In this document: positions 1 through 64,000 of the stretch, in pieces
How the letters are laid out: every line of letters starts with the position of its first letter
Position numbering within the stretch: the first letter of the stretch is position 1
Assembly (NCBI RefSeq): GCF_037126435.1
Contig: NZ_CP147020.1
Coordinates: forward strand, 1,843,293 to 1,907,292
DNA length: 64,000 bases
Source of the DNA: Bernardetia sp. ABR2-2B
GTDB lineage: Bacteria; Bacteroidota; Bacteroidia; Cytophagales; Bernardetiaceae
Direction: 5' to 3'
Program-made: the position numbers and the translations under genes
The notes under the pieces: generated by a model
Database searches by the model: none
Told to the model about the DNA's origin: nothing
Seen by the model: the letters and a program-made list of their open reading frames with translations, nothing else

Positions 1-229
1 AGTCAGAAGATATATATATTAAGTTACATACTACATCTTTTTCTGTCCAAGAATCGAATCCTGATTTATACAGTGCTACTTTAGAATCAAATTTTATTAA
101 ACAATCTGTATAAGATTCTCTTACTTTATCCATGTCTTTTATACTTAAAGAACTATCCTGTGATGGAGAGCAAGAGGAAAAAATTGATAAAATTCCGATT
201 GCTAAAATGTATAAATAGATATACTTCAT
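1..229 (-). CDS. Partial lipoprotein. Only the N-terminal signal peptide and lipobox (LSIFSSC) are in the window; the gene continues beyond the left edge.
   Basis: Reverse-strand ORF starting at ATG (cat at 227-229). Translation begins MKYIYLYILAIGILSIFSSCSPSQD, which has a hydrophobic signal followed by Cys. Confidence 0.45.
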   Translation of the reverse strand, partial: MKYIYLYILAIGILSIFSSCSPSQDSSLSIKDMDKVRESYTDCLIKFDSKVALYKSGFDSWTEKDVVCNLIYISSD

Positions 230-275
230 TGTTTTTTTAGTTTTTTAATATAACTGTAAACGAGGAAAATCTTAA

Positions 276-3200
276 TTAAATCTCTCCCCCATTCATCCAC
301 TCTTCAAAAGCTCTTTCTTTTTGCTTTTTGAGCGTATCGTATTTTGGCAGAAATTCTTCTTCATAATAGACTGGCATATTCAACCTTAAAAATTCCTTTG
401 AGCGTTCGGCATAATTATCCAAACCAGCATCTAAAGATTCTAGAGCATATATTTCATTTGCTCTAGCCGAATAAGGAAAGGTTTCTATAACTTGATAAGC
501 AACATCATAAGCTTTGTCTTTCAAATTATTTCGCTTATAATAAGCAATAGCTTCTTGCAAAATTTCAAAATCAAAAGGAAGTCCTGCGATTGCTTTTTGC
601 ATTGCAATTTTAGAACGAGTTGTATCTCCTAGCTGTTCTGCAGAAAGAGCTGTGTAGAATTGTTTTTTAGACTTTTCGTAAGCACGAACAGGTTGTAGAT
701 TATCCAAAATAGAAGCAGCCGAAAGTAATTTATTATCCTTCCAAAGCAACTCCAAATCAATAAGCTGAAAACGTTGAAGAGTTTGAAAATCTAATTCTTC
801 TGCACTTAATTGTGTAGCAGAGTTTCGCCAAAGTAGCGCACTTTGTAAATCATTATTTTTTAAGTCAAATTCTATTTTATCCAAAACTACTTCCAGTTTT
901 AGATTTTGATTTGTCATTGTTTGCATTTTTTGAGCAAACTCTTTTGTTCCTTCTTCTCCTACCAAATACGGAATTTGATAATGAAAATAACGCCTTTTGG
1001 CATCTTCATCTAAAGAATCAAAATTTATTTTCTGTCCTGCATCTTGCTGTAAAATCAAATACATTTCATTTGCTGTTGCTTGAAAAGGATGCGAAGCAAG
1101 AGTGTCCCAACCTCTCCACATTTGGAGCGCATCTGTTTTGTCCTCTTGATATAGTGCTTGTTCAGAGTGAGTAATAGCTTCATACAAATTATTCAACCCT
1201 CTATTCATCAAATAGGCTTTATTAAAATACAAAGCAGCTTCATCGTATTGCTTGTGTTCCAAAAACCAAAGTCCTAACAAGTGTTTATACTGCGAAGACG
1301 AATTTCCATAAGCTTTATCTAAATATTTTAAAGTAATAAAAGCATTATAAACATCGCCTAATTTGTACTGATTGACAGCCTTTACCAAAAGCATAAAAGG
1401 AATATGTTCTTGATTAGCCAAAACTTGCTCTCTATTTTTGATAAGTTCTACAATCGTACTATCTATTTTTTGATTCGTTTTTTCATCTGCTACTCTTTGA
1501 TTTAGAAGTCCGTAGTGATAGACATAAAGCAAGTCTTCGGTTGTCCAAACAGAGTCTTTAACTAAATCCTCATTAAAATTGATTTCTGTATTTGAATTTA
1601 ATTTTGTTGCTCTTTTATCTAAATCAAAAAAGCGTTTTTGATACAACATTTTATTCGAAAGCGCACCTGTATTTTCTTGTGTCTTGATGCGAAGTTCTAA
1701 AGAATCTAAAGCTGTATAATTATCCGTTAGCGCATTGAGTGTCCACCAGTTTGCATCTAAGGCTGTTTTTGCTTCTTCTGAATCTGCATATTTTTTCACT
1801 TTTTCTAGTTCTCTAGCCACAGAATCATTATTTTTTATTCCAAAACGCTCTATCGAACTAAAGATTAGATTATTTTTTAGTTGTGGATTATTCGGAAACT
1901 CTGCCGAACCTTTCAAAAGTGTATAATAGGATTGATCTTCATTATTTGTACGATTCATCAAATCCGAAACGGCTGTGTAAGTATAAGGCGATGCCGTACG
2001 TTCGGATGCAATTTTGAGAAAAGAATACGCTTCCTGCCAACGATATTGACGCAGTGCAATTCCTGCCATTCCCCAATAGGCTTTATGATTTGTATAAACT
2101 TTATAAATTGCTGATTGATAATTGATTTTGGCAAGTTGATAGGTTTCTTCTACTTTTTTATCTTTCTCTTTTGTCTCTTCCAATGTCAAATTGCTTGTAA
2201 TTCCATTCCCTGTGGCATTTTCATCTACTCCTACTTGATTTAAAGCATCAGCTTCTGATAAAAACACATCACCGATTCCAGTAAGATAACCTGATTGTGC
2301 TTGATTGTAATGAATAAAGTTATGACGATAGGCAAAAATAGTGATGATAATTCCTGCTACGATAGCAGTATAGCTCCAATTTACTTTAAGAGGTTGCCAT
2401 AAAAGAGGGTAGGCTTGAAGACTTTTTTCTAGTAATTCACTAAAATTGATGAAAATATAAATGAAGAAAGCAACAGCAAAACCAATATTTGAATAAATAA
2501 TGATGTCAGAAAAAATATCAATAAGTGGGTCATTATTGGTAGAAATAGCATACATAATCGTAGAACAGGCAATCAATGCCCAACCAATATATAAAAGCAG
2601 ACCCACAGGACGAGCTTCAAAAAACTTTTTATAATGCGCTTCTCTTCCTACAAAACCCCAAATTCCTAACACAGTCATAATGACAAAAATCACAAAAGGA
2701 GGAATATAGATAATCTCCCAAGTAATGCCGTGAATACTGAAAAGATAAGAATAAACCATGTGTAGAAAAAATATTCCACTAACAATTGCAAAGTGTGTTA
2801 GAGTGCTATTTGAGCCATCTGCACCACGAGAAACAAGCCAATACAATGCTCTAGGAATTTCGTGTCCATTAAAAATAACAAATAAAAACGTAAGAACAAT
2901 AGGAACTACAATACCATTATTAGCTAAGAAGAATACAGGATTATTGAGGGTGTTAAGCTCTGAATCTACTAAAAAGCTCATACCAATAGCCACAGCCGAA
3001 ATAACTAAAAAGCGAACAAGCAAAGAACCTTTTGCAAAAAATTGGAATAAAAAAGTAACCACACCAAAACTTAAAAGAACGATAATAAACCATTTTTTCT
3101 CATTCTGCCACTCCATAAGACCTTGAATACCAGCGAGTCCATCAATAGAACAATAGCTCAAAAATATCGCAAAAACAAAAAGCACAATTCCGTACCAATG

Positions 3201-3575
3201 GACACGCAAATAAGTAGAAGCAGTCAGAATCAAAACCCATGCAAAGGCAATGCTAAGAGCAAAAAGATTAGCAGCAGAGTAGTTTAGCTGTAGAAAGGAA
3301 GTTGAAAAAGTTTTGTTGAGCAAATAACCATCTACTTCTGCAATAAAGGGAAAAAAGACATGTTGGAAACTATCAATTTGAAGAGGAACAGTAGTAAGTT
3401 CGCCATTGGAAGTCCATTCGAAGACAGCTTTTTCTCCCAACACAAACGCATACAAATAAGCTCCCAAAGCAGCAAAAAGCACAAAAATAGAAAGCGTACA
3501 CAAAATACGCTCACTTAAAGACCATTTTCTCCAAAAAATTAGGTTTTTCATAATAATGTAGCTGACAGTTTCCAA
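276..3575 (-). CDS. Polytopic integral membrane protein with a long C-terminal TPR-repeat region (DUF2723 / PMT-like fold is a guess).
   Basis: 1099-aa ORF. The N-terminal ~420 aa contain many hydrophobic helices and the C-terminal ~650 aa are repetitive and TPR-like (A/Y/L periodicity). The track start at 3575 is TTG; the ATG giving MKNLIFW at 3551 is the more likely start. Confidence 0.6.
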   Translation of the reverse strand: METVSYIIMKNLIFWRKWSLSERILCTLSIFVLFAALGAYLYAFVLGEKAVFEWTSNGELTTVPLQIDSFQHVFFPFIAEVDGYLLNKTFSTSFLQLNYSAANLFALSIAFAWVLILTASTYLRVHWYGIVLFVFAIFLSYCSIDGLAGIQGLMEWQNEKKWFIIVLLSFGVVTFLFQFFAKGSLLVRFLVISAVAIGMSFLVDSELNTLNNPVFFLANNGIVVPIVLTFLFVIFNGHEIPRALYWLVSRGADGSNSTLTHFAIVSGIFFLHMVYSYLFSIHGITWEIIYIPPFVIFVIMTVLGIWGFVGREAHYKKFFEARPVGLLLYIGWALIACSTIMYAISTNNDPLIDIFSDIIIYSNIGFAVAFFIYIFINFSELLEKSLQAYPLLWQPLKVNWSYTAIVAGIIITIFAYRHNFIHYNQAQSGYLTGIGDVFLSEADALNQVGVDENATGNGITSNLTLEETKEKDKKVEETYQLAKINYQSAIYKVYTNHKAYWGMAGIALRQYRWQEAYSFLKIASERTASPYTYTAVSDLMNRTNNEDQSYYTLLKGSAEFPNNPQLKNNLIFSSIERFGIKNNDSVARELEKVKKYADSEEAKTALDANWWTLNALTDNYTALDSLELRIKTQENTGALSNKMLYQKRFFDLDKRATKLNSNTEINFNEDLVKDSVWTTEDLLYVYHYGLLNQRVADEKTNQKIDSTIVELIKNREQVLANQEHIPFMLLVKAVNQYKLGDVYNAFITLKYLDKAYGNSSSQYKHLLGLWFLEHKQYDEAALYFNKAYLMNRGLNNLYEAITHSEQALYQEDKTDALQMWRGWDTLASHPFQATANEMYLILQQDAGQKINFDSLDEDAKRRYFHYQIPYLVGEEGTKEFAQKMQTMTNQNLKLEVVLDKIEFDLKNNDLQSALLWRNSATQLSAEELDFQTLQRFQLIDLELLWKDNKLLSAASILDNLQPVRAYEKSKKQFYTALSAEQLGDTTRSKIAMQKAIAGLPFDFEILQEAIAYYKRNNLKDKAYDVAYQVIETFPYSARANEIYALESLDAGLDNYAERSKEFLRLNMPVYYEEEFLPKYDTLKKQKERAFEEWMNGGEI

Positions 3576-3625
3576 ACTGTCAGAGAATTCAGGTATATTA
3601 TTACGACAGTTGGAAACTGTCGGCT
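3558..3625. promoter_or_regulatory. Compound palindrome of about 68 bp in the promoter region of the TPR membrane-protein gene. It contains two hairpins, gacagtttCCaaactgtc and gacagttGGAAactgtc, nested in an outer inverted repeat gtagctgac...gtcggctac.
   Basis: Inverted repeats read directly from the sequence. It lies immediately upstream (minus-strand sense) of the 276..3575 gene start. Confidence 0.35.
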
Positions 3626-3682
3626 ACTTTAAATACAAATAACGAATATTATTTTTAAAATTGTCTTACAAATTTAGTCAAT

Positions 3683-4372
3683 TTAATTCTTTATCAATCG
3701 AAGAGCTTCTCTTTTACTCAAATTACTTAATTCTGTTTCATTTTTTTCTACAAAATCAATTACCCAATTTGGATTTGTTCGGCTGTATTCTCTCAAAATC
3801 CAACCAATCGCTTTATTTATAAAAAATTCTTTTGAAGCTGTTTTTGATGAAATGAGAAACGTAATTGTAGAAGTAAGCAAATACGTATCTATATTTTCTT
3901 TGTCTTTGAGTTGGAATAAAATAGCCGAACGCTGCAACCACATATTTTCAGATTCTAGCCATTTTTCGATATAAAAATCTCTTTCTTTTGGAAATAATTT
4001 AAAGTATTGATTAACAAGTTTTGGAGCAATAAAATCTATTGTATCCCACCACGATTTATTCAAAATCATAAACTCAAAAAGCTGAATATCTTCTTTCTCT
4101 AGTTCTTTTTTATATTTAAAGGCTAATTCTTGTGCAAAAAGCTGATAATCTCGCTCTGGTTTTTGCCATAAGGTTTTTATAATTTGAAATGCTTCTGGTT
4201 TTTTTGGCAAGAAATCTTTACTCAAAAAAGGCTTTTGTAATTCTCTTCTTTGAGGTGTTTTGATTCCAAAATACTCAAACTGATTTCGCATGTAGGCTTT
4301 CTGCTCTGCTGCAATTTTTGGATTTGAATTACTTTTAAATTCTGATTGTAGGGTTTTTAGGTAGGTTTGCAT
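3683..4372 (-). CDS. DNA alkylation repair protein (AlkD/AlkC-like HEAT-repeat glycosylase family).
   Basis: 229-aa ORF. The W/K/E-rich helical-repeat composition is typical of the DNA alkylation repair enzyme family, and it sits next to a PolX repair polymerase. Confidence 0.5.
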   Translation of the reverse strand: MQTYLKTLQSEFKSNSNPKIAAEQKAYMRNQFEYFGIKTPQRRELQKPFLSKDFLPKKPEAFQIIKTLWQKPERDYQLFAQELAFKYKKELEKEDIQLFEFMILNKSWWDTIDFIAPKLVNQYFKLFPKERDFYIEKWLESENMWLQRSAILFQLKDKENIDTYLLTSTITFLISSKTASKEFFINKAIGWILREYSRTNPNWVIDFVEKNETELSNLSKREALRLIKN

Positions 4373-4551
4373 TTTGAAATACTGTAACTTATTGGCGAGT
4401 GATTTGGCTTCGCCGAGCTATCGGTTATATGATTTTTATGATTAAATGAAGATAAATACTTTTTTTAAATTCATATATGATTTAATTTTATTTCTGTATT
4501 CTCCTGTAATTATCATAGTAATCATACAAAATCACTCGCTAATTCATTCTC

Positions 4552-6267
4552 TTATTTTGCTTTTATCCAACTCTCAAATTCCTCAACAGAAAGCGTATTT
4601 AATGTTTTTTTCTTCAAAAGCCCTCCTTTTTGTGCTACTTTTACGCCCCAGTTGGTGTCTTTTAAACCTTCAGTAGAATGTGCATCTGGACTAATACAGA
4701 GCCAAACATTTTTCTGCATAGCATAATCAATCCATTTCCAATCCAAATCTAAGCGATGAGGATTTGCATTTATTTCTATGGCTACATTATATTCTGCACA
4801 CGCATCAATGATTTTTTTGTGGTCTATTGGATAGCCTTCTCTTCTCAAAAGTAACCTTCCTGTTGGGTGTCCTAATATTTTTGTGTATGGATTTTGAATG
4901 GCTTTCAGTAGCCTTTCTGTTGCTTTTTTTTCACTCATTCCCAAAACTGAATGCACAGAAGCAATTACCACTTCGAAACCTTTGAGTGTATTTTCATCAT
5001 AATCTAAACTTCCATCATTCAAAATATCAGATTCTATTCCTTTAAAAATACGAAAAGGAGCTAATTTTTTATTGAGTTCTTCTATTTCTTGCCATTGCTG
5101 TTCTACTCTTTCTTTATTAAGTCCGTTTGCATAAAAAGCAGATTGAGAATGGTCAGAAATTACTAAATAAGAATGTCCTAACTTTTGTGCAGCCAAAGCC
5201 ATTTGTTCGACGCTATTTTGTCCGTCGCTGTATGTTGAGTGATTATGAATTGTTCCTTTTAAATCTTCTAATTCTAAAAGGTCGCTTTGATTATTTTCTT
5301 TTGCCCACTTCCATTCGCTATTATTATTTTTATTTCCATTTCTCAATGGTGCAGGAATATAGCTTGTACCTATTTTTTTATAAATATCTTCTTCTGAATC
5401 TGCTTTTTGATACGAATATTCTAGTAATGAAACTTCTTCGTTCAAACCATTTTTTTGTGAATACTCAAGATGAGAAATTGCAGCCGTTTCTCTCAACAGT
5501 TTTCCATAAAAACTTTCTTTTTCTGTAATATGAATTTCTAAATTTAAGTCAATTTCATCAAAATTTCCTTTCCAAAGAAAGGGGGAACTATTTTTTCCAT
5601 CAAAACTAATTCCATCTAAGTTATTCAAAAACTGAAATAACTCTTTGCTTGCGTTTGCTTCTTTCAAAATACTGACAAAAGAAATTGTATCAATAACAGG
5701 TTCGTGCCTTGCTACTTGTCCTGCTGCACTTATTTTTTCTATAAAATCTTGTTTTTCTAAACTTTGAAGAATATAATCAGAATACTTAAAAGCAATATTG
5801 ATGCGCTGTTTTCCTTCTTGCTGCTCTAAAAACTCTATTTGATTAGCGATATTTTCGGCTGTCTTTTTACCAAAACCCTTTGTTTTTTCTAATGAGCCAT
5901 CTTTGGCAGCTTTGTATAAATCCTTTACCGTTTCAATCTCTAATTCTGTCCAAATAACACGAACTTTTTTTGCGCCCATTCCTTTTATATTGAGCATTTC
6001 GAAAACTCCTGTTGGCGTTTGTGCTGTCAGTTCGTCTAATTCTTTAAAACTTCCATTTTCTAACAAAGAAAGTATTTTATCACTCATATTCTGACTAAAA
6101 CCCAGTTCTACAAGCTGTTTTTGAGATAATTCGGCAGCTACTTCATTTAGGTTTTCTAATCGTGTAGCTGTTCCTGTATAAGAACGAACTTTAAAAGGAT
6201 TTTCATTATGAAGTTCTAGTAAAGAACCTGTTAGTTTAAAGGCTTGAGCGAGTTGTTTATTAGTCAT
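4552..6267 (-). CDS. polX: DNA polymerase X family protein with a C-terminal PHP phosphoesterase domain.
   Basis: 571-aa ORF with N-terminal helix-hairpin-helix and pol-beta-like motifs (GFGKKTAENI). The C-terminal PHP domain has His/Asp clusters (HNHSTYSDG, ISDHS, GHP). Confidence 0.75.
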   Translation of the reverse strand: MTNKQLAQAFKLTGSLLELHNENPFKVRSYTGTATRLENLNEVAAELSQKQLVELGFSQNMSDKILSLLENGSFKELDELTAQTPTGVFEMLNIKGMGAKKVRVIWTELEIETVKDLYKAAKDGSLEKTKGFGKKTAENIANQIEFLEQQEGKQRINIAFKYSDYILQSLEKQDFIEKISAAGQVARHEPVIDTISFVSILKEANASKELFQFLNNLDGISFDGKNSSPFLWKGNFDEIDLNLEIHITEKESFYGKLLRETAAISHLEYSQKNGLNEEVSLLEYSYQKADSEEDIYKKIGTSYIPAPLRNGNKNNNSEWKWAKENNQSDLLELEDLKGTIHNHSTYSDGQNSVEQMALAAQKLGHSYLVISDHSQSAFYANGLNKERVEQQWQEIEELNKKLAPFRIFKGIESDILNDGSLDYDENTLKGFEVVIASVHSVLGMSEKKATERLLKAIQNPYTKILGHPTGRLLLRREGYPIDHKKIIDACAEYNVAIEINANPHRLDLDWKWIDYAMQKNVWLCISPDAHSTEGLKDTNWGVKVAQKGGLLKKKTLNTLSVEEFESWIKAK

Positions 6268-6338
6268 TTTATAGAAAAGAGTAAAATAGAATTTCGGTTT
6301 GTCTTTGTTTACAAAGGTACTAAAAACTATAATCTAAA

Positions 6339-6371
6339 CCCTAAGGGACTTCGAAGACCCTTAGGGTTTTT
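6339..6371 (-). terminator. Rho-independent terminator hairpin (ccctaaggg...cccttaggg) followed by a T-run on the minus strand, downstream of the VIT/vWA gene.
   Basis: Perfect 9-bp stem with a 13-nt loop, followed on the minus strand by a T-rich tract. Confidence 0.5.
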
Positions 6372-6387
6372 CAGAAAACTTTGAAAC

Positions 6388-9300
6388 CTACTTTTTCCAT
6401 TCAAATCTACCTATTTCTATCTCATCATCATTTTCTTCCATTCCAGATTCCAATTGAAAGATAATTTCTTTTTGTGTTTGGTTTTTAGAACCATAGTTGA
6501 AATAAATAGTTGCTTTAAGTGTAGATGCTCCTGCTATTTTTTGGGTTCTGTCATCATAAAAATCTACTTTTATAATGTACTCTCCTTTGATAGCTTCCTT
6601 CAAAATATATTCTTCTGAACCATACCCATCTGTCAAGTCTTCAGTCAGTCGTCCTCCGTTTTGAGAAAGGTTATTAGAGTAGTATGTTTTTTCTCCTGTC
6701 GGTTCGATAATCCATAAATCAATATCTGTTTCAAGCGTATTCCAATCCAAAACTACTCGTATATCGACAGGTGTATTTTTGAATAAATTATTTTTTTGCT
6801 CTTCGCTTAGTTCTTTCTCTATTTTTTTATTGACTTTAGATAAATCTAACTTGTCTTTATGTAATGCAATCAGATTATTAAACTCTGTAAGGACTGTAGA
6901 TTTGAAATAAGGAAAAAGGTCTTCTAAGGTATCCCAGTTTTCGTCTTCTTTATCAAAATCCATTATCAAAACTTCATAAAATAAATCTAATGCTTTTTGA
7001 TAATTACCATTTTTTTGATGCGTTAAAGCCAAATCTCTATACGAATGTGGCTCGTTTGGACGGAGTTCTTTTACTTTCTCAAAAAGAAAAATAGCCGTTT
7101 CCATTTTTCCAAGTTCACTATATTTATAGCCTAGCATTTTCAAAAGCTCATAATTTTCTAACTCTAGTTCTACAATATTAGAAAGAATCTGAACTCCTAC
7201 TTCTTCTTCTCCATTCTGAATAAAGTAACTTCCCACACTAAGAAAAAAAGAAGGCGTAGAAGAATAACTTTCTTTGAGGGAAAGATAGGTTTCAAAACGA
7301 TTTTCCTTAGTAGCATTTTTGATAGAATCCATATAGGGTTCATCTGCACTCCATTCTTTTACTACTAATTTTGTAGTTTCTTTCTGTTGAATTTGTAGTG
7401 CTTTTTGAGTAGAATCAGGTAAAACATAGCCTTTTTCAGCAGCTTTTTTTGTAATGACTATGATAACACCATTTGCTCCTTTGCTTCCATACAGAGCCGT
7501 CGCATTTTCATTTTTCAACATACTGACAGATTTTACTTGCTCTGGATTAATCTGACTATAATCACTCTTTTCCATTGGAATTCCATCTACTACATACAAT
7601 GGTTCAGCATTTAGATTAACAGAAGAGTTTCCTCTAATTACTACATTTGAAGAAGAACCTGCGTTTCCATTTATTTGCACACCTGCTGCATTTCCTTGAA
7701 TGGATTGTACAAGTTGCTCTGATTGAATTGTTTGTACAGCATAACCCAAACTCTGGCTTTTTTCCTCAATTGCCATACCAGTAACCACAACGGACTCCAA
7801 AAGCTCCGAACTTTCTGTCATTATTACATCAACAATAGATTGATTACCTACGAGTGCTTCTCTTTTACTAAAACCAACAAATCTAAAAACAAGAATATCC
7901 TTTTCACTACAAACAATAGAATAATTGCCATCAATATCCGTTTGTGTTCTTATCGTTGTTCCTTTTATTTGTACAGTTGCACCAGGTAAAGTTCCTTCTA
8001 TACTAGATATTACTCCTGTTATAGTCTTATTGCGCTCATAGCCTAAAACCTCACTTTGATTAACTGAAACACTCTGATTTTGAGTAGTTTGATTTTCAGT
8101 TTCTTCACCAGAGTTATTTTCTTCTTCTTCAACCTCTTCAATTTCTTGCTGAGTTTCTTCTAAATTTTCAGTTATTGTTTCTGTTGTAGAATTTGTATTA
8201 TTTTCATCAGTTGTTTGTGTTGTTGTTGTGGTAGTTTGATTTGTTTTCTTAGGCTGCTCAGGTAATGAATCTTTTTTGTTTTCTGTCCACCATTCTATTT
8301 TTTCTTCATAGTCTGCAAGAGCTATTTTTATGATTTCCGTTTCTGTACTTGCAATTTTTTGAGTTTTTTGAGCTAATAGTTTTTCATACTCTTCTTTTAG
8401 TTCGGCAGGTGGCGAAATTTCATATTTGACATAATCTTCTATTCTATCCAAAACGATAAGTGAAGTATAGGGAGTAATCAAGCTATAATTTTTAGCTACT
8501 TCTACGATTTTGGTTTTATTTTGTCTTGTGTTTAGAGAAAACTCATCCACTTTTTTATTTGCCCAAATACGCTGAATAGAGGTTGAATTGTAATTTTTAG
8601 GAATTGTTATTTTTCTAGTTTCTAAAACTTGTTTTCCTATTCCAAACTGAATTTCTATTTCTGCATCTTTATCTGCACTTATTTTTCCTGCCAGTGAGAA
8701 AGATTTGTTTTTTTGTAGAGTTTGGGGCGTAATTGGATAGACTTCGCTTAGGATTCTGTTTTTGTATTTTGCGCCCAAAAACTGATAATTTTGAGATAAA
8801 AGTGCTTCTACGGCTTCTTTTTGTGTTTCATAAGAAAGATTGATATAATTCCCTCCTGTTTTTTGAGCTAAAGAATTTAGAAAAGGAGCATCATTTGTTC
8901 CACTAGAAACGATAGTATAAATAGTTTGTAGATTGTCTTTTTTAAGAGGAAAAGCATCATCTGAATAAGAAAGGTTTGAAATTCCGTCCGAAAAAAGAAG
9001 GATTTCATTTTGCTCTAAAGAAGGAAAATCAATGGCTTTTAAATCTGTCCCTCCATCATAAACTATACTTTCTAATTGCCTTTTAATTTTGATGATTTGA
9101 TTTTCAAAATTAGATTCATCTATCAAAAAATCATTCTGACTGACTATTCTATTATTGAACAAAATTAGTTTTAGATTTAAAGAATTATCTGACTTTTTTT
9201 GATTTATTCTTTCTAAATAACTTTCAAGAAGAGCTATTTCTTTTTCTGTTTTTCTCTCCTTACTAGAATGCGAAACATCCCACAAAACAGCAATAGAAGA

Positions 9301-10182
9301 AGGCAAGATTTTGTCTTTCTGAATAACATTTGGAATTAGATTTATATAAAAATAATCGCTTTCTGTATCTTTAGAATTGCTTTTCTCTCTGAAAACTTTT
9401 TCATTTATTTGTGTCGGAATCTCAAAACTAAAAATACCTGTGGCTTCAAAATTTTTCTTATTAGATTTAGCAATATAAGATGTTTCCCACTTTTTGAACT
9501 TGAAATTAGAAAGCTCGTTTTGCTTGACCTTAGGCTTTTCTTCTTGATTAATGACTTTTACATTTAGGTCAAAATTCTTCACTTTTCCGTATTTCAAGTT
9601 TAGTTGGTACAAAGGAGCTTTGCTATCTTGGAGTTCTTCTTCATAGCCTATCAAGATTATTTTTCTTCCCTTAGCAGGAATGGGATACACTCTAGCCTTA
9701 TAATTATTTCCAACTGTCATTTCTAATAAAGCTGGGTCAATTTCTTTTCTAATAACTCCTTCAAATGCTCTTCTTCCAAGTTCTTTTTCTACTACTACAC
9801 CTTCTCTAAGCTTTCCATTTAAATCCATTGCAAACCTAAAAACACGCTGTTTATCTGCAAGTGGAAAGTTAAGTTCTCCTTCCAAAACTCTGTCATTCGG
9901 ATTATAAAAAGTGAGTTTTGTTACTGTTGTGGCTCTGTTTCCTAGTATTTCTACTTCAATATCAACGCTTTCTAATTCAATAAATGCGCTATCATTTTTG
10001 ATTTGTAGAATAGATAATTTTCCTAAATCATCTGTCTTTTGGGCAAAAACTGAAATGAAAAAAGTAAGATAAAAAAATACAGAGAAAAGTGGCTTGTGTA
10101 GATTATGTTTCATCGTAGATAAGTTGTTTTGATTAGATAGTTCTAAATATTTCTTAAAACCCCTACGATAGACTTTAAGCAA
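6388..10182 (-). CDS. Giant secreted multidomain protein. Domain order is an N-terminal VIT domain, a von Willebrand factor A domain, a CarboxypepD_reg-like domain with a TonB-receptor-plug-like segment, TPR repeats, and a C-terminal DUF2135 (YfaP-like) domain.
   Basis: 1264-aa ORF with a signal peptide. VIT-like N-terminus (ELNFPLADKQRVFRF...ARVYPIPAKG). vWA region (IAVLWDVSHS...LFSDGISN). CarbopepD_reg (GVISSIEGTLPGATVQIKGTTIRTQTDIDGNYSI). Plug-like segment (SMLKNENATALYGSKGANGVIIVITKK). An acidic/T-rich linker and a DUF2135-like C-terminus (DIRVVLDWNTLETDIDLWIIEP). Confidence 0.65.
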   Translation of the reverse strand: MLKVYRRGFKKYLELSNQNNLSTMKHNLHKPLFSVFFYLTFFISVFAQKTDDLGKLSILQIKNDSAFIELESVDIEVEILGNRATTVTKLTFYNPNDRVLEGELNFPLADKQRVFRFAMDLNGKLREGVVVEKELGRRAFEGVIRKEIDPALLEMTVGNNYKARVYPIPAKGRKIILIGYEEELQDSKAPLYQLNLKYGKVKNFDLNVKVINQEEKPKVKQNELSNFKFKKWETSYIAKSNKKNFEATGIFSFEIPTQINEKVFREKSNSKDTESDYFYINLIPNVIQKDKILPSSIAVLWDVSHSSKERKTEKEIALLESYLERINQKKSDNSLNLKLILFNNRIVSQNDFLIDESNFENQIIKIKRQLESIVYDGGTDLKAIDFPSLEQNEILLFSDGISNLSYSDDAFPLKKDNLQTIYTIVSSGTNDAPFLNSLAQKTGGNYINLSYETQKEAVEALLSQNYQFLGAKYKNRILSEVYPITPQTLQKNKSFSLAGKISADKDAEIEIQFGIGKQVLETRKITIPKNYNSTSIQRIWANKKVDEFSLNTRQNKTKIVEVAKNYSLITPYTSLIVLDRIEDYVKYEISPPAELKEEYEKLLAQKTQKIASTETEIIKIALADYEEKIEWWTENKKDSLPEQPKKTNQTTTTTTQTTDENNTNSTTETITENLEETQQEIEEVEEEENNSGEETENQTTQNQSVSVNQSEVLGYERNKTITGVISSIEGTLPGATVQIKGTTIRTQTDIDGNYSIVCSEKDILVFRFVGFSKREALVGNQSIVDVIMTESSELLESVVVTGMAIEEKSQSLGYAVQTIQSEQLVQSIQGNAAGVQINGNAGSSSNVVIRGNSSVNLNAEPLYVVDGIPMEKSDYSQINPEQVKSVSMLKNENATALYGSKGANGVIIVITKKAAEKGYVLPDSTQKALQIQQKETTKLVVKEWSADEPYMDSIKNATKENRFETYLSLKESYSSTPSFFLSVGSYFIQNGEEEVGVQILSNIVELELENYELLKMLGYKYSELGKMETAIFLFEKVKELRPNEPHSYRDLALTHQKNGNYQKALDLFYEVLIMDFDKEDENWDTLEDLFPYFKSTVLTEFNNLIALHKDKLDLSKVNKKIEKELSEEQKNNLFKNTPVDIRVVLDWNTLETDIDLWIIEPTGEKTYYSNNLSQNGGRLTEDLTDGYGSEEYILKEAIKGEYIIKVDFYDDRTQKIAGASTLKATIYFNYGSKNQTQKEIIFQLESGMEENDDEIEIGRFEWKK

Positions 10183-10378
10183 AACGTTGCATATAATTGT
10201 TGTTTATCATTTCTAAAAACCTATTAACCGAATCAAAAAGGGTTCGAAATCACATTGGCAAGATTTTTTCCTTATAGTTTTTGATAATTTTGTAATATTC
10301 AATCACTAGATTAAAATTGTTTCAAAATTAATCCTTATACCAAAAATTACCTCATTTACTTATACCATATAGAATTTC

Positions 10379-11239
10379 ATGAAAACTCGTTTTACTTCAA
10401 CTCATATTTTTTCATTTCTACTTTCTGCTTTTGGAATAGCTATCATTATTTTTGGAAGTGGTTTTTTTCCTGCTTCTATCAAAACAGAATACAAAAACGA
10501 ATATGTTTCTTTTGAGAAAATAAATAATTCCTCATCTGTTTATAGATTCTTACTGCCTTCTCATTTGTTCAAAACTACACAAGATACAGCAGGAATGGTC
10601 TTTGTCAGAGGAAGTGTTTTTAATATGGGAAGTACCGTTTTTGAAAATGAAATGCCTATTCACGAAGTAGAGTTAGATGATTTTTATATCGGAAGATATG
10701 AAGTTACAGTAAAACAATATAGAGAATTTTGTGAAGCAACGGGAAGAGATATGCCAAAAGAACCAATGTGGGGCTGGGACGATACGCACCCAGTTGTGGG
10801 CGTAACATGGGATGATGCTAGTCAGTATGCAGAATGGGCAGGAAAGCGTTTGCCAACAGAATCGGAGTGGGAATATGCAGCACGAGGAGGATTAAGCACC
10901 TTAAATTATACATATTCAGGTGCAAATTATGCAGAAGTAGTAGGTTGGTATGAAGGAAATTCGGTAGAAATGGTACAACCTATTGGACTCAAAAGACCCA
11001 ATGAATTAGGTATTTATGATATGTCTGGAAATGTTTGGGAATGGTGTTTTGACCATTATGGACGTTATCGCCAAGGACGCACAAAAAACCCAAAAGGCGT
11101 TCCACAAGGATTAAATCGTTGTATTAGAGGTGGAAGTTGGTTTGGAAACAAAGGAAATTTACGCACAGCAAATCGTTATTATAATCCTCAAGGTTTTGGT
11201 AGTAACTTGATTGGTTTTAGAGTGGCGATGGATAAATAA
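10379..11239 (+). CDS. Formylglycine-generating enzyme (FGE/SUMF1) family protein.
   Basis: 286-aa ORF with an N-terminal TM/signal segment and FGE-sulfatase signatures (RLPTESEWEYAARGG, RGGSWF, GFRVA). Confidence 0.7.
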   Translation: MKTRFTSTHIFSFLLSAFGIAIIIFGSGFFPASIKTEYKNEYVSFEKINNSSSVYRFLLPSHLFKTTQDTAGMVFVRGSVFNMGSTVFENEMPIHEVELDDFYIGRYEVTVKQYREFCEATGRDMPKEPMWGWDDTHPVVGVTWDDASQYAEWAGKRLPTESEWEYAARGGLSTLNYTYSGANYAEVVGWYEGNSVEMVQPIGLKRPNELGIYDMSGNVWEWCFDHYGRYRQGRTKNPKGVPQGLNRCIRGGSWFGNKGNLRTANRYYNPQGFGSNLIGFRVAMDK

Positions 11240-11307
11240 AGGCAGTTATCAGTTGGAAACTATATTTCAATTACTTTAGTATAAAAATGACGTTTTTTAG
11301 TGAGAAA

Positions 11308-11345
11308 AATTCGTAATTCGTAATTTGTAATTCGTAATTCTAAAG
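11308..11345. repeat. Tandem heptamer repeat (GTAATTC)x5 with one variant. A CAGTTA(T/C)CAG element lies just before it at 11255-11270 and in reverse orientation at 11353-11368.
   Basis: Read directly from the sequence: ttcgtaattcgtaatttgtaattcgtaattc. Confidence 0.8.
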
Positions 11346-11348
11346 AAA

Positions 11349-12707
11349 TTAATTGGTAACTGATTTAAGCTCCCAATTGGCAGCATCTGCAAAAATTCCT
11401 CTTTCGGCTTGTTCGAATGCATTTCTTGCTTCGCCATAATTTTTGAGTCTTTTATAGAATAATCCTAGTAGAAAGTAATATTTTGAGCGAGTTTCATTGT
11501 CTAGTTTTGGAAAGTTTTTCAGAGCTTTTTGTACGATTACTATGCCTTCTTTATCTCTAATCGTTTTATAATGAGCCACTGCTTCCAAAAAATAAATCTC
11601 TTGTCTTTTGGGTTCTAATTGCAAACACGAATCAGCAACTTTTATAGCTTCGTTATAGCGTTTTTCATATACAAAAAGACGAGTAAGGTCGTAATAATAA
11701 GCTGCATCGTGAGATTCATGTTCAGAAATTTTTATTTTCTGACGAATATGATCAATGATTTGAGATTTATCATCTTCTTGATGTTCTACTTTATTCAGAA
11801 AAACTTGTGCTGGAGAATAGTCTGGTTTTATAGTAAGGGCTGTTCGTAGATAGCGCAAACTTTTATCAAAATCATACATAAAAAAATAAACATAGCCCAA
11901 ATTATAATAATATGCTGGTGCTGTATTTTCTAATTCTGTCTTGAGTTTTTTATCTTTTATTCTAGCATAATAAGTAGTCATTCCATCAAAATCCTGCAAA
12001 CGAAAAGCACAACTGGTATAAATAAATGCAGCTTTTTGAATAGGATATGCATTCGACTTTGTCTTTTCTAAAATTGTTTTGGTAAGTTTTTGGGCATCTT
12101 CGTATTCTGAATTTTGATACAGAATATTAGCAAGAGAAAGCGCAACAGGAGGAGGAATATTTTCTAACTGTTCATTTTTAAAATACTCATCTGCATAGCT
12201 TACCGTTTCCTTATCAATTTTTTTAGTTTCGTCAGAAAGAATAATAATTCTTCCTAAAATCGTATTTTTTTCTTGTACTTGGGAGGAAGGGACATGTAAA
12301 AGAGCCTTTTTATAATATGAAAAAGCCTGTGGAATAGAATCTGCCTTTTCATATAAAAAGCCTAATCTATAATTGGCTTCAAAATTCGTTTTATCTACCT
12401 TGATAGCTTCTTGATAAAGCCCAACAGCTCTAGGAATATTTTTGAGTTGCTCCATATACAACCCTGTATAATAAAGCAATTCTGTATTTTGAGAATCAGC
12501 GTTTAAAGATGTTTTCAAAAGATTTAGTCCGTCTTGAGGATTTCCATTTTGAGCCATTTCAACAGCTTTAGTATAGACTTCTGGTTGAGCTTGGAGAGCA
12601 TTGAAACCCAAAAGCACAAAAAACAAACTACATGTTAGAGTAATGTTTCTTATAAAAAAAATGTTGTTCTTTGTACTTTTCACAATTTGTAGGTTTAAAT
12701 TCTTCAA
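11349..12707 (-). CDS. Secreted TPR-repeat protein.
   Basis: 452-aa ORF with an N-terminal signal/TM segment followed by multiple TPR-like repeats (Y/A/L periodicity). Confidence 0.55.
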   Translation of the reverse strand: MKNLNLQIVKSTKNNIFFIRNITLTCSLFFVLLGFNALQAQPEVYTKAVEMAQNGNPQDGLNLLKTSLNADSQNTELLYYTGLYMEQLKNIPRAVGLYQEAIKVDKTNFEANYRLGFLYEKADSIPQAFSYYKKALLHVPSSQVQEKNTILGRIIILSDETKKIDKETVSYADEYFKNEQLENIPPPVALSLANILYQNSEYEDAQKLTKTILEKTKSNAYPIQKAAFIYTSCAFRLQDFDGMTTYYARIKDKKLKTELENTAPAYYYNLGYVYFFMYDFDKSLRYLRTALTIKPDYSPAQVFLNKVEHQEDDKSQIIDHIRQKIKISEHESHDAAYYYDLTRLFVYEKRYNEAIKVADSCLQLEPKRQEIYFLEAVAHYKTIRDKEGIVIVQKALKNFPKLDNETRSKYYFLLGLFYKRLKNYGEARNAFEQAERGIFADAANWELKSVTN

Positions 12708-12766
12708 AGATAAATATTCAGATAGGTCTGAAATTTAATTAATCACTTATCATTTATAACTAATAA

Positions 12767-13396
12767 CTATTTTACTTCGAAATCTAACATTTTTTTCTCT
12801 CTTATAAAACCTTCTAGTTTGTCTCCAATATTCACTTTGCCTACTCCTGCTGGAGTTCCTGTAAAGATAATATCACCTATTTTGAGAGTAAAGAACTTAG
12901 AAATATACGCTATTATCTCATCAAAGTTCCAAATCATAAGTTCATTATTTCCTTTTTGGCGAGTTTCTCCATTTACCTCCAAGTGAAAATCAATCGAATT
13001 TATATCTCTAATATCTGAAAGCTCTAACCATTCCGAAATAGGTGCAGAGCCATTAAAACCTTTAGCAATATCCCAAGGAAGACCTTTTTCTTTTGCTTTG
13101 GATTGCAAATCTCTTGCTGTAAAATCTATTCCTAAGCCAATTTTATCATAATACGAAGCTGCAAATTTTTCTTCAATATGCTTTCCTTCTTTACAAATTC
13201 TCAAAAGTAATTCTACTTCATGATGAATATCTTGACTAAAATCTGGATGATAAAAAGGGTCATTGTTTTTCAGAATTGCTGTATCTGGCTTCAAGAAAAT
13301 GACAGGTTCTGTTGGGCGTTCGTTTTTAAGTTCGGCAATATGGTCAGCATAATTTCTGCCAATACAAAGTATTTTCATGTTGTTTTTTTTAGACAT
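12767..13396 (-). CDS. Fumarylacetoacetate hydrolase (FAH) family protein.
   Basis: 209-aa ORF with a conserved FAH C-terminal motif (IFTGTPAGVG) and an acidic metal-binding cluster (EVELLL). Confidence 0.7.
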   Translation of the reverse strand: MSKKNNMKILCIGRNYADHIAELKNERPTEPVIFLKPDTAILKNNDPFYHPDFSQDIHHEVELLLRICKEGKHIEEKFAASYYDKIGLGIDFTARDLQSKAKEKGLPWDIAKGFNGSAPISEWLELSDIRDINSIDFHLEVNGETRQKGNNELMIWNFDEIIAYISKFFTLKIGDIIFTGTPAGVGKVNIGDKLEGFIREKKMLDFEVK

Positions 13397-13704
13397 TATT
13401 TAAATAAATAGGTCAGTCCCAAAGGGCAGACTGTCTATACACAACCAAAAACAAGTAAAATTGACTACAAATGGTTTGCTCTACGAGGCTGACCTATATA
13501 GCAATTATGACAATGTCTAATAATATGTGTAATAACTTTATTCTGACAAAAATACAAAATCAAACTCATTTTTATAAACAACATTTTTGAAAGACAATCT
13601 ACTTTTGATAAAGTTTTGAATTTGATTACGATAATAAATTAAAATTCGTATTTTAGATTAATAAAGAAGATAATAACTTACAAAAACACATTTATAAAGA
13701 ATTT

Positions 13705-15783
13705 ATGGGAGATTTAAACGTAAGAATAGCAGATAATCAGCTTGACCTCAATGAGTTTACACGCTATTTGCTCAAAGATATTCAAGCTCTTGAACTCATG
13801 CTAAAAGAAGATTGCTTCGACGACGAACAAATGCACATCGGAGCAGAACAAGAAATCTGTTTGGTAGATGACCACGGAAAACCCTCTGCAACAGCCTTAG
13901 AAGTATTGGAAGCTTTAGGAAATGATAGCTTTACGACCGAACTAGCTCGTTTTAATGTAGAGTGTAATTTAGAGCCACATCCCTTCAAAGGAAATTGTTT
14001 TTCCAAATTAGAAGCCGAAACGATAAGCTTATTAAAGGCTTTGGAAAAAATTACTACCAAACATGATATAGATTATATTCTGACAGGAATACTTCCAACG
14101 ATTCGAAAATTTGACCTCACAACGGATAATATTACGCCTTTAGATAGATATTATGCCCTCATGAACTCGCTCAAAAAGCTACGAGGAAAGGAGACCTACG
14201 AACTCAAAATTGAAGGAATTGATGAGTTAAATACTTTGCATGATACGGCTTTAGTTGAGGCTTGTAATACTAGTTTTCAAGTTCATTTACAGATAAAACC
14301 AAAAGAATTTGTCTCAAAATACAATGTTGCAATGGCTATTTCTGCTCCTATTTTGGCAGCGGCCTGTAACTCTCCGATGCTTTTTAATAAACGCCTTTGG
14401 AGTGAAACTAGGATTGCACTTTTTCGCCAGTCAGTTGATACACGTATTTCGTCAGAACATTTGCGTGAGCGCAGTCCTCGTGTGATGTTTGGAAACAAAT
14501 GGCTTAAAGGCTCAATTTTGGATTTGTATCGTGAGGATATTATGCGCTTTAGAGTTTTGCTCACTACCGATATTGATGAAGATGCTCTCAAAATGGTACA
14601 GGAAGGCAAAACTCCAAAATTACGTGCCTTGAATGTTCATAATTCGACGGTCTATCGTTGGAATCGTCCATGTTATGGAGTAAGTCCGAATGGAAAACCA
14701 CATTTGAGAATTGAAAATCGTATTCTGCCAGCAGGTCCAACCGTAGTCGATGAAGTCGCAAATGCAGCTCTTTGGATTGGGGCAATGAATGCCTTTGAAG
14801 ATACTTATCCAGACGTAACTGAAATAATGGAATTTGATGATGCTCGTGCAAACTTTATGAATGTTGCTAGACACGGTTTGCGTGTAGATGTAAAATGGGT
14901 AAACGGTAAAAAAATGAGTGTTAAGAATTTACTTTTGAAAGAGATAATTCCGATGGCAAGAAAAGGATTACAGAAAGCAAAAGTTAGCCAAACTGACATT
15001 GATAAATACATGGATATTGTAGAAGCTCGTGTAAAATCCGAACAAACAGGCTCATCTTGGATGCTACAATCCTATTCGAAACTCATAAAAGAAAGCACAA
15101 AGGAAGAAGTAATGACAGCAATTACAGTTGCCATTGCAGACAAACAGAAAAGTAATCAGCCTATTCATACGTGGAAATTAGCCACCATCGATGATATTTC
15201 GGATTGGCAACCGTCAGATTTGTTGGTAGAAGAATTTATGGATACTGACCTTTTTACGGTTACAGAAGATGACGTACCCGAGTTTGCAGCCGATATTATG
15301 GACTGGCAACGTATTCGTTATTTGCCTGTCGAATGTCGTGATGGTGTTTTGGGAGGTTTGGTTTCTTCTCGTCTTTTGCTGCGTTACTTCAAATCTAATT
15401 CTCATCAAACAGAAATAAAAAATAATATCACTACGGTAAAAGATTTGATGATAACCAATGTACATACCGTTTCGCCAGAAACCAATATTCATGAGGCTAT
15501 GGATTTGATGCGCAAACAAAAAGTAGGTTGCCTTCCAGTAGTGGCAAATAATAATTTAGTTGGAATAATTACAGAAGCTAATTTCTTAAATATTACGGCT
15601 AGTCTTCTGAAAAGAATTGCAGAACGAAGAAGAAAACGTAGAGAAAAAAATGAAAAAAACGAGAAAATAAAAAATGCTTCAAAACCTCAAAATATAAGAG
15701 ATAGAGAAATCAAGATTGAGGGAGTAGATTCTTCTCAAAACCGTTTGGAAAATGCAATGGCTAATGGAGAAGAAGAGGAGTAA
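13705..15783 (+). CDS. Glutamate-cysteine ligase family 2 / carboxylate-amine ligase domain fused to a C-terminal CBS domain pair.
   Basis: 692-aa ORF. The N-terminal ~480 aa are GCS2-like (HIGAEQEICLVD, FQVHLQ). The C-terminus has two CBS-like modules (MDTDLFTV...; VHTVSPETNIHEAMDLMRKQKVGCLPVV) and a basic tail. Confidence 0.55.
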   Translation: MGDLNVRIADNQLDLNEFTRYLLKDIQALELMLKEDCFDDEQMHIGAEQEICLVDDHGKPSATALEVLEALGNDSFTTELARFNVECNLEPHPFKGNCFSKLEAETISLLKALEKITTKHDIDYILTGILPTIRKFDLTTDNITPLDRYYALMNSLKKLRGKETYELKIEGIDELNTLHDTALVEACNTSFQVHLQIKPKEFVSKYNVAMAISAPILAAACNSPMLFNKRLWSETRIALFRQSVDTRISSEHLRERSPRVMFGNKWLKGSILDLYREDIMRFRVLLTTDIDEDALKMVQEGKTPKLRALNVHNSTVYRWNRPCYGVSPNGKPHLRIENRILPAGPTVVDEVANAALWIGAMNAFEDTYPDVTEIMEFDDARANFMNVARHGLRVDVKWVNGKKMSVKNLLLKEIIPMARKGLQKAKVSQTDIDKYMDIVEARVKSEQTGSSWMLQSYSKLIKESTKEEVMTAITVAIADKQKSNQPIHTWKLATIDDISDWQPSDLLVEEFMDTDLFTVTEDDVPEFAADIMDWQRIRYLPVECRDGVLGGLVSSRLLLRYFKSNSHQTEIKNNITTVKDLMITNVHTVSPETNIHEAMDLMRKQKVGCLPVVANNNLVGIITEANFLNITASLLKRIAERRRKRREKNEKNEKIKNASKPQNIRDREIKIEGVDSSQNRLENAMANGEEEE

Positions 15784-15867
15784 ATCTTAAAACCTTATTC
15801 TGTCACAAGAAATAAAACAGCTCTTGCTTGGCTTTGCTGAGTGAGAGGTTTTATTATATTTGAGTTT

Positions 15868-15990
15868 TTAGGTCAAGTCTGAAGACTTGTAAAATTGATA
15901 GGTCATAGTCATCGCTGCGCTAAAGACAACGCCCAATACTTAATTTTTTTGTTTGGCTATGGAAGACTACGAACACGGTAGAAATAAAAA
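15868..15990 (+). repeat. R1 interspersed repeat copy (core caagtcTTCAGActtg palindrome followed by gataggtcatagtcatcgctgcgctaaagacaacgcccaa).
   Basis: Matches at least 7 other copies in the window (17400, 32800, 34737, 36225, 45415, 45950, 46700). Confidence 0.8.
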
Positions 15991-16113
15991 TCTAAGAATC
16001 TTCAGCCCCCTATGGTTTACTTTTTCAAAAAATCTTTGAGTGATGAATTAAAAAAAGAAATTTTGGGTTACTTTTAAATAATCCAAAATCTCATTTAGCA
16101 AACTAATATCATT

Positions 16114-16698
16114 ATGTGTTATTCAGTCTATATCGCAACAAATCAAAAGTTAGAAGAGGGAAGTTTCGTACCCAATGAAACAGATATATATTTTTCTAAA
16201 ATTAGTGATGCAGAAGAAGTTCGTCTACGCTCTAAATTTTCTAAAGAGAATATTTATTATGTAGGTTCGGATACAAATTGCTCTTGTGGGTTAGCTTTTG
16301 ATAGTAGTGATTTTGGAAACCCAAAAGAAGATATCAATAAAAAATCGCCTACAAAATTTATTGAGTTTTTACAGAAAGCAACATTAATAGAAAGTGTACA
16401 ATGCTATTGTTGTTGGGAAGGAGATGAAGTGACTGATATTGAAAATTATAAAGACATAAATATTCAGAAAATTTCATTAGAAAAAAATTATTTCAGCTTC
16501 GAAGAAAATGTACGTATTACTTTTATCAAAACCTATGAACCAAAACTAAGAAATGAAATAGTGAAAATTCTGCAAGAAAATGAACAAGGAAGTCTATTAA
16601 AAGCCATAAAGTTTTTGAGAAACCAAACAAAATCAGGCTTAATGGATGCTAGAGTCTATGTAGAATATCTAGCTATTGATTTGAAAAAATCAGAATAG
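16114..16698 (+). CDS. Hypothetical protein (ORFan) bracketed by R1/R2 repeats.
   Basis: 194-aa ORF with no motif I recognise. It sits between an R1 copy and R2 copies. Confidence 0.4.
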   Translation: MCYSVYIATNQKLEEGSFVPNETDIYFSKISDAEEVRLRSKFSKENIYYVGSDTNCSCGLAFDSSDFGNPKEDINKKSPTKFIEFLQKATLIESVQCYCCWEGDEVTDIENYKDINIQKISLEKNYFSFEENVRITFIKTYEPKLRNEIVKILQENEQGSLLKAIKFLRNQTKSGLMDARVYVEYLAIDLKKSE

Positions 16699-16730
16699 AT
16701 TATTTTATCAACCTTAGAGCCCCTGCGTTC

Positions 16731-16950
16731 TTGTTGGTGTTCCCATTTACAAAAACCCATAAAGCCGTTGTTGTGTCTTTAGTTTCGGTTTGCCGTTACG
16801 CTGACCAACAACAGAAACACGCATGAAACTATGGTAAACATTTTTTATATTTAACTTTTTTGTTTCGATAGTAAGTTCATAAATTGTCCGTGTATGTTTA
16901 TTGTTGGTCATCACAACGGCATTGCCGAAGTTAAAGACCAACAAGAACGC
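16731..16950. repeat. Two R2 repeat copies: 16731-16822 in reverse orientation and a degenerate forward copy at 16880-16950. Both contain the hairpin gttgttggtc-N25-gaccaacaac and the motif ccaacaagaacg.
   Basis: Match to copies at 17496, 32925, 33781 and 33955. Confidence 0.8.
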
Positions 16951-16971
16951 AGAGATAACACTTCTAAATAA

Positions 16972-17358
16972 ATGAAATCAATATTTTTGCATCTCATTAT
17001 TGTCATAATACTATTATTTGTAATAGTAGATAATGAACCAATACGTTCTTTTATTTTTGACGTAAAAACAGATAAAGTAGTAGTCATAGATCAAGGACGC
17101 AAATATAAGAGTCAATTTGCTAAAGTATCACATATATATAAAGGAAAAGAATATATAAGAGAAATACATTTAGATACAAATTTTTATAAATTCTATAATA
17201 CTGGAGACAGCATGAAGATATCATACCTAAAAGATAAACCAGATGATGCTATCTATCATAAAGGTCTTCCTATATACTTTCTTGCAGCATTAATACTTGG
17301 TTTAACTATATTTATGTCTACTCTATTTATTAAAATTTATCATTATTTTAAGAAGTAG
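16972..17358 (+). CDS. Small hypothetical membrane protein (ORFan) bracketed by repeats.
   Basis: 128-aa ORF with an N-terminal and a C-terminal hydrophobic helix. Confidence 0.35.
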   Translation: MKSIFLHLIIVIILLFVIVDNEPIRSFIFDVKTDKVVVIDQGRKYKSQFAKVSHIYKGKEYIREIHLDTNFYKFYNTGDSMKISYLKDKPDDAIYHKGLPIYFLAALILGLTIFMSTLFIKIYHYFKK

Positions 17359-17399
17359 CCCTCGTTCGTCGTAGTTTTCCAATAGCCAAACAAAAAAAA

Positions 17400-17590
17400 T
17401 GAATGTTGGGCGTTGTCTTTAGCGAAGCGATGACTACGACCTATCAGTTTGGCAAATCTTAGATTTGCGAGTGTCAGTATTTTTGTAATTACTGCGTTCT
17501 TGTTGGTGTTCCCATTTGCGAAAACCCACAAAGCCGTTGTTGTGTCTTTAGTTTCGGTTTGCCGTTACGCTGACCAACAACAGCGAGTAG
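17400..17590 (-). repeat. Composite R1 (17400-17500) plus R2 (17496-17590) repeat in reverse orientation.
   Basis: Reverse complement matches the R1 consensus (taattacaaaaatact...caaatctaagattt...gataggtcgtagtcatcg) and the R2 hairpin. Confidence 0.8.
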
Positions 17591-17625
17591 GAGGCATTGA
17601 ATAACTAGCTTTTAAAGTTTATAAA

Positions 17626-18519
17626 TTAGTAACGATTCAAATAATTACGAATATCCATTCCCCAGTTGAGTTTTTCACGAAGGGTTTTGAGAAAACTATC
17701 GCCATCTAAGCGCACCATCTTACAGGTATAATTACATCTTCTGACAGCAAGTTGAATATTACTATCTACTTTACGAGAACGAGAATCTAAAGAAACTAAA
17801 AAGTTTTTACTTCTTCCTTCTATCTCAAAAGCAATTACACTTTCTGTCGGAACAATGAGAGGACGAACATTTAAGTTATGAGGACTAACAGGAGAGATAA
17901 TAAAATTATTGGATTGAGGAACAACTACGGGACCTCCGACGCTCAAAGAATAGCCTGTCGAACCAGTAGGCGTAGCGACAATCAGACCATCTGCCCAATA
18001 CGAATTTAGATATTCGCCATCAATATAGGTATGAACCACAATCATTGAAGAAGAATCTCGCTTCATAATTGCAAATTCGTTGAGCGCAATATTTACGCCT
18101 TTAAACAAATCCCTATCAGCTTCCAATTCTAATAAAATACGTTCGTCTAGCGTATAATGACCTGCCATAAGACTTTCCAATGCACTATGAATTTGTTCTT
18201 TTGAAGTTGTCGCTAAGAAACCCAAACGCCCTGTATTTATTCCCAAAATAGGAACATTTTGGTGTTGTACGATGGTTGCAGCCTCCAAAAAAGTACCATC
18301 TCCACCCACACTAAGCATCAAATCTACATTAGAAAGATGATGAGGAGCAGAAAAAGTACCTACAATATTAGGACGAAAATTAATAGAATGAAGTAGCCTA
18401 TCAAAATCCTTTGAAATGATAATCTCTACTCCATAATTTTCTAGTTCTGTAAAGATTTGCTTTATAAAAAAAAGTTTGCTTTCGGCAATGTCTTTACTGT
18501 GTATGGCTACTTTCTTCAA
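17626..18519 (-). CDS. nadK: NAD(+) kinase.
   Basis: 297-aa ORF with the GGDGT motif (SVGGDGTFLEAA) and NE/D-type conserved C-terminal motifs. Confidence 0.8.
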   Translation of the reverse strand: MKKVAIHSKDIAESKLFFIKQIFTELENYGVEIIISKDFDRLLHSINFRPNIVGTFSAPHHLSNVDLMLSVGGDGTFLEAATIVQHQNVPILGINTGRLGFLATTSKEQIHSALESLMAGHYTLDERILLELEADRDLFKGVNIALNEFAIMKRDSSSMIVVHTYIDGEYLNSYWADGLIVATPTGSTGYSLSVGGPVVVPQSNNFIISPVSPHNLNVRPLIVPTESVIAFEIEGRSKNFLVSLDSRSRKVDSNIQLAVRRCNYTCKMVRLDGDSFLKTLREKLNWGMDIRNYLNRY

Positions 18520-18610
18520 AATAAAAAGGAGATTTTAAATTTATTGTTCTTTGAAATAATGAAGTTACCAAATTACTATAAAAAAATCATTATTCGTAAA
18601 TGAATACTAA

Positions 18611-19780
18611 TTAATTTGGTTTTTTGATTTTATCTCCTACTTTAAGTCCCTTCAAAACTTCAATATTTATTCCATCTGAAAGCCCTAAAGTAAGATAGCG
18701 TTTTTCAAAAACATTTTCACTTGTTTGAACTTCTACATAAAAAGCATCAGATTTTTGATTTGAGTCTTTAGTTTCTGTTTTGGTAGAATCTATCTTGTTT
18801 TCTTCTTTTTTATCTGATTTATTGTTTTTTTCTTTGTTTTTATCAGCCGATTGTAACCACGCTTCTTCAATTACAATTACATCATCTTTTCTTTCCAAAA
18901 CAATATCTGCATTAGCACTATAACCAGCACGAACAAATTGATTTTCTTTAAGTTCTACGTCTGCTTTTATCGGAAACTTAATTGCTCCTTCTTCTTCAAT
19001 GCCTTTTGGTGCGATAAAATCTAGTTTCGCATCAAATTTTTCATTGTCGATTGCTCCAATTGTCAAGACCAAATCCATTCCTTTTTTTAATTTTCCTACT
19101 TCTGCCTCATCTACTTTTCCTTCAAAAATCATATCACTCAAATCTGCAATGGTTGCAATCGTTGTTCCTTCATTAAATGTATTACTTTCAATTACGTTTG
19201 CCCCTTCTTTGATAGGAACGTCCAAAATAATTCCACTCGTAGTTGCTTTTACTAATGTTAGTGTGCTAGAAGAACGGCTAGAAGTTCCTTCACGAACAAT
19301 AACCAAACTCTCTGCAGCTGCATTTACCTGATTTTTCGCCAAATCGTAATCGTCTTTTGCAAGCATATATTCACGCTCTGCAATTACGCCATCTTCAAAA
19401 AGCTGCTTTTGTCTTTTCATTTCACGCTCACGCATATCTAAGGTAAGCTTTGCTTGTTCTAAGTTATTCTGAACATTAGTAAGGTTAGTCATATTCGGAA
19501 TTACTTTTATTTTAGCAATTACATCTCCTACTTTTACTGTTTGCCCAGCTTCAAAAAAAATTTTGTCAACAATACCCGAAACGGCAGGTTTTACAGTTAC
19601 TTCTTTCAGAGGAACAATCGAACCTGTTGCAACCGTTTTCTTTATTATAGAATCTTTTCTTGGAGAAACCAATTCTATATCTTCTTGTACGTCTTCTTCT
19701 TGATTAACAAAATAATAAACAACAAAAACTCCCATAGCTATAAGTAAAAGCACAAAGGAAGCGATAAAAATTTTTTTCAT
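18611..19780 (-). CDS. Efflux transporter periplasmic adaptor subunit (HlyD/MacA-like membrane fusion protein).
   Basis: 389-aa ORF with an N-terminal TM anchor, a coiled-coil hairpin region (LEQAKLTLDMREREMKRQKQLFEDGVIAEREY), a biotinyl/lipoyl-like beta domain and a lysine-rich tail. Confidence 0.6.
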   Translation of the reverse strand: MKKIFIASFVLLLIAMGVFVVYYFVNQEEDVQEDIELVSPRKDSIIKKTVATGSIVPLKEVTVKPAVSGIVDKIFFEAGQTVKVGDVIAKIKVIPNMTNLTNVQNNLEQAKLTLDMREREMKRQKQLFEDGVIAEREYMLAKDDYDLAKNQVNAAAESLVIVREGTSSRSSSTLTLVKATTSGIILDVPIKEGANVIESNTFNEGTTIATIADLSDMIFEGKVDEAEVGKLKKGMDLVLTIGAIDNEKFDAKLDFIAPKGIEEEGAIKFPIKADVELKENQFVRAGYSANADIVLERKDDVIVIEEAWLQSADKNKEKNNKSDKKEENKIDSTKTETKDSNQKSDAFYVEVQTSENVFEKRYLTLGLSDGINIEVLKGLKVGDKIKKPN

Positions 19781-20156
19781 AATAATAGTGAGTTAAATTA
19801 AAATCAAGAGTTATAAAATAAGATGTACAGAGAAAAGAAGTTAAAATATAAAATAGGATTTTGAAATGGCTAATTTACACAAAACTTATTCCTATACAAG
19901 ATAAATAGACTACTAAAAGGCGTTAAAAATAAAGATGCTTGTATTAAAAACAATAAAAACGAAACAAACAGAAATAACTTTTCTTGGTTAGACAGAAATT
20001 GAGACAAAACTTTATATCTAAATTAATAATCCCTTATGTTGGCACTATTTTGGCAAATCTTTGTAATATGAGTAGAAGTTATAAATTTATTTTCTATTCA
20101 TAATAAAGATAATGACAAACTATTCTATCAAAAAACGCTGCTAAATTTTTATCACT

Positions 20157-20570
20157 ATGAAATCACTATTTTTTATTTGGGTTACCTTCGGACTTGCTTG
20201 GGGAGTTTTTTCAGCTTCTCCAACACTTGCACAGACAGAAGATGAGGTAATCAGCACAGCCAAAACAGCCATTGGAGCAGCTTCTACGAAAGAATTAGTC
20301 AAACTTTGTCACGATGCTATCGAAATAGGATTAGGCGACCAAAAGGCAACATACAGTCAATCACAAGCCGAATTTGTATTGAAAGATTTTTTTACAAAAA
20401 ACCCAGCCAAACAGTTTGAATATATCCATAAAGGAGCTTCAAAAGAAGGTCTGAAGTATGTGATTGGAAAATATACAGCAACAAACGGAAATACGTTTAG
20501 AGTTTATATTTTGGTAAAATCAACACCAAACGGTTTTAGAATTGACACGCTAGACTTCAGTAGAGAATAA
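20157..20570 (+). CDS. Small secreted protein (DUF4783-like).
   Basis: 137-aa ORF with a signal peptide (MKSLFFIWVTFGLAWGVFSASPTLAQ). Confidence 0.4.
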   Translation: MKSLFFIWVTFGLAWGVFSASPTLAQTEDEVISTAKTAIGAASTKELVKLCHDAIEIGLGDQKATYSQSQAEFVLKDFFTKNPAKQFEYIHKGASKEGLKYVIGKYTATNGNTFRVYILVKSTPNGFRIDTLDFSRE

Positions 20571-20625
20571 AAATAAAAAATCTTTGTCAGAACGCCCCCT
20601 CTCACTTTGAGATTTTAGACTAAAA

Positions 20626-20660
20626 AAGCCTTTTTCGTTTGAAAAAGGCTTTTTTAGTGA
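20626..20660. terminator. Bidirectional rho-independent terminator (aagccttttt cgtttg aaaaaggctt) flanked by T-runs, between convergent genes.
   Basis: 10-bp perfect stem with a 6-nt loop and T tracts on both strands. Confidence 0.55.
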
Positions 20661-20677
20661 TTTTTTTTAATTTAAAA

Positions 20678-21442
20678 TCAGAATTTATAAGAAATTCCTA
20701 GATGCAGATTGATTTGATAAAAACGCATTTGCCAAATTGTATTTTTATTTCCTACTGAATTGGACAAATATTTCAATGAACTTTCTCCAAAAACTCCCCA
20801 ATGATTAGTTAGTTGATAATGACTTTGATGGAAACCTGAAAAGAATGGGATTACTTGTTTGGCACTTGGAAATTGAGCTGTACTTTCATAAATCTCATAA
20901 TTGGTAGTTTCATTTGTAAGTAACAAAAGCCCTGTTTTTACTCCTATTTGATGTTTCCATTTTTTAGATTGGAATAAAGAATAAGAGATTCCTAAATCTA
21001 TTTTAAAATAAGTGCTTTCATAATTTATAGTTTGGGTTTGTAGGCTATCTCTATTTCCATAAATAGGCTGTATAGATACATGATTTGTAGAAATTTTGGT
21101 GGCTATGTAGTTAGTTGGTGTAGAATAATAATTTCCTCCAAATTGATACTTAACTGTATTTTTCCATTTTAAAATACCTATATCAGTATGTAAACTCCAT
21201 TTTTGAGATAAGTTTCTTTCTGCCATAAAACCAAATGTAAGACTCTGACGCTCACTGAGAGTTTGTTTGTCATTAAGCATTCTTACATAATGTTTGTCAA
21301 TTGGATTTGCTGCAAAATGTTTGTAGGTCATTCCAAAACCTGTGTAAGAGGCAATTTTCCATTTTGAAAGCATATTTGATTCTTTGTTCAAACTCTTACT
21401 CCATTGACAAAACTTTAATTTTTTGATCAAATTTAGTTTCAC
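20678..21442 (-). CDS. Outer-membrane beta-barrel-like protein whose 5' end runs into the IS4 element. It is probably N-terminally truncated or disrupted.
   Basis: 254-aa ORF ending GISYKF (aromatic C-terminus typical of OM barrels). The first ~12 codons lie inside the IS left end, and no signal peptide follows the internal Met at 21373. Confidence 0.35.
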   Translation of the reverse strand: MKLNLIKKLKFCQWSKSLNKESNMLSKWKIASYTGFGMTYKHFAANPIDKHYVRMLNDKQTLSERQSLTFGFMAERNLSQKWSLHTDIGILKWKNTVKYQFGGNYYSTPTNYIATKISTNHVSIQPIYGNRDSLQTQTINYESTYFKIDLGISYSLFQSKKWKHQIGVKTGLLLLTNETTNYEIYESTAQFPSAKQVIPFFSGFHQSHYQLTNHWGVFGESSLKYLSNSVGNKNTIWQMRFYQINLHLGISYKF

Positions 21443-22484
21443 TAGTCATTGGATTATTGAGTATTTTTTTAATTTCTATTAATCCATATCTGAAAAAAGA
21501 GTATTCATTATATCCATTTGAACAGACTCTTATTTTTGTTTTTTTATGTTTCCATTCTCCTACTTTGTAACACCAAACAAAGGCAATGGAACACAAAGCA
21601 ATTAATTTAGCTATTTTATTTGGTTCTGTTAATTTTGTATTTTCTAAGTTAAAACCTTGTGATTTTAGTGCTTTAAACAACGTTTCGATTTCCCAACGTT
21701 GTTTATAAATTTCAAAAATATTATCCAATAAAACAGGTGATGCTAAATAAATATATCCTTTTTGTGTTCGACTTACAGATAAATATACCTCTGCTTCATT
21801 GACTACAAATGTTCCATCTAGTTGATAGGTTTCTGAAATCGAAAGCCCTCTACACCATGCTACAATAGACTTTGTTTTCCCTTTTCTAGTAGCTTTAAAG
21901 TTAGATTTTATACGCATTACAAAATCAAATTTTTTTGTAGCTAAATAGAAAAACCATTTTTTACCTATAAACTCTCTATCTGCTACAAGAGCAGTAATAG
22001 ATAAATTAGGAAATTGATTTAAGAAATCTTCTATCAAATCAATTCGTTGTTGAGTAGCTGAATTTCCTGTCCTCGAAAGTACAGACCAACAAAGAGGAAT
22101 AGATACCCCTTTATGAGCTGCTGAGAGAAGCAAAATATTAATATGCTCTTTTCCAACTTTCCAATTCGTTCTATCCAAACACAGTACGATATTTTCCCAT
22201 TGTTCAATGCCTTCTAAGGAAATAATCAAATTAGTAATTGCTTGAAAATCAAGCTCATAATAATTTAAAAAGCGTTCTATACGACGTAAAGAAGAACTGT
22301 ATTCTACATTCCTTTCAAACGCAGTTGCAATTTGAATTAAACCTCCTAGACCTACCTTTATAACAGCTATTACAAAAAGACCTATAAATTGAACTCGGGC
22401 TAAATGAAACCCTTTTAAATGAGAAGATAAAACACTAACTAATTTTGTAACTTTACCACTAGAAGCATACTTTGCTTTCGCCAT
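21396..22484 (-). CDS. IS4-family DDE transposase.
   Basis: 362-aa ORF with the IS4-type C-terminal motif YKQRWEIETLFKALK. Confidence 0.7.
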   Translation of the reverse strand: MAKAKYASSGKVTKLVSVLSSHLKGFHLARVQFIGLFVIAVIKVGLGGLIQIATAFERNVEYSSSLRRIERFLNYYELDFQAITNLIISLEGIEQWENIVLCLDRTNWKVGKEHINILLLSAAHKGVSIPLCWSVLSRTGNSATQQRIDLIEDFLNQFPNLSITALVADREFIGKKWFFYLATKKFDFVMRIKSNFKATRKGKTKSIVAWCRGLSISETYQLDGTFVVNEAEVYLSVSRTQKGYIYLASPVLLDNIFEIYKQRWEIETLFKALKSQGFNLENTKLTEPNKIAKLIALCSIAFVWCYKVGEWKHKKTKIRVCSNGYNEYSFFRYGLIEIKKILNNPMTSETKFDQKIKVLSME

Positions 22485-22551
22485 AATTGAGAAAAATTTT
22501 GTGAGAAACTCAATTATGGCTTTTTTTTATCTAAATTTAAAATCTTTTGTC
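21405..22551 (-). mobile_element. IS4-family insertion sequence (boundaries approximate).
   Basis: Imperfect terminal inverted repeats near 21405 (gacaaaactttaatttt) and 22551 (reverse complement gacaaaagattttaaattt) enclose the transposase gene. Confidence 0.5.
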
Positions 22552-23318
22552 AGAGGACTGAGGTTCAAACTACCTTTTTTATTATCATTTGATACAATTT
22601 TGATAGAGTCTATTTGCATTTCAAAAAATGGGTCTGCATTTGTTTTTATTTCTCCAAGAGACTTTTCTTCTAATACAAATATCATTTTTTTATCTTCTTG
22701 AGTAACGGCAGTTATTTCTGCTTGTGTTTCTTGCAAATTTTCTTGAGTTATATTTACTACCTCGTTATTTTCATCATCACTACTTAAGTCAGTTGTCAAA
22801 CCAATATTTTTACTAACATTTTCTTGTGTAGTTGCTTTTTGAGAAAAGCGAGAAGACTTTGTAATAACTTTAGATGAAGTAGTTTCATTTGATAATGTTT
22901 TTTTTGTATTAGATATAGAATTATTAATCTGATTTTCTGATACATTAGACTTTGTATTTTTATTTATATCAGACTGAATGGTTGAGTTTTCTGTGGCAGA
23001 ATTAGTATCTGATTTTTCTATATCAGAAGTCATGTTTGTTTCTTTTTTTACTGTTTGGTTAGTAGTGTTGCAAGTAAAGTTAGGAGAAGATATATTATTT
23101 TCAGATGAAATAATATATAATCCAATGCCAAGACTTGAAACTAAAATCAAACCTAAAGCTAAAAACCAGTAGAGAAATTTTGGTCTTGAAGATTTATCTA
23201 GTTGCTCAGAAATTTTGTCCCAGCCATCAAGAGGAGGCAGAGATTCCCATTCATTAACTTTGGAAAAGCTGTTTTTCCATTCAGAATCATTTTGAGAGTT
23301 GTGTATATTGTTGTCCAT
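22527..23318 (-). CDS. Putative anti-sigma factor with a single TM helix and an S/T/N-rich extracytoplasmic region.
   Basis: 263-aa ORF immediately downstream of the ECF sigma gene. It has a cytoplasmic N-terminus (W/E-rich) followed by a TM segment (FLYWFLALGLILVSSLGIGLYI) and a low-complexity tail. Its 3' end abuts the IS right end. Confidence 0.5.
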   Translation of the reverse strand: MDNNIHNSQNDSEWKNSFSKVNEWESLPPLDGWDKISEQLDKSSRPKFLYWFLALGLILVSSLGIGLYIISSENNISSPNFTCNTTNQTVKKETNMTSDIEKSDTNSATENSTIQSDINKNTKSNVSENQINNSISNTKKTLSNETTSSKVITKSSRFSQKATTQENVSKNIGLTTDLSSDDENNEVVNITQENLQETQAEITAVTQEDKKMIFVLEEKSLGEIKTNADPFFEMQIDSIKIVSNDNKKGSLNLSPLTKDFKFR

Positions 23319-23333
23319 AAAACAAAAATGTTT

Positions 23334-23882
23334 TTAGCGTATGTATTGAGTGATTTTATAGTTGGTTGCCAATATTTTTCGTAATGCTTGTTTGGCTTTT
23401 GTAAGCTGAGAACGTGAAGTGCTTTCTGAAATACCTAATAATTTGCCAATATCTTCATGCTTGTATCCTTCTATGATATACAAATTAAAAACTACTCGAT
23501 ATCCTTGAGGTAATTCTCTAATCAACTTGATAAGTTCTTCAGCAGAAAGCATATCAAGTGCAGTATCTTTTGTGTCAGACTCATACATAAGTGCTTCATC
23601 AGAGAGATGCCCAAAATGCTTTTTTTGTTTGTGATAAATATCAATAGCTTTATGAACAGCAACTTGTCTTATCCAACCTCCAAGAGCTTCAAATTTTTTG
23701 ACTTGATTGATTTTCTTGAAAATGATTAGAAAAACTTCTTGCAACATGTCTTCTGCTTCTTCTCTGCTCTTAGCATAACGGATACAAGTTGTCATGACCT
23801 TTCCTGCATAAAGCCTGTATAGAGCTTCTTGAGCAGGACGAGAGCCTTTCAAACAACCTGAAAATATTTCTTTCTCTGACAT
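23334..23882 (-). CDS. RNA polymerase ECF-type sigma-70 factor.
   Basis: 182-aa ORF with a region 2 motif (DMLQEVFLIIFKK) and a region 4 HTH (EGYKHEDIGKLLGISESTSRSQLTKAK). Confidence 0.8.
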   Translation of the reverse strand: MSEKEIFSGCLKGSRPAQEALYRLYAGKVMTTCIRYAKSREEAEDMLQEVFLIIFKKINQVKKFEALGGWIRQVAVHKAIDIYHKQKKHFGHLSDEALMYESDTKDTALDMLSAEELIKLIRELPQGYRVVFNLYIIEGYKHEDIGKLLGISESTSRSQLTKAKQALRKILATNYKITQYIR

Positions 23883-23995
23883 AGATAATTTTGGTAGATT
23901 CTTTTTTTGTAGAATATTGTTAGAACATCAAACCTCTACAAACGACAATAACAGCACTACAAAGTAATGCTGTTTTTTTGAACAAATGAAAAAAG

Positions 23996-25111
23996 TTAAT
24001 TGACGACGACTTCAGCCGTATGTTCTTCTCCAGTTATTCGATTCCTCAATGTATAGAAAAAACTAAAAGGCAGAGGAGTATCCGTTGCTACAAAAAATAC
24101 AGGCTTATAGAATGGGTATTGACCTAGAGCGTGAGTTGCTCCAGTAATTCCATTCCAATCTACACTCAATTCCCAATCAAAACTTGAGTAATCACAAATT
24201 GAATCATTTTCTAAGTAAGGAAGGTAATAGTAGGTTTGTCCCACAACAAAATCATTAAAATACAAACTATCTACTTCATAACTAACAGATTCAAATGGAA
24301 CTGTATTAGTGCTATCATTTTCTATGCCTACCACTCTCTCAAAAGGCGAAAAAAATGTAGGTAGGTCTGCTGCTATAAACAAATCATTTTGAAGTGAAGA
24401 AACACACGTTGTATCTGTATTTGCACTAACCTCAAAACTTATTTTACCAACATAAGCAGCACTATTGTTAGAGTCATTAGGTCGTATATAATATAAAAAA
24501 TCTTGTCTGCCTACAAAATTGCTAGGAGGAAAATAGTTTATTTTCGTTGTTCCTTCCTCAAAAAATATTTCTATACCTTCTTGAATAGAATTGCTACCTT
24601 CAATCTCTTCTATATAGATCATTTCAGATTCGGTATTACAAAGAATATCATTACTCATAAAATCCAAACTATAAAGAGCTGTATTTTTTTGAGTATAATA
24701 TATATCTTCTTGAGTTACTACTTCACAAGTAACAGAGTCGGGAGTATATGCAATTTGCAACTTCCCATCTTTTCCATTGAGGCGATATCCAAATTCATCA
24801 GTTTTTGGATTGTTGCTATCATTTGCACGATATAAAAGAAGACCTTCTTCATTAATTTCAACTGTTCCAAAAGAAGGATTAGCTGTTAAAATTACATTAG
24901 TAGCAGTTGATACCTTGAATAAATGTACTAAATCTATGGCGCATAATGCCATGTTTTCAGCTTTAGAAAAACTCACACTACTTTCTGTAAGTTCTTGAAT
25001 TGGCTCAAGGACATCATCTTCTGATGTATCACAAGCTGTAATATAGAATGAGCTGATAAGTAGAGATGCAATTAGAAATAATTGCGAATAACGTTTTCTG
25101 AATGTTTGCAT
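23996..25111 (-). CDS. Hypothetical lipoprotein.
   Basis: 371-aa ORF with a signal peptide plus lipobox (LLISSFYITAC). Confidence 0.4.
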   Translation of the reverse strand: MQTFRKRYSQLFLIASLLISSFYITACDTSEDDVLEPIQELTESSVSFSKAENMALCAIDLVHLFKVSTATNVILTANPSFGTVEINEEGLLLYRANDSNNPKTDEFGYRLNGKDGKLQIAYTPDSVTCEVVTQEDIYYTQKNTALYSLDFMSNDILCNTESEMIYIEEIEGSNSIQEGIEIFFEEGTTKINYFPPSNFVGRQDFLYYIRPNDSNNSAAYVGKISFEVSANTDTTCVSSLQNDLFIAADLPTFFSPFERVVGIENDSTNTVPFESVSYEVDSLYFNDFVVGQTYYYLPYLENDSICDYSSFDWELSVDWNGITGATHALGQYPFYKPVFFVATDTPLPFSFFYTLRNRITGEEHTAEVVVN

Positions 25112-25385
25112 AATTTAAAAAATTAAAAGGTTTAATGTTCTATCTATAAAGAGTGAATCTTCTATAATTATGCTGCTTAATGGCTCATTATTTTTTTAAA
25201 TTATTTTTAATTTTGAATAATTTCAGCTTTAAATTGTTGATTTTTAAGACTTTAGGGTTGTTTTTGGAATTGTATTTTTTTGCAAAAAATAAAATTAAAG
25301 TTATTTTTTATAGCAATTTTGAAAGAGAATATAGACCTTTGTAAAAAATATATCAAAAAGTAAGTGGTAGAAAATCAATAAGAAA

Positions 25386-27095
25386 ATGGCAAAGAAAAAA
25401 TCCAAAGCAAAAATAATTTCGAATAAAGAAACACAACCAGCTTCGAATGTAAATTCAAAAAAAGCAACCCCAAAAAAGCAAATAGAACCTATAAAAGAGG
25501 ATAATAATCTGCTTTTTTCGCCCATTTCTACAAAACTAGCTTTGATTCTGACACTTGTTGCAGCGTGTCTGTATTTTGCTTTTTCTTTTGTTTCCGAAGG
25601 GTTTTATCAGCAAGATGAAGCTGTACACTATGTTTCGATGAAGCGTTTTTGGTTTAATCCAAATAGAATTTTGAGCAACTGGGAAAAACCTGGATTTAAG
25701 CTCGTTTATGCCTTGCCTTCACTTTTGGGTGTTCATTTTGTTACTTTTTTTAATTGTCTTTTGGCTGCTTTTTCTGGATTCTTTGCTTTTAAATTGGCAC
25801 AGAAAATAAACATTAAGATTCCTGCTCTAGCTCTTATTTTCTTGCTTACCCAACCGTTTTGGATTGGTCTTTCTTTTCGTAATTACTCTGAACTTTTAGC
25901 TGCCTTCCTTTTGATTTTGGCTGTCTATCTCAATGAAGACAAAAAATATGCTTTTGCTGCCCTTGCTGCTTCGTACATTGTCTTTATTCGTCAAGAATTT
26001 TATCCATTTTTGGCTCTCTATTTTTTCTTTTTGCTTTATAAAAAACAATGGCTTCCTGCACTTCTGACAGGTGTTTTTCCATTAGTTCACAACTTTTGGG
26101 GGGCAGCTATTACAGGCGATTTTCTGTATTTATTAAATCAAGTTTTGAAGACAAGTAGTGAAATAGGCGACCAATATCCAAGACAAGGTTTCGAACATTA
26201 TTTCTTGATGTCAGCAACTGTTTATGGTGGAATTATTATTACACTTATTGTGGCTTATTTTACGTTGAAAGCATTTCAAAAGAAAATTCCTCACGTTACA
26301 GTTGCTATTTTACCAACACTTTACTTTCTAATGTACTGTGTTTTTAATATTCAGTCTGTTCCTATTGGACCTGCAACGGCTGGAAACTTGCGTTATTTGA
26401 TTATTGTTGCTCCTCTTTTTAGTGTAATGGCTGCTTTAGCTGTTGAGGAATATCGAAGTACAAAAGATGCTTGGAAGGTAATTTATGCACTAATTCCGTT
26501 ATCTATTTTGGTAGGAATTTATATGACATATCCTGATAATCAGATTATGCTTTTGGATGAAAACTATGCAGAAAGAATGGCAAGGGCAGGAAGGGAGTTT
26601 CAAGTAGAACGTTATTTTGCGCCTCTAATTGCTGTTTTGGGAACTATTATTATTCTTATTATTGGTCTTTCATTTTCTCAAGCCAGACTTGCTTTTGCTG
26701 TTTTTGCTGTTTTTATGGCACTCATTACGCTTAAGCCAAAACCACTTTCAGAAGAAGATTCAAATGTGAAGAGTATGGCAAAATGGTATGAAAACTTTAC
26801 TGAAAAATATGGACAAACACCTATTTTGGTAAACCATCAACTTTTTTATTACTATTTAGATGAAACACCTGAAAGTTTTGAGATTACACCAACTTCAATA
26901 GACTCTACGACAGTTGCTAATCTGCCACAAAATGGTCTTATTTTTTGGGATTCTCATTATTCGTATCGTCCAGAACAAAACAAAGCAATGCTTAATTACA
27001 AATATTTCTTAGAAAACCCTCAAAAATTTGATAAAATACAAGAGTTTTGGGCTGCTGATAGAAGTTTTGTAGGATTTGTTTTTCGTAAAAAATAA
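25386..27095 (+). CDS. Polytopic membrane protein, possibly a GT-C fold glycosyltransferase (PMT/ArnT-like).
   Basis: 569-aa ORF with a lysine-rich N-terminal tail and at least 10 predicted TM helices. The family assignment is tentative. Confidence 0.35.
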   Translation: MAKKKSKAKIISNKETQPASNVNSKKATPKKQIEPIKEDNNLLFSPISTKLALILTLVAACLYFAFSFVSEGFYQQDEAVHYVSMKRFWFNPNRILSNWEKPGFKLVYALPSLLGVHFVTFFNCLLAAFSGFFAFKLAQKINIKIPALALIFLLTQPFWIGLSFRNYSELLAAFLLILAVYLNEDKKYAFAALAASYIVFIRQEFYPFLALYFFFLLYKKQWLPALLTGVFPLVHNFWGAAITGDFLYLLNQVLKTSSEIGDQYPRQGFEHYFLMSATVYGGIIITLIVAYFTLKAFQKKIPHVTVAILPTLYFLMYCVFNIQSVPIGPATAGNLRYLIIVAPLFSVMAALAVEEYRSTKDAWKVIYALIPLSILVGIYMTYPDNQIMLLDENYAERMARAGREFQVERYFAPLIAVLGTIIILIIGLSFSQARLAFAVFAVFMALITLKPKPLSEEDSNVKSMAKWYENFTEKYGQTPILVNHQLFYYYLDETPESFEITPTSIDSTTVANLPQNGLIFWDSHYSYRPEQNKAMLNYKYFLENPQKFDKIQEFWAADRSFVGFVFRKK

Positions 27096-27147
27096 TCTAC
27101 TAAAATGACTAATTTTTCTCGTAGTTGCTTTGATAATAAATACAGAT

Positions 27148-27190
27148 TTTCCTCAGAATTGAGTCGTTAAACCTAATTCTGAGGAAAGAT
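27148..27190. terminator. Hairpin terminator (cctcagaatt ...14 nt... aattctgagg) between convergent genes.
   Basis: 10-bp perfect inverted repeat read directly from the sequence. Confidence 0.45.
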
Positions 27191-27292
27191 AATCTAATCG
27201 TTTAGCTGTTATTGGTGTTTTAGTGTAGTAACTATAATCACTCTTGTTTAGTTAGTAGTACGACAAAGGTTACAAAAATGTAACTTGTTATT

Positions 27293-28117
27293 CTACATCA
27301 CATCTACAATTTTTGCATAAACATCATCCCACAAAAATGCTTTCATTTCTCCCGTATGAAGTCTCAAAATAAGCAAATTGTATTTATCAGTATGGTCTCC
27401 AATTCCTAAACGATAACCTGTTGCTCGTGTATGAGGGTGAAATCCAAATTTTTCACAGTTGGGAAGAACTGTCCCAAGAGCTACCGAATTGAAGTCTGGT
27501 CTTCTTGAACTATAAAATAGATTTTCTTTGAGTGTATTTATCAACTCTGGATTATTAAATTTTAATGTTTCTTTGTCATACATGTCCTTTGGGTCAGTAT
27601 TCAATAAATCTTTTATAGCCAAATCTGCACGTCGTTTGCGTTCTTCTCTCGCATTAATTTCTGCAAAAGCCATTGCTATACGCATTTTATTCATAAGATT
27701 ATTTTCACCTTGCAAATCTTCTTCTGTTGCACCATAAGCTGACCTCCAACGAATATTTAGGCGTAAGTGCGCACGTACATCTTTGATGGCTAAAAAACGT
27801 TTTTCTAATTCATCAGGTTCAAAATTACCAACATTTGCAGCAGTTACGGCATAGGGTGCATATTCTCCTTCAAGCTGTGCCAAGCTTTTCGTAGGACGAA
27901 TAAGCTTACGAGTAGAATCTGTTGGTGAAATAGTTGAATCGGCAATTACAATAGCTTCATTCAAGTCTCCAGCATCAATTATTGAATCTTGCTCATAATT
28001 GTCTTCTATAATTACAATTTCTAAATTAGTAGAATCATTTTGAGCAAAAGAATAATTGATAAAGATGCCAAAGGTAAAAAAAAGTAAAAGAGCTGTTTTA
28101 AGTATAAAATTATTCAT
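27293..28117 (-). CDS. Hypothetical secreted protein.
   Basis: 274-aa ORF with a signal peptide (MNNFILKTALLLFFTFGIFINYSFA). A His-rich C-terminal segment (GFHPHTRATGYRLGIGDHTD) may be metal-binding. Confidence 0.35.
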   Translation of the reverse strand: MNNFILKTALLLFFTFGIFINYSFAQNDSTNLEIVIIEDNYEQDSIIDAGDLNEAIVIADSTISPTDSTRKLIRPTKSLAQLEGEYAPYAVTAANVGNFEPDELEKRFLAIKDVRAHLRLNIRWRSAYGATEEDLQGENNLMNKMRIAMAFAEINAREERKRRADLAIKDLLNTDPKDMYDKETLKFNNPELINTLKENLFYSSRRPDFNSVALGTVLPNCEKFGFHPHTRATGYRLGIGDHTDKYNLLILRLHTGEMKAFLWDDVYAKIVDVM

Positions 28118-28571
28118 TTTGATTATTTAGGATAGATTTTTTTTAGAAAAGTTATTCTCTTTAATGGAGTTTCTAAGAATAAATTTGAATACAAAGTTAA
28201 TGGTAATTTTACATCTTAGTATAGATTGAACGTAATAAAGCAAAGTTTTTTAGTGAAAAAAGAATTTGCGAAATTTTATTTTCACTAATTCTACTAAAAT
28301 ATAAATTTACTTTATCAGTTTCAACAATGTAAAGCCAATACCAATTATATTCAATCTTTTATCTCTAAATTAAGACAAAATTAGTGCAGAAAATCTAACT
28401 AATTAGTTAAATTATTATAGAGGTTATTTATACGTGTGTTATTTGGTGTCCTTAGACTAAAATATCAGCAAAGGCTATGAACCATTTTGAGTTTATGAGT
28501 GGATAAATATGCTGTTATTTAATACACAATTTCACTGTATTTTTATTAGCCCAAAATTTAATCAACTCTAG

Positions 28572-29459
28572 CTATCTAAACATACTTTTTCCTATTATAT
28601 TTCTAGGATAAAAATGAGTCAAATACTCTTGAGTTTCGTTGATTAAGGTCTTGATATAATCTGTATTTACTTGTTGGGCATCTTGAGTACGAATTTGCTT
28701 AGTTTCTTCAAATTTATTGGAAAACTCTGTGGTATAATCCAAATCTAACATATCACAAATATCTGTAATCGTTCGTTCTGGAATTTCTCTAAAGTCTTCA
28801 TATCTGAAAAATAACCAGTCTGGATAATTGAGTTGATAATACAGTATAGTCTCTGCAAAGATAAGCCATATTCTTAATGCTTTTTCCCATTCTTTTAGGG
28901 CTTCAAAATTATTTTCTTTTTTTTCTAAATTTATTCGCTCTAAAGCATTTGGGGCATATTTAATGATTTTTGGTGAAAATAAAGTGTCCAAATCTAAGCT
29001 TTCTTTATTTTCTATCCAGTTATACACAAAATGTAAAGGATGTTGAATCAAAACTACTACATCAGTTTTGTAATGCTTATGCAACCATTCTATCAAAAAA
29101 AGACTATTTTTATCATAAATAAGAGGACGAATTTCTTTTTTTGTATCTTTATTAATTTGATACTTATCTATAAATCGCTTATACAATTGCTTAACACTAT
29201 TTCCAAAAGCTCCCTTTGTGTGTTCTTCTTTTGAGTTATAACCAAAACATTCTGCGATAAAAGATTCATACGGATTGTCTTCATCAACAGCAATAAAAGG
29301 ATATTTACTATCAAATGAAAAAATGTCTATTGAATCAGCAGTAGGCGAAAAAAAATGGGGTAAGTAACGCACCGAAGGAAAAACAGATAAAATAGGTGCT
29401 ATCCACTCTTGTTGAGAACAAAAAGCTCCTGTAAATAAAATAGGTTTTTGCGTTTGCAT
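28572..29459 (-). CDS. Hypothetical protein (possibly a sulfotransferase-like fold).
   Basis: 295-aa ORF. The N-terminus PILFTGAFCSQ weakly resembles a PAPS-binding loop. Assignment is low confidence. Confidence 0.3.
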   Translation of the reverse strand: MQTQKPILFTGAFCSQQEWIAPILSVFPSVRYLPHFFSPTADSIDIFSFDSKYPFIAVDEDNPYESFIAECFGYNSKEEHTKGAFGNSVKQLYKRFIDKYQINKDTKKEIRPLIYDKNSLFLIEWLHKHYKTDVVVLIQHPLHFVYNWIENKESLDLDTLFSPKIIKYAPNALERINLEKKENNFEALKEWEKALRIWLIFAETILYYQLNYPDWLFFRYEDFREIPERTITDICDMLDLDYTTEFSNKFEETKQIRTQDAQQVNTDYIKTLINETQEYLTHFYPRNIIGKSMFR

Positions 29460-29771
29460 TAATTTTAGGGACAGATTTAGACAGAAAGTTTGTAGTTAAG
29501 ATTATTTTATAAATTAGTAATAAAATTATTACTATACAAAGAATTCTAAATTTAATAAAAAATAATCGTTTTATTTTTCTGATTTTTTTATTTCTCTATC
29601 AAAAAAACATAAATTAACTCAAATTGAGGAATCTATTTTTTTAAGCAATTCATTTTTAAGGTTTATAAATTTGTGATACTTTTGTAGTATTGATTTTTCT
29701 AAATTACTTTTTTTTGGTGTAATTAGTCATTCATTCATTACTAACTAATCGCTAATAATTAATCACTATTT

Positions 29772-30713
29772 ATGAGTCTGAGTGTCAATCATTTATTAGG
29801 AATAAAAGACCTTACCCAAGCTGATATTTTGCATATTTTTGAAATGGCAGAGCAGTTTAAGGAAGTTATTAATCGTCCTATCAAAAAAGTACCTTCTTTA
29901 CGTGATATTACGATTGCTAATGTTTTTTTTGAAAACTCTACTCGTACTCGTATTTCTTTCGAACTCGCTCAAAAACGTCTTTCTGCTGATGTAGTTAATT
30001 TTTCTGCAAGTAATAGTTCAGTTTCAAAAGGAGAAACACTTCTTGATACAGTTAATAATATTTTGGCAATGAAGGTAGATATGATTGTGATGCGTCATTC
30101 TAGTGCAGGTGCGCCTCATTTTTTATCCAAACATATCAATGCAGCTATCGTAAATGCAGGAGACGGAACACACGAACACCCAACACAAGCACTTTTAGAT
30201 ACTTTTTCGATTAGAGAAAAATTAGGTGAAGTAGCAGGAAAAAAAGTGGCTATTATTGGAGATATTTCGCATTCAAGAGTAGCTCTTTCTAATATTTTTG
30301 CACTTCAAAAACTGGGTGCAGAAGTGATGCTTTGTGGAATGCCTACACTAATTCCAAAGTTTATAAATCAATTAGGAGTAAAGGTAAGTTATAATCTCAG
30401 AGAAGCTTTAGAATGGTGTGATGTTGCAAATGTGTTGCGTATTCAGTTAGAAAGGCAAGATGTAAAAAATATTCCTTCGCTGCGTGAATATTCACTTTAT
30501 TATGGAATAAATAAAGAATTATTGGATTCTCTCAATAAAGAAATTGTAATTATGCACCCTGGACCCATTAATAGAGGAGTAGAAATTGATAGTGATGTAG
30601 CCGATTCTGAACACTCAATTATTCTTAATCAAGTAGAAAATGGTGTTGCTATCCGAATGGCTGTGTTGTATCTTTTGGCTGAGAAAATAAAACCGAAATC
30701 AGTTACCAGTTAG
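29772..30713 (+). CDS. pyrB: Aspartate carbamoyltransferase catalytic subunit.
   Basis: 313-aa ORF with the ATCase motifs STRTR, HPTQ (EHPTQALLD) and HPGP (MHPGPINRG). Confidence 0.85.
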   Translation: MSLSVNHLLGIKDLTQADILHIFEMAEQFKEVINRPIKKVPSLRDITIANVFFENSTRTRISFELAQKRLSADVVNFSASNSSVSKGETLLDTVNNILAMKVDMIVMRHSSAGAPHFLSKHINAAIVNAGDGTHEHPTQALLDTFSIREKLGEVAGKKVAIIGDISHSRVALSNIFALQKLGAEVMLCGMPTLIPKFINQLGVKVSYNLREALEWCDVANVLRIQLERQDVKNIPSLREYSLYYGINKELLDSLNKEIVIMHPGPINRGVEIDSDVADSEHSIILNQVENGVAIRMAVLYLLAEKIKPKSVTS

Positions 30714-30734
30714 CAGTAATCAGTTACCAGTTTT
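30698..30734 (+). repeat. CAGTTACCAGT heptamer-like tandem element (aatcagttaccagttagcagtaatcagttaccagtttt) overlapping the pyrB stop codon.
   Basis: Near-identical 38-bp element at 60441-60479 adjacent to the recR start. Confidence 0.75.
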
Positions 30735-30824
30735 AATAGAATTAAAACCCTGATTAAATTTAAAAAAGCAATGGTAATTCATTTCATAATTTATCACTAA
30801 ACACTTATCATTAATCACTATCTT

Positions 30825-31586
30825 ATGTTAGCATTCATCACAGGCGCAACTTCAGGAATCGGACTTGCCACAGCACACATTTTTGCAGAAAATAATATTG
30901 ACCTTATTCTTTGTGGAAGAAGAACTGAAAGACTCCAAGAGTTAGAAAAAGAATTATCTCAAAAAGTAAAAGTAACGACACTTTCTTTCGATGTTCGTTA
31001 TAGAGAGGAAGTGCAAAAGGCAGTTGATTCTCTCCCAAAAGACTTTCAAAATATAGATATTCTTATCAATAATGCAGGAAATGCACACGGACTTTCTTCT
31101 ATTCAAGAAGGAAGTTTAGATGATTGGGATTTTATGATTGACCTCAACGTAAAAGGACTTTTGTATGTAACAAAGGCACTTTTACCAAAATTATTAAATC
31201 AAACAAGGTCAGAAAAAAACAAAGGTCAAATTATAAATATTGGTTCAATAGCTGGGATAGATTCTTATGCTAATGGAAATGTCTATTGTGCTACAAAATC
31301 AGCTGTTGCGATGCTTAGTGAGACAATGAGAATTGATTTGCTCAAAGAAAATATAAAAGTAAGTGAAGTAAAACCTGGATTAGTAGAGACAGAGTTTTCG
31401 AAAGTTCGTTTCAAAAATGATGAAAATAGAGCTGAAAAAGTATATCAGAATTATACGCCACTTACAGCCGAAGATATTGCCGAGCTTATTTATTTTGTGG
31501 TTTCTCGTCCTGCTCATGTAAATATTGCTGATGTTCTGATTTTGCCAACCGACCAAGCCAAATCTGCTATGGTAAATAAGAAATAA
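30825..31586 (+). CDS. SDR-family short-chain dehydrogenase/reductase.
   Basis: 253-aa ORF with a TGATSGIG cofactor motif, NNAG, and the catalytic YCATK (YxxxK). Confidence 0.8.
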   Translation: MLAFITGATSGIGLATAHIFAENNIDLILCGRRTERLQELEKELSQKVKVTTLSFDVRYREEVQKAVDSLPKDFQNIDILINNAGNAHGLSSIQEGSLDDWDFMIDLNVKGLLYVTKALLPKLLNQTRSEKNKGQIINIGSIAGIDSYANGNVYCATKSAVAMLSETMRIDLLKENIKVSEVKPGLVETEFSKVRFKNDENRAEKVYQNYTPLTAEDIAELIYFVVSRPAHVNIADVLILPTDQAKSAMVNKK

Positions 31587-31609
31587 AATACCACAAAATA
31601 TAAAGAGAA

Positions 31610-32701
31610 TTGACGACTGCACTTCGCAAAATAATACATATAGATATGGACGCTTTTTATGCTTCAGTAGAACAGCGAGATAATCCAGAACTAAGAGGAA
31701 AGCCTATTGCAGTAGGTGGAGATGGAAAACGAGGTGTAGTGGCAGCAGCAAGTTATGAAGCACGAAAATACGGTGTTTATTCGGCAATGTCTTCCAAAAT
31801 TGCTTTGCAGAAATGCCCTCATTTGATTTTTGTACGTCCTCGTTTTGAAGAGTACAAAAAGGTTTCTTTACAGATTAGAGCTATCTTTTCAGAATATACA
31901 GATTTGATAGAACCACTTTCTTTAGACGAAGCCTATTTAGATGTAACACAAAATAAAAAACAGTTTCCTTCTGCTACTTTACTTGCGATGCAGATTAAAG
32001 ATGAGATAAAAGCTAAAACTAATCTAACAGCTTCTGCTGGAGTCTCTTTTAATAAGTTTTTAGCCAAAATTGCTTCTGATATTAATAAACCAGATGGAAT
32101 TTTTACGATTATACCTGCTGATGCTTCAAAATTTATTGATGAGCTTCCTATCAAAAAATTTCATGGTATTGGTAAAGTAACTGCAAAAAAAATGCACCAT
32201 TTGGGTATTTATACAGGAAAGGATTTGAAAAAATGGCAAAAGAATGATTTGATAAAAAACTTTGGTAAAGCAGGAAGGTTTTATTTTCATATTGCTCACG
32301 GACAAGATAATCGCCCTGTAAATCCGAATCGTATCAGAAAATCTATTGGTGCAGAACGGACTTTTTCGGAAGATTTATTTGAGGAAACAGAAATGATAGA
32401 ATCTCTTCAAAAAATTGCTCAAAAATTATCTCCACTACTTTTGAATAAAGATGTAAAAGGCAGAACCCTTACTCTCAAAATAAAATATGCAGATTTTAAT
32501 CAAATTACTCGTAGCCAAACTGTTATTCAAGGCTTACAAACTGAAGAGGATTTAGCGAAAATTTATATTCCCTTGCTCAAAAGTATTTTTCCTCTGCAAA
32601 TAGGAGTTCGATTATTGGGTTTACAAGTTTCTAATTTAAGTAATCAATCAAAAGAAGAGGTAAAGCATAAAATAGGTAGGCAATTGACTTTGGACTTTTG
32701 A
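31610..32701 (+). CDS. dinB: DNA polymerase IV (Y-family translesion polymerase).
   Basis: 363-aa ORF: RKIIHIDMDAFYASVEQRDNPELRGKPIAVGG and SLDEAYLDVT. The track start is a TTG. Confidence 0.85.
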   Translation: MTTALRKIIHIDMDAFYASVEQRDNPELRGKPIAVGGDGKRGVVAAASYEARKYGVYSAMSSKIALQKCPHLIFVRPRFEEYKKVSLQIRAIFSEYTDLIEPLSLDEAYLDVTQNKKQFPSATLLAMQIKDEIKAKTNLTASAGVSFNKFLAKIASDINKPDGIFTIIPADASKFIDELPIKKFHGIGKVTAKKMHHLGIYTGKDLKKWQKNDLIKNFGKAGRFYFHIAHGQDNRPVNPNRIRKSIGAERTFSEDLFEETEMIESLQKIAQKLSPLLLNKDVKGRTLTLKIKYADFNQITRSQTVIQGLQTEEDLAKIYIPLLKSIFPLQIGVRLLGLQVSNLSNQSKEEVKHKIGRQLTLDF

Positions 32702-32799
32702 GTATATTTTAGGAAAATTTGTATGTTTGTTGCTAGTCATTGTATTTTCAGAAATATTCCGTAAATAATAGATGTTGGGAATGTTATACTACCCTATGA

Positions 32800-33075
32800 A
32801 AAACACAAAAAAACTACTTGAACTGCAAATCTAAGATTTGCTAAAATGATAGGTAGTAGTCATCGCTGCGCTAAAGACAACGCCCAACATTCGTTTTTTT
32901 ACCTTTTATTTGGAACACTACGCACATCAGGTTTTTTTTTGGTTTTGTGGGAAGTTAGTAGATTTGTGAGGGTATTGTTTGTTGTTGGTCATCGTAACGG
33001 CAAACCGAAACTAAAGACCAACAACGGCTTCTTTATAATGCTTTGGTTTTTTTGGAAGACCAACAAGAACGCAGA
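32800..33075 (+). repeat. Composite R1 (32800-32935) plus R2 (32925-33075) repeat.
   Basis: R1 core gcaaatctaagatttgctaaaatgataggtagtagtcatcgctgcgctaaagacaacgcccaaca followed by the R2 hairpin gttgttggtcatcgtaacggcaaaccgaaactaaagaccaacaac. Confidence 0.8.
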
Positions 33076-33115
33076 TAAAGAATTAAAGCAACATCATAAT
33101 TACGACAATTAACTT

Positions 33116-33778
33116 ATGGACTCTCTAATAAGATATACAGATTTTCAAAACAAATATTCCGACTATAATGCTTGGAAGCCAAGTAATGCTTTTACTATTC
33201 ATAATACTACTAACAATTGTATTGAGCAGCTATATAAATATGAGATTGTTGAACAAGTTTTCAATGGGGTAGGTCATACAAGGGATAGTATTCTTTATGC
33301 TAAAAAATTACATAAATTTCAAAACGGATTAATACAAGAGTTTTCTAAACAAGAACGAAATAACACCTATATATATGTAATTGAACATAAGAAGAAAAAA
33401 TTGTCAAGAATAAGAAGTTATAAAGGTTTAGTAGATAAAAAGAAAATCGCTCCGAGCAACTATTGTCAGAATGAATTTATGTTAGAACATAACGAAACAA
33501 TAATATCTTTTATAACTTCTTTAATAGGAGAAAATGTTGTTCAATTATTAGAATATTTCTTTGATGATTCGACCTGTTTTGTAATAAAGAGTGATGAAGA
33601 TTATTTAAACGTAGATTTCTTAAACTTAGTGTTATCTACTTTAGATTTAACTGGCAACATTGAATTAGATTATTTAAAATTATTATGTCTATTCTGTAAT
33701 AAAAATGATATTATATATCGAATAGGAGGAAATTCAGGAGAAGATTACTGGAGTCTGCAGAAGTTCATAAAAAAGTAG
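33116..33778 (+). CDS. Hypothetical protein (ORFan) bracketed by R1/R2 repeats.
   Basis: 220-aa ORF with no motif I recognise. Confidence 0.35.
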   Translation: MDSLIRYTDFQNKYSDYNAWKPSNAFTIHNTTNNCIEQLYKYEIVEQVFNGVGHTRDSILYAKKLHKFQNGLIQEFSKQERNNTYIYVIEHKKKKLSRIRSYKGLVDKKKIAPSNYCQNEFMLEHNETIISFITSLIGENVVQLLEYFFDDSTCFVIKSDEDYLNVDFLNLVLSTLDLTGNIELDYLKLLCLFCNKNDIIYRIGGNSGEDYWSLQKFIKK

Positions 33779-33780
33779 AT

Positions 33781-34145
33781 ATACACTGTTGTTGGTCATC
33801 GTAACGGCAAACCGAAACTAAAGACCAACAACGGCTTCTTATCTAATGATTTGGACTTTTTGGAAGACCAACAAGAACGTAACAACGGCTTTTTTTACGT
33901 TTTTAGCAAATCGGAACACCAACAAGAACGTAGAATTTGAATAAAAATCTGTTTTTTTTTGATTTGAGTTTTTTGTTTTTTGTGGGAAGTTATTAGGTTT
34001 GTGGGGTGTGTTTGTTGTTGGTCATCGTAACGGCAAGCCGAAACTAAAGACCAACAACGGCTTCTTTCTAATGATTTGGATTTTTTGGAAGACCAACAAG
34101 AACGTAGACAACGCTTAACTACTACTGTTTTGGAACACTACGCTC
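33781..34145 (+). repeat. Two tandem R2 copies (33781-33925 carries three ccaacaagaacg motifs; 33955-34115) plus an R1-type terminal motif (ggaacactacgctcatcagg).
   Basis: Direct sequence match to the other R2 copies. Confidence 0.8.
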
Positions 34146-34673
34146 ATCAGGGGGAGTTACTCTTAAAATATCCCAATAGTCTCCGTTAAATTCATAGATA
34201 GGTAAATGGACGAAGTTGTACAAAGCTTCTCGTAGCTCTTTAGTTTGTTCCTTCCATAGTTTCTCTGACCTGATAATTCCATTTTTAAATTTTTTCTCAT
34301 CTGTAACTTTTTTAGGATGCCAAGCAGAAAGCCAATATCCTTCCACATCCTTTTGTTCTACATCTTCTAATGTTTCTAACGAAGCCTTTGATATTTTACT
34401 TGCGTATTTCTTATAATACAGAAACATATCATCCACTAATAATAAAATAGAATACATGTAAAATATGGAACCCCAACTATTATCTTCTGCTTTGCTCTCT
34501 AAATAACTAATGAGTTGATCCAACTGAGTTTCTATTTCTTTACTACTGATATATGTAGTATAATAGCTAAGTTTTACTAATATTGGATTTTCAAAAGTTA
34601 TAGGTAACTCTTTTTCTTTAGCTTTCTCGTCGAAAGACAATAGAGTTCTTTTAAATAGTCTATGTTCAAACAT
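34122..34673 (-). CDS. Hypothetical protein (ORFan) between the R2 repeats and the IS element.
   Basis: 183-aa ORF with no motif I recognise. Confidence 0.35.
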   Translation of the reverse strand: MFEHRLFKRTLLSFDEKAKEKELPITFENPILVKLSYYTTYISSKEIETQLDQLISYLESKAEDNSWGSIFYMYSILLLVDDMFLYYKKYASKISKASLETLEDVEQKDVEGYWLSAWHPKKVTDEKKFKNGIIRSEKLWKEQTKELREALYNFVHLPIYEFNGDYWDILRVTPPDERSVPKQ

Positions 34674-34788
34674 TGATATTATTGAATTATGATAGCACCT
34701 TTTTTACCGTTAAAATTGTAATTTATATGTTCACAAATGTTGGGCGTTGTCTGCAACTACGACCTATCAGTCCAGCAAGTCTTAGACC

Positions 34789-36224
34789 TTATCCTGTCCC
34801 ATAAACTTTTCAATTTTGGCTATTGTTTTGTATTGATTTTATTTATTTACTATTCTTACCTTCATTTTATGTTATATCAACCTTTGGAACATTGGAGCGA
34901 ACGAGAATTTATGGATTGTGGTGTTGAAGACTTACGAGAAGCGAAAAGTATTTCGAAGATGGCAGATAAATTATTAGCTACTCCAGAAAACTCTTTCAGT
35001 AGTAGCGTAGGTAATAGTCTACGAAAAGCAGCTTGGCGTATTTTTTCAAAGGAAGAAGTAGATATTAGCTACGGACATTATCGTCAATCTTCTCTTCGTT
35101 GTTCCTCTGAATCTATGGTTTTGGTTCACCAGGATACAACAGATTTGAATTTTGGAGGTCATTTGGCTAGTGAAGGTTTAGGTGACTTAGGAGGTAGTAC
35201 TGGCAAGCCTATTCTAGGTCTTTGTGTTCATAGTGCTTTAGTTACTACGGAAGCAGGTATTCCTTTGGGTTTGATTTCACAAAAGATATGGGCGCCTACA
35301 GTGGGCAGTAAAGAAAAAAAAGTAATTCCTCACCTTCCAATAGAAGAAAAAGAAAGTTATCGTTGGTTAGAGGCTCTACAAGATATTAGCCATCGTTTAA
35401 AAGATGTTTCTAAGGTAATTGTAGTTTCTGATAGAGAGAGTGATTTTTATGAATATATTGATGCTACTCGTGGTAGAAATGTGGAGTTGTTATTTAGAGT
35501 GCATCATTTACGTCGTAGAGTATATGCAAATGGAGAGAAGATAGCTTTAGGGCAAGTTAGTTTTTCATCATTATCAGAGATAGATGTTTTTCTACCTAAG
35601 AGCAAAACTAGAGAAGCTAGAAAAGCTCGTCTTACAATAAGCTAGGGAGATATTATTTGCCCACCTTCGCAAAGGAAAAAGGGATCAGAACATCATTTAT
35701 CTCTTATTATAGCTAAAGAAATGCACCCTCCCAAAGATCAAGAGGCAGTAGAATGGTATCTACTAACCACTCAAAAAATAGTTACCCTTCAACAGGCACT
35801 TCTTTGTATAGAACACTACAAAAAACGTTGGACTATTGAGCGTTGGCATTATGTGCTTAAACAGGGTTTACGAATAGAAAAACTACAGTTTGATACATTT
35901 ACTTCACTATCTAATGCTATCAGCTTACTCTCCATTGTAGCTTGGCAACTTTATTTGCTCAAAAAACTGGCAGAAGACTATGAAGATATTTCTGCTGATC
36001 AAGTATTGACAAAGATACAACTAGAGGTGTTAGGAAAACAAAGTCAGAAAAAAATACGCTACCTTCAAGAGGCTTTGATACGCATCGCTGTGTTAGGTGG
36101 ATTTACACCATCTAAAAAACAACCTCTACCTGGCGAAATGACAATATGGAAAGGGTATAAGATGCTTAGTTTAATAGTTCAAGGCTATAAACTGGCTAAC
36201 CCAAAAAAATATGGGACAGGATAA
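34789..36224 (+). mobile_element. IS4-family insertion sequence with perfect 12-bp terminal inverted repeats (TTATCCTGTCCC / GGGACAGGATAA) and a 9-bp direct target duplication GTCTTAGAC (34779-34787 and 36226-36234). It is inserted into the palindromic core of an R1 repeat.
   Basis: TIRs and TSD read directly from the sequence. Flanking halves at 34737-34788 and 36225-36275 together reconstitute an R1 element. Confidence 0.75.
34869..36224 (+). pseudogene. IS4-family transposase interrupted by a single in-frame TAG at 35643-35645. Both halves are in the same reading frame.
   Basis: ORFs 34737..35645 and 35721..36224 are both in frame 0 with no other stop between them. The C-terminal motif YKKRWTIERWHYVLKQ is typical of IS4. 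The likely start is the ATG at 34869, inside the IS. Confidence 0.65.
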
Positions 36225-36483
36225 GGTCTTAGACTTGCAAGTTAAGTAGGTATTTTTGTAATTACTGCTCTGTCTCGCAAGAAATAAAATGGCTATCACT
36301 CGTTTTTAACGAGTGATTTATATGTATTCGGCTTGTACTTGTAGCCATAATTTTTGTATTTTCTTTTCCGAGTTGTTGTTGTTTAGTTTTGATTTACCGT
36401 TACAGTTACCAAAAAAGACGAAAGTACAATCAAATAGTGAATAACTAGAAATTATTTATTTCAATCACTAAACTACCAAAAAA

Positions 36484-36648
36484 ATGTCACAAATCACTCC
36501 CAAACTAGAAGTTGAGGTAATACAGCTTCTCAAACAAAATAAAATTTTAGAAGCTATAAAGTTAATAGTAACAAATACAGAATTAGGTTTGAAAGATTCA
36601 AAAGAATATGTAGATGAATTGAAAGTTAGGCTAAAAAATAGCAAATAG
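36484..36648 (+). CDS. Small protein (54 aa) resembling the ribosomal L7/L12 C-terminal domain.
   Basis: MSQITPKLEVEVIQLLKQNKILEAIKLIVTNTELGLKDSKEYVDELKVRLKNSK. The segment ELGLKDSKEYV resembles the L7/L12 C-terminal domain GLGLKEAKDLV. The ORF is below the 60-aa cutoff, so the track missed it. Confidence 0.35.
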   Translation: MSQITPKLEVEVIQLLKQNKILEAIKLIVTNTELGLKDSKEYVDELKVRLKNSK

Positions 36649-36649
36649 C

Positions 36650-37225
36650 TTACTTGAAAACTCCTACCAAACGATAATAATCCATCATCGTAATACGGAA
36701 GGTTTCTCGCTCTTTCTTAGTATCTAAAATAGGAATTTCATTAGGAAGCATATAAAATTCGTATTTGTCTAACAGGCTATTATAAAGTTGTGTAGCAAAT
36801 TCGTATTGTGTATCTACGTGTCCTGCAATGTAAAAAAGTGTTCCCTGTGCTTCGGTTTTAGGATTTTTCCAACGGATTTTGAGGGTGTCATTTTTAGATT
36901 CATCAAAATAATCTTCTATGTATTTATTGGGGTCTGTGATAATGTAAGCTTTGTCCTTATCCCACAGATAAACGATTGTCATATTCAGAACAGGCTTCAA
37001 AGTATCTTCACTTGCATCTTCATGAGTATAAATTTCTCTTTTTAGTTTAGGTTCGTCTTTCTTGTTATAATCTAGACTTCTAGTGTTTTTAAAAAATAAA
37101 ACTGAATTTTGTGTAGTCGAATTTTTTGTCTCACTAGCAGAAACTCGTTTGTCTTTATCAGGGTTACAACCTAGAAGAAAAATAGAGCAGAGCGTTATCA
37201 GAGACAGATAAATAATAGATTTCAT
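36650..37225 (-). CDS. Hypothetical lipoprotein.
   Basis: 191-aa ORF with a signal plus lipobox (ITLCSIFLLGCNP). Confidence 0.4.
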   Translation of the reverse strand: MKSIIYLSLITLCSIFLLGCNPDKDKRVSASETKNSTTQNSVLFFKNTRSLDYNKKDEPKLKREIYTHEDASEDTLKPVLNMTIVYLWDKDKAYIITDPNKYIEDYFDESKNDTLKIRWKNPKTEAQGTLFYIAGHVDTQYEFATQLYNSLLDKYEFYMLPNEIPILDTKKERETFRITMMDYYRLVGVFK

Positions 37226-37639
37226 AGAATTTATAAAAAGTGATTGAGTTAAAGTTTGAACTTATAATGTTTTGAAAATGGTATAGGTTTGAGAACAAAC
37301 AAAAAAAATAATTCGAAATTTCTCTCAAAAAAATTCTTTAAATAAAATCAGAATATCGACCTTTGTAAAAAAGTAAGACAGATAGACTAAATAATTATAA
37401 GAAATCTATCGTTAATAAAATAGCTGTCTATCCGTTCCAAAAAAATCAATAAAATAGCTAAATCTCTATAAGAAAGAAAAAATAAAATATTATTTTTGCA
37501 ACCCTTTTGCTTTCACAAGCTATTGATAAGATAATCTTCCAATAAAAAAGCATAATTCAGTCAAAGAAAACATAATTAAAAATACAGGGCTGTTCTTTAC
37601 GCCCTTTTATTCAAAATTAATTGATAAAAACATATTTCT

Positions 37640-38641
37640 ATGTCAAATACGAACTCTAATACAAAAGAACTTTTACACGAACCTTTACTTGCCGAAAATC
37701 CAAATCGTTTCGTACTTTTTCCTATCAAACAGGATGATATTTGGCAGATGTACAAACAAGCAGAAGCTAGTTTTTGGACTGCCGAAGAAATAGACCTTTC
37801 CAATGATATGAAAGATTGGGAAAATATGAGTGACAACGAACGTCATTTTGTAAAACATGTCCTTGCTTTCTTTGCAGCTTCTGATGGAATTGTTAATGAA
37901 AACTTGGTTGTCAATTTTATGAAAGAAGTGCAATCACCAGAAGCTCGTTGTTTTTATGGTTTTCAGGTAATGATGGAAAATATTCACGCTGAAACCTATT
38001 CGCTTCTGATTGATACTTATATTAAAGGGACAAAAGAAAAAGATTATTTATTCAATGCTTTGGATAACTTAGAATGTGTTGCTAAAAAAGGAGAATGGGC
38101 ATTGCGTTGGATTGAAAGCGAAAATTTTGCAGAGCGTTTGATTGCGTTTGCTGCCGTAGAAGGAATATTTTTTAGTGGTTCTTTTTGTTCTATTTTTTGG
38201 CTCAAAAAACGTGGCTTAATGCCAGGACTTTCTTTTTCGAATGAGCTTATTTCTCGTGATGAAGGTTTGCATTGCGATTTTGCTTGTCTTTTGTATAACA
38301 ATTATATCCAAAACAAACTTCCAAAATCACGTATTATCGAAATCATTACAGATGCTGTAAAAATCGAACAAGAATTTGTAACTGATGCAATTCCAGTAAG
38401 TCTTATCGGAATGAATTCTGATTTGATGAATCAATACATTGAGTTTGTGGCTGATAGATTATTAGGTGAACTAAATTGTGAAAAGCAATACAACTCTACA
38501 AATCCATTCCCTTTTATGGAAATGATTAGTCTTCAAGGAAAAACAAATTTCTTTGAAAAGCGTGTTGCAGAATATCAAAAAGCAGGAGTAATGAATAATA
38601 ATGATGATTCTCCTAAGTTCTCTTTAGATGAAGACTTTTAA
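37640..38641 (+). CDS. nrdB: Ribonucleoside-diphosphate reductase subunit beta (class Ia).
   Basis: 333-aa ORF with diiron ligand motifs ([31 protein letters not shown]) and a C-terminal acidic tail. No nrdA is adjacent in this window. Confidence 0.85.
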
Positions 38642-38664
38642 TCAAAGATTATAAGAATAGCACT

Positions 38665-38710
38665 AAAAAAGCCTTTCAAAATTTGTTTTTTGAAAGGCTT
38701 TTTTGATTTT
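38665..38710. terminator. Bidirectional terminator hairpin (aaaagcctttcaaaa atttg ttttgaaaggctttt).
   Basis: 15-bp inverted repeat between convergent nrdB and the HhH gene. The same stem sequence recurs at 40716-40760. Confidence 0.55.
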
Positions 38711-39734
38711 AAAACTCCAAATAAGGAATAAGTTTTGTTAGGTTTTCCTCTTTGATGGCTCTTGATTTTTTAATATCTTCTATATTTTTATAATTTCCGT
38801 GCTGTTTTTTGTACTTTAATAAAATACTTGCTGATTTTCCTTTTATGTATAAATGATTTTTAAGAGTTTGGTAATCTGCTTTGTTTATATTTATTTTTTT
38901 GATGGGAGAAATAATCAAAGCATACTTTTTTAATTCTTCATAAGCTTCTGGGGAAAGAATATAAACGTCTTTTGCCTGTTCTAAAGAATGAAAACCTCCT
39001 ATTCTATTTCTAAAATTCTCTATTTGAAGAGCTGTTTTTTCTCCTATTCCTCTTATTTGCTTTAAGGTCGCTGTATCAGTCGTGTTTATATCAAACTTTT
39101 CTATGACTTTTGGAACATATTTTTTATACTCTTTCTTCTCATACGTGGAAGTATATTTATTCTCTGAATTATCTTTGCCATAGTTCTTATACTTATTTTT
39201 ATCATATTTCTTCTTCTTGTATTTATTTTGAGAAGCATATTTATTTTTATAATAAGCCTTTCTATCTACCGAATCAGGCAAATCTATATAGTCTTTCAAA
39301 CGCTCATACTCTTCTTTTGGAAAACCATTAAAACGTTCTAAATCATTTTTTTGAAGAAAGACATATTTTTTATTGACTGCATTTACTACCCTTTTGGCAA
39401 CCCAAGGCCTTACACCCATTGCTTGCCATTGTGCTATCGATAATTTGTTTGGGTTGAAGAGTGGAATTTCTAACATTGCTAACTTTGTTTCTCTATCCAA
39501 AGGCTGTTGCATCTCCAAAACTGCCAACAAACTATCTGCTTTTTCAACTTGTAATGCTGTCAACTCAGCATCTATTTCATCTATACTTTGTACTCTCTCA
39601 TAAATTATTGCAAGAATAGGAAATACAAAAACTATTGACAAAACAACCATTCCATTTGCTTCTCGCTGAGAAAAATTGCTATTGTTCTTTACTAATTCAG
39701 AAAATTCTGCCCTTATATTTTGGATGAGGTTCAT
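38709..39734 (-). CDS. Membrane-anchored protein with tandem helix-hairpin-helix (ComEA-like) DNA-binding repeats.
   Basis: 341-aa ORF with an N-terminal TM helix and two HhH-like segments (LKQIRGIGEKTALQI; INKADYQTLKNHLYIKGKSASIL). Confidence 0.45.
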   Translation of the reverse strand: MNLIQNIRAEFSELVKNNSNFSQREANGMVVLSIVFVFPILAIIYERVQSIDEIDAELTALQVEKADSLLAVLEMQQPLDRETKLAMLEIPLFNPNKLSIAQWQAMGVRPWVAKRVVNAVNKKYVFLQKNDLERFNGFPKEEYERLKDYIDLPDSVDRKAYYKNKYASQNKYKKKKYDKNKYKNYGKDNSENKYTSTYEKKEYKKYVPKVIEKFDINTTDTATLKQIRGIGEKTALQIENFRNRIGGFHSLEQAKDVYILSPEAYEELKKYALIISPIKKININKADYQTLKNHLYIKGKSASILLKYKKQHGNYKNIEDIKKSRAIKEENLTKLIPYLEF

Positions 39735-39922
39735 TTCTTTATGGTTTTTATTTTTTGAAATATAAGAATTTTTCTTTGAAGTTGTTTAAGATTTGAAGCA
39801 GGAAAACATTTAATAACTTTTGTTGCAGATGATTTTGATGAGCCTTTAGAAGATATTTTAACTAAAAAGTTACCAATTTGGTAACTTTTTTTAGTATATT
39901 GGAGTTTAACTAAAAACGAGGT

Positions 39923-40216
39923 ATGCGAATAATTGCAAAAAGAACACTACGAGAATTTTGGGAAATACATGCTGATTGTGAACAGCAGTTGAAGGCGTGG
40001 TATAGTGAAATTGAAAAAGCAGACTTTCAAACCATAAATCAACTCAAAGAGAATTATCCTAATGCAAGTATTCTCAAAGAAAACAGAATTGTTTTCAATA
40101 TAAAAGGAAATAATTATCGCCTAATTGTAAAATTTAATTTTGAATTTCAAATCGGTTGGATACGATTCATAGGTACACACACCGAATATGACAAAATAAA
40201 TGCAAACGAAATATAA
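39923..40216 (+). CDS. higB: Type II toxin-antitoxin system HigB-family toxin (mRNA interferase).
   Basis: 97-aa ORF MRIIAKRTLREFWEIHADCEQQLKAWYSEI...NYRLIVKFNFEFQIGWIRFIGTHTEYDKI, which is characteristic of HigB/RelE-fold toxins. It is followed immediately by an HTH antitoxin. Confidence 0.7.
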   Translation: MRIIAKRTLREFWEIHADCEQQLKAWYSEIEKADFQTINQLKENYPNASILKENRIVFNIKGNNYRLIVKFNFEFQIGWIRFIGTHTEYDKINANEI

Positions 40217-40217
40217 G

Positions 40218-40577
40218 ATGAATATACAACCAATTACCACAGAAAAAGACTATCAAGAAGCATTAGAAAGGCTAGAATTTATTTTTGATGCAAAAAAAGG
40301 AACTCTAGAGGGAAATGAATTAGAAATTCTATCTATTCTGATAGATAAATATGAAAACGAAAACTTTCCTATCGAAATGCCAAACCCAATAGAGGCTATT
40401 AAATTTAGAATGGAACAAATGGGAATAAGCAATAAAGAACTTGCTGATATCTTGGGTTATAAAAGTAGAGTGAGCGAAATTTTTACTAAAAAAAGAAAAT
40501 TGAGTTTGGCTATGATACGCAAACTTCACACTCATTTGTCTATACCAACAGAAGTTTTGATTAGAGAATATAATTAA
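40218..40577 (+). CDS. higA: HigA-family antitoxin with an HTH (XRE-like) domain.
   Basis: ORF ending LIREYN with an HTH (GISNKELADILGYKSRVSEIFTKKRKLSLAMIRKL). The ATG at 40218 follows the higB stop directly. The track's alternative start at 40200 overlaps higB. Confidence 0.7.
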   Translation: MNIQPITTEKDYQEALERLEFIFDAKKGTLEGNELEILSILIDKYENENFPIEMPNPIEAIKFRMEQMGISNKELADILGYKSRVSEIFTKKRKLSLAMIRKLHTHLSIPTEVLIREYN

Positions 40578-40715
40578 ATGATATTACGCAGAAATAGAAT
40601 TTGAAAAATTTCTCGTACAAACAAACGAAACTCACGATTTTAATCGTGAAAAAAAACAGATACAAAATAGTAGAAACAACAATACAAATATTCGTTTCTA
40701 GGTAAATGAATACAA

Positions 40716-40812
40716 AAAAAAGCCTTTCAAAAAATAAATTTTGAAAGGCTTTTTGATTATATAATGTATTGTTGGTGTCACTTTGCTAAAACACCAACAA
40801 CGGCATTTCAGA
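40716..40812. terminator. Two hairpins (aaagcctttcaaaa...ttttgaaaggcttt at 40716-40760; tgttggtgt...acaccaaca at 40773-40802) between higA and the 3' end of rpoC. The second resembles an R2 fragment (accaacaacggc).
   Basis: Inverted repeats read directly from the sequence. Confidence 0.45.
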
Positions 40813-40813
40813 A

Positions 40814-43800
40814 TTAACCTACTGTTTCAGTAGTTTCTTCTTCGTTTTCTGCTTCTAATGCTTCTAAACGCATTCTGTTTAATTGTGCTTCTGTACGAGT
40901 TGATTTTACATTTTCATCAGATAATGTATCTTCAAGTTTGTCATACGTTTTCTCATCATAAACGATAAGGTCTTCGTACTTACGCAACCCTGTACCTGCA
41001 GGAATAAGGTGTCCTACAATTACATTTTCTTTAAGACCGTTTAAGTCATCAGATTTACCACGTATAGAGGCTTCACTTAATACTTTTGTAGTCTCTTGGA
41101 AAGAAGCTGCTGACATGAAACTCTTCGTACCCAAAGATGCCTGTGTGATACCACGCAGAGTAGGCTTAGAAACTGCTGGTTGTGCTTCACGCACTTTAGC
41201 AATTTTCATATCCTTACGACGCAGACTAGAATTTTCATCTCTAAGCTCACGAGCCGTAATAATCATACCTACTTTTAGTTTGGTAGATTCTCCTACATCA
41301 GTAACGATTTTCTTATCCATAAATGAATCATTTTCTGCACGAACATCAAATTTATCTACAATTTGATTCGGCAGTAATGAAGTATCTCCCGGATCGATAA
41401 TCTCTACTTTCTGCATCATTTGGCGAACGATTACCTCAATATGCTTATCATTGATTTTTACACCCTGTAAGCGATAAACATCTTGAATTTCGTTAGTCAA
41501 ATATTCTTGAACTGCTGTTGGTCCTTTAATAGAAAGAATATCGGCTGGTGTAATTGCACCATCTGAAAGTGGCATACCTGCTTTTACAAAATCTTTCTCC
41601 TGTACGAGAATGTGTTTAGAAAGCTGAACCATATATTTCTTAATGATACCGTCTTTCTTAGATTCTACAAAAATTTCTCTGTTACCACGTTTGATTCCTC
41701 CGTAACTTACAATACCATCAATTTCTGATACTACTGCTGGGTTGGAAGGATTACGTGCTTCAAAAAGTTCTGTTACACGTGGAAGACCACCTGTAATATC
41801 TCTACTCTTCGAAACTGAACGAGGAATTTTCACTAAAATCTGACCTGCTTTTACTTGTTCTCCTTCTTCAATAGAAAGATATGCTCCAGCAGGAACATTA
41901 CTACTTGCAGATTCGCCTTTTGCATTTACGACAGTCAGCGTAGGATTTCGTGTCTTGTCTCTACTTTCAATAATGATTTTCTGACGGTGTCCTGTCTGCT
42001 CATCAGATTCTTCTTTATAAGTAATGCCTTCATCGATTCCTTCAAAATTCACTGTTCCATCATATTGAGAAAGGATAACAGCATTAAAAGGATCAAAGTT
42101 GTATAAAGCATCGTTCTTTTTGACCATCTGACCATCTTTAACAGTCAAGAATGAACCATAAGGAACATTGAGAGAAGCTAATACTTTAGAATTATTATCA
42201 GCATCTACAATTCGTAATTCACCATAACGTGACATAACTGCTTTTGCTTTCTTGCCTTCTTCATCAAGCGTGTCTATTGTCTGAACATCTTCTAAAATAA
42301 CCTTTCCATCTTTCTTAGCCTTAATAATAGGTTCAGCAGAAATGTTAGAAGCCGTACCACCAACGTGGAAAGTACGAAGTGTAAGCTGTGTACCTGGCTC
42401 TCCAATAGATTGAGCAGCAATTACACCAACTGACTCACCTTGCTGTACTAATTTTCCAGAGGCAAGATTTCGTCCATAACACATGGCACAAACACCTACA
42501 CGAGTTTCACAAGTAAGTACAGAACGTATATCTACTGCTTCTACACCTGCTTCTTCGGCACGTTTGGCTGCAACTTCATCTATTAGTTCGCCAGATTCAA
42601 TAAGAACTAGCTCTTCATTTTCTGGATGGAAAACATCTTGCAATGATATTCTACCCAAAATACGGTCAGAAATCGGTTCGATAGTTTCTTCTTGTTCTTT
42701 TAGAGCCGTTACTGTCAGTCCACGTAAAGTTCCACAATCAGTTTCATTTACGATAATATCTTGAGCAACATCTACCAAACGACGAGTAAGATAACCAGCA
42801 TCGGCAGTTTTAAGAGCAGTATCTGCAAGACCTTTCCTAGCACCGTGTGTAGAGATAAAGTATTCCAAAACGTCTAATCCTTCTTTAAAGTTAGAAAGAA
42901 TAGGGTTTTCGATGATTTCTCCTACCGAACCTTGTAAGTTCTTTTGAGGTTTAGCCATCAGACCACGCATACCACCTAATTGACGGATTTGTTCACGAGA
43001 ACCACGTGCGCCAGAGTGCATCATCATATAAATAGAATTAAATCCTTGTTCGTCAGTTTCTAACTGCTCCATCAATTCATCTGTAATTCTACGGTTTACT
43101 TTTGTCCAAATATCAATTACTTGGTTGTAACGTTCGTTATCAGTGATAAGACCCATAAAGTAGTTTTGAGTAATCGCTGCTACTTCGTCTTTAGCTTCTT
43201 GAACTAAACGCTCTTTATTTTCCGGAACTGGAATATTATTGATACCAATAGAAAGACCACCTCGGTAAGCTTGGTCGAAACCTAAAAATTTAATCTCATC
43301 TAAGAATTCGGCAGTACGAGCCATACCGACTTGCTTAACAATTTTAGAGATTACTTTTGTAAGTGTCTTTTTACTTAAAAGCTCATCAATATAACCAGCT
43401 TCTTCAGGAACACATTTATTAAATAAAACACGTCCTGCAACTGTTTCAATAGTTTTGTATTCTAATTCGCCAGTTTCTTCATTCAATACTTTTGTACGAA
43501 CGAAAATATAAGCGTGTTTAGAAATAGATTTATGATTGAGAGCCATGACTACTTCCTCTTCCGAGTAGAATCTCATGCCTTCTCCTTCAATTTTCAATTC
43601 TGGAATACTTCTTCTTCCTTTTGTCAAGAAATAAAGACCCAAAACCATATCCTGTGAAGGTACAGTAATCGGGCTTCCACTTGCAGGAGAAAGAATATTA
43701 TGAGAAGCAAGCATTAATAGAGAGGCTTCCAAAACAGCTTCTTGTCCTAGAGGGACGTGAACAGCCATTTGGTCACCATCAAAATCGGCGTTGAATGCCG

Positions 43801-45214
43801 TACAAACTAATGGGTGCAACTGAATTGCTTTTCCTTCAATAAGTTTTGGTTGGAAGGCTTGAATACCCAAACGGTGCAAAGTAGGCGCACGGTTGAGCAG
43901 AACAGGATGTCCTTTCAATACATTTTCCAAAATATCCCAAATTACTGGGTCTTTTCTATCAACAATTTTCTTCGCTGATTTTACAGTCTTGACGATACCA
44001 CGCTCAATAAGTTTGCGAATTACAAATGGCTTAAATAGCTCGGCAGCCATATTTTTAGGAAGACCACACTCATGAAGTTTGAGTTCTGGACCTACCACGA
44101 TTACCGAACGACCCGAGTAATCAACACGCTTACCCAAAAGGTTTTGACGGAAACGTCCTTGTTTACCTTTGAGCATATCTGAAAGTGATTTTAAGGCACG
44201 ATTACCATCACCACGAACAGCATTTACTTTACGAGAGTTATCGAAAAGAGAATCAACAGCTTCTTGAAGCATACGTTTTTCATTACGTAAAATTACTTCA
44301 GGAGCTTTAATATCTATAAGTCTTTTTAGACGGTTGTTACGAATAATAACACGACGGTATAAATCATTCAAATCCGAAGTTGCGAAACGTCCACCATCAA
44401 GGGGAACTAAAGGACGCAATTCTGGTGGAATGACAGGAACCATTTTGATAACCATCCAAGATGGCTCATTCGGAACATTTCTAGATTTGGCATCACGGAA
44501 TGCTTCCACTACACGCAAACGTTTCAAGGCTTCTGCCTTACGTTGTTGTGAAGTTTCGTTCATTGCTGCTGCACGTAAATCATACGAAAGCTGATCTAAA
44601 TCTAATCTAATTGGGTCAAGAAGCATAACAATTGCTTCTGCTCCCATTCTTGCTATGAATTTTGTAGGGTCAGAGTCATCTTTTTGCTGTTCTTCACGAG
44701 GTAATTTGTCCATAATGTCCAAATACTCGTCTTCTGTCAAAAAGTCTAAACGCTGCAATCCTTCATCTTCCATAGAACCAGGCTGTACTACGGCATAACG
44801 CTCGTAATAAATAATCTGGTCTAATTTTTTGGTTGGCAAACCGAGCAAATAACCTATTTTATTAGGCAATGAACGGAAATACCATATATGCGCCACAGGA
44901 ACAACAAGTTGAATGTGTCCCATGCGCTCACGACGGACTTTCTTTTCCGTTACTTCTACGCCACAACGGTCGCAGATGATTCCTTTATAGCGAATACGCT
45001 TGTACTTACCACAATGACACTCCCAATCTTTTACAGGTCCGAAGATACGCTCACAGAAAAGACCTCCCATTTCGGGTTTGTAGGTACGATAATTTATCGT
45101 TTCTGGTTGAGTAACTTCTCCGAACGAACTATTAAGAATAGATTCTGGAGATGCCAAGCTGATAGTGATTCGCTTGAAATCGTTTTTTAACTTTCTGTTC
45201 TTTTGGAACGACAT
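40814..45214 (-). CDS. rpoC: DNA-directed RNA polymerase subunit beta prime.
   Basis: 1466-aa ORF with a canonical N-terminus ([36 protein letters not shown]) and the NADFDGDQM catalytic motif. Confidence 0.95.
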
Positions 45215-45414
45215 GGGCGATGCAGTTTTGATTTTGGAGTAACAATCTACAAAGTTAGGAAAAAAAATTGAAAATTCCTTTTTTTATATGAAATATTTTT
45301 GTAGGTAATAGATTTTTGTTTTACGGTACAAGATTGAGTAAAAGGCAGATTTTTATTTTCAAGTAAATACAAAATATTTACTTAGTTGTTGGGCTTAGTT
45401 TGTAACTAAGAACT

Positions 45415-45586
45415 ATCAATTATATATCTTCAAATTTATGTGGTCAAGTAATTACAAAAATACTTACTTGACTTGCAAATCTAAGATTTAGCTACGCTGA
45501 CTTAAAAGTTGCTGAAATGATAGGTCGTAGTCATAAACAACGCTTAGCAATTTTTCTCTAGTTTTTTTGAACACTACGTCCATCTG
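45415..45586 (+). repeat. R1 repeat copy (full length, ~150 bp).
   Basis: About 88% identical to the copy at 45950-46106. It contains taattacaaaaatact, the aaatctaagattt palindrome, gataggtcgtagtcat and ggaacactacg. Confidence 0.85.
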
Positions 45587-45663
45587 GGAGGCTTAAAAAC
45601 TAGACAAAAAAAATGTCTGACGCATGACACGCCAAACATTAAACAAATGATAAATTTTATTTT

Positions 45664-45826
45664 AGTAAGCTAGTAGATTGAAGTCCAAATCTAAGTCTTC
45701 GGCATACTCTTCGCCACTTTCGCCTCCGATAATTTTGCTAGAATCTTGAATTTTCATTTTCTCAAATTTCTTAATTTCAACTTTCTCACTTTTTACAGAA
45801 GTAAAAAAACTTTTTAACTTTTTCAT
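45664..45826 (-). CDS. Small ORF (54 aa) with an acidic C-terminus, flanked by direct R1 repeats.
   Basis: MKKLKSFFTSVKSEKVEIKKFEKMKIQDSSKIIGGESGEEYAEDLDLDFNLLAY. Not in the ORF track (below 60 aa). Confidence 0.3.
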
Positions 45827-45949
45827 AAATTCAAATTTTAATTAGTAATAAAAATCAAATATACTCAAAATCAGTCACTTAACAAGTGAAAGATTACTTT
45901 AATATTTTCATGATATTCCTTTTCAAAAGATTTATTTATAATAATATCA

Positions 45950-46106
45950 GTTATATAAACCTTCAAATTTATGTTGTCAAGTAATTACAAAACTACCTAC
46001 TTGACCTGTAAATCTAAGATTAGCTACGCTGACTTAAAAGTTGCTGAAATGATAAATCATAGTCATAGACAACGCTTAACTGATAATTTTTGGGAACACT
46101 AATAGG
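45950..46106 (+). repeat. R1 repeat copy, a direct repeat of 45415-45586.
   Basis: Sequence alignment by eye, about 88% identity. Confidence 0.85.
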
Positions 46107-46115
46107 AATGGAGTA

Positions 46116-46547
46116 TTATTTAAAAAAAGGGTTAGCAGTTATAGCAAAATAACTTGCTGTTATAGAAGGTAATTCATTTCCTGCATAAGAATAAACGCTA
46201 CCATATACCCATATAAGTATATCAGATTCTGAATTATCACTATTATAAACAGCAACTATCCATTTATTAGAAGAAATATTTTTCATTTTTAAATACCCTC
46301 CTTTCTTTTTTGTGTAAACTTCACCCACATATAAAAGTAATCCCATAAGATTACTGTATGTACTTTCTTTAGAAATTTCATTGCCAATTAAAAAATTGTC
46401 AATATAGTAAAGACTTTCTTCGCTATAATCCATTTTCTCACTAGACAGTCCTATATTTTTTATTGTATGCTTGATTAAATCATTTTTATGCTCTAGTAGT
46501 TTGCTACCATAAACATTTATATCTGCTAAAACATGTGAGTTTCTCAT
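46116..46547 (-). CDS. Hypothetical protein (ORFan).
   Basis: 143-aa ORF with no motif I recognise. Confidence 0.35.
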   Translation of the reverse strand: MRNSHVLADINVYGSKLLEHKNDLIKHTIKNIGLSSEKMDYSEESLYYIDNFLIGNEISKESTYSNLMGLLLYVGEVYTKKKGGYLKMKNISSNKWIVAVYNSDNSESDILIWVYGSVYSYAGNELPSITASYFAITANPFFK

Positions 46548-46699
46548 TTCCTTTGTGGTTTTACAATTAAAAATAAGAAATATAACAAAAAATAAAAAAT
46601 TTCTTTATAAACATTGAAATAGAGTATTTTAGTATTTATTGAACTGAAAAATCAAGTAAAGTAGGTTCAAAATTAGAGTTTGTTTTTGCATCTATTTTA

Positions 46700-46760
46700 A
46701 TCACAACTATTGGACGTTGTCTTTAGCGCAGCGAACGACCTATCAATTTTACAAGTCTTC
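46700..46760 (-). repeat. R1 repeat fragment in reverse orientation (ttggacgttgtctttagcgcagcgaacgacctatcaa...caagtcttcagacttaaac).
   Basis: The reverse complement matches the R1 core including the caagtcttcagacttg palindrome. Confidence 0.75.
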
Positions 46761-46838
46761 AGACTTAAACTAAAAACTCAAATATATTAAATAGGCAGTG
46801 TTTTCATATTCTTTTGGCGAAATGCTACAATAAAAAAA

Positions 46839-49781
46839 CTAAAACCTAGTTACAAATTCAATTATAGTTTCTAAAATCTGTTTTCCTTCATTCAATTCTA
46901 CTTTGTTTTTTCTCAAAAATTTTAAAGTAATTCCGAAAAGTGAAGCTTGATTCACTTCAAACTCTTTTACTTTATCAAAATCTAGTTCTGTTTCTGAATG
47001 TAGAAAAGTGGTTTTGTCGTACCAGATTTTACTTTCCTTCTCAAACCAAATTTTAACTATTTTTTTAGTCTTTACTTTTTTGGTTTCTTCTTCAAAAAGT
47101 TCTACAACTTCAAATTCAATTTTGCTTTTAGATTCCTTCAAAAACTTCTGTAACAAAAACTCTCCTTTGTTGGCAAAATGATGGAAATCTTTATAAATAG
47201 GAACTCTAGGAACTTCATGTTTTAGCTCTTCTTTATATTTATGTTTGAATATATCACGCTGCCAAACAGCAAAAATATAACCCAAGATAAGCTCATTTGT
47301 CATATTCTCTTCTGTCGGAACTACAAAATTTTCAGCTTCTTCTTTTTCTAGCTTTTGCCAATAATTTTCTATAAAATCAATCGCATTTTCTCCACTTCTA
47401 AAATATTTTTTCAATACTTCAAAGCTTTCTTTATTTCGTGCAGCTTTATTTTCTAACCTTTCAAAAGTTCGTTTTGCATTCTTAAAAACCTTTATGATTT
47501 GCTCAAACTGTATGTAAGTATTCGTTTCTGGCTGGTGCAGATTTTCTAGTAGTTCTTTAGTCATCTTGAACTCATCTTTATCTACGATATTTGACAAAGC
47601 TCTCAACTCAAAAGCCAGTTCTTGATTCACTTGCAAAAACTCAAAATCAGATAAATCAAAAAGAAAACTCAAAGATTGTTCTACTTTTTCGATTCTTTTT
47701 TCAAATGCTGCTGCATATCCTCTTCGAAACTTAGAGAGTATATTCTTTGAGAAGTTTATTCTTTTTCTTGTTTTATTTCCTTCAACTTTATCATAAATAT
47801 AAAAAGGAAAAATATAAGCATTTGGTAAAATTTCATTTAAAAAACTAGGAGGAACAGGCTTATTAGTTGCCCAAATTTCGCCTCCATTTGACGTATTTGT
47901 CCAAAAAACCAAGATATTTTCGCCTTGTTTTCGATTTGGAAAAATTTTATCTAAGTCGTAAAACTCTTCAAAAACTGATTTTTCATAATACCAAAAACCA
48001 TTTTTAAAAACAGAAACCTGCGTTTCGATTAAATTTTTCTCATTAAATTCTAATGGTTTATTTACTATTTTTTGATTTATTTTTCCTTCAACTTTTCCCT
48101 CAATTATTTTTATAGTATCCTTTTCAAAAAGTGTATTTGCTGCTAGTTTGGAGACTAAAACGTTTTTCTTTTTTTCTAACTTATCCTTAACTTTTTCTTC
48201 TGACTTTTCAATTTGTTGATTATAATTTTGAAGAAATATTTTTACTTTGTTTTTCAAATTATTTTTAGAATAATTATCTGAATTTGGTTCAATGAAATTT
48301 TCTATTTTTTGTGTTGGAACGGCTCTAAAATAGGTTTTAAAAATAGCATTTTTATTTCCTTTTAAATTATCAGAACCAGCAGCAGGGATAAGTTTGTGAT
48401 ACTCTGACAAAACTGGTTTCGGTTTCCATGTATTTTGAATAAAATGATTTGAAAAATTGACAACATCTTTATTTAGATTCGAATAAAAAACTCCTTTTTC
48501 TAATGCTGTATTTTTATGAAAAATAATTGCTAAACCTTTCTCATTTTTTTCTTGATTTTCATAAATTTCAATTCTCTCAAACCACTCTTGCAACAAACGA
48601 CGAAAAGAAGACAATGATTTTTTTTCTAGTATATTTTTCTGATTTTCATTTAATAAAACTATCAAAACTCCATTCTCTGAAAGTGATTTAAAGTTATTTT
48701 GAATAGAATTGAAAAGCTGCTTTTCTGTCTTATTTAAGGATTGAAAAAGCAAATTTACTTTTGTAGAAATAAGATTATGTTTATCAACATCTAAAACAAT
48801 TAAATCATAATTTGATTCAGAGTTTATTTTATTTACTGATTCAGAATTTTTAGAAAGTCCAAAAATTCCCACTTGTGAAATTATTTTTTTGGCTGCAAAA
48901 GCAAACTGTGAAGTTTCATTTTGAGTAGAAAAAACCAAAAGCAAATCGGCAAAACTTTCAAATGTTCCGAAAAGATTTTTTTTCTTAAATTCTTGATTTT
49001 CAGTATTTAACTCTAATGATTTCAAGATTGTAGTATCATTCATCCAAATCTTTTTGTTTTTAGATTTGATTTCATTTATTTTTTGTTGAATAATGGGAAT
49101 AAAATCCAAACTAAAGCTATCATTTTGCTTCAAAAACTTATTCAAAATTCCATATAACAGACCTTCACTTTCCTTTATTTTATACTTTTGAGAAAAATCG
49201 TTTACGAACTTTTCTATTTCAAAATAAGACGAAGGAATTTCGTTTTTGTGGGAGTTGTTTAAAAACAAACGTAATGATTTAAGAATTTCATTTCTCTGAA
49301 AAAACGACTTTTTAAAATTACTTTGTTCATACATTGTTTGCCAAAACTCAAAAATAGCAATCCATTCAGAAAGTAAATAAATTGAATGTCCACCTTCTTC
49401 CAAAAGCTGAATAATAGGTTGTAACTCTTCTTTTTGAGCTACTGAAAAACCCTTTCGAAACTGATGTTGAATTTCTTTTTTTCTTCTTATAAAATCTGCT
49501 TTAGCTTGTTCTGAAAGTAGTTTTTCTTTTTGACAAAATTCTTTTTGTAGGTTATTTAGTTCTTCTAAAAACTGTATTACAGCCTCATTAAGTTGCTTAT
49601 AATCAGCGATTAAAATAGACTTTTCTTGAATCGAAGTAATTTTTAATTTATCCTTTTCTACTTCTATTTTTGCCCAAATTACTTCGTTTTCATCCCAAAG
49701 TTGAAACTGCAGAGCCGAAAACTGCACTAGTTTTAGTGCAGGAAAATATTTTTTAAAAAAAGATAAAAGAGAAATCTCCAT
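46839..49781 (-). CDS. Large lysine-rich hypothetical protein (980 aa) of unknown function. It is not rpoB.
   Basis: Long uninterrupted ORF with no catalytic motif I recognise. A possible weak Rossmann-like stretch (QVGIFGLS...YDLIVLDVD...GVLIVLLNE) is not convincing. Confidence 0.45.
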   Translation of the reverse strand: MEISLLSFFKKYFPALKLVQFSALQFQLWDENEVIWAKIEVEKDKLKITSIQEKSILIADYKQLNEAVIQFLEELNNLQKEFCQKEKLLSEQAKADFIRRKKEIQHQFRKGFSVAQKEELQPIIQLLEEGGHSIYLLSEWIAIFEFWQTMYEQSNFKKSFFQRNEILKSLRLFLNNSHKNEIPSSYFEIEKFVNDFSQKYKIKESEGLLYGILNKFLKQNDSFSLDFIPIIQQKINEIKSKNKKIWMNDTTILKSLELNTENQEFKKKNLFGTFESFADLLLVFSTQNETSQFAFAAKKIISQVGIFGLSKNSESVNKINSESNYDLIVLDVDKHNLISTKVNLLFQSLNKTEKQLFNSIQNNFKSLSENGVLIVLLNENQKNILEKKSLSSFRRLLQEWFERIEIYENQEKNEKGLAIIFHKNTALEKGVFYSNLNKDVVNFSNHFIQNTWKPKPVLSEYHKLIPAAGSDNLKGNKNAIFKTYFRAVPTQKIENFIEPNSDNYSKNNLKNKVKIFLQNYNQQIEKSEEKVKDKLEKKKNVLVSKLAANTLFEKDTIKIIEGKVEGKINQKIVNKPLEFNEKNLIETQVSVFKNGFWYYEKSVFEEFYDLDKIFPNRKQGENILVFWTNTSNGGEIWATNKPVPPSFLNEILPNAYIFPFYIYDKVEGNKTRKRINFSKNILSKFRRGYAAAFEKRIEKVEQSLSFLFDLSDFEFLQVNQELAFELRALSNIVDKDEFKMTKELLENLHQPETNTYIQFEQIIKVFKNAKRTFERLENKAARNKESFEVLKKYFRSGENAIDFIENYWQKLEKEEAENFVVPTEENMTNELILGYIFAVWQRDIFKHKYKEELKHEVPRVPIYKDFHHFANKGEFLLQKFLKESKSKIEFEVVELFEEETKKVKTKKIVKIWFEKESKIWYDKTTFLHSETELDFDKVKEFEVNQASLFGITLKFLRKNKVELNEGKQILETIIEFVTRF

Positions 49782-49998
49782 TGTTAAAGATATAATTTTT
49801 CAGAATTACTATTGAAGCTTCGAAAATATTTGATTTGTTAAATCTTAAAACAAAAATACGTTTTTTTTCTTATTACTGTCTATTTGTCAGTCGTCTAAAC
49901 AACGGCTTTATTTTAGCAAAAATTTTTGTAAGTTAAGCTAAACTGCTAATAAAATACTGAAATAATTCACTTATACATTATACAAAAACCATTTTTAT

Positions 49999-50694
49999 AT
50001 GTTTGACCCAAAGAAGTTTCACAATACCGAATTTTATAAACACGCTCACAAACATCAAGGCGTTCCTACTACGACATTAGAAGGATATGCAAAACAAAGC
50101 ATCACAAACTTTACTCCTTATATTATCGAAGAGCGTCAGCTTAATGTTGCTCAAATGGATGTTTTTTCTCGTTTGATGATGGACAGAATTATCTTTTTGG
50201 GAGTTCCTATTGACGACCAAGTTGCAAATATCGTAACGGCTCAACTTCTATTTTTAGAATCTGCTGACCACGAAAAAGATGTTTTGATGTACTTAAATAG
50301 CCCTGGTGGTTCTGTGTATGCAGGTTTAGGTATTTATGACACAATGCAATATATTCGTCCTGATGTAGCTACACTTTGTACTGGTTTGGCTGCTTCTATG
50401 GGTGCAGTTTTATTGACGGCTGGAGAAAAAGGCAAACGTACAGCACTTCCTCACGCTCGTGTAATGATTCACCAACCATTAGGAGGTATTCAAGGACAGG
50501 CATCTGATATTGAGATTACAGCAAAACAAATTTTGATAGTTAAGAAAGAATTAACACAAATTTTGGCTGACCAGTCTGGACAAGATTACGAAACAGTTGA
50601 AAGAGATTGCGACCGTGATTATTGGATGATTGCACCAGAAGCAAAAGAATACGGCTTGATTGATGAAGTTTTAGAGCGCAAGAAACAAGACTAA
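49999..50694 (+). CDS. clpP: ATP-dependent Clp protease proteolytic subunit.
   Basis: 231-aa ORF with the catalytic Ser region ([15 protein letters not shown]) and the His motif (MIHQPLGG). Confidence 0.9.
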
Positions 50695-50868
50695 TCTTTA
50701 ATTATAATTAAAAGATTTAAAAGGCATTATATTCTATTTTTAGAGTATAGTGCTTTTTTGCTTTACAAGAATTTTATTTAGACTGTTTTTTAAACAAAAC
50801 TCTCCAAAAATTAGTAGTATTTTTAAAAAGCAAAACACTAAAAAATATTCAGAAACATACTTTTAATT

Positions 50869-52191
50869 ATGCAAACTACAAAAGAAAATCCTACCATTAC
50901 TTCTGCCGTTATTGATATCTCCACCAACAACAACTATTATAAAAATCTACATTCAAAATTCAAAAAAACTAGAGAGCGTACTCTCTCACTTTGTCAAGAT
51001 TTGCAGCCAGAGGACTTTGTTGTGCAGCCAATAGCAGATGTAAGTCCTACAAAATGGCATTTAGCACATACAACGTGGTTTTTCGAAACTTTTTTACTTA
51101 TTCCTTATCTTAAGGATTATAAAGTTTTTCAAGAGGAATACAATTATTTATTCAATAGTTATTACGAAACAGTTGGAAAAAGAGTGCTGAGAACTGATAG
51201 AGGAAACCTTACTCGCCCAACCACAAAGGAAATTTATGAATATAGAAAGTATGTAGATAATTCCCTTTCATTATTTTTTGACGAATTACAAAAAGGTAGT
51301 TTTGATAATGAAATAGAAGCCGAAATAAAAAAACGTCTTTTCATCGGTCTGAATCACGAAGAGCAGCATCAAGAATTATTGGTAACTGATATAAAATACG
51401 TTTTGGGAAATAATCCACTTTTCCCTGCTGTGAAAATGCCGATTAATGATTTTACTGTATTTGTAGGGAAAAGGCATGCCTTTTCCTCAAGTTTTGAAGT
51501 AAAAGAAGAGAATAATGAAGATTTTATAAAAATAAAAGAAGGAATTTATCAAATTGGTTTTCAATCAGATGATAAATCAGAGTTTTATTTTGATAATGAA
51601 AAAGGCGTTCATCGCACTTTTATAGAAGAATTTGAAATTTCTAAGAATTTAGTAACCAATAGAGAATATTTAGAATTTATAGAAGCTGGAGGTTATCAAA
51701 ACTTCAATTTTTGGCTTGCCGAAGGTTGGGATTTCGTAAAAGAAAACAATTTAAAAGCTCCTCTATATTGGTTTAAGGAAGAAAAAGAAAATAATACAAC
51801 ATGGTTTTATTATGACTTCAATCAGTCAGAAAATGGCTTACAAAAACTAGATTTAGATGCGCCTTTGTGTCATGTCAGTTTTTATGAAGCTGAAGCCTAC
51901 GCACAGTTTAGAAATATGCGTCTTCCAACAGAACAAGAATGGGAAGTGGCAAATGAGTTTTTTGAGTGGGGCAAACGCTGGGAGTGGACACGCTCTGCCT
52001 ACCAACCCTATCCAAACTTTGAAAAAGATGAAGGAGCTTTGGGAGAATATAACGGAAAGTTTATGATAAATCAGCTTGTTTTGCGTGGAAGCTCAGAAGC
52101 AACTGCACCAAATCATTCAAGACCAACCTATCGCAACTTCTTTCACGCTGACAAACGTTGGCAATACACAGGAATACGTTTGGTAAAGTAA
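50869..52191 (+). CDS. egtB: EgtB-like sulfoxide synthase (DinB_2 domain plus FGE-sulfatase domain), ergothioneine-type.
   Basis: 440-aa ORF with an iron-binding HX3HXE motif (GLNHEEQHQELL) and a DinB-like WHLAHTTWFFE. The C-terminal FGE fold has RLPTEQEWE and WEWTRSAY. No egtD is adjacent. Confidence 0.6.
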   Translation: MQTTKENPTITSAVIDISTNNNYYKNLHSKFKKTRERTLSLCQDLQPEDFVVQPIADVSPTKWHLAHTTWFFETFLLIPYLKDYKVFQEEYNYLFNSYYETVGKRVLRTDRGNLTRPTTKEIYEYRKYVDNSLSLFFDELQKGSFDNEIEAEIKKRLFIGLNHEEQHQELLVTDIKYVLGNNPLFPAVKMPINDFTVFVGKRHAFSSSFEVKEENNEDFIKIKEGIYQIGFQSDDKSEFYFDNEKGVHRTFIEEFEISKNLVTNREYLEFIEAGGYQNFNFWLAEGWDFVKENNLKAPLYWFKEEKENNTTWFYYDFNQSENGLQKLDLDAPLCHVSFYEAEAYAQFRNMRLPTEQEWEVANEFFEWGKRWEWTRSAYQPYPNFEKDEGALGEYNGKFMINQLVLRGSSEATAPNHSRPTYRNFFHADKRWQYTGIRLVK

Positions 52192-52841
52192 TTATTTTCA
52201 AAAATTATCAAAAAACAAAAAAAACTACTTTCATAATCGTTTTATCTAAGCTAAATTTGTAGATTGTATCATTAATTGTTTAAGCTTTTTAAAACAAGAT
52301 TTTTACTTTAATTAAAATTTTAAAAAAAGTTGTTTAAAAAGTATTTGACAAATACTCAACTGCTTATTCATTTTGATATATTTTTCTCTAAAAAAAAGAG
52401 AAATAATCTTGACCGTACAACTACGATAAATCATTTTTATTTTTTCATAAAATAGGGTTTGCAAACTCTATCTTATGAAAAAGACATTGCATAAATTATC
52501 TTCATAGATTTTATCAAAAAATAAAAATGACTTTTTCCATATATAGCAAAATAAAACAATTCTGAATTTTAATCTAATCAATTGATTTACAGAAACTTAT
52601 ACATAAAATTAATTTAAAGTTTTTACTATACATAAAAATAAAAACTAATTTTGAGCATTTTAAACCCTAGTGTTTTCAAAATCCTTAGGGTTTCGAACCA
52701 TTTTGCGTGTGTAACAAAGATTATTTATTCTTTTTAGAGAAATGAATCTGTTTTTTTGTGATTTTTTTATAAAAAAACAGGTTAGAAGCGAATAAATGTA
52801 AATTATTAATTATGAGTGGTTTTAAATTCTAATTTAAAACA

Positions 52842-52900
52842 TTCGTAATTCGTAATTGAAAATTAGCTATGCTGATTATTTCATAATTCGTAATTATTCC
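52842..52900. repeat. Heptamer tandem motif attcgtaattcgtaattga (52842-52860) plus a partial copy taattcgtaatt (52884-52895), upstream of rny.
   Basis: The same 19-mer occurs at 58201-58219 and 63615-63633. Confidence 0.8.
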
Positions 52901-52931
52901 TTATTCATTCAATCTAAAGAAAATATATATA

Positions 52932-54533
52932 ATGTATCTTGAAATCACAATTACGGCTATTGTAGCTCTGATTGTAGGGATTTTGATAGGTCGATTTTTG
53001 CTTGTCAAGGTTCTTAATAGTCTAAAAGAAAAAGCTGAAAACGAAGCCAAATCAATCCTGCAAACAGCAAAGGCAGATGCTGCAAACCTTTTGAAAGAAA
53101 AAGAATTGTCTGCCAAAGACCATTTTCTGAAACTTCAAGCAGAACACCAAAGAGAAGTAAATAAAAGACAAAAAAATATCTCTTCTCAAGAATCTAAACT
53201 CAAAAAACAAGAACAACGTTTCCAACAAATCGAACTCAAACTAAAAGAAAAAGAGGTTTCATTAAGCAAAGAACAAGAGCTTTTAAATAAAGAAATCAAT
53301 AAGCACCAACAGCGAAAAGATGATTTGTATAAAAAAATGGAAGCTGTTGAGCTAAAAATGGAAGAAGCAAAGCGAATTGAGAAAGAAAAAGTTGTTCTAT
53401 TAGAGAAAGTATCAGGTCTTTCTGCCGAAGAAGCCAAAAATCAACTTATAGAATCATTAGAAAAAGAAGCGCACACACTAGCCACAGCTAAAATTCGCCA
53501 AATAATGAGTGATGCCGAACTTACAGCTACAAAAGATGCCAAACGCTTAGTTCTTTCAACTATCCAAAGAACGGCAACCGAACACGCCATCGAAAACTGT
53601 GTATCTGTTTTCCACTTGGAAAGCGATGATATAAAAGGAAAAATTATTGGTAGAGAAGGGCGTAATATTAGAGCTTTAGAAGCTGCAACAGGTGTCGAAA
53701 TTATTGTTGATGACACTCCAGAAGCCATTACTATTTCTGGTTTTGACCCTGTACGTAGAGAAATTGCTCGTCTTTCTTTGCACCGTTTGGTAGCAGATGG
53801 AAGAGTTCACCCTGCAAGAATTGAAGAAGTGGTTGCCAAAACGACAGAACAATTAGAAGAACAAATTATAGAATTAGGAGAAAGAGCTGTCATAGAATTG
53901 GGAATACATGGACTTCATTTAGAACTTATAAAATTAGTCGGAAAGATGCGTTTTCGTTCTTCTTATGGTCAAAATTTATTACAACACTCCAAAGAAGTTA
54001 CTCGTCTTTGTGCCACTATGGCAACAGAAATGGGCTTAAATGTAAAACTTGCCAAACGTGCAGGACTTCTTCACGATATTGGAAAAGTTTGTACTGAAGA
54101 CCCAGACAAACCACATGCTATATTGGGAATGGAACTCGCTAAACGCTATGGCGAACATCCAGAAGTCTGTAATGCAATCGGAGCGCACCACGACGAAATC
54201 GAAATGACTTCTATGCTTTCGCCTGTTATTCAAGCCTGTGATGCCATTTCGGGTTCAAGACCAGGGGCAAGGCGTGAAACAATGGAATCCTATATCAAGC
54301 GTTTACAAGATTTGGAAAGTTTGGCAACTTCATATGATGGTGTAAATAAATGTTATGCTATTCAAGCAGGACGAGAACTTCGTGTCATTGTAGATTCTGA
54401 AAATGTCATGGATGATAAAGCTGACGAGATTGCATTTAAAATATCACAGCAAATCCAGACTGAAATGCAGTACCCAGGGCAAGTAAAAGTTACAGTTATT
54501 CGTGAAAAACGAGCTGTACATTATGCTAAATAA
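52932..54533 (+). CDS. rny: Ribonuclease Y.
   Basis: 533-aa ORF with an N-terminal TM helix, a coiled coil, a KH domain ([15 protein letters not shown]) and an HD domain (LLHDIGK; GAHHDE). Confidence 0.9.
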
Positions 54534-54618
54534 ATTTAGAATTCAGAGGTCAGAGTTTAGAATTAAATACAAATTATGGTAGGTCAAAGGCTTACATTTG
54601 ATTATTTAACAATAAAAT

Positions 54619-56604
54619 ATGAATTTCAAATTTATAGATTTATTTGCTGGAATTGGTGGTTTTCATTTGGCTATGCACAGACTTGGAGGAGAATGTGTTT
54701 TTGCTTCTGAACTAGATGATTTTGCACGTCTTACGTATCAAGAAAATTATCAAAAAATATCTCCTAAGTTATTTGAAGATGATTTATTTAATAAGGATAT
54801 TCGAACAGTTAGTCCAAAAGATTTACCTGATTTTGATGTTCTTTGTGCTGGTTTTCCGTGTCAGCCATTTAGTCAAGCAGGATATAAAAGAGGTTTTGCA
54901 GATAATCATAATTCAGAGAGAGGAAATTTATTTTTTAATATTGCTGAAATTTTGGAAGCAAAAAAGCCAAAAGCATTTTTCTTGGAAAACGTTCGTGGTT
55001 TGGTTACGCATGATAAAGGCAAAACTTTTAAAATCATTCGAAATATTATTGAAAATGAGTTAGGATATTCTTTTTATTATAAAGTCGTTCATGCATCTGA
55101 TTATGGTTTGCCACAACTAAGACCGAGAGTTTTTATAGTGGGTTTTAGAGATGAAAGTTTTATGAGTAGCTTTAATTTTCCTTCTCCTATTCCTTTAAAG
55201 TTTACGATGAGCGATGTTTGGGGGGGAGAATGTAGCCGAGAAATTGGTTTTACTATTCGGGTCGGTGGACGTGGTTCGGCTATTACTGACCGTAGAAATT
55301 GGGATAATTATTTGGTTGATGGACAGACAAAACGCTTGTCTTATATAGAAGCCAAAAAAATGCAGGGTTTTCCAGATGATTTTGAGTTTCCTGTTAGCAA
55401 AACACAAGCTATAAAACAGTTGGGAAATAGTGTGGCTGTGGATGCCGTTGAAGCTGTTGCAAAAAGTTTATTACAACACTTACAAACACTTGAAAATAAT
55501 CAAATTACACAAAACTCTAACTCTGACGAAATGGCAATCAAACCTACTAAAAATAAAGGAGAATGGACTGAGTTACTACTTTTTATAAAATTGCTATTAG
55601 ATAAAAAATTATATCTATCTGACAAAAACCTCAATACCACAAGCAGTTATTTTAAAATAAATAAAGTAACAACACACAATTTAGATTTGGAGTTTCTCTT
55701 ATCAAACTCTTCTACAATTATATCAAAAAATAAATTCGACAAGACAGAAAAACAAATCAGTATTTCTAAAATAATTACTCCTTCTATCATTCAATCTTTT
55801 GTTGAAAAAATAAAAAAGGAAAAAGGCACATTCGAAATTCCATCATTTAATATTATTCAAGATGAATTGGGTTTTAATGTTGTAAAAGGTGGAAATAGCA
55901 ATCAAAAAGCTGATATTTTATTAGATATTGAAAACGAAATTATACAAAAAGAAAACGAAGGCTTTGGAATAAAATCATATTTAGGAAGCAAACCAACGCT
56001 ATTAAATGCGTCTGGAAATACAAATTTTATATTCAAGGTAAATGGTATAGAAAAAGGCAATAAAACTATTATTGATGAGGTAAATCAAATAAATACAAGA
56101 ACAAAACTAAAGGATAGAATCAATAAAATAGAAGAGCTAGGTGGAAACTTTGAATATTTGGGAGCAGAAAGAGATACAATGGATTTTAACCTTAAAATGA
56201 TAGATAGTCAGATGCCAAAACTGATAGGAGAAATTCTACTTTGTTTTTATAAAGAACGAGTTTCTTCCATCGAAAAAATCACCAAGAGAATCATAGGAAA
56301 GGAGAAGGACGAAGAAATTTTACTAAAAAACAAAATCAAAAATCTATTGGTAAGTATCCTTTTAGGTTTCTTTGCAGGAACAAAATGGGATGGTGCATTT
56401 CAATCTAATGGAACAATCGTAATGAAAAATAATGGCGACTGTGTAGGTTTCCATATTGTAGAAATGGAGAATCTGAAAAATTATTTATTTGAAAATATTA
56501 AATTAGATATGCCTTCTACAACTAGACACCGTTTTGGACAACTTTATTCTGAAAAAAATGGAGAGTTATTTTTTAAATTAAATTTACAGTTACGTTTTAG
56601 TTGA
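54619..56604 (+). CDS. DNA (cytosine-5)-methyltransferase (aa 1 to ~290) fused to an uncharacterised ~370-aa C-terminal domain.
   Basis: C5-MTase motif I FIDLFAGIGGF, motif IV GFPCQPFSQAG, motif VI ENVRGL and motif X QLGNSVAV. The C-terminal half (from ~LQTLENNQ) has no MTase motifs. It has D/E/K clusters (ADILLDIENEIIQK) compatible with a PD-(D/E)xK nuclease, but this is not verified. Confidence 0.75.
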   Translation: MNFKFIDLFAGIGGFHLAMHRLGGECVFASELDDFARLTYQENYQKISPKLFEDDLFNKDIRTVSPKDLPDFDVLCAGFPCQPFSQAGYKRGFADNHNSERGNLFFNIAEILEAKKPKAFFLENVRGLVTHDKGKTFKIIRNIIENELGYSFYYKVVHASDYGLPQLRPRVFIVGFRDESFMSSFNFPSPIPLKFTMSDVWGGECSREIGFTIRVGGRGSAITDRRNWDNYLVDGQTKRLSYIEAKKMQGFPDDFEFPVSKTQAIKQLGNSVAVDAVEAVAKSLLQHLQTLENNQITQNSNSDEMAIKPTKNKGEWTELLLFIKLLLDKKLYLSDKNLNTTSSYFKINKVTTHNLDLEFLLSNSSTIISKNKFDKTEKQISISKIITPSIIQSFVEKIKKEKGTFEIPSFNIIQDELGFNVVKGGNSNQKADILLDIENEIIQKENEGFGIKSYLGSKPTLLNASGNTNFIFKVNGIEKGNKTIIDEVNQINTRTKLKDRINKIEELGGNFEYLGAERDTMDFNLKMIDSQMPKLIGEILLCFYKERVSSIEKITKRIIGKEKDEEILLKNKIKNLLVSILLGFFAGTKWDGAFQSNGTIVMKNNGDCVGFHIVEMENLKNYLFENIKLDMPSTTRHRFGQLYSEKNGELFFKLNLQLRFS

Positions 56605-56684
56605 TATTTGAAATTTCTGATTGAATTACCGTAATTCGTATTTACTTCTAAATTCTACCTTCTAAACTTTAAATTTGTTTATTT

Positions 56685-57332
56685 ATGCTTCTCGCCCCTT
56701 CTGTTCTCGCTTCTGATTTTGCCAACCTCCAAAGTGAGGTCGAAATGCTAAATAAAAGTCAAGCTGATTGGCTTCATATCGATATTATGGATGGAGTTTT
56801 TGTTCCTAATATTTCATTTGGCATTCCTGTTTTTGAGGCTATTTCAAAACACGCAAAAAAACATTTAGATGTTCATTTAATGATTGTCAATCCTGAAAAA
56901 TATGTTGATAATTTTGCTCGTGCAGGTGCAAATACTATTTCTGTGCATATTGAAGCCTGTCAGCATCTACATAGAAACCTTCAGCAAATCCGTAATCTAG
57001 GCTGTAAGGCAGGAATTGCAGTAAATCCTCATACTTCTATTTCTCAATTGGAAAATGTAATCGAAGAAACAGATTTAGTATGTTTGATGTCAGTTAATCC
57101 AGGATTTGGAGGACAAAAATTTATCGAACAGACCTATAAAAAAGTAAGTCAGTTAAAAGAATTAATACTAAAAACAGGCTCAAAAGCTCTTATCGAAATT
57201 GATGGAGGTGTAAATGCAGGAAATGCTAAAAAATTAGTAGATGCAGGAGCTGATGTATTAGTAGCTGGTAATTTTGTCTTTTCTTCGCCCAATCCAACAG
57301 AAACAATTAGTAGAATAAAGTCATTAGTTTAA
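56685..57332 (+). CDS. rpe: Ribulose-phosphate 3-epimerase.
   Basis: 215-aa ORF: APSVLASDFANL, HIDIMDG, VHLMI, MSVNPGFGGQ and IEIDGG. Confidence 0.85.
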   Translation: MLLAPSVLASDFANLQSEVEMLNKSQADWLHIDIMDGVFVPNISFGIPVFEAISKHAKKHLDVHLMIVNPEKYVDNFARAGANTISVHIEACQHLHRNLQQIRNLGCKAGIAVNPHTSISQLENVIEETDLVCLMSVNPGFGGQKFIEQTYKKVSQLKELILKTGSKALIEIDGGVNAGNAKKLVDAGADVLVAGNFVFSSPNPTETISRIKSLV

Positions 57333-57600
57333 AATAAAACTAGAAGTATGAAGTTAGATTTCAGAAGTAATACAAAATGATTTATTCGAAAAACTCTAAT
57401 AAATACAATAATTTTGATTATTTTTAATCGAAAGTGAAATTTTTATGCTCTTCTCTCAACTAACTTTAAAAAGGTTCTGAAAACGTTTGTAGCATTTCTT
57501 TCGTTGGTATTGAGATTGAATCAAATCAATTTATTACTTATTTAAACTTCTTCTGACATTGTTGGTGTTCTTACCATACATCATTTTAAAATAAAAAACT

Positions 57601-58005
57601 ATGCTCTTCGATAGATTAAAAAATATTATTCGCTCTACTACTAATGATTTATTAGAAAAAAATGGACTTTCTGATGATGAATATATGAAAGCCATAGAAG
57701 ACGAATACGAAAAAGAATTTGGCTCTCTAGGAAATAATGATTCTACAAGTTATTCTTCCGAATTTGATACAGAATATGAGTTTACTGCGCCAAAAGCAAA
57801 CCCAAAAGAAAGAATTTATTATCATACCTTAGGGCTTGAGCAAGGTGCTTCTTTTGAGCAAGTAAAGACTGCCTATAAAAAACTAATGAAAGCCTACCAC
57901 CCAGACCGTCATCAGGCAGACCCCAAAAAACAGCATTGGGCAGTAGAGCAATCTCAAAAAGTAAATGAAGCATACTCTTACTTAGAGAAAAAATTTGGAA
58001 AATAG
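57601..58005 (+). CDS. Small J-domain (DnaJ-like) protein.
   Basis: 134-aa ORF. The C-terminal J domain has YYHTLGLEQGASFEQVKTAYKKLMKAYHPDRH with the HPD tripeptide. Confidence 0.6.
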   Translation: MLFDRLKNIIRSTTNDLLEKNGLSDDEYMKAIEDEYEKEFGSLGNNDSTSYSSEFDTEYEFTAPKANPKERIYYHTLGLEQGASFEQVKTAYKKLMKAYHPDRHQADPKKQHWAVEQSQKVNEAYSYLEKKFGK

Positions 58006-58196
58006 AGCTAGTCAGATTCTTAGGTTTTAAGAAAAATCAAAAACTATTGCTAATCGTATAACGTTTGCAAAAGTATAAGACCTTTTTTATAAATTTATTG
58101 AATAGAATCAAGCAAAACAAAGTAGGTCAATCTCCTATTCCAAATTATTGGAATTGTAATTTTATTGATATAAATAAATGTATCATAATCGTAACT

Positions 58197-58219
58197 TTTA
58201 ATTCGTAATTCGTAATTGA
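58197..58219 (+). repeat. Heptamer motif tttaattcgtaattcgtaattga, 9 bp upstream of the pspA-like ATG.
   Basis: Identical 23-mer at 63611-63633. Confidence 0.8.
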
Positions 58220-58227
58220 CTTATTAT

Positions 58228-59139
58228 ATGTGGATATTTTTTAAACGCCTTTTCAGAATTGGAAAAACTAAAGCACACGCCAAACTTGATAAAGTAGAAG
58301 ACCCTGTTGCGCTTACCGAACAGTCCATTAAAGATTTGAAACAAGACCTTGCAGAGAGCATGAAAAGTCTTGCAGAAATGAAAGCGTTAGCAATCCGTAC
58401 TAAAAGAGATGTTCAACAAGCACACCGAGCAGCTGGTCAGTACGAACAGAGAGCAATGCAATTTATTGCAAAAGCCGAAAAAGGTGATATTAGCATGGAC
58501 GAAGCCGACCGATATGCACTAAAAGCTCTCGCCCAAAAAGACCAAATCTTGAGAGTTTCCTCTGCCAATGAGCAAAATTTACGTGCTTATGAAAACATGA
58601 TTCGCAAGTTAGAGCTTGATATTCAAAAAATTCGTACACAAATAAATACATGGGAAGGCGAACTCAAAACGCTTAAAGTACGCTCACGTCTTTCTGAAAC
58701 AAGTCGTCGTTTGAATGAACGTATGTCTTCTATTAGCAATAATAGTATGAATAATATGTTGGAAGATATGAAGAGCAAAGTAGAAGAACAAGAAGCTCTT
58801 GCTCAATCCTATGAAGACGTAGCTAATTTGAATGATAGTGTTGATGATGAAGTAGAAAAAGTATTGGGTAAAAATGCAGCAGCATTACCAGACTTACCTA
58901 CTCCACAAGATGCTTTGGCTCAACTAAAAGCAAAAATGAAAGCACTTCCAAAAACAACAGAAGAGTTGATAGAAGAAGCCGAAGATGACTTTAAGAAAAT
59001 AGGTTCTTACTCTGAAGAGGAGGAAAATAAATTAAATCAAGCAGAAAAAAAGAAAAATATTACCTTTGGTAAGGTAGAAAAAAGCACACCACCAAAACGT
59101 CCTCGTTTGCGTATCAGAAAAGAAGGTTTTGATGATTAA
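58228..59139 (+). CDS. pspA: PspA/IM30 (phage-shock protein A / Vipp1) family protein.
   Basis: Coiled-coil protein whose N-terminus MWIFFKRLFRIGKTKAHAKLDKVEDPVALTEQSIKDLKQDL matches the PspA N-terminus. The track start at 58216 is TTG; the ATG is at 58228. Confidence 0.65.
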   Translation: MWIFFKRLFRIGKTKAHAKLDKVEDPVALTEQSIKDLKQDLAESMKSLAEMKALAIRTKRDVQQAHRAAGQYEQRAMQFIAKAEKGDISMDEADRYALKALAQKDQILRVSSANEQNLRAYENMIRKLELDIQKIRTQINTWEGELKTLKVRSRLSETSRRLNERMSSISNNSMNNMLEDMKSKVEEQEALAQSYEDVANLNDSVDDEVEKVLGKNAAALPDLPTPQDALAQLKAKMKALPKTTEELIEEAEDDFKKIGSYSEEEENKLNQAEKKKNITFGKVEKSTPPKRPRLRIRKEGFDD

Positions 59140-59305
59140 AAACATAACTATTCAAATATTTAAAAGATTAGTTTATCGTTTGAAACGACTGCAATTATTT
59201 GATTAGATAAATAATTCTTTGTAAATTGATTTTTTTACAATAGTATTTTTATTGTAATTTTTATAAAAAAACTATTACTTAAAAACTATCCAAAACTACT
59301 TTATT

Positions 59306-59818
59306 ATGAAAAAATTATTTTTATTACGTCATGCGCAGACAGAAGGATACAGTCTTTCAAACCCAGACTCAAAACGAAAACTAACTGAAAGAGGAGTTCA
59401 AGATGCAATGAAACTAGGACAACTTCTTTACGAAGAAAATATTGAAATAGATAGTATTGTTAGTAGCGTAGCCATTAGGGCGCAAACTACGGCTCGTCTG
59501 ATTGCTAATGGAGTAAAATATCTTCCTTCAAACATTCAGATAGAAGAAGACCTGTATCAATGTTCAGAAGTAGATTTGTTACGTTTTATTAGTCAAATTG
59601 ATGATAATTCTATTAATAATTTACTTTTAGTCAATCATAATCCTGCTGTTTCTGCACTTATTTATCTATTGGCAGAAAAAGATTATGGATTTCTTAGCCC
59701 TTGTAGTCTAGTTATTTTTTCTTTTGATGTAGAAAATTGGACAGAAATAACAAAAGGAAGTGGAACAGTAGAAACGATACGCATTCCTGAAACAAGCTTT
59801 GAAGAAAGTATGATATAA
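59306..59818 (+). CDS. Histidine phosphatase superfamily protein (SixA-like).
   Basis: 170-aa ORF with an N-terminal LLRHAQTE (RHG-type catalytic motif). Confidence 0.55.
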   Translation: MKKLFLLRHAQTEGYSLSNPDSKRKLTERGVQDAMKLGQLLYEENIEIDSIVSSVAIRAQTTARLIANGVKYLPSNIQIEEDLYQCSEVDLLRFISQIDDNSINNLLLVNHNPAVSALIYLLAEKDYGFLSPCSLVIFSFDVENWTEITKGSGTVETIRIPETSFEESMI

Positions 59819-59839
59819 TACAAAAATTAGGAAAAAATT

Positions 59840-60439
59840 TTAATCAAACATAATTCGTTTGGCAATACTTCTTCCCAATGTAATTTCATCTGTATATTCA
59901 AGTTCACTTCCAATCGGAACTCCACGAGCAATCCCGCTCACTTTTACCCCTTGTTTTCTTAGTTTTTTCGTGAGATAAAAAGCCGTTGTATCCCCTTCCA
60001 TAGTTGCATTGAGAGCCAAAATTACCTCTTTTACCCCATTTTGAGTTCTTTCTAAAAGAGAATCTATATTCAAATCTGATGGACTAATTCCTTCAATAGG
60101 AGAAATGACACCTCCCAAAACGTGATACAATCCATTATATTGTGCTGTATTTTCGATAGCTAACAAGTCTGGCACTTCTTCCACTACACAAATCAAACTC
60201 TCATCTCTCTTCGGACTCTTACAAATACTACAGATATCTGTATCTGAAATAGTATGACATTTTTTGCAATAAACTGTTTTTTCTCTAAGCGCAATCAAAG
60301 ATTTTGTAAGTTCTTCTACGTCTTGAATTTCTTGTCCTAGAAGATGCAAAGCCAAACGCAAAGCCGATTTTTTACCAATACCGGGCAAACGAGAAATTTC
60401 ATTTACAGCATCTTCTACTAATTTGGAGGGATAATTCAT
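59840..60439 (-). CDS. recR: Recombination protein RecR.
   Basis: 199-aa ORF with an HhH (LPGIGKKSALRLALHL), a C4 zinc finger (CKKCHTISDTDICSICK), and Toprim/Walker-like motifs. Confidence 0.9.
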   Translation of the reverse strand: MNYPSKLVEDAVNEISRLPGIGKKSALRLALHLLGQEIQDVEELTKSLIALREKTVYCKKCHTISDTDICSICKSPKRDESLICVVEEVPDLLAIENTAQYNGLYHVLGGVISPIEGISPSDLNIDSLLERTQNGVKEVILALNATMEGDTTAFYLTKKLRKQGVKVSGIARGVPIGSELEYTDEITLGRSIAKRIMFD

Positions 60440-60440
60440 T

Positions 60441-60479
60441 TTAATCAGTTACCAGTAAATAGTTACCAGTAATCAGTTT
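60441..60479 (+). repeat. CAGTTACCAGT element (taatcagttaccagtaaatagttaccagtaatcagtttt) abutting the recR start codon.
   Basis: Near-identical to 30698-30734. Confidence 0.75.
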
Positions 60480-60661
60480 TGACTAATTTGGTAGCTATAA
60501 AATTAAATTATTTAAGGACAAATAAGGCTTACAAAAATACAAAAAAAAAGATAGAGTTGAAATCTATCTGTAGCCAATCATTTAGAATCTAAAAAGTAGA
60601 TTGCGAAAAGCCTCCTACATTTACTTGTAAGAGGCATATCAAAAATCTCTAAAAGTAGTTA

Positions 60662-61516
60662 TTATGGTAAAGTAATAACTCTAGTTTGATTTCCTGCTCT
60701 GAGTGTTGCTTCTTTATCACAAGCACCATTTCCATAATCTAAAGTTACTGTTGGAATATCTTGACTAGTAAACTGTATTTCTATTATTCCACTAACAGGA
60801 TAAATAATTTGTTGTGCTAGACAAACCGACTTTTTGGTAAGAGGAGTTTGGATAGTAGAAGTAAATGTAACTCCATTAGCTGTTACACCATTTGAAGTTC
60901 CTGTAATCATAAAAACATCATCTGTATAATCTGATAAAGAATCAAAACCTTCTGTCCACGTATAAAGTCTTTCAAAGGCAAGTTGAATATCTCTGTCTGG
61001 AAAACTAATCGTTCCATTTTCTAGTTGTAAATTATATTGCCACTGACCAACAGTATTTCTAGAAAAACCAGCTGTACGAAGCGTTCCGTTGAGACCATAA
61101 TCATTAACTTTATAGTTTTCGAAGGTAATAGTCAAATCATCTCTTGTCATTCTGTCTCTATCTCTATAATTGACAATTATTTTACCACTACGAGTACGTC
61201 CGTCTTGTCCTACGCAACTCGTTCCAAAATCAATCATCACTATTTTGGTCTCTTGGAAGTGTGTAATAACAGCACAACCTTCTGTACGCCCAGAGCGAGA
61301 ACCATCTACTTCCCCGTCTAAGCCATCAAGAGCTGTATTATAGGCATCGTAGAATTGTATTTCAGCAGTTTCAGTATCTTTTGAAGTTTCGAAGGCTGTT
61401 TGTGTTTCATCATCAACTACATCAGTTTCTTCTTCTTGACAAGCTGTAAGGCTAATCATCGAAACAGTAATCAAAATTGAAAAAAAATGAAGTAATTTGC
61501 TTTTTGTAAAGTCCAT
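60662..61516 (-). CDS. Hypothetical lipoprotein.
   Basis: 284-aa ORF with a signal plus lipobox (ISLTACQEEE). Confidence 0.4.
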   Translation of the reverse strand: MDFTKSKLLHFFSILITVSMISLTACQEEETDVVDDETQTAFETSKDTETAEIQFYDAYNTALDGLDGEVDGSRSGRTEGCAVITHFQETKIVMIDFGTSCVGQDGRTRSGKIIVNYRDRDRMTRDDLTITFENYKVNDYGLNGTLRTAGFSRNTVGQWQYNLQLENGTISFPDRDIQLAFERLYTWTEGFDSLSDYTDDVFMITGTSNGVTANGVTFTSTIQTPLTKKSVCLAQQIIYPVSGIIEIQFTSQDIPTVTLDYGNGACDKEATLRAGNQTRVITLP

Positions 61517-61563
61517 AATTGAATAAATTTAAAGGTAAATGAATAAAAAATTTGTTGGAGAAA

Positions 61564-62421
61564 TTAAGTCAAAATAGGTGCTAGTTTTTTACCAAAACGT
61601 TTTTCTTGTATTCTATCAAACTCCATAACATAATTAGGGTTTTCGGTTTTCATTATTCTATCCCAAAACCTAAAATAAAGTCCATAGTTTCCTCTGAATT
61701 TTTCGTGATGAAGATTGTGATAAACAGAAGTATTCATAACTTCAAAAAGCCACGAGTTTCTAAACCATTTTGGCGTAATTTCGAACCCTAAATGTCCATA
61801 TACACTAAACCAAAATGCAATGAAAGTAACAGCCAAAATAGCCAAAGGATGAGCAGGTACAATAAAAATCGTTATTGGAATAATGATAGCTTCAAGAATA
61901 GCTTCCAAAAAATGAAAAGAATAAGCTGCCCAAGGCGACGGATTAATAGATTGGTGATGAATACGGTGAATACGCTTAAATAATTTGGGAGAATGAATGG
62001 TTTTATGCATCCAGTAAAAGTAAGTATCTTGAATAGCAAGAATCAACAAAACGCTTACAGGAAGCCACCACAACGGAAAATCAGAAGTATTTGTATAAAT
62101 CTGTGAATAGCTTCCCAACGGAGAATAAATAAAACCAAAACCAATTATTCCGAAGATAAGTGTGGAGAAAACAGAGTGTTTTATTTCTCTCAAAAAATCT
62201 TTCTTTTTAGCAAGATGAGATTGAATTTTGTTATTCAAAAATTGATTATAAAATAATTTATAGACAATCAAAAACGCAACTCCTGCAAAAACAAAATATC
62301 GAATCAAATTACTAATAAGAGGTAAATAAGGCGAAAAATGAAAAGAGTAATTTTCCATAGTGGTATTTGTTTTAGAATTTGTAAAATTATCCAAATAGTT
62401 CAAAACCAAAATGTAATTCAT
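61564..62421 (-). CDS. Sterol desaturase / fatty acid hydroxylase family membrane protein.
   Basis: 285-aa ORF with histidine-box motifs (HKTIHSPKLFKRIHRIHHQS; HNLHHE) and TM helices. Confidence 0.7.
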   Translation of the reverse strand: MNYILVLNYLDNFTNSKTNTTMENYSFHFSPYLPLISNLIRYFVFAGVAFLIVYKLFYNQFLNNKIQSHLAKKKDFLREIKHSVFSTLIFGIIGFGFIYSPLGSYSQIYTNTSDFPLWWLPVSVLLILAIQDTYFYWMHKTIHSPKLFKRIHRIHHQSINPSPWAAYSFHFLEAILEAIIIPITIFIVPAHPLAILAVTFIAFWFSVYGHLGFEITPKWFRNSWLFEVMNTSVYHNLHHEKFRGNYGLYFRFWDRIMKTENPNYVMEFDRIQEKRFGKKLAPILT

Positions 62422-62507
62422 TGATTGTGAAGTATTTTATTTATACAAATATACTATACAAACTACCTGTTAGAGATTAACAAAAGATAAGTAATGAAAA
62501 AACGTAC

Positions 62508-63110
62508 TTATTTTTTTTGTGCTTTTGTGGCAATTCTTTTTCTGATTCTTGAAAGTGAAACAGGTGTCATTCCTAAAATAGTTGCAATGTATTTATCGGG
62601 AAGACGATTGACAATATTGGGCTTTGCTTTCACAAATTCGATATACCGTTCTTCTGGCGAATAAAGTGTAAATGATTCTATTCTTTCAAAGACTTCTTGT
62701 AAAATATTCAATAAAAAATGCCTTCTCCCTTGTTCTAATTTTGGATTTTTTTCTAAAATTCGTTGTGCCACATCATAATCTATTACTAGAAGTTCCGTTT
62801 TTTCTATGGCTTGATAATAAAAACGAGCAGGACGATTATAAAGAATAACATCATAAGAAGTAATAAATTGGTCTTCCCAGCGCACCAAAGTAGTGATTTC
62901 ATCTCCTTTTTCATTGACCATAAAACAACGGATTAGCCCCTTTCTTATATACGCTAATTGTCTCTTTTGTTCTCCTTCTTTTATAAAATACTCTGAAATA
63001 TCAAGTTTTTTAAGGCTTGTATTTGCAAAAACTTCTTTTAAGTCTTGAAGTTCTAAACCTTTAAAGATTCCAAAATAATGATTTAGTTTTTCTAAGTCTA
63101 TCATATCCAA
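62508..63110 (-). CDS. Crp/Fnr-family transcriptional regulator.
   Basis: 200-aa ORF with an N-terminal cNMP-binding-like beta-roll and a C-terminal HTH (DKYIATILGMTPVSLSRIRKR). Confidence 0.7.
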   Translation of the reverse strand: MDMIDLEKLNHYFGIFKGLELQDLKEVFANTSLKKLDISEYFIKEGEQKRQLAYIRKGLIRCFMVNEKGDEITTLVRWEDQFITSYDVILYNRPARFYYQAIEKTELLVIDYDVAQRILEKNPKLEQGRRHFLLNILQEVFERIESFTLYSPEERYIEFVKAKPNIVNRLPDKYIATILGMTPVSLSRIRKRIATKAQKK

Positions 63111-63152
63111 TAAGTATTTAAAAACTACTGAAAACGTTTTTTAAAGAACAAA

Positions 63153-63479
63153 TTACAAAATCTCTACCCAAATATTTTTATCACACACAGCCTTGCGAAG
63201 TGGCTTTAGCTCATTGAAAGTTCCTGTTGTAATCGTCGAATGTCCTTTTGTATTGGCTTCTGTTACAACATCAAAAGCATCTCCAGAGGAAAGTTTACAT
63301 ACATTTATAATCGTTTTGATAATATAGTCTAATTCATTTTTTTTATCTTTAAAAAGTACCAACTCACGTTCTAGGGAAGCATCTAATTGCTCTTCTGAAT
63401 CAGAAAGAGTTTCAATTAATGTTTCTGTAAGTTGTTTTCTTTGAGGAATTAATTTTTGGTTGGCGTATATAGTTTGCAT
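63153..63479 (-). CDS. clpS: ATP-dependent Clp protease adaptor ClpS-like protein.
   Basis: 108-aa ORF. The core LVLFKDKKNELDYIIKTIINVC...TEANTKGHSTITTGTFNE fits the ClpS fold pattern. Confidence 0.55.
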   Translation of the reverse strand: MQTIYANQKLIPQRKQLTETLIETLSDSEEQLDASLERELVLFKDKKNELDYIIKTIINVCKLSSGDAFDVVTEANTKGHSTITTGTFNELKPLRKAVCDKNIWVEIL

Positions 63480-63610
63480 AATTATATTTTATTTTGATTC
63501 TGTATATTGATAAATATTCTATTTATAAATAATGTTTGAGATAGAATAAAGTTTAAGCTATTTTTGTGAGAGTTCTATAAAATGGAATATATTATTTCGT
63601 GATTTTTAAT

Positions 63611-63633
63611 TTTTAATTCGTAATTCGTAATTG
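63611..63633 (+). repeat. Heptamer motif tttaattcgtaattcgtaattga ending 3 bp before the GT2 start codon.
   Basis: Identical to 58197-58219. Confidence 0.8.
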
Positions 63634-63636
63634 AGT

Positions 63637-64000
63637 ATGTTAAGTGTCGTAATGCCTGTTTTTAATGGAGAAAAATTTCTCAAAATGGCTATTGAAAGTA
63701 TTTTGAATCAAACTTATACGGATTTTGAGTTAGTCATTATTAACGATGGCTCAACTGATAAGAGCGCAGAAATAATCAATTCCTATCAAGATAAGCGCAT
63801 TCATTTTTTAGAAAATGATGGTAACAAAGGTATTTTTTATACAAGAAATAGGCTTTTTGAAGAAGCTCAAGGAAAGTATATTGCTATTTTGGATTGTGAT
63901 GATTATGCAGAACCAACACGATTAGAAAAACAAGTTCATTTTTTAGATAAAAATAATGAGTTTGGTTTGGTAGGCTCTTGGATTACCCTTATTGATGATG
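63637..64000 (+). CDS. Glycosyltransferase family 2 protein (partial; continues beyond the window).
   Basis: MLSVVMPVFNGEKFLKMAIESILNQTYTDFELVIINDGSTD...ILDCDD. This has the GT2 N-terminal DxD-type fold signature. Confidence 0.7.
   Translation, partial: MLSVVMPVFNGEKFLKMAIESILNQTYTDFELVIINDGSTDKSAEIINSYQDKRIHFLENDGNKGIFYTRNRLFEEAQGKYIAILDCDDYAEPTRLEKQVHFLDKNNEFGLVGSWITLIDD

Follow-up and report, generated by a model that had tools for sequence, protein, structure and literature searches.

Systems in which REP sequences are paired with RAYT transposases have been studied almost entirely in gamma-proteobacteria. One class of these enzymes, TnpA_REP subclass 2.6 (Quentin et al. 2018, PMC6006769), equivalent to RAYT group 5 (Bertels et al. 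2017, PMC5581495), is specific to Bacteroidetes. The subclass is characterized by the motifs NH[LIV]H, WQ and YIH[QN]NP, a length of about 179 amino acids, a Bacteroidetes host and atypical flanking structures; typical REPs are missing and the guide-recognition region is not conserved (PMC6006769). The repeats cognate to it have previously been described only as "atypical secondary structures" (PMC6006769). Targeting of REPs by insertion sequences of the IS110 family, among them IS621 and ISPpu9/10, is also known (PMC1525189, PMC11208160).

The DNA analyzed here, called the window, is a stretch of 64,000 nucleotides from Bernardetia sp. ABR2-2B (contig NZ_CP147020.1, positions 1,843,293 to 1,907,292). 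A sequence-only reading of it had found short ORFs flanked by copies of two repeat families, R1 and R2, at three loci, and had proposed an undescribed cassette-capture or MITE-mediated gene-shuffling system. We consider it likely that R2 is the cognate REP-like hairpin of a subclass 2.6 RAYT, and that the alternation of repeats and ORFs is a by-product and not a cassette mechanism.

Sequence and structure of R1 and R2

R1 and R2 are true repeat families. Each is represented in the window by about eight copies or fragments, which together form four clusters, where none would be expected by chance. The 38-nt core of R2 (up to three mismatches allowed) has five matches in the window and the 25-nt core of R1 has four, against 0.00 expected for either; individual copies were placed with nhmmer profiles of R1 and R2, and sequence identity among copies is 80-98%. 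Both families were thus correctly located by the sequence-only reading, and the motifs it quoted are right: the palindromes caagtcTGAAGActtg and caaatcTAAGAtttg, the hairpin gttgttggtc-N25-gaccaacaac and the motif ccaacaagaacg. The copies it listed are real, while the list was incomplete, missing a split R1-type copy, a decayed R2 at about 36370-36420 and a singleton hairpin at 40766-40805.

R2 has been kept in at least six Cytophagales genomes, and five genomes of different species share a 32-nt core within flanking DNA that is unalignable. The exact 32-mer has 1-11 matches per genome, and by this measure R2 is apparently much less numerous than the repeats of E. coli and Pseudomonas. Profile matches in the window and 23 further loci (L001-L023) number 58 for R2 and 26 for R1, counts biased by the choice of these loci through an R2 match; all matches are intergenic or overlap the ends of ORFs by a few nucleotides. 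Pattern scans of metagenomes for R1 gave no match.

The R2 element is a hairpin with a 10-bp stem, kept through compensatory changes. Across the copies 98.3% of cells are paired, with compensatory changes at 5 of 15 pairs; none of 500 shuffles reached this pairing, and slid controls were paired at 21-40%. The hairpin is under selection. Folding of the single-stranded DNA recovers its structure, with fold z-scores of only about -2. Its foot consists of TCT or TTT before GTTGTTGG and of CGGC after the 3' arm, and the copies in the window share a private loop variant, GGCAAACCG. Classical REPs differ in having a GTAG foot: the R2 hairpin is about 45 nt long, has an inner stem, and carries no GTAG-type tetranucleotide at its foot; the one place where GTAG occurs is about 20 nt farther upstream, in a single type of flank. 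R2 occurs mostly as head-to-head doublets, since 12 of the 18 close neighbor pairs in the window and six other genomes have the (-,+) orientation with gaps of 72-90 nt. In this respect it resembles REPINs, which are likewise inverted hairpin doublets with constrained spacing.

In many R2 copies a T-run follows the hairpin, and a second copy of the 3' arm lies downstream and could form an alternative pairing. Together with the covariation, which is compatible with RNA structure, these traits might suggest that R1 and R2 are terminators, attenuators or small-RNA genes and not mobile DNA, and REPs elsewhere do act secondarily as terminators or mRNA stabilizers (PMC3733652). Such a host function as their primary nature is very improbable. 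No Rfam family was matched anywhere in the window, the copies lie in both orientations with respect to neighboring genes, and they form tandem piles and inverted doublets. They are missing from orthologous gaps of close relatives, they serve as targets for insertion sequences, they flank a transposase gene and one of them includes the 3' end of that gene. No tRNA genes were found in the window.

The RAYT transposase

In one MAG (L016) and in B. litoralis DSM 6794 (L026), a gene for a protein of 182 amino acids is preceded by R2(-) and followed by R2(+), and L018, a locus from a third related genome, has a similar arrangement with a flipped loop. The protein matches NCBIfam NF047646, "REP-associated tyrosine transposase", with E=5.6e-21 and 74.9 bits, against a curated cut-off of 80, and Pfam Y1_Tnp with 23.3 bits. 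The MAG protein reads MPNHIHLLW, FWQRN and YIHNNPV; by its motifs NHIH, WQ and YIHNNP and by its length it appears to belong to TnpA_REP subclass 2.6 (PMC6006769). Likeness to this subclass thus extends from the 182-aa Y1/HUH protein and the Bacteroidota host to the location of the gene between inverted hairpins and the scattering of hairpin copies in intergenic DNA. Similarity of the protein to E. coli TnpA_REP (PDB 4ER8) is weak (E=0.11), and the hairpins differ in sequence and size. Judged from sequence, R2 goes with a RAYT whose class has already been published, and the earlier description of the system as undescribed has to be given up.

Bernardetia sp. ABR2-2B itself encodes this RAYT on its chromosome outside the window (transposase P0030, WP_338763585.1, 88% identity). 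For this strain the evidence consists of the presence of P0030 and of a relic of the RAYT right end in the window, the flanking by R2 having been read in relatives. The relic, at 33929-34107 (+), comprises the final 12 nt of the RAYT reading frame (GAATTTGAATAA), the spacer that follows it and an R2 in (+) orientation (34006-34107), and aligns base for base with the 3' flanks of the RAYT genes in B. litoralis and one MAG. As an internally deleted derivative that keeps the end of the transposase gene and the right end, it resembles the non-autonomous derivatives of IS200/IS605 elements. The transposase superfamily and the subterminal hairpins are further traits in common with IS200/IS605 elements and their PATEs/MITEs; as a difference, the repeats in the window have neither tnpB or another regular passenger gene nor a consistent pair of left and right ends.

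A RAYT paralogue at 59% identity, from strain MNP-M8, has another hairpin at its flanks, related to R2 but distinct from it, a pattern compatible with co-evolution of repeats and RAYTs. B. litoralis carries two or more RAYT copies, which fall into a single 90% cluster; unlike the single-copy RAYTs of gamma-proteobacteria, the enzyme is multi-copy there and in this sense more IS-like.

R1 has a layout like that of R2: a stem, a loop starting with ATCG and ending with CTAAA, a GC-rich foot, a T-run, the motif GGAAsAC and a second 3' arm. The loop motif GTC-ATCG...CTAAA-GAC and the order of modules are common to R1, R2 and the hairpin of the second RAYT paralogue. Most likely, R1 represents another repeat of R2's type or else one module of the composite elements that both share. 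Alternatively, R1 could be a MITE that derives independently from some unrelated DDE transposon and meets R2 only through use of the same permissive gaps. R1 has a palindrome of its own, CAARTCT(G)AAGAYTTG, with pairing that survives changes from G..C to A..T (9 and 9 copies); its folding is less convincing than that of R2, one copy folding no better than shuffles; it occurs without R2 in locus 3; and no RAYT flanked by R1 was found among the loci examined. The shared loop motif and module order nevertheless make an unrelated origin unlikely, as do R2-R1 fusions with an identical junction in two genomes. Inspection of filled and empty sites revealed neither terminal inverted repeats nor target duplications of the DDE-MITE type, and the ends of the IS4-family element in the window, also by inspection, are unrelated to R1 and R2. 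R1 is present in 11 of the 23 loci selected through R2, and both repeats are absent from about 100 kb of relatives' loci fetched independently of repeats.

Further differences from described REP/REPIN-RAYT systems are the organization of the repeats in modular units of 100-150 nt and the coexistence of at least two or three related hairpin families. Shared with REP/BIME elements of E. coli and REPINs of Pseudomonas (PMC3116915) are the extragenic imperfect palindromes arranged in mosaics, the flanking of the RAYT, the role as hot spots for insertion sequences and the association with genome plasticity. Subclass 2.6 would gain a concrete repeat, with a sequence, a hairpin backed by covariation, doublets, sister families and site-specific targeting by the IS110 family, and R2 could serve as a substrate for testing DNA recognition by RAYTs that do not use GTAG.

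By analogy with characterized RAYTs and IS200/IS605 transposases, the RAYT would recognize the folded R2 hairpin on single-stranded DNA and would cut and rejoin the strand beside it. Its action would spread hairpins, especially head-to-head doublets behaving as REPIN-like units, into intergenic gaps. The repeats pile up in a few permissive gaps, where further insertion sequences are drawn to them and where their dispersed homology would serve recombination. In this way they come to mark junctions at which gene order changes between Bernardetia genomes and at which strain-specific small genes are located. We infer that the RAYT is the catalyst, that R1 depends on it as well, and that the repeats contribute causally to rearrangements.

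Genes and gene order at the three loci

In locus 1 (15850-17583) both units have the order R1, gene, inverted R2. The first R1 copy (15850-16010, +) contains the palindrome CAAGTCTGAAGACTTG, a hairpin module GTCATAGTC-ATCGCTGCGCTAAA-GACAACG, a T-run and GGAAGACTACG. It belongs to a composite insertion of about 210-250 nt (15731-15978) that is absent from the equivalent site of strain Wsw4-3y2, and this difference in presence between ABR2-2B and Wsw4-3y2 is indirect evidence, drawn from sequence comparison, that the repeats may be mobile. ORF194 (16114-16698, +), a bystander gene, is followed by a full-length R2 (16723-16820, -) with hairpin, T-rich spacer and GGGAACACCAACAAGAACGCAG. Across a 72-nt gap this copy faces a short form of R2 (16892-16952, +) with the compensated loop variant ACAACGG..GAAGTT, the two forming the left and right members of a head-to-head doublet. 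ORF128 (16972-17358, +) encodes a small protein with two TMs from a rare family. Behind it lie an R1 copy (17360-17475, -), which contains the palindrome GCAAATCTAAGATTTGC and is 93% complementary to 32825-32900 over 76 nt, and an R2 copy (17492-17583, -), which is 97% identical to 16723-16814 and adjoins the 3' end of the NAD kinase gene.

Locus 2 starts downstream of a Y-family polymerase (IMS) gene with an R1 copy (32807-32931, +) and a full-length R2 (32976-33074, +), the latter preceded by the flank GGGAAGTTAGTAGATTTGTG, which follows the RAYT gene in relatives. Next come ORF220 (33116-33778, +), an R2 copy (33786-33881, +), a partial 3' module of R2 (33881-33933, +) and the RAYT right-end relic. 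The R2 of the relic is fused to the 3' half of an R1 (34106-34152, +), and their junction, CAAGAACGTAGACAACGCTTAAC, recurs in another genome (L019). ORF183 (34122-34673, -) follows. Both ORF220 and ORF183 are strain-specific ORFs between repeats with no family match; ORF220 has coding-like codon usage. Two halves of an R1-type copy (34733-34787 and 36226-36266, both -) lie farther on, with an insertion sequence between them.

Locus 3 contains R1 without R2. A variant R1 (45421-45588, +) has an extra 5' module with the hairpin GTCAAGTAA..TTACTTGAC, and a second variant copy (45954-46111, +) is 90-93% identical to 45421-45546. Between them lies the small ORF54a (45662-45826, -). The strain-specific ORF143 (46116-46547, -) is separated by a truncated R1 (46700-46791, -; 95% complementary to 15850-15904 over 55 nt) from a gene for a 980-aa Type-ISP-like protein, whose 3' end this R1 copy adjoins.

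The three loci coincide with synteny breakpoints between Bernardetia genomes. In Wsw4-3y2, the same CBS-domain gene immediately precedes ORF194, and 20.6 kb of sequence there contains neither R1 nor R2. Both in this strain and in a species at 56% identity ORF194 is followed by the same 50-aa gene; Wsw4-3y2 and L025 are the two relatives that carry ORF194 without repeats. From this conserved order in repeat-free relatives it follows that ORF194 is ancestral at its site and the repeats came later. Missing in relatives between ORF194 and the 50-aa gene is a 19.8-kb segment of the window (16717-36478). The full-length R2 of locus 1 sits 6 nt inside its left edge, and a decayed R2 hairpin (36370-36420, -) is located about 60 nt inside its right edge. 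In two relatives, the NAD kinase gene abuts the orthologue of the 980-aa Type-ISP-like gene (window position 46870), with 16 nt between them. A single inversion was rejected as the origin of the rearrangement relative to other strains, as the block orientations require more than one event. Also rejected was a composite transposon formed by the 15.4-kb block from R1(-)R2(-) at 17360-17583 to R1(+)R2(+) at 32818-33074, whose module order is not mirror-symmetric. Repeats are thus found at rearrangement junctions between closely related strains; they are not the sole source of plasticity, because two indels, at 20616-25505 and 38704-40715, have edges without R1 or R2.

The six small ORFs exist, lie between repeats as described and have in-frame codon usage typical of coding sequence, at 0.22-0.39 bits per codon, where ORFs overlapping repeats score about -0.05. 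ORFs called across R1 or R2 are spurious, a point of use for annotation of Cytophagales. None of the six gave a significant match in Pfam, NCBIfam or PADLOC; a role as immunity proteins was therefore set aside, no immunity family being matched in these collections. Their GC content, about 30-34%, is like that of the surroundings. ORF194 had been counted among the ORFans and does not belong there: it has 27 homologue clusters, with a version of 141-143 aa in Rufibacter and other Bacteroidota, and represents a conserved Cys-rich family with a C-terminal L7/L12-CTD-like domain. ORF128 has five homologue clusters among 1.84 billion representatives, and its closest homologue (75% amino acid identity) has a UvrD helicase gene on one side and a 173-aa gene on the other, and neither R1 nor R2 adjoins it.

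Genes flanked by repeats on both sides were tabulated in 30 loci and are heterogeneous, including the RAYT, a 581-aa gene, an IS110 transposase and a methyltransferase-like 277-aa protein (identified by eye). With a median of 194 aa, against 235 aa for unflanked genes, they do not differ significantly in the direction of shorter length (p=0.19). In other genomes they include SMI1/KNR4 and ankyrin proteins, which resemble accessory immunity proteins. In one locus (L020), an Rhs-tip ORF adjoins R1 copies.

Several of these facts would suit R1 and R2 as attC-like sites, or as IS200/IS605-like ends, at which a recombinase or RAYT moves small genes as units. The succession of repeat, ORF and repeat is seen more than once, in the window as well as in other genomes, and locus 1 has units of uniform order. 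The flanked genes include SMI1/KNR4 and ankyrin proteins elsewhere and the Rhs-tip ORF beside R1, the neighbors of ORF128 differ in another genome, and a RAYT gene between inverted R2 copies implies that DNA between two hairpins could in principle be a unit. We nevertheless hold movement of small genes as cassettes to be improbable. ORF194 was at its site in repeat-free relatives, and the ORF128 homologue carries no repeats. Order and orientation vary in loci 2 and 3, with ORFs on both strands and one to four repeats of mixed orientation per gap. No homologues of window ORFs were found beside repeats at other loci, flanked genes show no significant size bias, no integrase was detected in the window, and many repeat copies stand alone or are piled up in tandem without an intervening gene.

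The proposed gene-cassette array is accordingly not upheld. In the comparison of strains, gene-order differences were found at all three loci, and ORF194 and ORF128, the two traced out of the six ORFs, gave no case of variation of gene-plus-repeat cassettes. Of MITE-mediated gene shuffling one half survives, in that the repeats behave as small non-autonomous mobile DNA; the notion of genes as mobile units is not supported. No new gene-capture machinery is revealed.

Integron attC sites and rAID-1 of Bacteroidales (bioRxiv 10.1101/471110) resemble these loci in that small genes are separated by structured repeats and that some genes flanked in other genomes resemble immunity proteins. The present loci differ in several respects: no tyrosine recombinase is adjacent, the array is not co-oriented, GC content is unskewed relative to the neighbors, and no evidence was seen of flanked genes moving along with the repeats. 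Moreover, attC sites conserve structure only, whereas R1 and R2 are strongly conserved in sequence.

With the repeats regarded as dispersed RAYT hairpins, there is a small chance that their clusters also act as landing pads or mobilizable brackets, the subclass 2.6 RAYT or recombination between hairpins relocating segments with a single small gene. REP-like repeats would then drive low-level gene shuffling at a few junctions, as a RAYT-based analogue of cassette arrays.

Insertion sequences and recombinases

Scanning of window ORFs 100 aa or longer with Pfam or NCBIfam detected no integrase, no recombinase of the tyrosine or serine type and no XerD-like gene as in rAID-1; for another eight ORFs in this size range the annotation came from orthologues in relatives, and for one of these (18611-19780) also from Pfam. 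The earlier remark that no integrase or recombinase is visible nearby therefore stands for tyrosine and serine recombinases. It does not extend to transposases, as an IS4-family pseudogene (34737-36224) and a DDE transposase (21396-22484) are present.

The IS4-family element (34788-36225, +) is inserted in the palindrome of the split R1-type copy. It is bounded by inverted repeats (34788-34810 and 36203-36225) and by a 9-bp target duplication, GTCTTAGAC (34779-34787 and 36226-34), and its disrupted transposase gene now consists of two ORFs (34737-35645 and 35721-36224). In one MAG, an IS110-family element occupies the same position in the 3' arm of R2 (GACCAAC|AACGGC) at three loci, with no target duplication. 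Insertion of IS110 in R2 and of IS4 in the R1 palindrome matches the known targeting of REPs by insertion sequences; the specific likeness to REP-targeting IS110 elements such as IS621 and ISPpu9/10 is seen in this related MAG and not in the window.

One further hairpin of REP-like type occurs as a singleton just 3' of rpoC (40766-40805, +), with the structure TTGTTGGTGT-CACTTTGCTAAA-ACACCAACAA-CGGC. It flanks no small ORF and is related to the hairpin flanking the second RAYT paralogue in strain MNP-M8.

Repeat families R1 and R2

R1 and R2 are best explained as a REP/REPIN-like repeat population of a published class of REP-associated tyrosine (HUH/Y1) transposases, or RAYTs, in a phylum that has been little studied. 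The motifs quoted for both families in the sequence-only reading are present at all three loci where small ORFs had been seen between repeats, and repeat search together with BLAST recovered the copies. The 38-nt R2 core, with up to three mismatches, has five matches in the window and the 25-nt R1 core four, against 0.00 expected in either case from dinucleotide-preserving shuffles; for each family, iterated nhmmer profiles return some eight copies or fragments. Three of the copies were previously unlisted. One, of R1 type, is interrupted by an insertion sequence (34733-34787 and 36226-36266), another is a decayed R2 at about 36370-36420, and the third is a related singleton hairpin immediately 3' of rpoC (40766-40805).

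All six small ORFs, named by their length in amino acids (ORF194, ORF128, ORF220, ORF183, ORF54a and ORF143), do exist, each between repeats and with coding-like in-frame codon usage (0.22-0.39 bits per codon versus 0.51 in long genes). ORFs crossing R1 or R2 score around -0.05 and are probably not genes; those of 88 aa (32846-33112), 65 aa (16747-16944) and 62 aa (17343-17531) have such non-coding codon usage. Gene callers are likely to report spurious ORFs across R1 and R2 in these genomes.

A 32-nt R2 core, used as query against one genome per species, matched at 23 loci. They belong to five other Cytophagales genomes, namely Bernardetia sp. OM2101, a Flexibacter MAG and three MAGs of uncultured Cytophagales. 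None of these loci aligns with the window outside the repeats, so R2 is conserved across species and its surroundings are not. The R2 profile finds 58 copies, all intergenic, in the window and the R2-selected loci; as the latter were chosen by R2 match, repeat densities measured there are biased.

The R2 core consists of GTTGTTGGTC-ATCGTAACGGCAAGCCGAAACTAAA-GACCAACAAC followed by CGGC. Its structure comprises an outer stem of 10 bp, at times with a one-base bulge, and inner pairs GT/AC and CGG/CCG. Over 43 distinct copies the 15 pairs are 98.3% paired, and two-sided changes occur in five of them, including GT..AC to AC..GT in seven copies and G..C to T..A in five. These values were reached by none of 500 shuffles, a slid partner leaves 21-40% paired, and single-strand DNA folding returns the same hairpin. 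The covariation fits DNA or RNA structure alike. Since a T-run follows the hairpin in many copies, terminator activity is possible as a secondary role. Twelve of the 18 neighbouring R2 pairs are oriented (-,+), head to head and separated by 72-90 nt; such doublets are seen at 16723-16952 of the window and in six other genomes. This organisation is what defines REPINs.

R1 was also detected in other species, at 11 of the 23 R2-selected loci. Its palindrome, CAARTCT(G)AAGAYTTG, exists in nine G..C and nine A..T versions among copies with matching arms. The hairpin module, GTCGTAGTC-ATCGCTKCGCTAAA-GACWACG, is accompanied by a T-run and by GGAAsACTACG, which repeats the 3' arm. R2 follows the same module plan, and both loops start with ATCG and end with CTAAA beside the GTC/GAC stem end. 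An R2-R1 fusion with identical junction is found both at 34006-34152 of the window and at L019, a locus of another genome. R1 probably represents a REP-like sister family or else one module of composite units. We hold this less firmly than the reading of R2, because R1 folds less convincingly (z = -2.5 for one copy, 0.2 for another), no R1-flanked RAYT was found among the loci and two metagenome scans gave no R1 match.

Two smaller repeats were also noted. TCRCAAGAAATAAAA..hairpin..GAGTGA lies beside R1-type copies at 15803-15844 and 36275-36316, which hints at further modules within composite repeats. Intergenic pentamer-like runs of TTCGTAATTCGTAATT (other strand AATTACGAATTACGAA) occur at 11305-11341, 52837-52910, 58183-58219 and 63591-63627, and in a related metagenomic contig (L031, 7685-7720).

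A REP-associated tyrosine transposase tied to R2

Two of the R2-selected loci encode, between R2 copies, the same 182-aa protein (89% identity to each other). It matches the NCBIfam model NF047646, "REP-associated tyrosine transposase", with E=5.6e-21 (74.9 bits, cut-off 80), Pfam Y1_Tnp with 23.3 bits (cut-off 23) and, weakly, E. coli TnpA_REP (PDB 4ER8), and carries the motifs MPNHIHLLW, FWQRN and YIHNNPV. TnpA_REP subclass 2.6, which is RAYT group 5 of Bertels et al., has motifs NH[LIV]H, WQ and YIH[QN]NP, averages 179 aa in length, occurs mostly in Bacteroidetes and is described as having atypical flanking structures (Quentin et al. 2018, PMC6006769). Judged by sequence, the 182-aa protein and R2 fit this description.

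In one MAG locus (L016), the RAYT gene has R2(-) on its upstream side and R2(+) on its downstream side. The same layout is seen in B. litoralis DSM 6794, with an insertion sequence between the upstream hairpin and the gene. Homologue search gave more than 2,400 relatives, several of them named "REP element-mobilizing transposase RayT" at source. One, 88% identical, comes from Bernardetia sp. ABR2-2B itself, so the genome of the window possesses a RAYT enzyme; the gene is not within the window. What the window contains is a segment, 33929-34107, that matches the B. litoralis and MAG loci base for base. The match takes in the final 12 nt of the RAYT ORF (GAATTTGAATAA), the spacer downstream of it and the R2 hairpin, and by it the segment is a derivative of the RAYT element with an internal deletion. 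Another RAYT paralogue (strain MNP-M8, 59% identity) is flanked by a different, related hairpin, GTTGTCGGTGT-CGCTACGCTTAAA-CACCGACAAC, and the singleton next to rpoC belongs to this type. Such paralogue-specific hairpins are consistent with co-evolution of hairpins with their transposases.

The biochemistry of E. coli TnpA_REP and IS608 TnpA is established and forms the basis for inferring RAYT action here. By analogy with these enzymes, RAYT would act on folded single strands and thereby spread the hairpins. R1 may depend on the same enzyme or on a sister of it.

Some further features were noted around RAYT genes. At L018 4831-4900, the R2 upstream of RAYT has its flank in (-) orientation and its asymmetric loop in (+); the loop appears flipped relative to the flank. 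In B. litoralis (L026), a further repeat family, AATACATAGT..CACTTGCGAAGA.GCAAGCGAGAGCAATCTTGCGAGC.ACAGCAGG, is situated on the outer side of each RAYT-flanking R2 copy (4770-4860 and 6700-6765), and an Imm35 immunity-protein gene is located about 1.4 kb upstream.

Strain comparison and the cassette reading

ORF194 is 100% identical to a hypothetical protein of Bernardetia sp. ABR2-2B and 91% identical to one of Bernardetia sp. Wsw4-3y2. In the latter strain the order is CBS-domain gene, ORF194, 50-aa gene, 191-aa gene, ribonucleotide reductase small subunit and rpoC, with no R1 or R2 over 20.6 kb. A more distant species (56% identity) likewise has ORF194 next to the 50-aa gene; ORF194 is therefore ancestral at its position. 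New in ABR2-2B relative to Wsw4-3y2 are an R1-containing composite of about 210-250 nt, directly after the CBS stop codon, and a 19.8-kb segment (16717-36478) that separates ORF194 from the 50-aa gene and has R2 copies near both edges. The NAD kinase gene (17626) and the orthologue of the 980-aa gene (46870) are direct neighbours in two other Bernardetia genomes, 16 nt apart and with no repeats between them. From these comparisons, all three repeat loci of the window are junctions of differing gene order. Recombination between dispersed copies may have caused these rearrangements; candidate inverted R1 pairs for it are 15850/46791 (95% over 55 nt) and 17393/32900 (93% over 76 nt). Neither R1 nor R2 borders two other indels of the window (20616-25505 and 38704-40715), so plasticity has further sources besides the repeats.

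The sequence-only reading had suggested that R1 and R2 could be brackets of a gene-cassette array or of MITE-mediated shuffling. ORF128 has five homologue clusters among 1.84 billion representatives; the closest homologue (75% identity) has a UvrD helicase gene on one side and a 173-aa gene on the other, with neither R1 nor R2 beside it. None of the fetched loci holds a counterpart of ORF220, ORF183, ORF143 or ORF54a. Genes with repeats on both sides, over all loci, are mixed. RAYT is among them twice, and others are an IS110 transposase, an ankyrin protein, an SMI1/KNR4 protein, a 581-aa gene and a 277-aa protein, methyltransferase-like as assigned by eye from sequence. In a crude ORF census of the sampled loci, flanked genes are not significantly shorter than unflanked ones (median 194 aa, n=15, versus 235 aa, n=194; p=0.19). 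The observation of ORFs lying among repeats holds; its interpretation as cassettes is not supported, in view of ORF194 synteny, the ORF128 homologue, the flanked-gene census and the tie to RAYT. In the compared loci there is no sign of a gene and its repeats travelling together. That the hairpin clusters help to relocate single small genes we consider very unlikely.

ORF194 (16114-16698) represents a conserved Bacteroidota family with invariant M1-C2, D24, K41-F42, C56-S57-C58-G59, Y98 and C100. Its AlphaFold model is confident (pLDDT 91.6), and the N-terminal domain has no match among solved structures. The C-terminal part of about 50 aa is similar to the C-terminal domain of L7/L12. It has a paralogue (38% identity) in the 54-aa ORF at 36484-36648, which in relatives is the immediate neighbour of ORF194.

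Insertion sequences and other content of the window

The window is part of the ordinary 5.30-Mb chromosome of ABR2-2B and carries rpoC, ribonucleotide reductase, NAD kinase, Y-family polymerase, RNase Y, RecR and similar genes. Scanned window ORFs of at least 100 aa include no tyrosine or serine recombinase. Two DDE transposases are present, an IS4-family pseudogene (34737-36224) and another at 21396-22484. The IS4-family element (34788-36225), whose transposase is split into two ORFs, sits in the exact centre of an R1-type palindrome, with a 9-bp target duplication, GTCTTAGAC.

An IS110-family element of bridge-RNA type (NF033542, E=7e-47) occupies an identical site in the R2 3' arm at three separate loci of one uncultured Cytophagales MAG (L002 4830-6200, L014 1918-3270 and L018 5571-6925). 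The junctions are GACCAAC/CTTTATATTAGC on the left and ...CATAGAATTC/AACGGC on the right, without target duplication, and this looks like site-specific targeting of the R2 hairpin. REPs are well-documented targets of specific insertion by IS110-family and other IS elements (PMC1525189, PMC11208160); the IS110 insertions in R2 in the MAG and the IS4 insertion in R1 in the window match this behaviour.

Besides three other genes, the 4.9-kb block 20616-25505, missing at the orthologous place in two related genomes (L027 and L029), contains the DDE_Tnp_1 transposase at 21396-22484 and a gene for an ECF sigma factor (23334-23882). The 2-kb segment 38704-40715 (region 38665-40754), missing at the same site in Wsw4-3y2, encodes an HHH_3 protein and an HTH_3 protein and is bordered on either side by a copy of a terminator-like hairpin, AAAAAAGCCTTTCAAAA...TTTTGAAAGGCTTTTT. 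Finally, in a single ORF of 661 aa (54619-56604), residues 3-189 correspond to the N-terminal portion of a C-5 cytosine DNA methylase and residues 312-660 to a complete HpaII-type restriction endonuclease domain; this ORF is a restriction-modification gene, either fused or rearranged.

Follow-up and report, generated by a model that had tools for sequence, protein, structure and literature searches.

A repeat cluster downstream of dinB in Bernardetia sp. ABR2-2B probably consists of REP hairpins of a subclass 2.6 RAYT

We analysed a 64,000-nucleotide stretch of the genome of Bernardetia sp. ABR2-2B (hereafter the window, whose positions are used throughout), which holds seven copies of a repeat termed R2 and eight of a second repeat, R1. 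The original prediction placed at least three R2 copies and one R1 copy within 1.3 kb at this locus, and the count holds, with R2 5' arms at 32981, 33788 and 34014 and a full R1 at 32807-32931. The R2 repeats of the cluster are genuine and lie well above chance level: the 39-nt R2 core matches here three times with 0-1 mismatch, and 0 matches are expected from 100 shuffles. All three copies point the same way. The two open reading frames between and beside them had been called ORFans, a label that neither retains, as the 220-aa ORF (33116-33778, plus strand) has 12 homologues and represents a small conserved Cytophagales protein family, and the 183-aa ORF (34122-34673, minus strand) has 18 homologue clusters and represents a small all-helical family, in which the database homologue starts at M12. 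Searches of the ORFs between the repeats against Pfam and NCBIfam gave no match, and a tRNA scan found none. The insertion sequence predicted next to the 183-aa ORF is present, a Tn5-like element of the IS4/Tn5 type (34788-36225, plus strand; Pfam Tnp_DNA_bind, DDE_Tnp_1 and Dimer_Tnp_Tn5) with its transposase split in two ORFs, a 16-bp terminal inverted repeat (TIR) CTTATCCTGTCCCATA (I16) and a 9-bp target-site duplication (TSD) GTCTTAGAC at 34779-34787 and 36226-36234. This element is an interloper that stands outside the repeat system described below.

R2 is an extended imperfect hairpin. Every R2 folds with the predicted 10-bp stem, GTTGTTGGTC/GACCAACAAC, and 25-nt loop, but the loop is not a plain one, since it contains an inner helix of GT/AC plus CGG(C)/(G)CCG that covaries as well. 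DNA folds of the window copies give z-scores of -2.8 to -4.6, and the predicted fold recovers the outer as well as the inner helix. In an alignment of 58 copies from about six genomes, 89.9% of cells are paired, compared with 20-43% in slid controls, and nine pairs show double compensatory changes (37 such cells); values this high were reached in 0 of 500 shuffles, which bears out the proposed selection on structure. Both helices are backed by compensatory changes, among them a switch of the inner pair from GT..AC to AC..GT in 11 copies and of the stem foot from G-C to U-A in six. The foot itself is GCCG (GGC on the R2 plus strand), and the canonical GT[AG]G guide tetranucleotide is absent. 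We considered and rejected an attenuator, in which the 5' arm would pair with either the proximal or the distal 3' arm, because the T-run precedes the distal arm, which short forms of R2 lack.

The three copies, all on the plus strand, differ in what surrounds the hairpin. Copy 1 (32976-33078; arms 32981-32990 and 33016-33025) is followed, after a T-rich spacer, by a distal arm GACCAACAAGAACGCAG at 33058-33074, and is preceded by box A (32932-32975, plus strand), which we assign below to the subterminal right-end region of a REPtron. Copy 2 (33786-33934; arms 33788-33797 and 33823-33832) has no box A, and its tail carries two spacer-plus-distal-arm units, the second of which, at 33881-33934, is matched with E 1e-4. 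This copy had been described as holding three tandem motifs, two of which are exact (CCAACAAGAACG at 33867 and 33918) and the third of which is only a related sequence, CCAACAACGGC, at 33826. Copy 3 together with its own box A spans 33969-34104 (arms 34014-34023 and 34049-34058; distal arm 34091-34104). The G/T-rich tract said to precede each R2 is found at copies 1 and 3 but is missing from copy 2, where the repeat comes immediately after the 220-aa ORF and its stop codon.

The cluster extends beyond what was originally described; the part reported stands, and to it we add an R1 tail, an R1 split by the insertion sequence, an R4-type hairpin and a decayed R2 on the minus strand. The full R1 (32807-32931, plus strand; nhmmer E 4e-31) comprises a palindrome GCAAATCTAAGATTTGC at 32825-32841, a weak hairpin GGTAGTAGTC/GACAACGCC at 32852-32884 and a distal arm or tail TTGGAACACTACGCACATCAGG at 32910-32931, and this copy folds weakly. 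Across genomes both hairpin and palindrome of R1 covary, as in the change from CGTAGTC/GACTACG to CTTAGTT/AACTAAG. R2 copy 3 runs directly into a 3' fragment of R1 (AGACAACGCTTAAC...GGAACACTACGCTCATCAGGGGG; 34105-34152, plus strand; nhmmer E 3e-6), and the same R2-R1 junction recurs at the related locus L033. The insertion sequence has cut a further R1, on the minus strand, in the centre of its palindrome, which leaves a right part at 34732-34787 (nhmmer E 1e-11) and a left part at 36226-36266, the latter consisting of the rest of the palindrome and the upstream AGTAATTACAAAAATAC... segment and matched in inverted orientation by the R1 copies at 45447 and 45980 (I13 and I14). Beyond it lie the R4 hairpin, GCTA-TCACTCG-TTTTTAA-CGAGTGA (36275-36316, plus strand, with the hairpin at 36290-36316; direct repeat D15), and a decayed R2 hairpin (36372-36420, minus strand; nhmmer E 2.7e-6). 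At the other end, just past the dinB stop, a possible decayed R2 5' half (GTATGTTTGTTGCTAGTCATTGTA; 32720-32745, plus strand) was picked out by eye with low confidence, and nhmmer returned no match for it. An integron attC site was considered for R1, whose GCCCAAC/GTTGGGC is core-site-like, and was rejected as R1 has neither the paired R''/R' geometry nor an integrase.

R2 is strictly intergenic in the material compared, with 0 of 68 R2 midpoints falling inside ORFs of at least 150 aa, which cover 66% of the sequence. Copy numbers are modest, with a strict loop pattern finding roughly 15 to 17 copies per MAG in two MAGs. Head-to-head doublets recur (n = 17), their loop cores 118-135 nt apart, and most consist of one GT..AC copy and one AC..GT copy. 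Singletons are also numerous, many of them between ordinary large genes. Relative to neighbouring genes R2 may lie upstream, downstream or in convergent orientation, with no consistent pattern. A check for TSDs at the copy boundaries had been proposed, and no direct repeats are evident at the ends of the doublets. Synteny downstream of dinB is not conserved in three relatives, so that no empty site can be defined there.

The origin of R2 is suggested by its position next to a transposase gene. In three related genomes a 182-aa RAYT gene (REP-associated tyrosine transposase, HUH/Y1; subclass 2.6) is directly flanked by R2. At one such locus (L029) a distance of 50-75 nt separates R2 from the start and the stop of the RAYT gene; at a second (L031) it is found on both sides of the gene, in direct rather than inverted orientation; and in B. 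litoralis (L045) it follows directly after the RAYT stop. Inverted flanking is seen at L029, L045 and L046, and at L005 R2 adjoins a truncated RAYT remnant. The protein carries the HUH motif PNHIHLL and the tyrosine motif DYIHNNPV, which fit the subclass 2.6 patterns NH[LIV]H and YIH[QN]NP. It matches the NCBIfam profile REP_Tyr_transpos (NF047646) over profile positions 8-146 of 146 with E 7e-21 and 74.7 bits, slightly below the curated cut-off of 80, and scores 16 bits against the IS200 profile and marginally against Pfam Y1_Tnp. Its sole PDB match is E. coli TnpA-REP (4ER8, E 0.006), and its homologues carry the JGI name RayT. The genome of the window, Bernardetia sp. ABR2-2B, encodes an 88%-identical RAYT (P0015, WP_338763585.1), which shares a 90% cluster with F. 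litoralis AFM02970.1, a protein classed as subclass 2.6 (Quentin et al. 2018, PMC6006769). Related RAYT genes at metagenomic loci (47-60% identity) have TTGTTGGTG-loop-CACCAACAA on both sides in 39 of 56 cases, and covarying variants of the hairpin, such as GTCAGGTG/CACCTGAC, are found at such loci.

The window itself retains a piece of this gene. The segment at 33932-33968 (plus strand) aligns collinearly with the 3' ends of intact RAYT genes (L045, L031) and with the L005 remnant, and it comprises the last four codons and the stop (AGAATTTGAATAA, stop at 33942-33944) followed by the 3' flank AAATCTGTTTTTTTTTGATTTGAG, so that R2 copy 3 still carries the end of a RAYT gene and its flank. Box A likewise has a collinear counterpart immediately after the RAYT stop codons of L045, L031, L029 and L005, and because it lies downstream of the stop codon we assign it to the end of the element. 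A sister genome (L046) contains an internal-deletion mini-REPtron, in which the left hairpin with 58 nt of ORF sequence is joined to the right hairpin with the final 14 nt of the ORF, and the head-to-head R2 doublets in general look like internally deleted REPtrons.

We therefore propose, with good though not complete confidence, that R2 copies are REPs, the hairpin ends of a REPtron, derived from and spread by a RAYT, and that R1 is, by analogy, a second REP-like family with the architecture of R2 and compensatory changes of its own. No RAYT gene flanked by R1 was found among the loci examined. The R4-type hairpin, and not R2, is the listed REP of the subclass 2.6 RAYTs of Flexibacter (Bernardetia) litoralis (Quentin et al. 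2018, PMC6006769), and it was absent from the 80 metagenomic RAYT loci searched; the published F. litoralis hairpin may not be the one nearest to the RAYT gene. On the model of E. coli TnpA-REP and the IS200/IS605 paradigm, from which we infer RAYT binding and cleavage, a single-strand mechanism and current activity, R2 would fold into its extended imperfect hairpin when the DNA is single-stranded, for example as lagging-strand template, the folded strand reading GCCG-TTGTTGGTC-(25-nt loop with inner helix)-GACCAACAA in the published orientation. The RAYT, supplied in trans from its own locus on the ABR2-2B chromosome, would bind this hairpin and cut and rejoin a single strand nearby. Single hairpins and head-to-head doublets could thereby be copied or moved into intergenic DNA, a process in which a TSD is not expected, and copies would pile up and decay where they are tolerated, as in the variable small-gene island downstream of dinB. 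Among the roles first suggested for the repeats, recombination sites may fit in the sense that REPtron ends would also be substrates of single-strand recombination. The suggestion of a MITE comes closest insofar as R2 is probably a non-autonomous mobile repeat, here a RAYT-flanking hairpin, and fails insofar as it implies an ordinary TIR/TSD element of a DDE-type IS.

The latter idea, that R1 and R2 are DDE-IS MITEs with TIRs and TSDs, draws on the inverted outer arms of the long R2 form (TTCTGTTGTTGGT / ACCAACAAGAACG), on the R1 ends GATnGnnCGTAGT and on the presence of IS elements at the locus. We regard it as extremely improbable: the window's only IS interrupts an R1, and its ends, CTTATCCTGTCCCATA, bear no relation to R1 or R2, IS110-family elements in relatives insert into R2 and do not share its ends, the doublets are not bounded by any evident TSD, and the transposase that R2 does flank is of the Y1 family, which leaves none. 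Small RNA was the other role proposed, and a fuller version of it would make R2 copies small-RNA genes or cis-regulatory leaders, with box A as promoter and the hairpin as 5' stabiliser or terminator, that express or insulate their small neighbours. The Bacteroidetes promoter consensus is TTG...TAnnTTTG, and box A has an invariant TAG(A/G)TTTG some 10 nt before the hairpin and, 17 nt upstream of that motif, a TTG; its TAGATTTG (32959-32966) fits the -7 consensus TAnnTTTG and is a putative promoter element. The sequence GGCTTTTT comes right after the stem in about 17 of the 58 R2 copies, as read by eye from the alignment, the R2 plus strand shows about 18 G-U pairs versus six A-C mismatches, and co-oriented ORFs follow copy 1 and the copy at 16895 at a distance of 20-40 nt. 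Yet the placement of R2 relative to neighbouring genes follows no consistent rule, box A is accounted for as the end of the element, the covariation is all Watson-Crick and equally compatible with single-stranded DNA, and T-runs are poor in the window copies. No stretch of the window reaches the gathering score of an Rfam family, and a search at E of 1 or less gives nothing genuine either, with chance miRNA matches only within 32650-34250, at 20-24 bits against cut-offs of 90-97. Taken together, we consider the small-RNA reading unlikely.

Very unlikely, in our judgement, is that R1 and R2 are integron-like or rAID-like cassette sites at which a tyrosine recombinase shuffles small orphan genes of immunity type. 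The neighbourhood of the repeats does lend itself to such a reading, as at the related locus L028, where each of three near-identical doublets is followed by a different ORF, one of them a SUKH-1 immunity protein, and in the ankyrin proteins, RHS-core fragments and PIN toxin-antitoxin pairs found beside other copies; one homologue of the 220-aa ORF sits after a Tox-HNH-EHHH fragment, and rAID-1 clusters of Bacteroidales also contain repetitive intergenic sequences. However, no recombinase gene was found at the three repeat loci of the window, nor does one recur near the repeats when the ORFs of 30 related loci are clustered all against all. Many R2 copies stand alone, with ordinary large genes on either side, and ORFs near the repeats run in both orientations and not as a one-way array. 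Where the 220-aa family turns up in other genera it is not accompanied by R1 or R2, an observation that speaks against the ORF and the repeats moving together as a cassette. RAYT flanking, moreover, already accounts for the repeats. A related idea extends the REP reading itself: REPtron ends may have been co-opted, box A plus R2 acting as a portable outward promoter and 5' hairpin and the R1/R2 doublets as junctions for the gain, loss and individual expression of small orphan genes of immunity type. This too we rate as improbable; if true, Cytophagales would have a counterpart of integron or rAID cassette arrays that is driven by a RAYT.

Returning to REPs of a RAYT as the preferred explanation, we find that a REP/RAYT system accounts for this conspicuous repeat cluster, which almost certainly derives from, and is spread by, a small RAYT gene of the same genome. 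Such repeats belong to an established class of selfish or domesticated DNA in bacteria rather than to a novel system. For annotation, R1 and R2 should not be labelled small RNAs, CRISPR-like elements or integron sites. CRISPR, retron and omega-RNA were each rejected, there being no associated protein and the repeat architecture being wrong. What is new is modest and concerns Bacteroidetes, for which REP/RAYT systems, well studied in Proteobacteria, have merely been sketched ("atypical secondary structures"). In the Bernardetia form of the subclass 2.6 hairpin the long loop contains a conserved inner helix, many relatives of the Bernardetia RAYT have the TTGTTGGTG/CACCAACAA hairpin as their common flank, and deletion derivatives that contain pieces of the RAYT ORF appear to show directly how doublets arise.

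The closest known systems are other subclass 2.6 REPtrons, a subclass defined for Bacteroidetes by NH[LIV]H and YIH[QN]NP motifs, a length of about 179 aa and atypical hairpins without GT[AG]G (Quentin et al. 2018, PMC6006769) and equivalent to group 5 of Bertels et al. (2017). For Runella slithyformis, Table S1 of Quentin et al. (2018, PMC6006769) gives the REP as GCCG-GTTGTTGGTG-TTAT-CACCAACAAC. Runella and Bernardetia share a RAYT of about 180 aa with NHIH and YIHNNP, a REP of foot plus stem, GCCG + TTGTTGGT / ACCAACAA, the polarity of the hairpin relative to the gene, the lack of a GT[AG]G foot and the scatter of copies through the genome. They differ in the loop, which is 4 nt in Runella and 25 nt with a conserved inner helix in Bernardetia, and in many Bernardetia copies, but not in the Runella REP, the distal 3' arm is duplicated and about 40 nt of subterminal sequence, box A or box B, accompanies the hairpin. 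The E. coli REP/BIME system (TnpA-REP, RayT, 4ER8) resembles R2 in its extragenic imperfect palindromes, its clusters of alternating orientation with two subtypes, its flanking of a single small HUH/Y1 gene and its role as a target of IS110-family insertion, whereas R2 lacks the GTAG guide tetranucleotide, has a longer hairpin and is associated with a RAYT only weakly similar to that of E. coli (E 0.006 to 4ER8). As with the REPINs of P. fluorescens (Bertels and Rainey 2011), the presumed mobile unit may be an inverted REP doublet that is non-autonomous and depends on a RAYT, but Bernardetia doublets are spaced by about 100 nt of REPtron-derived sequence that includes RAYT stop-codon remnants; group 5 RAYTs previously had no tie to REPINs in the literature. 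IS200/IS605 elements and their miniature derivatives share the Y1 HUH enzyme, subterminal hairpins at both ends, internal-deletion derivatives and no expected TSD, but the Bernardetia protein scores as a RAYT (74.7 versus 16 bits) and its gene is low in copy number, whereas the hairpins are many. The rAID-1 clusters of Bacteroidales (Ross et al. 2019) likewise place repetitive intergenic sequences between small immunity-type genes, and R1 and R2 differ from them in having no XerD-like recombinase and no single large array, with single copies lying instead between housekeeping genes.

The cluster first described is present, with some details corrected. Its three R2 units share a 39-nt core found between 32984 and 34055 with zero or one mismatch, compared to none expected from shuffled sequence, and the tail motif and both R1 motifs are likewise found well above chance expectation. 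An nhmmer scan of the 64 kb finds seven R2 hairpins and eight R1 copies, all of which fall in three intergenic loci, at 15.8–17.6 kb, 32.7–36.4 kb and 45.4–46.8 kb. The cluster, first placed at 32800–34145, extends past that point through an R1 tail, an R1(−) copy that is interrupted by a Tn5-like insertion sequence (IS), another hairpin at 36290–36316, and a decayed R2(−) at 36372–36420. Its 220-aa ORF and the DinB protein are both 100% identical to Bernardetia sp. ABR2-2B proteins. The three R2 copies have 5′ arms at 32981, 33788 and 34014 (copies 1–3); the three identical tandem motifs claimed for copy 2 are actually two exact CCAACAAGAACG and one CCAACAACGGC, and the G/T-rich tract said to precede each R2 is found before copies 1 and 3 and is absent before copy 2. 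The Tn5/IS4-like IS (34788–36225; 16-bp TIR, 9-bp TSD GTCTTAGAC) sits at the exact centre of the R1 palindrome and is probably inactive, since its transposase is broken into 302-aa and 167-aa ORFs. AT-rich, short tandem-like intergenic repeats of types TTCGTAATTCGTAATT and AATCAGTTACCAG, unrelated to R1 or R2, occur at 11305–11341, 52837–52910, 58183–58219 and 63591–63627, and also at 30697–30734 and 60443–60480.

An alignment of 58 R2 copies (A1) reveals an inner helix, GT/AC plus CGG(C)/(G)CCG, within what had been taken for a plain 25-nt loop; this helix closes on a variable 2–4-nt loop. A pattern anchored in the loop alone recovers copies from Bernardetia sp. OM2101, a 'Flexibacter' MAG and several uncultured Cytophagales MAGs. 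Selection on the stem is borne out by covariation. On our proposed 19-pair structure, 89.9% of cells are paired, compared to 20–43% with the partner slid, and nine pairs are changed on both sides (37 such cells), with none of 500 shuffles matching any observed pairing measure. The clearest compensatory change is GT..AC to AC..GT (11 copies). The stem foot goes from G-C to U-A in six copies, the innermost pair of the outer stem from C-G to G-C in three, and an inner-helix pair from G-C to A-U in one. Both helices are also predicted independently by RNAalifold and by single-sequence DNA folds. In long copies the hairpin is followed by a T-rich spacer and then by a second, distal 3′ arm (CACCAACAAGAACGCAG or CACCAACAAAGGCGAAG); in short copies this arm is joined straight to the hairpin. 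Some 40 nt 5′ of the hairpin are conserved too and come in two versions, called box A and box B.

R2 midpoints never fall within ORFs of at least 150 aa (0/68), even though such ORFs make up 66% of the sequence examined. Seventeen head-to-head doublets have loop cores 118–135 nt apart, most of them pairing one GT..AC copy with one AC..GT copy. Between R2 copies in two related genomes (loci L029 and L031) lies a 182-aa ORF with the HUH motif PNHIHLL and the tyrosine motif DYIHNNPV, which matches the NCBIfam 'REP-associated tyrosine transposase' (RAYT) over the whole profile (74.7 bits, E 7e-21, versus 16 bits for IS200) and scores marginally against Pfam Y1_Tnp. Its sole PDB relative is E. coli TnpA-REP (4ER8), its homologues are named RayT by JGI, and P0015, encoded in the window's own genome, is 88% identical to it. 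In B. litoralis (L045), box A and R2 directly follow the RAYT stop codon; just 5′ of copy 3, window positions 33932–33968 are collinear with the last four RAYT codons, stop and 3′ flank (alignment A2), which identifies copy 3 as a detached right end of a REPtron, a RAYT gene with flanking REP hairpins.

The same arrangement extends to more distant RAYTs. The 59%-identical RAYT of Bernardetia sp. MNP-M8 (L046) has a related hairpin (TTGTCGGTG...CACCGACAA) on its flanks, and directly upstream of this complete REPtron a mini-REPtron at 2681–2854 joins the left hairpin and the initial 58 nt of the RAYT ORF to the final 14 nt and the right hairpin. This miniature element directly shows the origin of the doublets. 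The record's gene calls place a 65-aa ORF across it. A metagenome scan with P0015 returned 80 loci with RAYTs 47–60% identical; 56 of them include 200 nt or more of sequence on each side, and 39 of these 56 carry a TTGTTGGTG-loop-CACCAACAA hairpin upstream and, inverted, downstream of the gene (at most two mismatches per arm), and most of the remainder have covarying arms, e.g., GTCAGGTG/CACCTGAC.

R1 follows the R2 plan: its 5′ arm leads into a loop whose last bases are CTAAA and which is similar to the loop of the MNP-M8 hairpin, and after the proximal 3′ arm come a T-rich spacer that finishes with TTGGAA and the distal arm. The short hairpin covaries (CGTAGTC/GACTACG to CTTAGTT/AACTAAG; foot G..C to A..T), as does the upstream palindrome (CAAATCT/AGATTTG to CAAGTCT/AGACTTG); the window's copies fold weakly. 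Head-to-head pairs occur in L006, L008, L014 and L034. We found no RAYT with R1 flanks, so R1 is assigned as a putative REP family by analogy. Two R1 copies of locus 3 (45421–46101) form a distinct subfamily, with a 30-nt insertion, TAGCTACGCTGACTTAAAAGTTGCTGAAA, between palindrome and GATAGG arm, and without the CGCTGCGCTAA loop.

We consider it likely that the R1/R2 cluster is of REP/REPtron origin. That the repeats are instead transcribed as small RNAs is improbable; sites of cassette recombination are a still poorer prospect, and MITEs of a DDE transposase poorest of all. By analogy with E. coli TnpA-REP and IS200/IS605, the REP hairpin would most likely fold on single-stranded DNA and be bound by the Y1 HUH enzyme, which would cut the strand and rejoin it nearby, such that hairpins, singly or as doublets, would be dispersed through intergenic DNA and leave no TSDs. 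An invariant TAG(A/G)TTTG in box A matches the Bacteroidetes −7 promoter element, making an outward-facing promoter possible; box A could equally be a region of enzyme recognition or cleavage.

Genes adjoining R1/R2 in relatives include SUKH-1 and ankyrin genes, RHS-core fragments and PIN toxin-antitoxin pairs; from these and other toxin/immunity neighbours we conclude that the repeats build up in variable islands with many conflict-system genes. At L043 (4796–5699), the 220-aa ORF of the window (33116–33778, +) has a homologue of 232 aa that runs over the end of a 71-aa Tox-HNH-EHHH fragment, with Imm33-like and DUF6896 genes close by, a context that hints at a family of immunity proteins. 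No R1/R2 was found near homologues of this ORF in other genera. Downstream of dinB, two relatives lack repeats and one has R2 with different small ORFs. Adjoining the repeats in the window are a 54-aa ORF (36484–36648) with a weak ribosomal L7/L12 C-terminal-domain match (Pfam E 8e-4) and, at locus 1, a 194-aa ORF (16114–16698) whose C-terminus is similar to it by eye.

TnpA-REP subclass 2.6 (Bertels group 5) is mostly from Bacteroidetes, ~179 aa long, with motifs NH[LIV]H, WQ and YIH[QN]NP; the 'atypical secondary structures' on its flanks lack GT[AG]G and have further copies elsewhere in the genome (Quentin et al. 2018, PMC6006769). The 16-mers associated with group 5 RAYTs reach the frequency of 16-mers that flank insertion sequences (Bertels et al. 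2017). F. litoralis AFM02970.1, listed as subclass 2.6 (Table S1, Quentin et al. 2018, PMC6006769), falls in one 90% cluster with P0015. The F. litoralis subclass 2.6 REP of that table is another hairpin, here named R4 (GCTN-TCRCTYG...-loop-...CRAGTGA), a third family that adjoins R1 copies at 15820–15845 and 36290–36316 and was not found in the 80 metagenomic RAYT loci. At 54579–54602, GTAGGTCAAAGGCTTACATTTGAT matches, apart from three positions, a published REP of GTAG type that belongs to the F. litoralis RAYT AFM03573 (subclass 2.4), so the window's genome probably hosts several REP/RAYT systems. The Runella slithyformis REP, GCCG-GTTGTTGGTG-TTAT-CACCAACAAC (Table S1, Quentin et al. 2018, PMC6006769), shares the stem and foot of R2 but has a short loop. 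An IS110-family element (334-aa DEDD transposase) lies inside the R2 3′ arm at an identical position, GACCAAC|CTTTATATTAGC, at three loci of one MAG, L005 (4878/6174), L026 (~1965) and L031 (~5620), and in L005 the rest of R2 picks up precisely ~1.3 kb on; such insertion is REP-targeted, as for IS621 or IS1397 in E. coli.

Follow-up and report, generated by a model that had tools for sequence, protein, structure and literature searches.

An IS50-subgroup insertion sequence with an interrupted transposase frame in the core of an R1 repeat of Bernardetia sp. ABR2-2B

In a 64-kb stretch of the genome of Bernardetia sp. ABR2-2B (Bacteroidota), referred to below as the window, an insertion sequence (IS) splits a copy of an intergenic repeat, R1, and the transposase frame of the IS is itself split by a TAG codon. 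The locus thus raises the question of whether the element selected the repeat as its target, and of how the stop codon is to be read. Our analysis indicates that an IS of the IS50/Tn5 subgroup very probably entered the hairpin core of R1 through a preference for a target motif, and was afterwards inactivated by a change of TGG to TAG. The features are collected in Table 1.

Table 1. Positions in the window of the insertion sequence, its transposase frame, its target and the R1 repeats.
Feature	Position	Strand	Basis and remarks
Insertion sequence, IS4 family, IS50/Tn5 subgroup	34788..36225	+	1438 bp; ends set against 8 related copies
Left terminal inverted repeat, CTTATCCTGTCCCATA	34788..34803	+	16/16 match; related copies
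Right terminal inverted repeat, + strand TATGGGACAGGATAAG	36210..36225	-	C-terminal YGTG (conserved) and stop codon also encoded here
Left target-site duplication copy, GTCTTAGAC	34779..34787	.	9-mer found only twice in the window
Right target-site duplication copy, GTCTTAGAC	36226..36234	.	9-mer found only twice in the window
Left half of 15-bp target motif, CAA + GTCTTAGAC	34776..34787	+	Half-site table (16 IS ends); weight-matrix ranking
Transposase, N-terminal 258 codons and premature TAG	34869..35645	+	Identical to GenBank WXA35979; DNA-binding region, D89, D188
Premature amber codon TAG	35643..35645	+	Ancestral codon TGG (Trp259); G-to-A at 35644
Rest of transposase frame, same frame	35646..36224	+	YREK motif, catalytic E324; TAA stop inside right inverted repeat
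Interrupted R1, left part, ending in left duplication copy	34704..34787 (profile match to 34789)	+	nhmmer R1 profile, positions about 10-115; alignment to intact copies
Interrupted R1, right part	36226..36303	+	R1 profile, positions 105-186; alignment; contains TTG at 36235-36237 completing the 15-bp motif
Intact R1 copy	17359..17542	+	R1 profile; core CAAATCTTAGATTTG at 17453-17467, unoccupied high-scoring target
Intact R1 copy	32806..32932	-	R1 profile; core at 32826-32840, unoccupied high-scoring target
Intact R1 copy, 21-nt insert just before core	45406..45589	-	Core at 45476-45490
Intact R1 copy, same 21-nt insert as the 45406..45589 copy	45941..46110	-	Core at 46009-46023
R1 copy, variant subfamily	15827..15988	-	Even-length core CAAGTCTGAAGACTTG at 15874-15889
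Partial R1 copy, variant subfamily	46700..46769	+	R1 profile

The limits of the element were taken from related copies, about 92.5% identical to it in DNA sequence over its full length. The first-pass annotation, made from the sequence alone, had placed it at 34789-36224 with perfect 12-bp terminal repeats. The element is real and those repeats are present (TTATCCTGTCCC at 34789-34800 and GGGACAGGATAA at 36213-36224), but the perfect terminal inverted repeat is 16 bp long, with CTTATCCTGTCCCATA matching 16/16 at each end. Because of this match, and because the first base is C and the last base G in all related copies, the boundaries lie one base further out on each side. In a genome contig collection that does not include the ABR2-2B genome, a 32-mer from the IS end had no exact match and a protein-guided scan found no relative. 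A degenerate 19-mer of the end matched 43 loci in metagenome contigs, only five of which encode relatives (34-42% identity); the others are chance matches. In viral contigs the same 19-mer matched one unrelated locus and a profile scan found no relative, while a tblastn search of plasmids returned only distant relatives, with identities of at most 33%.

Assignment to the IS4 family, as first proposed, is borne out by the transposase. It scores 290.9 bits against NCBIfam NF033590 (transpos_IS4_3, IS4 family; cut-off 160). It carries a complete YREK motif (Y317, R320, E324 and K331), invariant in 10 aligned sequences, where YREK denotes Y-(2)-R-(3)-E-(6)-K, an IS4-family criterion (PMC2266710). 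Among solved structures the Tn5 transposase is the closest to it (E 1.3e-32, residues 8-443 aligned); a phmmer alignment to Tn5 extends to residue 466 of 477. Residues D89, D188 and E324, which do not vary among the aligned homologues, correspond to D97, D188 and E326 of the Tn5 enzyme. Pfam DDE_Tnp_1 is matched with 25.6 bits (cut-off 23) and the Tn5-type Tnp_DNA_bind falls just below its cut-off of 24, at 23.9 bits; the dimerisation domain PF02281 gives no match in this transposase and is recorded for some relatives. The IS50 subgroup is described as having lengths of 1350-1550 bp, 5'-CT (CW) ends and direct repeats of 8-9 bp (PMC2266710, Table 1); here the length is 1438 bp, the ends read CTTATCC... 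and the duplication is a perfect 9 bp. Of the 7 positions that the end consensus of the subgroup specifies, the left end agrees, by eye, at 5.

The 9-bp target-site duplication that had been described around the IS is perfect: GTCTTAGAC abuts the element directly on both sides, and these are its only two occurrences in the window. Other copies are flanked by different perfect 9-bp duplications (GTTTTAAAT, CTTTTAGAT and CTCTATCTC), so the flanking 9-mer is target DNA and not the end of the IS. Matching duplications are absent from loci L001 and L002 and from the right end of L007, which may reflect recombination between copies, and at L004 the two 9-mers differ at their centre base.

It could be argued instead that the GTCTTAGAC 9-mers, together with GCAA/TTGC beyond them, form the outermost stretch of a terminal inverted repeat some 36 bp long, in which case there would be no visible duplication and a larger element would end with GCAAGTCTTAGAC. 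We give this reading virtually no credence. The inverted repeat does reach 36 nt with 89% complementarity (34775-34810 against 36203-36238), and the L004 9-mers are exact reverse complements; however, the related copies share ends only from CTTATCC inward, and L003, L006 and L052 have unrelated flanking 9-mers that form perfect direct repeats. Intact R1 copies, moreover, hold the entire palindrome with one 9-mer and no IS, and the centre base makes the window 9-mers direct rather than inverted repeats. A palindromic target gives exactly this ambiguity between repeat and duplication (PMC2577343), and for annotation purposes the long inverted repeat that seems to surround the IS is an artefact produced by such a target.

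The flanks had been suggested to reconstitute a complete R1, and they do so: when the IS and one duplicate were removed in silico, an R1 repeat was restored that aligns across the junction with the intact copies. These carry the 9-mer once, and the profile matches of the left and right parts overlap by roughly 10 positions, which is the duplication. R1 is a modular intergenic repeat, about 130-185 bp long, whose central hairpin has a predicted stem of 7 bp, and the R1 profile finds seven copies in the window. The palindrome quoted for comparison at 15868 exists, but it lies a few bases away in the variant copy (Table 1), the quoted string being the reverse complement of the + strand CAAGTCTGAAGACTTG. 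Rfam at gathering thresholds assigned no family to R1 or to anything else in the whole window. A derivation of R1 from the IS as a MITE was ruled out, as nothing in R1 resembles the ends of the IS; across the window the IS-end pattern is matched by the two ends of the element and nowhere else. In the strict sense, REPs are imperfect palindromes of 20-40 bp with high copy number and an associated RAYT (Y1 transposase) gene. A Y1_Tnp gene adjoins the insertion site of L054, a 54% relative in another organism.

The target preference was examined at eight loci of the 92%-identical element from related assemblies. Three of the eight IS loci lie in R1 (the window, L004 and the left end of L007), where R1 is broken at the same profile position in three assemblies and both orientations occur. 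The flanks of L004 and L007 are not orthologous to those of the window, and the three insertions are independent. The remaining five (L001, L002, L003, L006 and L052) are outside R1, and their sites share with the R1 core a 15-bp palindromic motif, CAAGTCTWAGACTTG, or CAA-GTCTWAGAC-TTG with the duplication in the middle. Among 16 half-sites, the bases just outside the duplication are C in 15, A in 14 and A in 12, and inside it T is found in 15, A in 14 and A in 14. Weight matrices derived from the non-R1 sites only placed the real insertion site first of 62,538 window positions, followed at ranks 2-6 or 2-11 by the remaining R1 cores, and the R1 core is the best CAAGTCTWAGACTTG match in the window. 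The IS thus sits in the R1 core because the core matches its preferred 15-bp target, and since that match is perfect, R1 copies are hot spots rather than obligatory targets.

The proposal that the R1 palindrome is a preferred target of this IS, in the manner of REP-targeting elements, is therefore retained in part. Inspection of insertion sites in related assemblies revealed two more hits in the R1 core, at the same position, but the other sites are non-R1 sequences that have the motif in common with it. The likeness to REP-targeting elements extends to these repeated same-position insertions and not to a location of nearly all copies in the repeat: with three of eight loci in R1, the near-exclusive repeat location of the type 1 association of Tobes and Pareja is not seen. 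The sequence comparisons support a preference, which would make R1 a favoured target, and not an exclusive specificity.

Two other explanations of the association between IS and R1 were weighed. R1 is intergenic and abundant (seven copies in 64 kb) and only surviving insertions can be observed, so the association might reflect chance followed by selection, with insertions into genes being purged and those in intergenic repeats persisting. As the whole explanation this is very improbable: it does not account for the base-pair precision with which three independent insertions duplicate identical 9-bp stretches on the axis of symmetry, the non-R1 sites have the same motif including CAA/TTG outside the duplication, a matrix trained without R1 finds the real site first, and L052 appears to interrupt a coding region. 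Survival bias may nonetheless add to the R1 enrichment, since insertions in intergenic repeats are harmless.

A second possibility is that the transposase reads the shape of the palindrome (a hairpin, a cruciform or unusually deformable DNA) and not its sequence. More distant relatives (41-69% identity) are centred in palindromes of very different sequence (GGAAAAGGCATGCCTTTTCC, CGAGCTTGTAGCTCG, TTCGGAGTTGCAAACTCCGAA and GTCCGACGTTTACGACGTCGGAC), and these sites, of which there are only one or two per relative, have 9-10 complementary pairs of 12, compared to a window mean of 3.3. The R1 core is also predicted to form a 7-bp hairpin. We nevertheless consider recognition by shape unlikely, in that L006 and L052 are weak palindromes or none and still match the motif half-site by half-site, a pure sequence matrix is sufficient to find the real site, and the sites of the relatives keep the Tn5-like A-G...C-T frame (A at -10 in 10/14, G at -9 in 12/14 and C at -1 in 14/14).

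The mechanism that we propose is thus one of sequence preference. The IS would have transposed into the hairpin core of the R1 repeat in ABR2-2B, guided by a probable preference for the 15-bp palindrome, which is a sharper form of the Tn5 motif. By analogy with the Tn5 paradigm, a two-fold symmetric complex of transposase and IS ends would cut the target with a 9-bp stagger, and gap repair would then duplicate GTCTTAGAC.

The comparison with Tn5 holds in several respects: the transposase aligns end to end (E 1e-32) with the DDE triad and YREK, the element has 5'-CT ends, measures about 1.4 kb and duplicates 9 bp, and the target is palindromic, its duplication being bounded by G and C with A/T immediately beyond. 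It differs in that the two transposases share no more than an identity in the 30% range, the host here belongs to the Bacteroidota and the stop codon of the IS is inside its right end. Insertion of Tn5 itself is almost random. The target motif here is far more informative, extending over 15 bp with CAA/TTG outside the duplication, and has C/G at duplication positions 3 and 7 where Tn5 has T/A; the Tn5 motif is A-GNTYWRANC-T, and palindromic target motifs occur in both Tn5 and Tn10 (PMC2577343). The IS10/Tn10 hot spot, NGCTNAGCN within GNNGCTNAGCNNC, likewise has a 9-bp duplication and a symmetric consensus that includes bases outside it, and shares the central CTNAG with GTCTTAGAC; the subgroup and transposase are different, and positions 2 and 8 are T/A here and G/C in Tn10.

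As to location, a close parallel is ISRm22 of Sinorhizobium meliloti, an IS4-family element (IS4Sa subgroup) that lies at the symmetry axis of REPs and has some copies with non-matching duplications, put down to recombination between copies (PMC1525189). Both features recur here. ISRm22 differs in its subgroup, its 6-bp duplications and the presence of all its copies in REPs, compared to 9 bp and three of eight loci in R1. IS1397 and ISKpn1 (IS3) and ISPpu9, ISPpu10, ISPa11 and IS621 (IS110) also land in an abundant, harmless intergenic palindrome, by means of unrelated enzymes and mechanisms, with duplications of 0-3 bp and near-absolute specificity; the IS110 family employs a guide (bridge) RNA (PMC11208160). 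The locus is accordingly ordinary mobile-element biology, in keeping with the palindromic target model of Tn5 and Tn10 and with REP targeting of the ISRm22 type. It adds a Bacteroidota case in which an abundant palindrome between genes serves an IS50-subgroup element as a safe place to land, and supplies a concrete, testable 15-bp target motif. Should the preference be confirmed experimentally, a close structural relative of Tn5 that has a strong preference for sequence could reveal the transposase-target contacts that set specificity.

A broader proposal, which we put forward tentatively as possible rather than probable, is that this IS and its relatives (41-92% identical, with CTTATCCTGTCCCATA-type ends) form a high-specificity Tn5-like clade, each lineage being tuned to the core of a REP-like palindrome of its own host with a specificity of about 15 bp that reaches beyond the duplication. 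Such a clade would represent natural sequence-selective versions of the tagmentation enzyme, and a case of IS specificity co-evolving with host repeats.

We turn finally to the stop codon. The two transposase ORFs had been described as lying in one frame and separated only by a TAG, and this is correct: 34869-36224 is a single frame with one internal stop. GenBank annotates the downstream part only from the ATG at 35721, as a 167-residue protein (WXA35980). A protein of the same genome, P0123 (WXA36036), has W at the position of the stop and is identical at all the other 450 residues; WXA36036 is the only accession listed for this intact protein, near-identical P0124 being listed with WXA33188 and WXA34033. 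The UniRef label 'n=3' for P0123 is not taken to mean three intact copies, as UniRef100 merges sub-fragments and P0121 and P0122 are fragments of P0123. No contig encoding the 167-residue ORF, P0123 or P0124 was found in the contig collections searched. The codon at the TAG position is TGG in all nine related DNA copies, and W259 is W in 8/9 aligned homologues, down to 54% identity. As far as sequence comparison can tell, the TAG arose by nonsense mutation in a Trp codon that is otherwise conserved, and not by a frameshift, in agreement with the first of the two readings originally offered; after insertion, a G-to-A transition at 35644 turned the Trp259 codon TGG into TAG. For annotation, WXA35979 and WXA35980 belong together as a single transposase pseudogene.

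The other reading originally offered, regulated readthrough, is rejected because of the W in the same-genome protein and the TGG in the nine related copies, a TAG in other copies being the very observation that would have favoured it. More generally, a programmed TAG, whether for readthrough or for a deliberate truncated regulatory protein, is scarcely plausible. The shared frame with its single stop would suit it, and the 258-residue product retains the end-binding region and could in principle compete for IS ends, but the tryptophan is kept in an otherwise identical protein and in distant homologues alike. TAG also terminates 6 of the 27 long ORFs in the window and is therefore an ordinary stop codon here, and ARAGORN found no tRNA genes in the window, hence no candidate suppressor there.

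A sequencing or assembly error, which would leave this copy of the IS intact, is improbable. The difference from an otherwise identical same-genome protein is a single base, and multi-copy repeats are prone to polishing errors; there is, however, no positive sign of an error, the GenBank annotation is split likewise (WXA35979 and WXA35980), though it derives from the same assembly, and decayed copies are common in related assemblies, where the C-terminus of L006 is frameshifted, a different IS has broken up L007 and L052 is likewise split.

With the TAG read as a nonsense mutation, the predicted 258-residue product keeps the DNA-binding region, D89 and D188 but not E324, the YREK motif or the C-terminal region, and should for this reason be unable to catalyse transposition. 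Since the ends of the IS are intact, mobilisation in trans would still be possible, and intact copies elsewhere in the genome could provide it.

Direct reading of 34600–36400 showed TTATCCTGTCCC at 34789–34800 and its complement GGGACAGGATAA at 36213–36224, the terminal inverted repeats of 12 bp described in the first-pass annotation. The repeats are indeed perfect but longer than described: CTTATCCTGTCCCATA matches at 16/16 bases at both IS ends (34788–34803 and 36210–36225) and at no other site in the window. Because the first base is C and the last base G in all related IS copies, we take the IS to span 34788–36225 (1438 bp), which recovers one orphan base per side left out of the earlier limits (34789–36224). 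Exactly two occurrences of the 9-mer GTCTTAGAC are present in the 64-kb window, one (34779–34787) directly adjoining the left IS end and the other (36226–36234) the right, which bears out the 9-bp target site duplication. The apparent inverted repeat around the IS spans 36 nt because the target is itself palindromic, and palindromic targets are a known source of confusion between end and target (PMC2577343). The alternative, that the 9-mers and adjoining bases belong to the IS ends rather than to the target, is excluded: in other copies the common sequence begins no further out than CTTATCC, and the flanks are different, perfect 9-bp direct repeats. We note that the right inverted repeat doubles as coding sequence, comprising the codons of the conserved YGTG C-terminus and the terminal TAA of the transposase frame. 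CTTATCCTGTCCCATA is retained in relatives down to about 34–42% protein identity, which this coding role may explain.

When the IS and one 9-mer were taken out in silico, the junction aligned with uninterrupted copies of R1, an intergenic repeat with a palindromic core, elsewhere in the window. A profile built from these uninterrupted copies gave seven R1 copies in 64 kb, with the interrupted copy as two matches, 34704–34789 (profile positions 10–115) and 36226–36303 (positions 105–186), whose overlap in the profile matches the duplication. The flanks therefore do reconstitute R1, as had been claimed. The core occurs only once in intact copies (for example GCAAATCTTAGATTTGC at 17452 and 32825) and is predicted to form a hairpin with a 7-bp stem. 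R1 has no Rfam match. It is modular, about 130–185 bp long, with at least two subfamilies, one with the odd core A(A/G)TCTTAGA(T/C)T and one with the even core AGTCTTCAGACT; two copies have a 21-nt insert, ACTTTTAAGTCAGCGTAGCTA, immediately ahead of the core, and some have an additional TTAGCGCAGCGAT block. A separate, perfect hairpin with a 10-bp stem at 36295–36317 (ATCACTCGTT-TTT-AACGAGTGAT), in the gap that separates R1 from the 3′ end of the minus-strand ORF 36650–37225, resembles a terminator. The IS is 115 bp upstream of the start of ORF 34122–34673, and on this layout it lies between two co-oriented minus-strand genes.

The insertion sites were compared with those of eight loci carrying IS copies of about 92.5% identity, found in ENA and Logan assemblies via a 90% protein cluster, with membership of R1 decided by the R1 profile. 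At L007 the left end of the IS abuts the left half of R1 at the same position, and the right flank is unrelated. Since the R1 position is shared and neither L004 nor L007 has flanks orthologous to those of the window IS, the sequences indicate three independent insertions at one R1 position (window, L004 and the left end of L007). R1 is thus a preferred target, as proposed earlier, but not the sole one, the copies at L001–L003, L006 and L052 lying outside it.

Insertion sites of related IS copies and distant relatives, and R1 copies in the window other than the interrupted one
Feature	Position	Left or full sequence	Right sequence	Remark
L004, related IS		GTCTTAGAC	GTCTAAGAC	In R1; opposite orientation; 9-mers differ at centre base only
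L004, 9-mers	1404–1412, 2858–2866			Exact reverse complements, not exact direct repeats
L005, related IS	27–35			Left junction identical to that of L004
L007, related IS		ATCTTAGAT	GTTTAGAAC	R1 at left end only
L003, related IS		GTTTTAAAT	GTTTTAAAT	Not in R1; perfect duplication
L006, related IS		CTTTTAGAT	CTTTTAGAT	Not in R1; perfect duplication
L052, related IS		CTCTATCTC	CTCTATCTC	Not in R1; perfect duplication
L001, related IS		GTCCTAAAC	GCTCATGAC	Not in R1; without matching duplication
L002, related IS		CTCTAACAG	ATCTTAGAG	Not in R1; without matching duplication
Palindrome of relative		GGAAAAGGC(A/G)TGCCTTTTCC
Palindrome of relative		CGAGCTT(G/A)TAGCTCG
Palindrome of relative		TTCGGAGTTGCAAACTCCGAA
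Palindrome of relative		GTCCGACGTTTACGACGTCGGAC
L053, flanks of 69% relative	530–537, 1982–1989	GGCGTGCC	GGCATGCC	Even 8-bp palindrome within GGAAAAGGCATGCCTTTTCC
R1 copy	15827–15988			Even core
R1 copy	17359–17542
R1 copy	32806–32932
R1 copy	45406–45589
R1 copy	45941–46110
R1 copy	46700–46769			Even core

Targeting of REPs by IS elements is well documented, one example being ISRm22 of the IS4 family, whose insertions lie on the symmetry axis of REPs in S. meliloti (Tobes and Pareja 2006, PMC1525189). Unlike the REP-targeting elements classed as type 1 in that study, the present IS has only a minority of its examined copies in the repeat. Non-matching duplications in ISRm22 have been argued to come from recombination between copies (PMC1525189), and the mismatched duplications seen here are the pattern that such recombination would produce. 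The inverted relation of the L004 9-mers recurs at L050, the locus of a 42% relative; mutation, assembly error and recombination are possible causes.

When all 16 ends were placed in a common orientation relative to the IS, the positions just outside the duplication were C (15/16), A (14/16) and A (12/16), and those inside it G 9, T 15, C 11, T 12, W 16, A 14, R 14, A 14 and C 9 of 16. The resulting 15-bp palindromic motif, CAA-GTCTWAGAC-TTG (hyphens at the edges of the duplication), is exactly the R1 core. Palindromic targets have been listed for Tn5/IS50 (AGNTYWRANCT) and Tn10 (GNNGCTNAGCNNC), both of which duplicate 9 bp (Linheiro and Bergman 2008, PMC2577343); the present motif is a sharpened form of these. 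Weight matrices were then made from non-R1 ends only, which avoids circularity, and every position of the IS-free window was scored. The matrix of 11 non-R1 ends placed the true insertion site at rank 1 of 62,538 and R1 cores at ranks 2, 3, 5 and 11; with six ends, from the three perfect-duplication insertions, the true site was again first and R1 cores came at ranks 2, 3, 4 and 6. Hybrid ends alone likewise ranked it first. Of the 11 strict TCTWAGA cores in the window, five fall within R1. Sequence preference is thus enough to account for R1 as a target, and the preference for R1 is driven by the motif.

Metagenomes yielded relatives whose ends are similar and whose transposases are 41–69% identical; these too lie at the centres of palindromes, which differ in sequence from the R1 core. 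At these sites 9–10 of 12 position pairs are complementary around the duplication centre; random window positions have a mean of 3.3 complementary pairs, with P = 0.006 for eight or more. The half-sites keep a Tn5-like frame, position −10 being A in 10/14, −9 being G in 12/14 and −1 being C in 14/14. As a lineage contributes just one or two sites, the data do no more than suggest that relatives target palindrome centres, with a different palindrome for each lineage. The flanks at L053 suggest that insertion in that lineage duplicates 8 bp and not 9 bp. At L054 a Y1_Tnp gene (IS200 or RAYT type, 802–1347) directly adjoins the palindrome occupied by a 54% relative, which hints that this palindrome is a genuine REP.

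The products of the two transposase ORFs are identical to GenBank WXA35979 (258 aa) and WXA35980 (167 aa) of Bernardetia sp. ABR2-2B (Bacteroidota, Cytophagales); the G+C content of the window is 32%. Assignment to the IS4 family is well founded. The joined protein scores 290.9 bits against NCBIfam NF033590 (IS4 family; cut-off 160) and matches Pfam DDE_Tnp_1 above cut-off; the Pfam score for the Tn5-type N-terminal DNA-binding domain is 23.9 bits (cut-off 24). The nearest solved structure is Tn5 transposase (E 1.3e-32, residues 8–443 aligned). The protein has the catalytic residues D89, D188 and E324 and the YREK motif (Y317, R320, E324 and K331), none of which varies among homologues. Size, 5′-CT ends and 9-bp duplication also agree with the IS50 subgroup traits listed in the table of De Palmenaer et al. 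2008 (PMC2266710).

Positions 34869–36224 form one reading frame of 451 codons with a single internal stop, TAG at 35643–35645, between the second and third catalytic residues. The first-pass annotation had offered a nonsense mutation, as opposed to a frameshift, or possibly regulated readthrough. In the homologue alignment the stop position is Trp in eight of nine sequences, within the motif ...SWG.... Two transposases from the same genome have W there: P0123 (WXA36036), identical to the window product at 450/450 other residues, and P0124 (WXA33188 and WXA34033), which differs at four. The homologous codon is TGG in 9/9 related DNA copies, so that none of the copies checked carries the TAG. 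Programmed readthrough is rejected on these grounds. TAG is the stop codon of 6/27 long window ORFs, and the code is therefore the standard one. Together with the W and TGG at this position elsewhere, this indicates a recent nonsense mutation, G to A at 35644, and not a frameshift; that the base was instead miscalled is improbable. Decay is frequent in this IS in related assemblies: the C-terminus is frameshifted at L006, the copy at L007 is interrupted by another IS, and that at L052 is split. The interrupting gene at L007 (1371–2306) encodes another transposase (DDE_Tnp_4 / DDE_Tnp_1), and at L002 a fragment of an IS110-type transposase gene (2817–3416) abuts the right end of the IS; both have the look of nested elements.

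Follow-up and report, generated by a model that had tools for sequence, protein, structure and literature searches.

A probable ancestral uncoupling of rpoC from rpoB in a Cytophagales clade, examined at the rpoC locus of Bernardetia sp. ABR2-2B

The adjacency of rpoB and rpoC is among the most conserved in bacteria, which is usually put down to a need to express and assemble the two largest RNA polymerase subunits together. What, then, has separated rpoC from rpoB in Bernardetia sp. ABR2-2B? An earlier note on the stretch of chromosome analysed here (64,000 nt of contig NZ_CP147020.1, hereafter “the window”) described rpoC as uncoupled from rpoB, attributed this to a repeat-delimited accessory island in the place of rpoB, and placed an rpoC promoter within the repeats. 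The uncoupling was confirmed by our analysis, while its attribution to an island was not.

The rpoC gene (40814-45214, minus strand) is complete, as the note had held: its 1466-aa product has a canonical N-terminus and Pfam Rpb1 domains 1-5, the first of them starting at residue 11, and its sequence matches the NCBI rpoC protein of ABR2-2B (P0144) at 100% identity. Its identity to other Bernardetia rpoC proteins is 94-96% and to those of other Cytophagales 75-80%, and the GC content of the gene (37-40%) is raised, as in core, highly expressed genes. A tblastn search with a Cytophagales rpoB query returned no match in the whole 64-kb window, including the tract 45215-49998 upstream of rpoC, which bears out the statement that rpoB is missing there. 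The canonical rpoBC arrangement, i.e., rpoB directly upstream, co-directional and separated by a short spacer, is therefore not found in the window. Directly downstream of rpoC lies a bidirectional terminator-like hairpin (40716-40754), whose perfect 16-bp stem has an A-run on one side and a U-run on the other (-22 kcal/mol on folding, z = -7.8).

Comparison with related genomes demonstrated that the separation is a property of a lineage. In one Cytophagales clade, 14/14 rpoC loci with 10 kb or more of upstream sequence lack rpoB; the clade comprises Bernardetia, other Bernardetiaceae, and Thermoflexibacter-like and Rapidithrix-like lineages. Among the 71 outgroup loci of Cytophagales and Bacteroidota, rpoB adjoins rpoC in all 71, with a gap of mostly 27-140 nt. 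No rpoB was found within 10 kb of rpoC in L001, L004, L005, L020, and L085-L092, nor in the 437 nt of upstream sequence that L002 offers. In the rpoC tree (neighbour-joining, single protein) the loci without rpoB group as one clade, and 198 of 200 bootstraps recovered 11 of them as monophyletic. Moreover, rpoB proved to be missing upstream of rpoC in all five members that the tree predicted for this clade (P0051, P0019, P0124, P0102, and P0089). The genes found upstream of rpoC in its place are all different among the clade loci: B. litoralis and L001 have a TPR protein there, MNP-M8 and Wsw4-3y2 have a divergent thioredoxin cluster, and ABR2-2B has the R1 repeats with ORFs of 54, 143, and 980 aa.

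These data make it quite probable that rpoB and rpoC were detached once in the ancestry of a Cytophagales clade, that rpoC has since been a stand-alone gene with its own promoter, and that ABR2-2B has undergone a further, strain-specific rearrangement at the junction. The detachment would have occurred in the common ancestor of Bernardetia and the wider clade, after which rpoC would have been a separate transcription unit driven by a Bacteroidetes-type promoter, with a transcript that begins with a leader of ~30 nt in the window and ends at the strong terminator. Only ~92 nt of promoter-leader sequence would have stayed with rpoC, while the DNA further upstream may have been rearranged repeatedly, also between members of the genus; in ABR2-2B, the last such event presumably put rpoC beside the 3' end of a conserved clpP/980-aa gene pair.

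The evidence for an own promoter comes from the DNA next to the rpoC start codon. The 92 nt at 45215-45306 (minus strand), a candidate promoter-leader block, share 85-90% identity with the DNA next to rpoC in B. litoralis, MNP-M8, and the MAG L001, and in the four Bernardetia genomes this identity ends abruptly ~92 nt upstream of the ATG, with nothing shared beyond; the block is the sole upstream DNA that travels with rpoC. It contains a candidate -7 box, TAACTTTG (45250-45257, minus strand), located 43 nt upstream of the ATG. The Bacteroidetes primary-sigma consensus, as established for promoters of Bacteroides and Flavobacterium, is a -33 TTTG and a -7 TAnnTTTG placed ~19-21 nt apart. The window rpoC carries such a -7 box at a suitable distance, and TAnnTTTG occurs at -33 to -72 from the ATG in 13/13 loci of the split clade and between -25 and -70 in 0/71 loci with adjacent rpoB, its chance expectation being ~0.06 occurrences per 46-nt span. 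Outside Bernardetia and L087, the TAnnTTTG of the clade is followed by a common GTTCAAA-like sequence (in L020, GTTCTAAA). On inspection by eye, the window shows no clear -33 TTTG at the canonical spacing: TTTC is seen there, and the TTTG of B. litoralis is only ~14 nt upstream of the -7 box. Judged from these sequence features, rpoC very probably has its own promoter, as the earlier note proposed, but the candidate does not lie within the repeat region because the conserved block adjoins rpoC and ends 108 nt before the first repeat, R1a.

Of the other explanations, the one that survives best leaves the split in place and denies rpoC a dedicated promoter, supposing that it is transcribed by read-through from the genes for the 980-aa, 143-aa, and 54-aa proteins. 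All four genes lie on the minus strand and the gaps are only 290-450 nt, which agrees with this idea. However, an intrinsic-terminator-like hairpin (45602-45640, minus strand) stands between the 54-aa ORF and rpoC, directly after the stop of the former, with a 12-bp stem followed by a U8 tract, UUUUUUUU (-13.8 kcal/mol, z = -4.0), and it probably insulates rpoC from upstream transcription; the rpoC unit thus has terminator-like hairpins on both sides. Read-through is impossible in MNP-M8 and Wsw4-3y2, where the gene upstream of rpoC is divergent, and yet the 92-nt block is conserved in these strains too, as is the -7 box throughout the clade. We regard dependence on read-through as improbable, and a monocistronic rpoC transcript would best suit the arrangement.

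It may also be supposed that the detached rpoC is an extra paralogue and that a canonical rpoBC operon exists elsewhere in the clade genomes. This receives some room from the fact that the absence of rpoB refers to the window and the rpoC flanks, whereas rpoB of the clade members and its surroundings lie outside the retrieved DNA. Nevertheless, the gene is full length, its similarity to orthologues (75-80%) and its GC content are those of the core gene, and it branches as the taxonomy predicts. Each Bernardetia genome is represented by a single rpoC in the 90%-identity cluster, the best 120 rpoC homologues include no second cluster from Bernardetia, and each clade MAG contributed one locus to the 80 loci kept. 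A paralogue is thus very unlikely.

The view that a recently acquired, repeat-delimited island came between rpoB and rpoC, or took the place of rpoB, was prompted by features that we also observe. Direct R1 repeats lie upstream of rpoC, the GC content falls to 25-30% at 45-50 kb as compared to ~32% for the window, and neither the 54-aa nor the 143-aa ORF occurs in the retrieved relatives. However, these two ORFs are the only strain-specific ones of the tract 45215-49998, and the island interpretation is unsupported because the relatives have the split as well, as an old trait of the lineage that has nothing to do with the repeats: it is found at every clade locus tested, with a different neighbourhood each time. 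No integrase, recombinase or transposase was detected among all ORFs of at least 50 aa in 45215-49998 by Pfam, NCBIfam, and PADLOC, and rpoB does not reappear on the far side within 18.8 kb. The comparative data thus refute the island model, to which we attach hardly any credence.

Part of the supposed island belongs to a genus-level gene pair. The 980-aa gene (46839-49781, minus strand) and clpP (49999-50694, plus strand; Pfam CLP_protease, E = 4e-79), reported before as its divergent upstream neighbour and confirmed here, are kept as a divergent pair in B. litoralis, OM2101, and MNP-M8, where rpoC is far away, and three other Bernardetia genomes have a syntenic clpP of 83-96% identity. The 980-aa gene is low in GC, yet it is old in the genus, and the pair does not show the distribution of an acquired island, which close relatives would lack or carry as a unit elsewhere. 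The ORF itself is as previously described, but its product can be characterised further: it has orthologues in other Bernardetia (its homologues number only 17, all Bernardetia-like) and a partial Type_ISP_C-like domain (Pfam PF18135, residues 814-926, E = 3.5e-24) that covers profile positions 181-287 of 342. NCBI names the protein a Type ISP restriction-modification enzyme, which was rejected, since this partial match is all that is found and the other motifs are missing. A full Type ISP enzyme has, in a single chain, an Mrr-like nuclease, an SF2 helicase-like ATPase, an N6-adenine methyltransferase, and a target-recognition domain at the C-terminus; a regex scan of the 980-aa protein for methyltransferase, helicase, and nuclease motifs (NPPY-like, FxGxG, Walker A, DEAD/H, PD-(D/E)xK) found none, and its PADLOC and PDB matches cover only ~50 residues of the target-recognition domain.

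The repeats do not delimit an island either. R1a (45414-45552) and R1b (45945-46101) are, as noted earlier, direct copies around the 54-aa ORF, 89.6% identical over 135 nt (45414-45546 against 45945-46078), but they enclose only ~400 nt and do not flank the tract as att-like repeats would. The reported R1 fragment is present at 46705-46791, where the 980-aa gene has its 3' end, and lies in opposite orientation to the copy at 15850-15941 (88% over 92 nt). R1 is a dispersed repeat family of the genus, not an island boundary: the window has at least eight copies (at ~15.85, 17.4, 32.8, 34.75, 36.2, 45.4, 45.95, and 46.7 kb), parts of R1a match those at 17.45, 32.8, 34.75, and 36.2 kb, and further copies occur in two other Bernardetia genomes (L001:15406-15520 and L083:22022-22098, the latter also matched by R1a). 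Being short (~90-160 nt), non-coding, intergenic, and multi-copy in several genomes of the genus, R1 resembles REP/BIME- or MITE-type repeats, also in its palindromic core and its clustering at rearrangement junctions; a MITE would further have terminal inverted repeats and target-site duplications, and a REP a stable conserved hairpin. The core is kept by one paired substitution (CAAGTCT.AGACTTG / CAAATCT.AGATTTG). Internal long-range pairing is predicted for R1, its whole-element fold is no better than that of shuffled sequence (z = -1.2 to -1.5), and no Rfam family matched it.

Synteny with MNP-M8 is broken at 16.7-17.6, 28.1-36.6, and 45.2-46.8 kb, which are the R1/R2 repeat clusters, in a comparison of one 64-kb window with ~45 kb of one relative. 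R1 is not confined to breakpoints because one copy (15850-15975) lies between genes in a region that is otherwise conserved. In the window, R1 copies accumulate at rearrangement junctions, and they may have had a causal role in the rearrangements. A more specific formulation, in which a single ancient uncoupling marks a multi-family clade and is viable owing to the inherited ~90-nt rpoC promoter-leader, the boundary of which is a recurrent breakpoint “decorated” by R1 in Bernardetia, has in our opinion even chances of being correct.

A contig misjoined at the R1 repeats, with rpoB and rpoC adjacent in the real chromosome, deserves the least credit: repeats of ~90% identity do lie 530 nt apart at the junction, but at a length of 135 nt and only 90% identity they would hardly mislead an assembler, the source sequence was deposited as one 5.3-Mb contig, rpoB is likewise missing in four other complete Bernardetia chromosomes and many independent MAGs, and an error could touch at most the strain-specific rpoC/980-aa junction, not the split.

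Ancestral detachment of rpoC can be compared with known reorganisations of these genes. With the canonical rplKAJL-rpoBC operon of E. coli, most bacteria, and most Cytophagales, the locus shares a full-domain rpoC product and a strong terminator bounding the gene, but rpoB is not upstream and a conserved candidate promoter-leader would replace co-transcription. In Helicobacter and Wolbachia, rpoB and rpoC are fused, and in cyanobacteria and plastids rpoC is split into rpoC1 and rpoC2; in all these cases the genes remain contiguous, being fused or split in place. The separation described here is likewise a lineage-wide, vertically inherited reorganisation of the beta/beta' genes that marks a clade; unlike in those cases, two intact genes would be more than 18-40 kb apart and independently transcribed. 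Unlinked rRNA operons, with separated 16S and 23S genes, are presented as widespread in a bioRxiv preprint (10.1101/705046). They offer a parallel, as a normally co-transcribed, stoichiometrically coupled core information-processing pair is separated in particular lineages, although different genes are concerned and the comparison is conceptual only. The literature search returned no description of a clade-marking rpoB-rpoC uncoupling with an own rpoC promoter.

A clade that has long lived with rpoB and rpoC apart, each presumably with its own promoter, suggests that their linkage is not obligatory. If this is true, it offers a natural system for studying beta:beta' stoichiometry without co-transcription, and cultured members such as Bernardetia litoralis DSM 6794 suit the study of operon-free subunit balancing. 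In addition, the split is a simple, rare genomic character that delimits the clade, and for annotation and genome scanning it means that an rpoC without a neighbouring rpoB is not in itself a sign of an island or a misassembly.

The 1.6-kb junction between rpoC and the 980-aa gene (45307-46838), found in strain ABR2-2B only, consists of three R1 copies, the terminator-like hairpin, and two small ORFs. The 54-aa ORF (45662-45826, minus strand) is of uncertain gene status; it has a KIIGG motif resembling a double-glycine leader, and it gave no Pfam, NCBIfam or PADLOC match and no tblastn match in any retrieved locus. A candidate L10 leader RNA (RF00557), the match of which overlaps this ORF and the terminator, was discarded because its 26.2 bits fall short of the Rfam gathering threshold (44) and such a leader should precede rplJ; the family was not found in canonical Cytophagales rplJ regions either. 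The 143-aa protein (46116-46547, minus strand) matched no Pfam family but is not the ORFan it had been taken for: it belongs to a small uncharacterised family with 26 remote homologues at 26-36% identity. Its AlphaFold2 model has a pLDDT of 91, and the sole fold match is BT_1490, a structural-genomics protein without assigned function (TM 0.62).

The rpoC gene of the window (40814-45214, minus strand) encodes a protein of 1466 aa with all five Rpb1 domains, the first starting at residue 11, and the product matches the NCBI rpoC protein of Bernardetia sp. ABR2-2B at 100% identity; the adjoining 980-aa protein is likewise an exact match to this genome. A tblastn search with Cytophagales rpoB as query detected no rpoB in the whole 64 kb, and the earlier note was therefore correct in describing a complete rpoC that stands without rpoB upstream. 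The upstream region contains, on the same strand as rpoC, a 54-aa ORF (45662-45826), a 143-aa ORF (46116-46547) and a 980-aa ORF (46839-49781), the latter being divergent from clpP (49999-50694). The described pair of direct R1 repeats around the 54-aa ORF (45414-45546 and 45945-46078, 89.6% identity over 135 nt) is present as well, together with an R1-family fragment in inverted orientation (46705-46791). This feature is real but was misread: the sequence comparisons indicate that rpoC parted from rpoB long ago, throughout a clade, and has a conserved, putative promoter of its own, a state which the window displays at a strain-specific rearrangement junction littered with repeats. It is neither an island, nor an artefact, nor a new kind of system, and the ancient uncoupling itself is of moderate evolutionary interest.

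A scan of the rpoC protein against one genome per species returned 80 loci, 71 of which have rpoB immediately upstream of rpoC, with a gap of typically 27-140 nt. rpoB was not found in the full 10 kb upstream of rpoC in L001 (its rpoC is 94% identical to that of the window), L004, L005 and L020, nor in the 437 nt on hand upstream of rpoC in L002. In a neighbour-joining tree of the rpoC protein alone, the loci lacking rpoB and the window group as one clade of Cytophagales, which includes Bernardetiaceae and Thermoflexibacter-like and Rapidithrix-like lineages. This tree was used as a predictor: the database proteins nearest to the clade members were checked for upstream rpoB, and all five predicted members (Rapidithrix thailandica, two JGI contigs, a coral-metagenome contig and a Thermoflexibacter-like contig) lacked it within 10 kb, as did B. 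litoralis DSM 6794 (CP003345) and Bernardetia sp. MNP-M8 (CP147012) and Wsw4-3y2 (CP147017). Eleven of the loci without rpoB came out as monophyletic in 198 of 200 bootstrap replicates, and rpoB was present in none of the clade's loci among the 92 retrieved. rpoC is the sole gene that the window has in common with the flanks of L001, L004, L005 and L020. Since the clade is monophyletic, its predicted members lack rpoB and the flanks share only rpoC, the uncoupling is an old character of the whole clade. The proposal that an island had separated the two genes is thus not tenable, as the relatives carry the same old split, a finding that the earlier note had itself named as refuting its model.

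A second rpoC adjoining rpoB elsewhere in the clade genomes would offer a different explanation of these loci, but the protein cluster holds one rpoC per Bernardetia genome, and the match lists from the rpoC genome scan and the protein search also speak against such a copy. In the literature searched for an rpoB/rpoC split in Cytophagales or Bacteroidetes, we found no earlier description of the uncoupling; as public annotations already show the arrangement, this silence counts only weakly for novelty.

Outside the split clade, a Cytophagales MAG (L072) near the Microscillaceae-like L053 has neither rpoB nor a TAnnTTTG box in the 706 nt upstream of its rpoC (1-706), which may represent a second, independent split or else a long insertion. 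Large insertions between rpoB and rpoC occur in some Cytophagales that retain rpoB (L055, 7957-9948; L043, 8350-10000; L069, L071 and L067). In Arcicella gelida, a co-directional 663-aa ORF without a Pfam match lies between the two genes, and in a Hymenobacter MAG the 1.65-kb gap holds small PIN-domain and aspartyl-protease-like ORFs. Since several loci keeping rpoB carry large insertions, the rpoB-rpoC spacer tolerates them in this order. At two loci, those of Rapidithrix thailandica and a Bernardetiaceae-like contig, an AhpC/Redoxin-like and a thioredoxin-like gene lie shortly past the 3' end of rpoC, on the other strand (L087, 14395-17272; L088, 14454-15648), and this pair may be left over from the ancestral surroundings of the detached gene. 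In the window, a HigB-toxin/HTH (HigA-like) toxin-antitoxin pair (39923-40577, plus strand) comes directly after rpoC, on the strand opposite to it; B. litoralis and MNP-M8 lack the pair at that position.

Upstream DNA of four Bernardetia genomes aligns with 85-90% identity over about 92 nt before the rpoC ATG (45215-45306 in the window), and no similarity among them was found beyond this block. It includes a candidate -7 box, TAACTTTG (45250-45257, position -43 to the ATG), perfectly matching TAnnTTTG, the -7 consensus of Bacteroidetes promoters, as known in Bacteroides and Flavobacterium. The motif occurs 33-72 nt before the rpoC ATG in 13 of 13 clade loci examined, and is missing between -25 and -70 from every one of the 71 loci in which rpoB is adjacent; its background in the window is about 0.06 expected per 46 nt. 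Outside Bernardetia and L087, a GTTCAAA-like sequence common to the remaining lineages comes after it (GTTCTAAA in L020). A canonical -33 element is not evident in the window. A terminator-like hairpin with a U8 tract (45602-45640, -13.8 kcal/mol, z = -4.0) separates the 54-aa ORF from the conserved block, and a strong bidirectional terminator-like hairpin (40716-40754, -22 kcal/mol, z = -7.8) stands after rpoC. The gene upstream of rpoC is divergent in MNP-M8 and Wsw4-3y2, so that read-through cannot feed rpoC in these two genomes. From this arrangement we infer that rpoC is a monocistronic unit with its own candidate promoter. The earlier suggestion of a separate promoter is thereby supported by the conserved block and the -7 box; its placing within the repeat region is not, as R1a begins 108 nt beyond the upstream end of the block.

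Two other candidate regulatory elements were discarded. The near-consensus sigma-70-type site TTGACC-17-TATAAT within R1a, aimed at rpoC, was discounted because the primary sigma factor of Bacteroidetes has a different consensus and because relatives have not kept the site. No Rfam family reaches its gathering threshold in the window, and the sub-threshold match to the L10 leader (RF00557; 45599-45720, minus strand; 26.2 bits against a threshold of 44), an element standing at the head of rplJL-rpoBC operons, is attributed to chance: together with its UGCCGAAGAC match, it consists mostly of the terminator hairpin and U-run and overlaps the 54-aa ORF. No such match was found at genuine Cytophagales rplJ regions.

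The accessory island supposed at 45215-49998 is not borne out by comparison within the genus. The 980-aa gene is divergently paired with clpP in all three genomes compared (B. litoralis, OM2101 (CP170094) and MNP-M8), at loci from which rpoC is absent. Beyond clpP, the MNP-M8 order (an EgtB-like gene, RNase Y, an HpaII-type restriction-modification gene, Rpe, DnaJ, PspA, RecR) corresponds gene for gene to 50-60 kb of the window. Because the pairing and the order on its far side are kept in other Bernardetia, this half of the supposed island is, on gene order, evidently old resident DNA; R1, for its part, is dispersed through the genus and was rejected as an island boundary.

The proximity of rpoC and the 980-aa gene is a different matter. 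Synteny between the window and MNP-M8 is broken at about 16.7-17.6, 28.1-36.6 and 45.2-46.8 kb. The genes from NAD kinase to a 569-aa gene, which in both MNP-M8 and B. litoralis neighbour the 980-aa gene, are found at 17.6-27.1 kb in the window, and those that follow rpoC in MNP-M8 (RNR small subunit, 191-aa, then 194-aa, 685-aa and onward) at 36.6-38.6 and 6.4-16.7 kb. Since the neighbours of both genes are displaced relative to MNP-M8, their juxtaposition is a strain-specific rearrangement of more than one event. One inversion between the R1 copies at 15.85 and 46.75 kb, which are inverted to each other, is insufficient by itself to turn the MNP-M8 order into that of the window; by our reasoning, the change calls for two or three events at the minimum.

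R1 copies lie at about 15.85, 17.4, 32.8, 34.75, 36.2, 45.4, 45.95 and 46.7 kb, and those of a second dispersed family, R2 (about 92-148 nt long, with 79-97% identity and copies in either orientation), at 16723-16814, 17492-17583, 32931-33078, 33787-33887 and 33968-34113. All are intergenic and all except one fall inside the non-syntenic junctions, the long syntenic stretches carrying none. R1 marks the rearrangement junctions, or perhaps promotes them. R1 also occurs in L001 and OM2101; its core is a palindrome, CAAGTCT.AGACTTG or, with both sides altered together, CAAATCT.AGATTTG. The whole element folds no better than shuffled sequence and has no Rfam match; the description that fits it best is an intergenic repeat of REP or MITE type, dispersed across the genus.

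An IS4/Tn5-family insertion sequence of 1439 bp (34788-36226) interrupts an R1 copy precisely at its palindromic core. The terminal inverted repeats of the insertion sequence are perfect over 16-17 bp (CTTATCCTGTCCCATA...), and its target site is duplicated over 9 bp, GTCTTAGAC (34779-34787 and 36227-36235); R1 was therefore rejected as the ends of this element, which possesses its own and sits inside R1. The element is probably inactive because its transposase is split over two ORFs (Tnp_DNA_bind; DDE_Tnp_1 and Dimer_Tnp_Tn5). At 20678-23318, ORFs of 254 and 263 aa match the two halves of one 487-aa MNP-M8 gene; since a 362-aa ORF with a weak match (28% identity) to a B. litoralis DDE transposase separates them, an IS insertion appears to have disrupted the window counterpart. 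Short intergenic arrays of the TTCGTAAT(T) heptamer/octamer occur at 11305-11341, 52837-52910, 58183-58219 and 63591-63627.

The 143-aa protein is not the ORFan it was previously taken for, as a library of 1.84 billion representatives contains 26 remote homologues of it. Its AlphaFold2 model (pLDDT 91) has a sole PDB match, to BT_1490, a structural-genomics protein of unknown function; Pfam scans of the homologues and the PDB fold search led only to this uncharacterised protein. For the putative 54-aa ORF, which is followed by a good terminator, no relatives were detected in the fetched loci or family libraries. Its predicted product has a lysine-rich N-terminus up to a KIIGG motif and then an acidic 19-residue tail, resembling the double-glycine leader peptides common in Bacteroidetes, although family models gave no match.

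Homologues of the 980-aa protein number only 17, and every one is Bernardetia-like (61-72% identity). Its NCBI name, "type ISP restriction/modification enzyme", is based on a partial target-recognition-domain match, and methyltransferase, helicase and nuclease motifs were looked for and are absent. Elsewhere in the window, a 661-aa ORF (54619-56604, plus strand) combines a C5 cytosine methyltransferase domain and a complete HpaII restriction endonuclease domain; its MNP-M8 orthologue is called as 548 aa.
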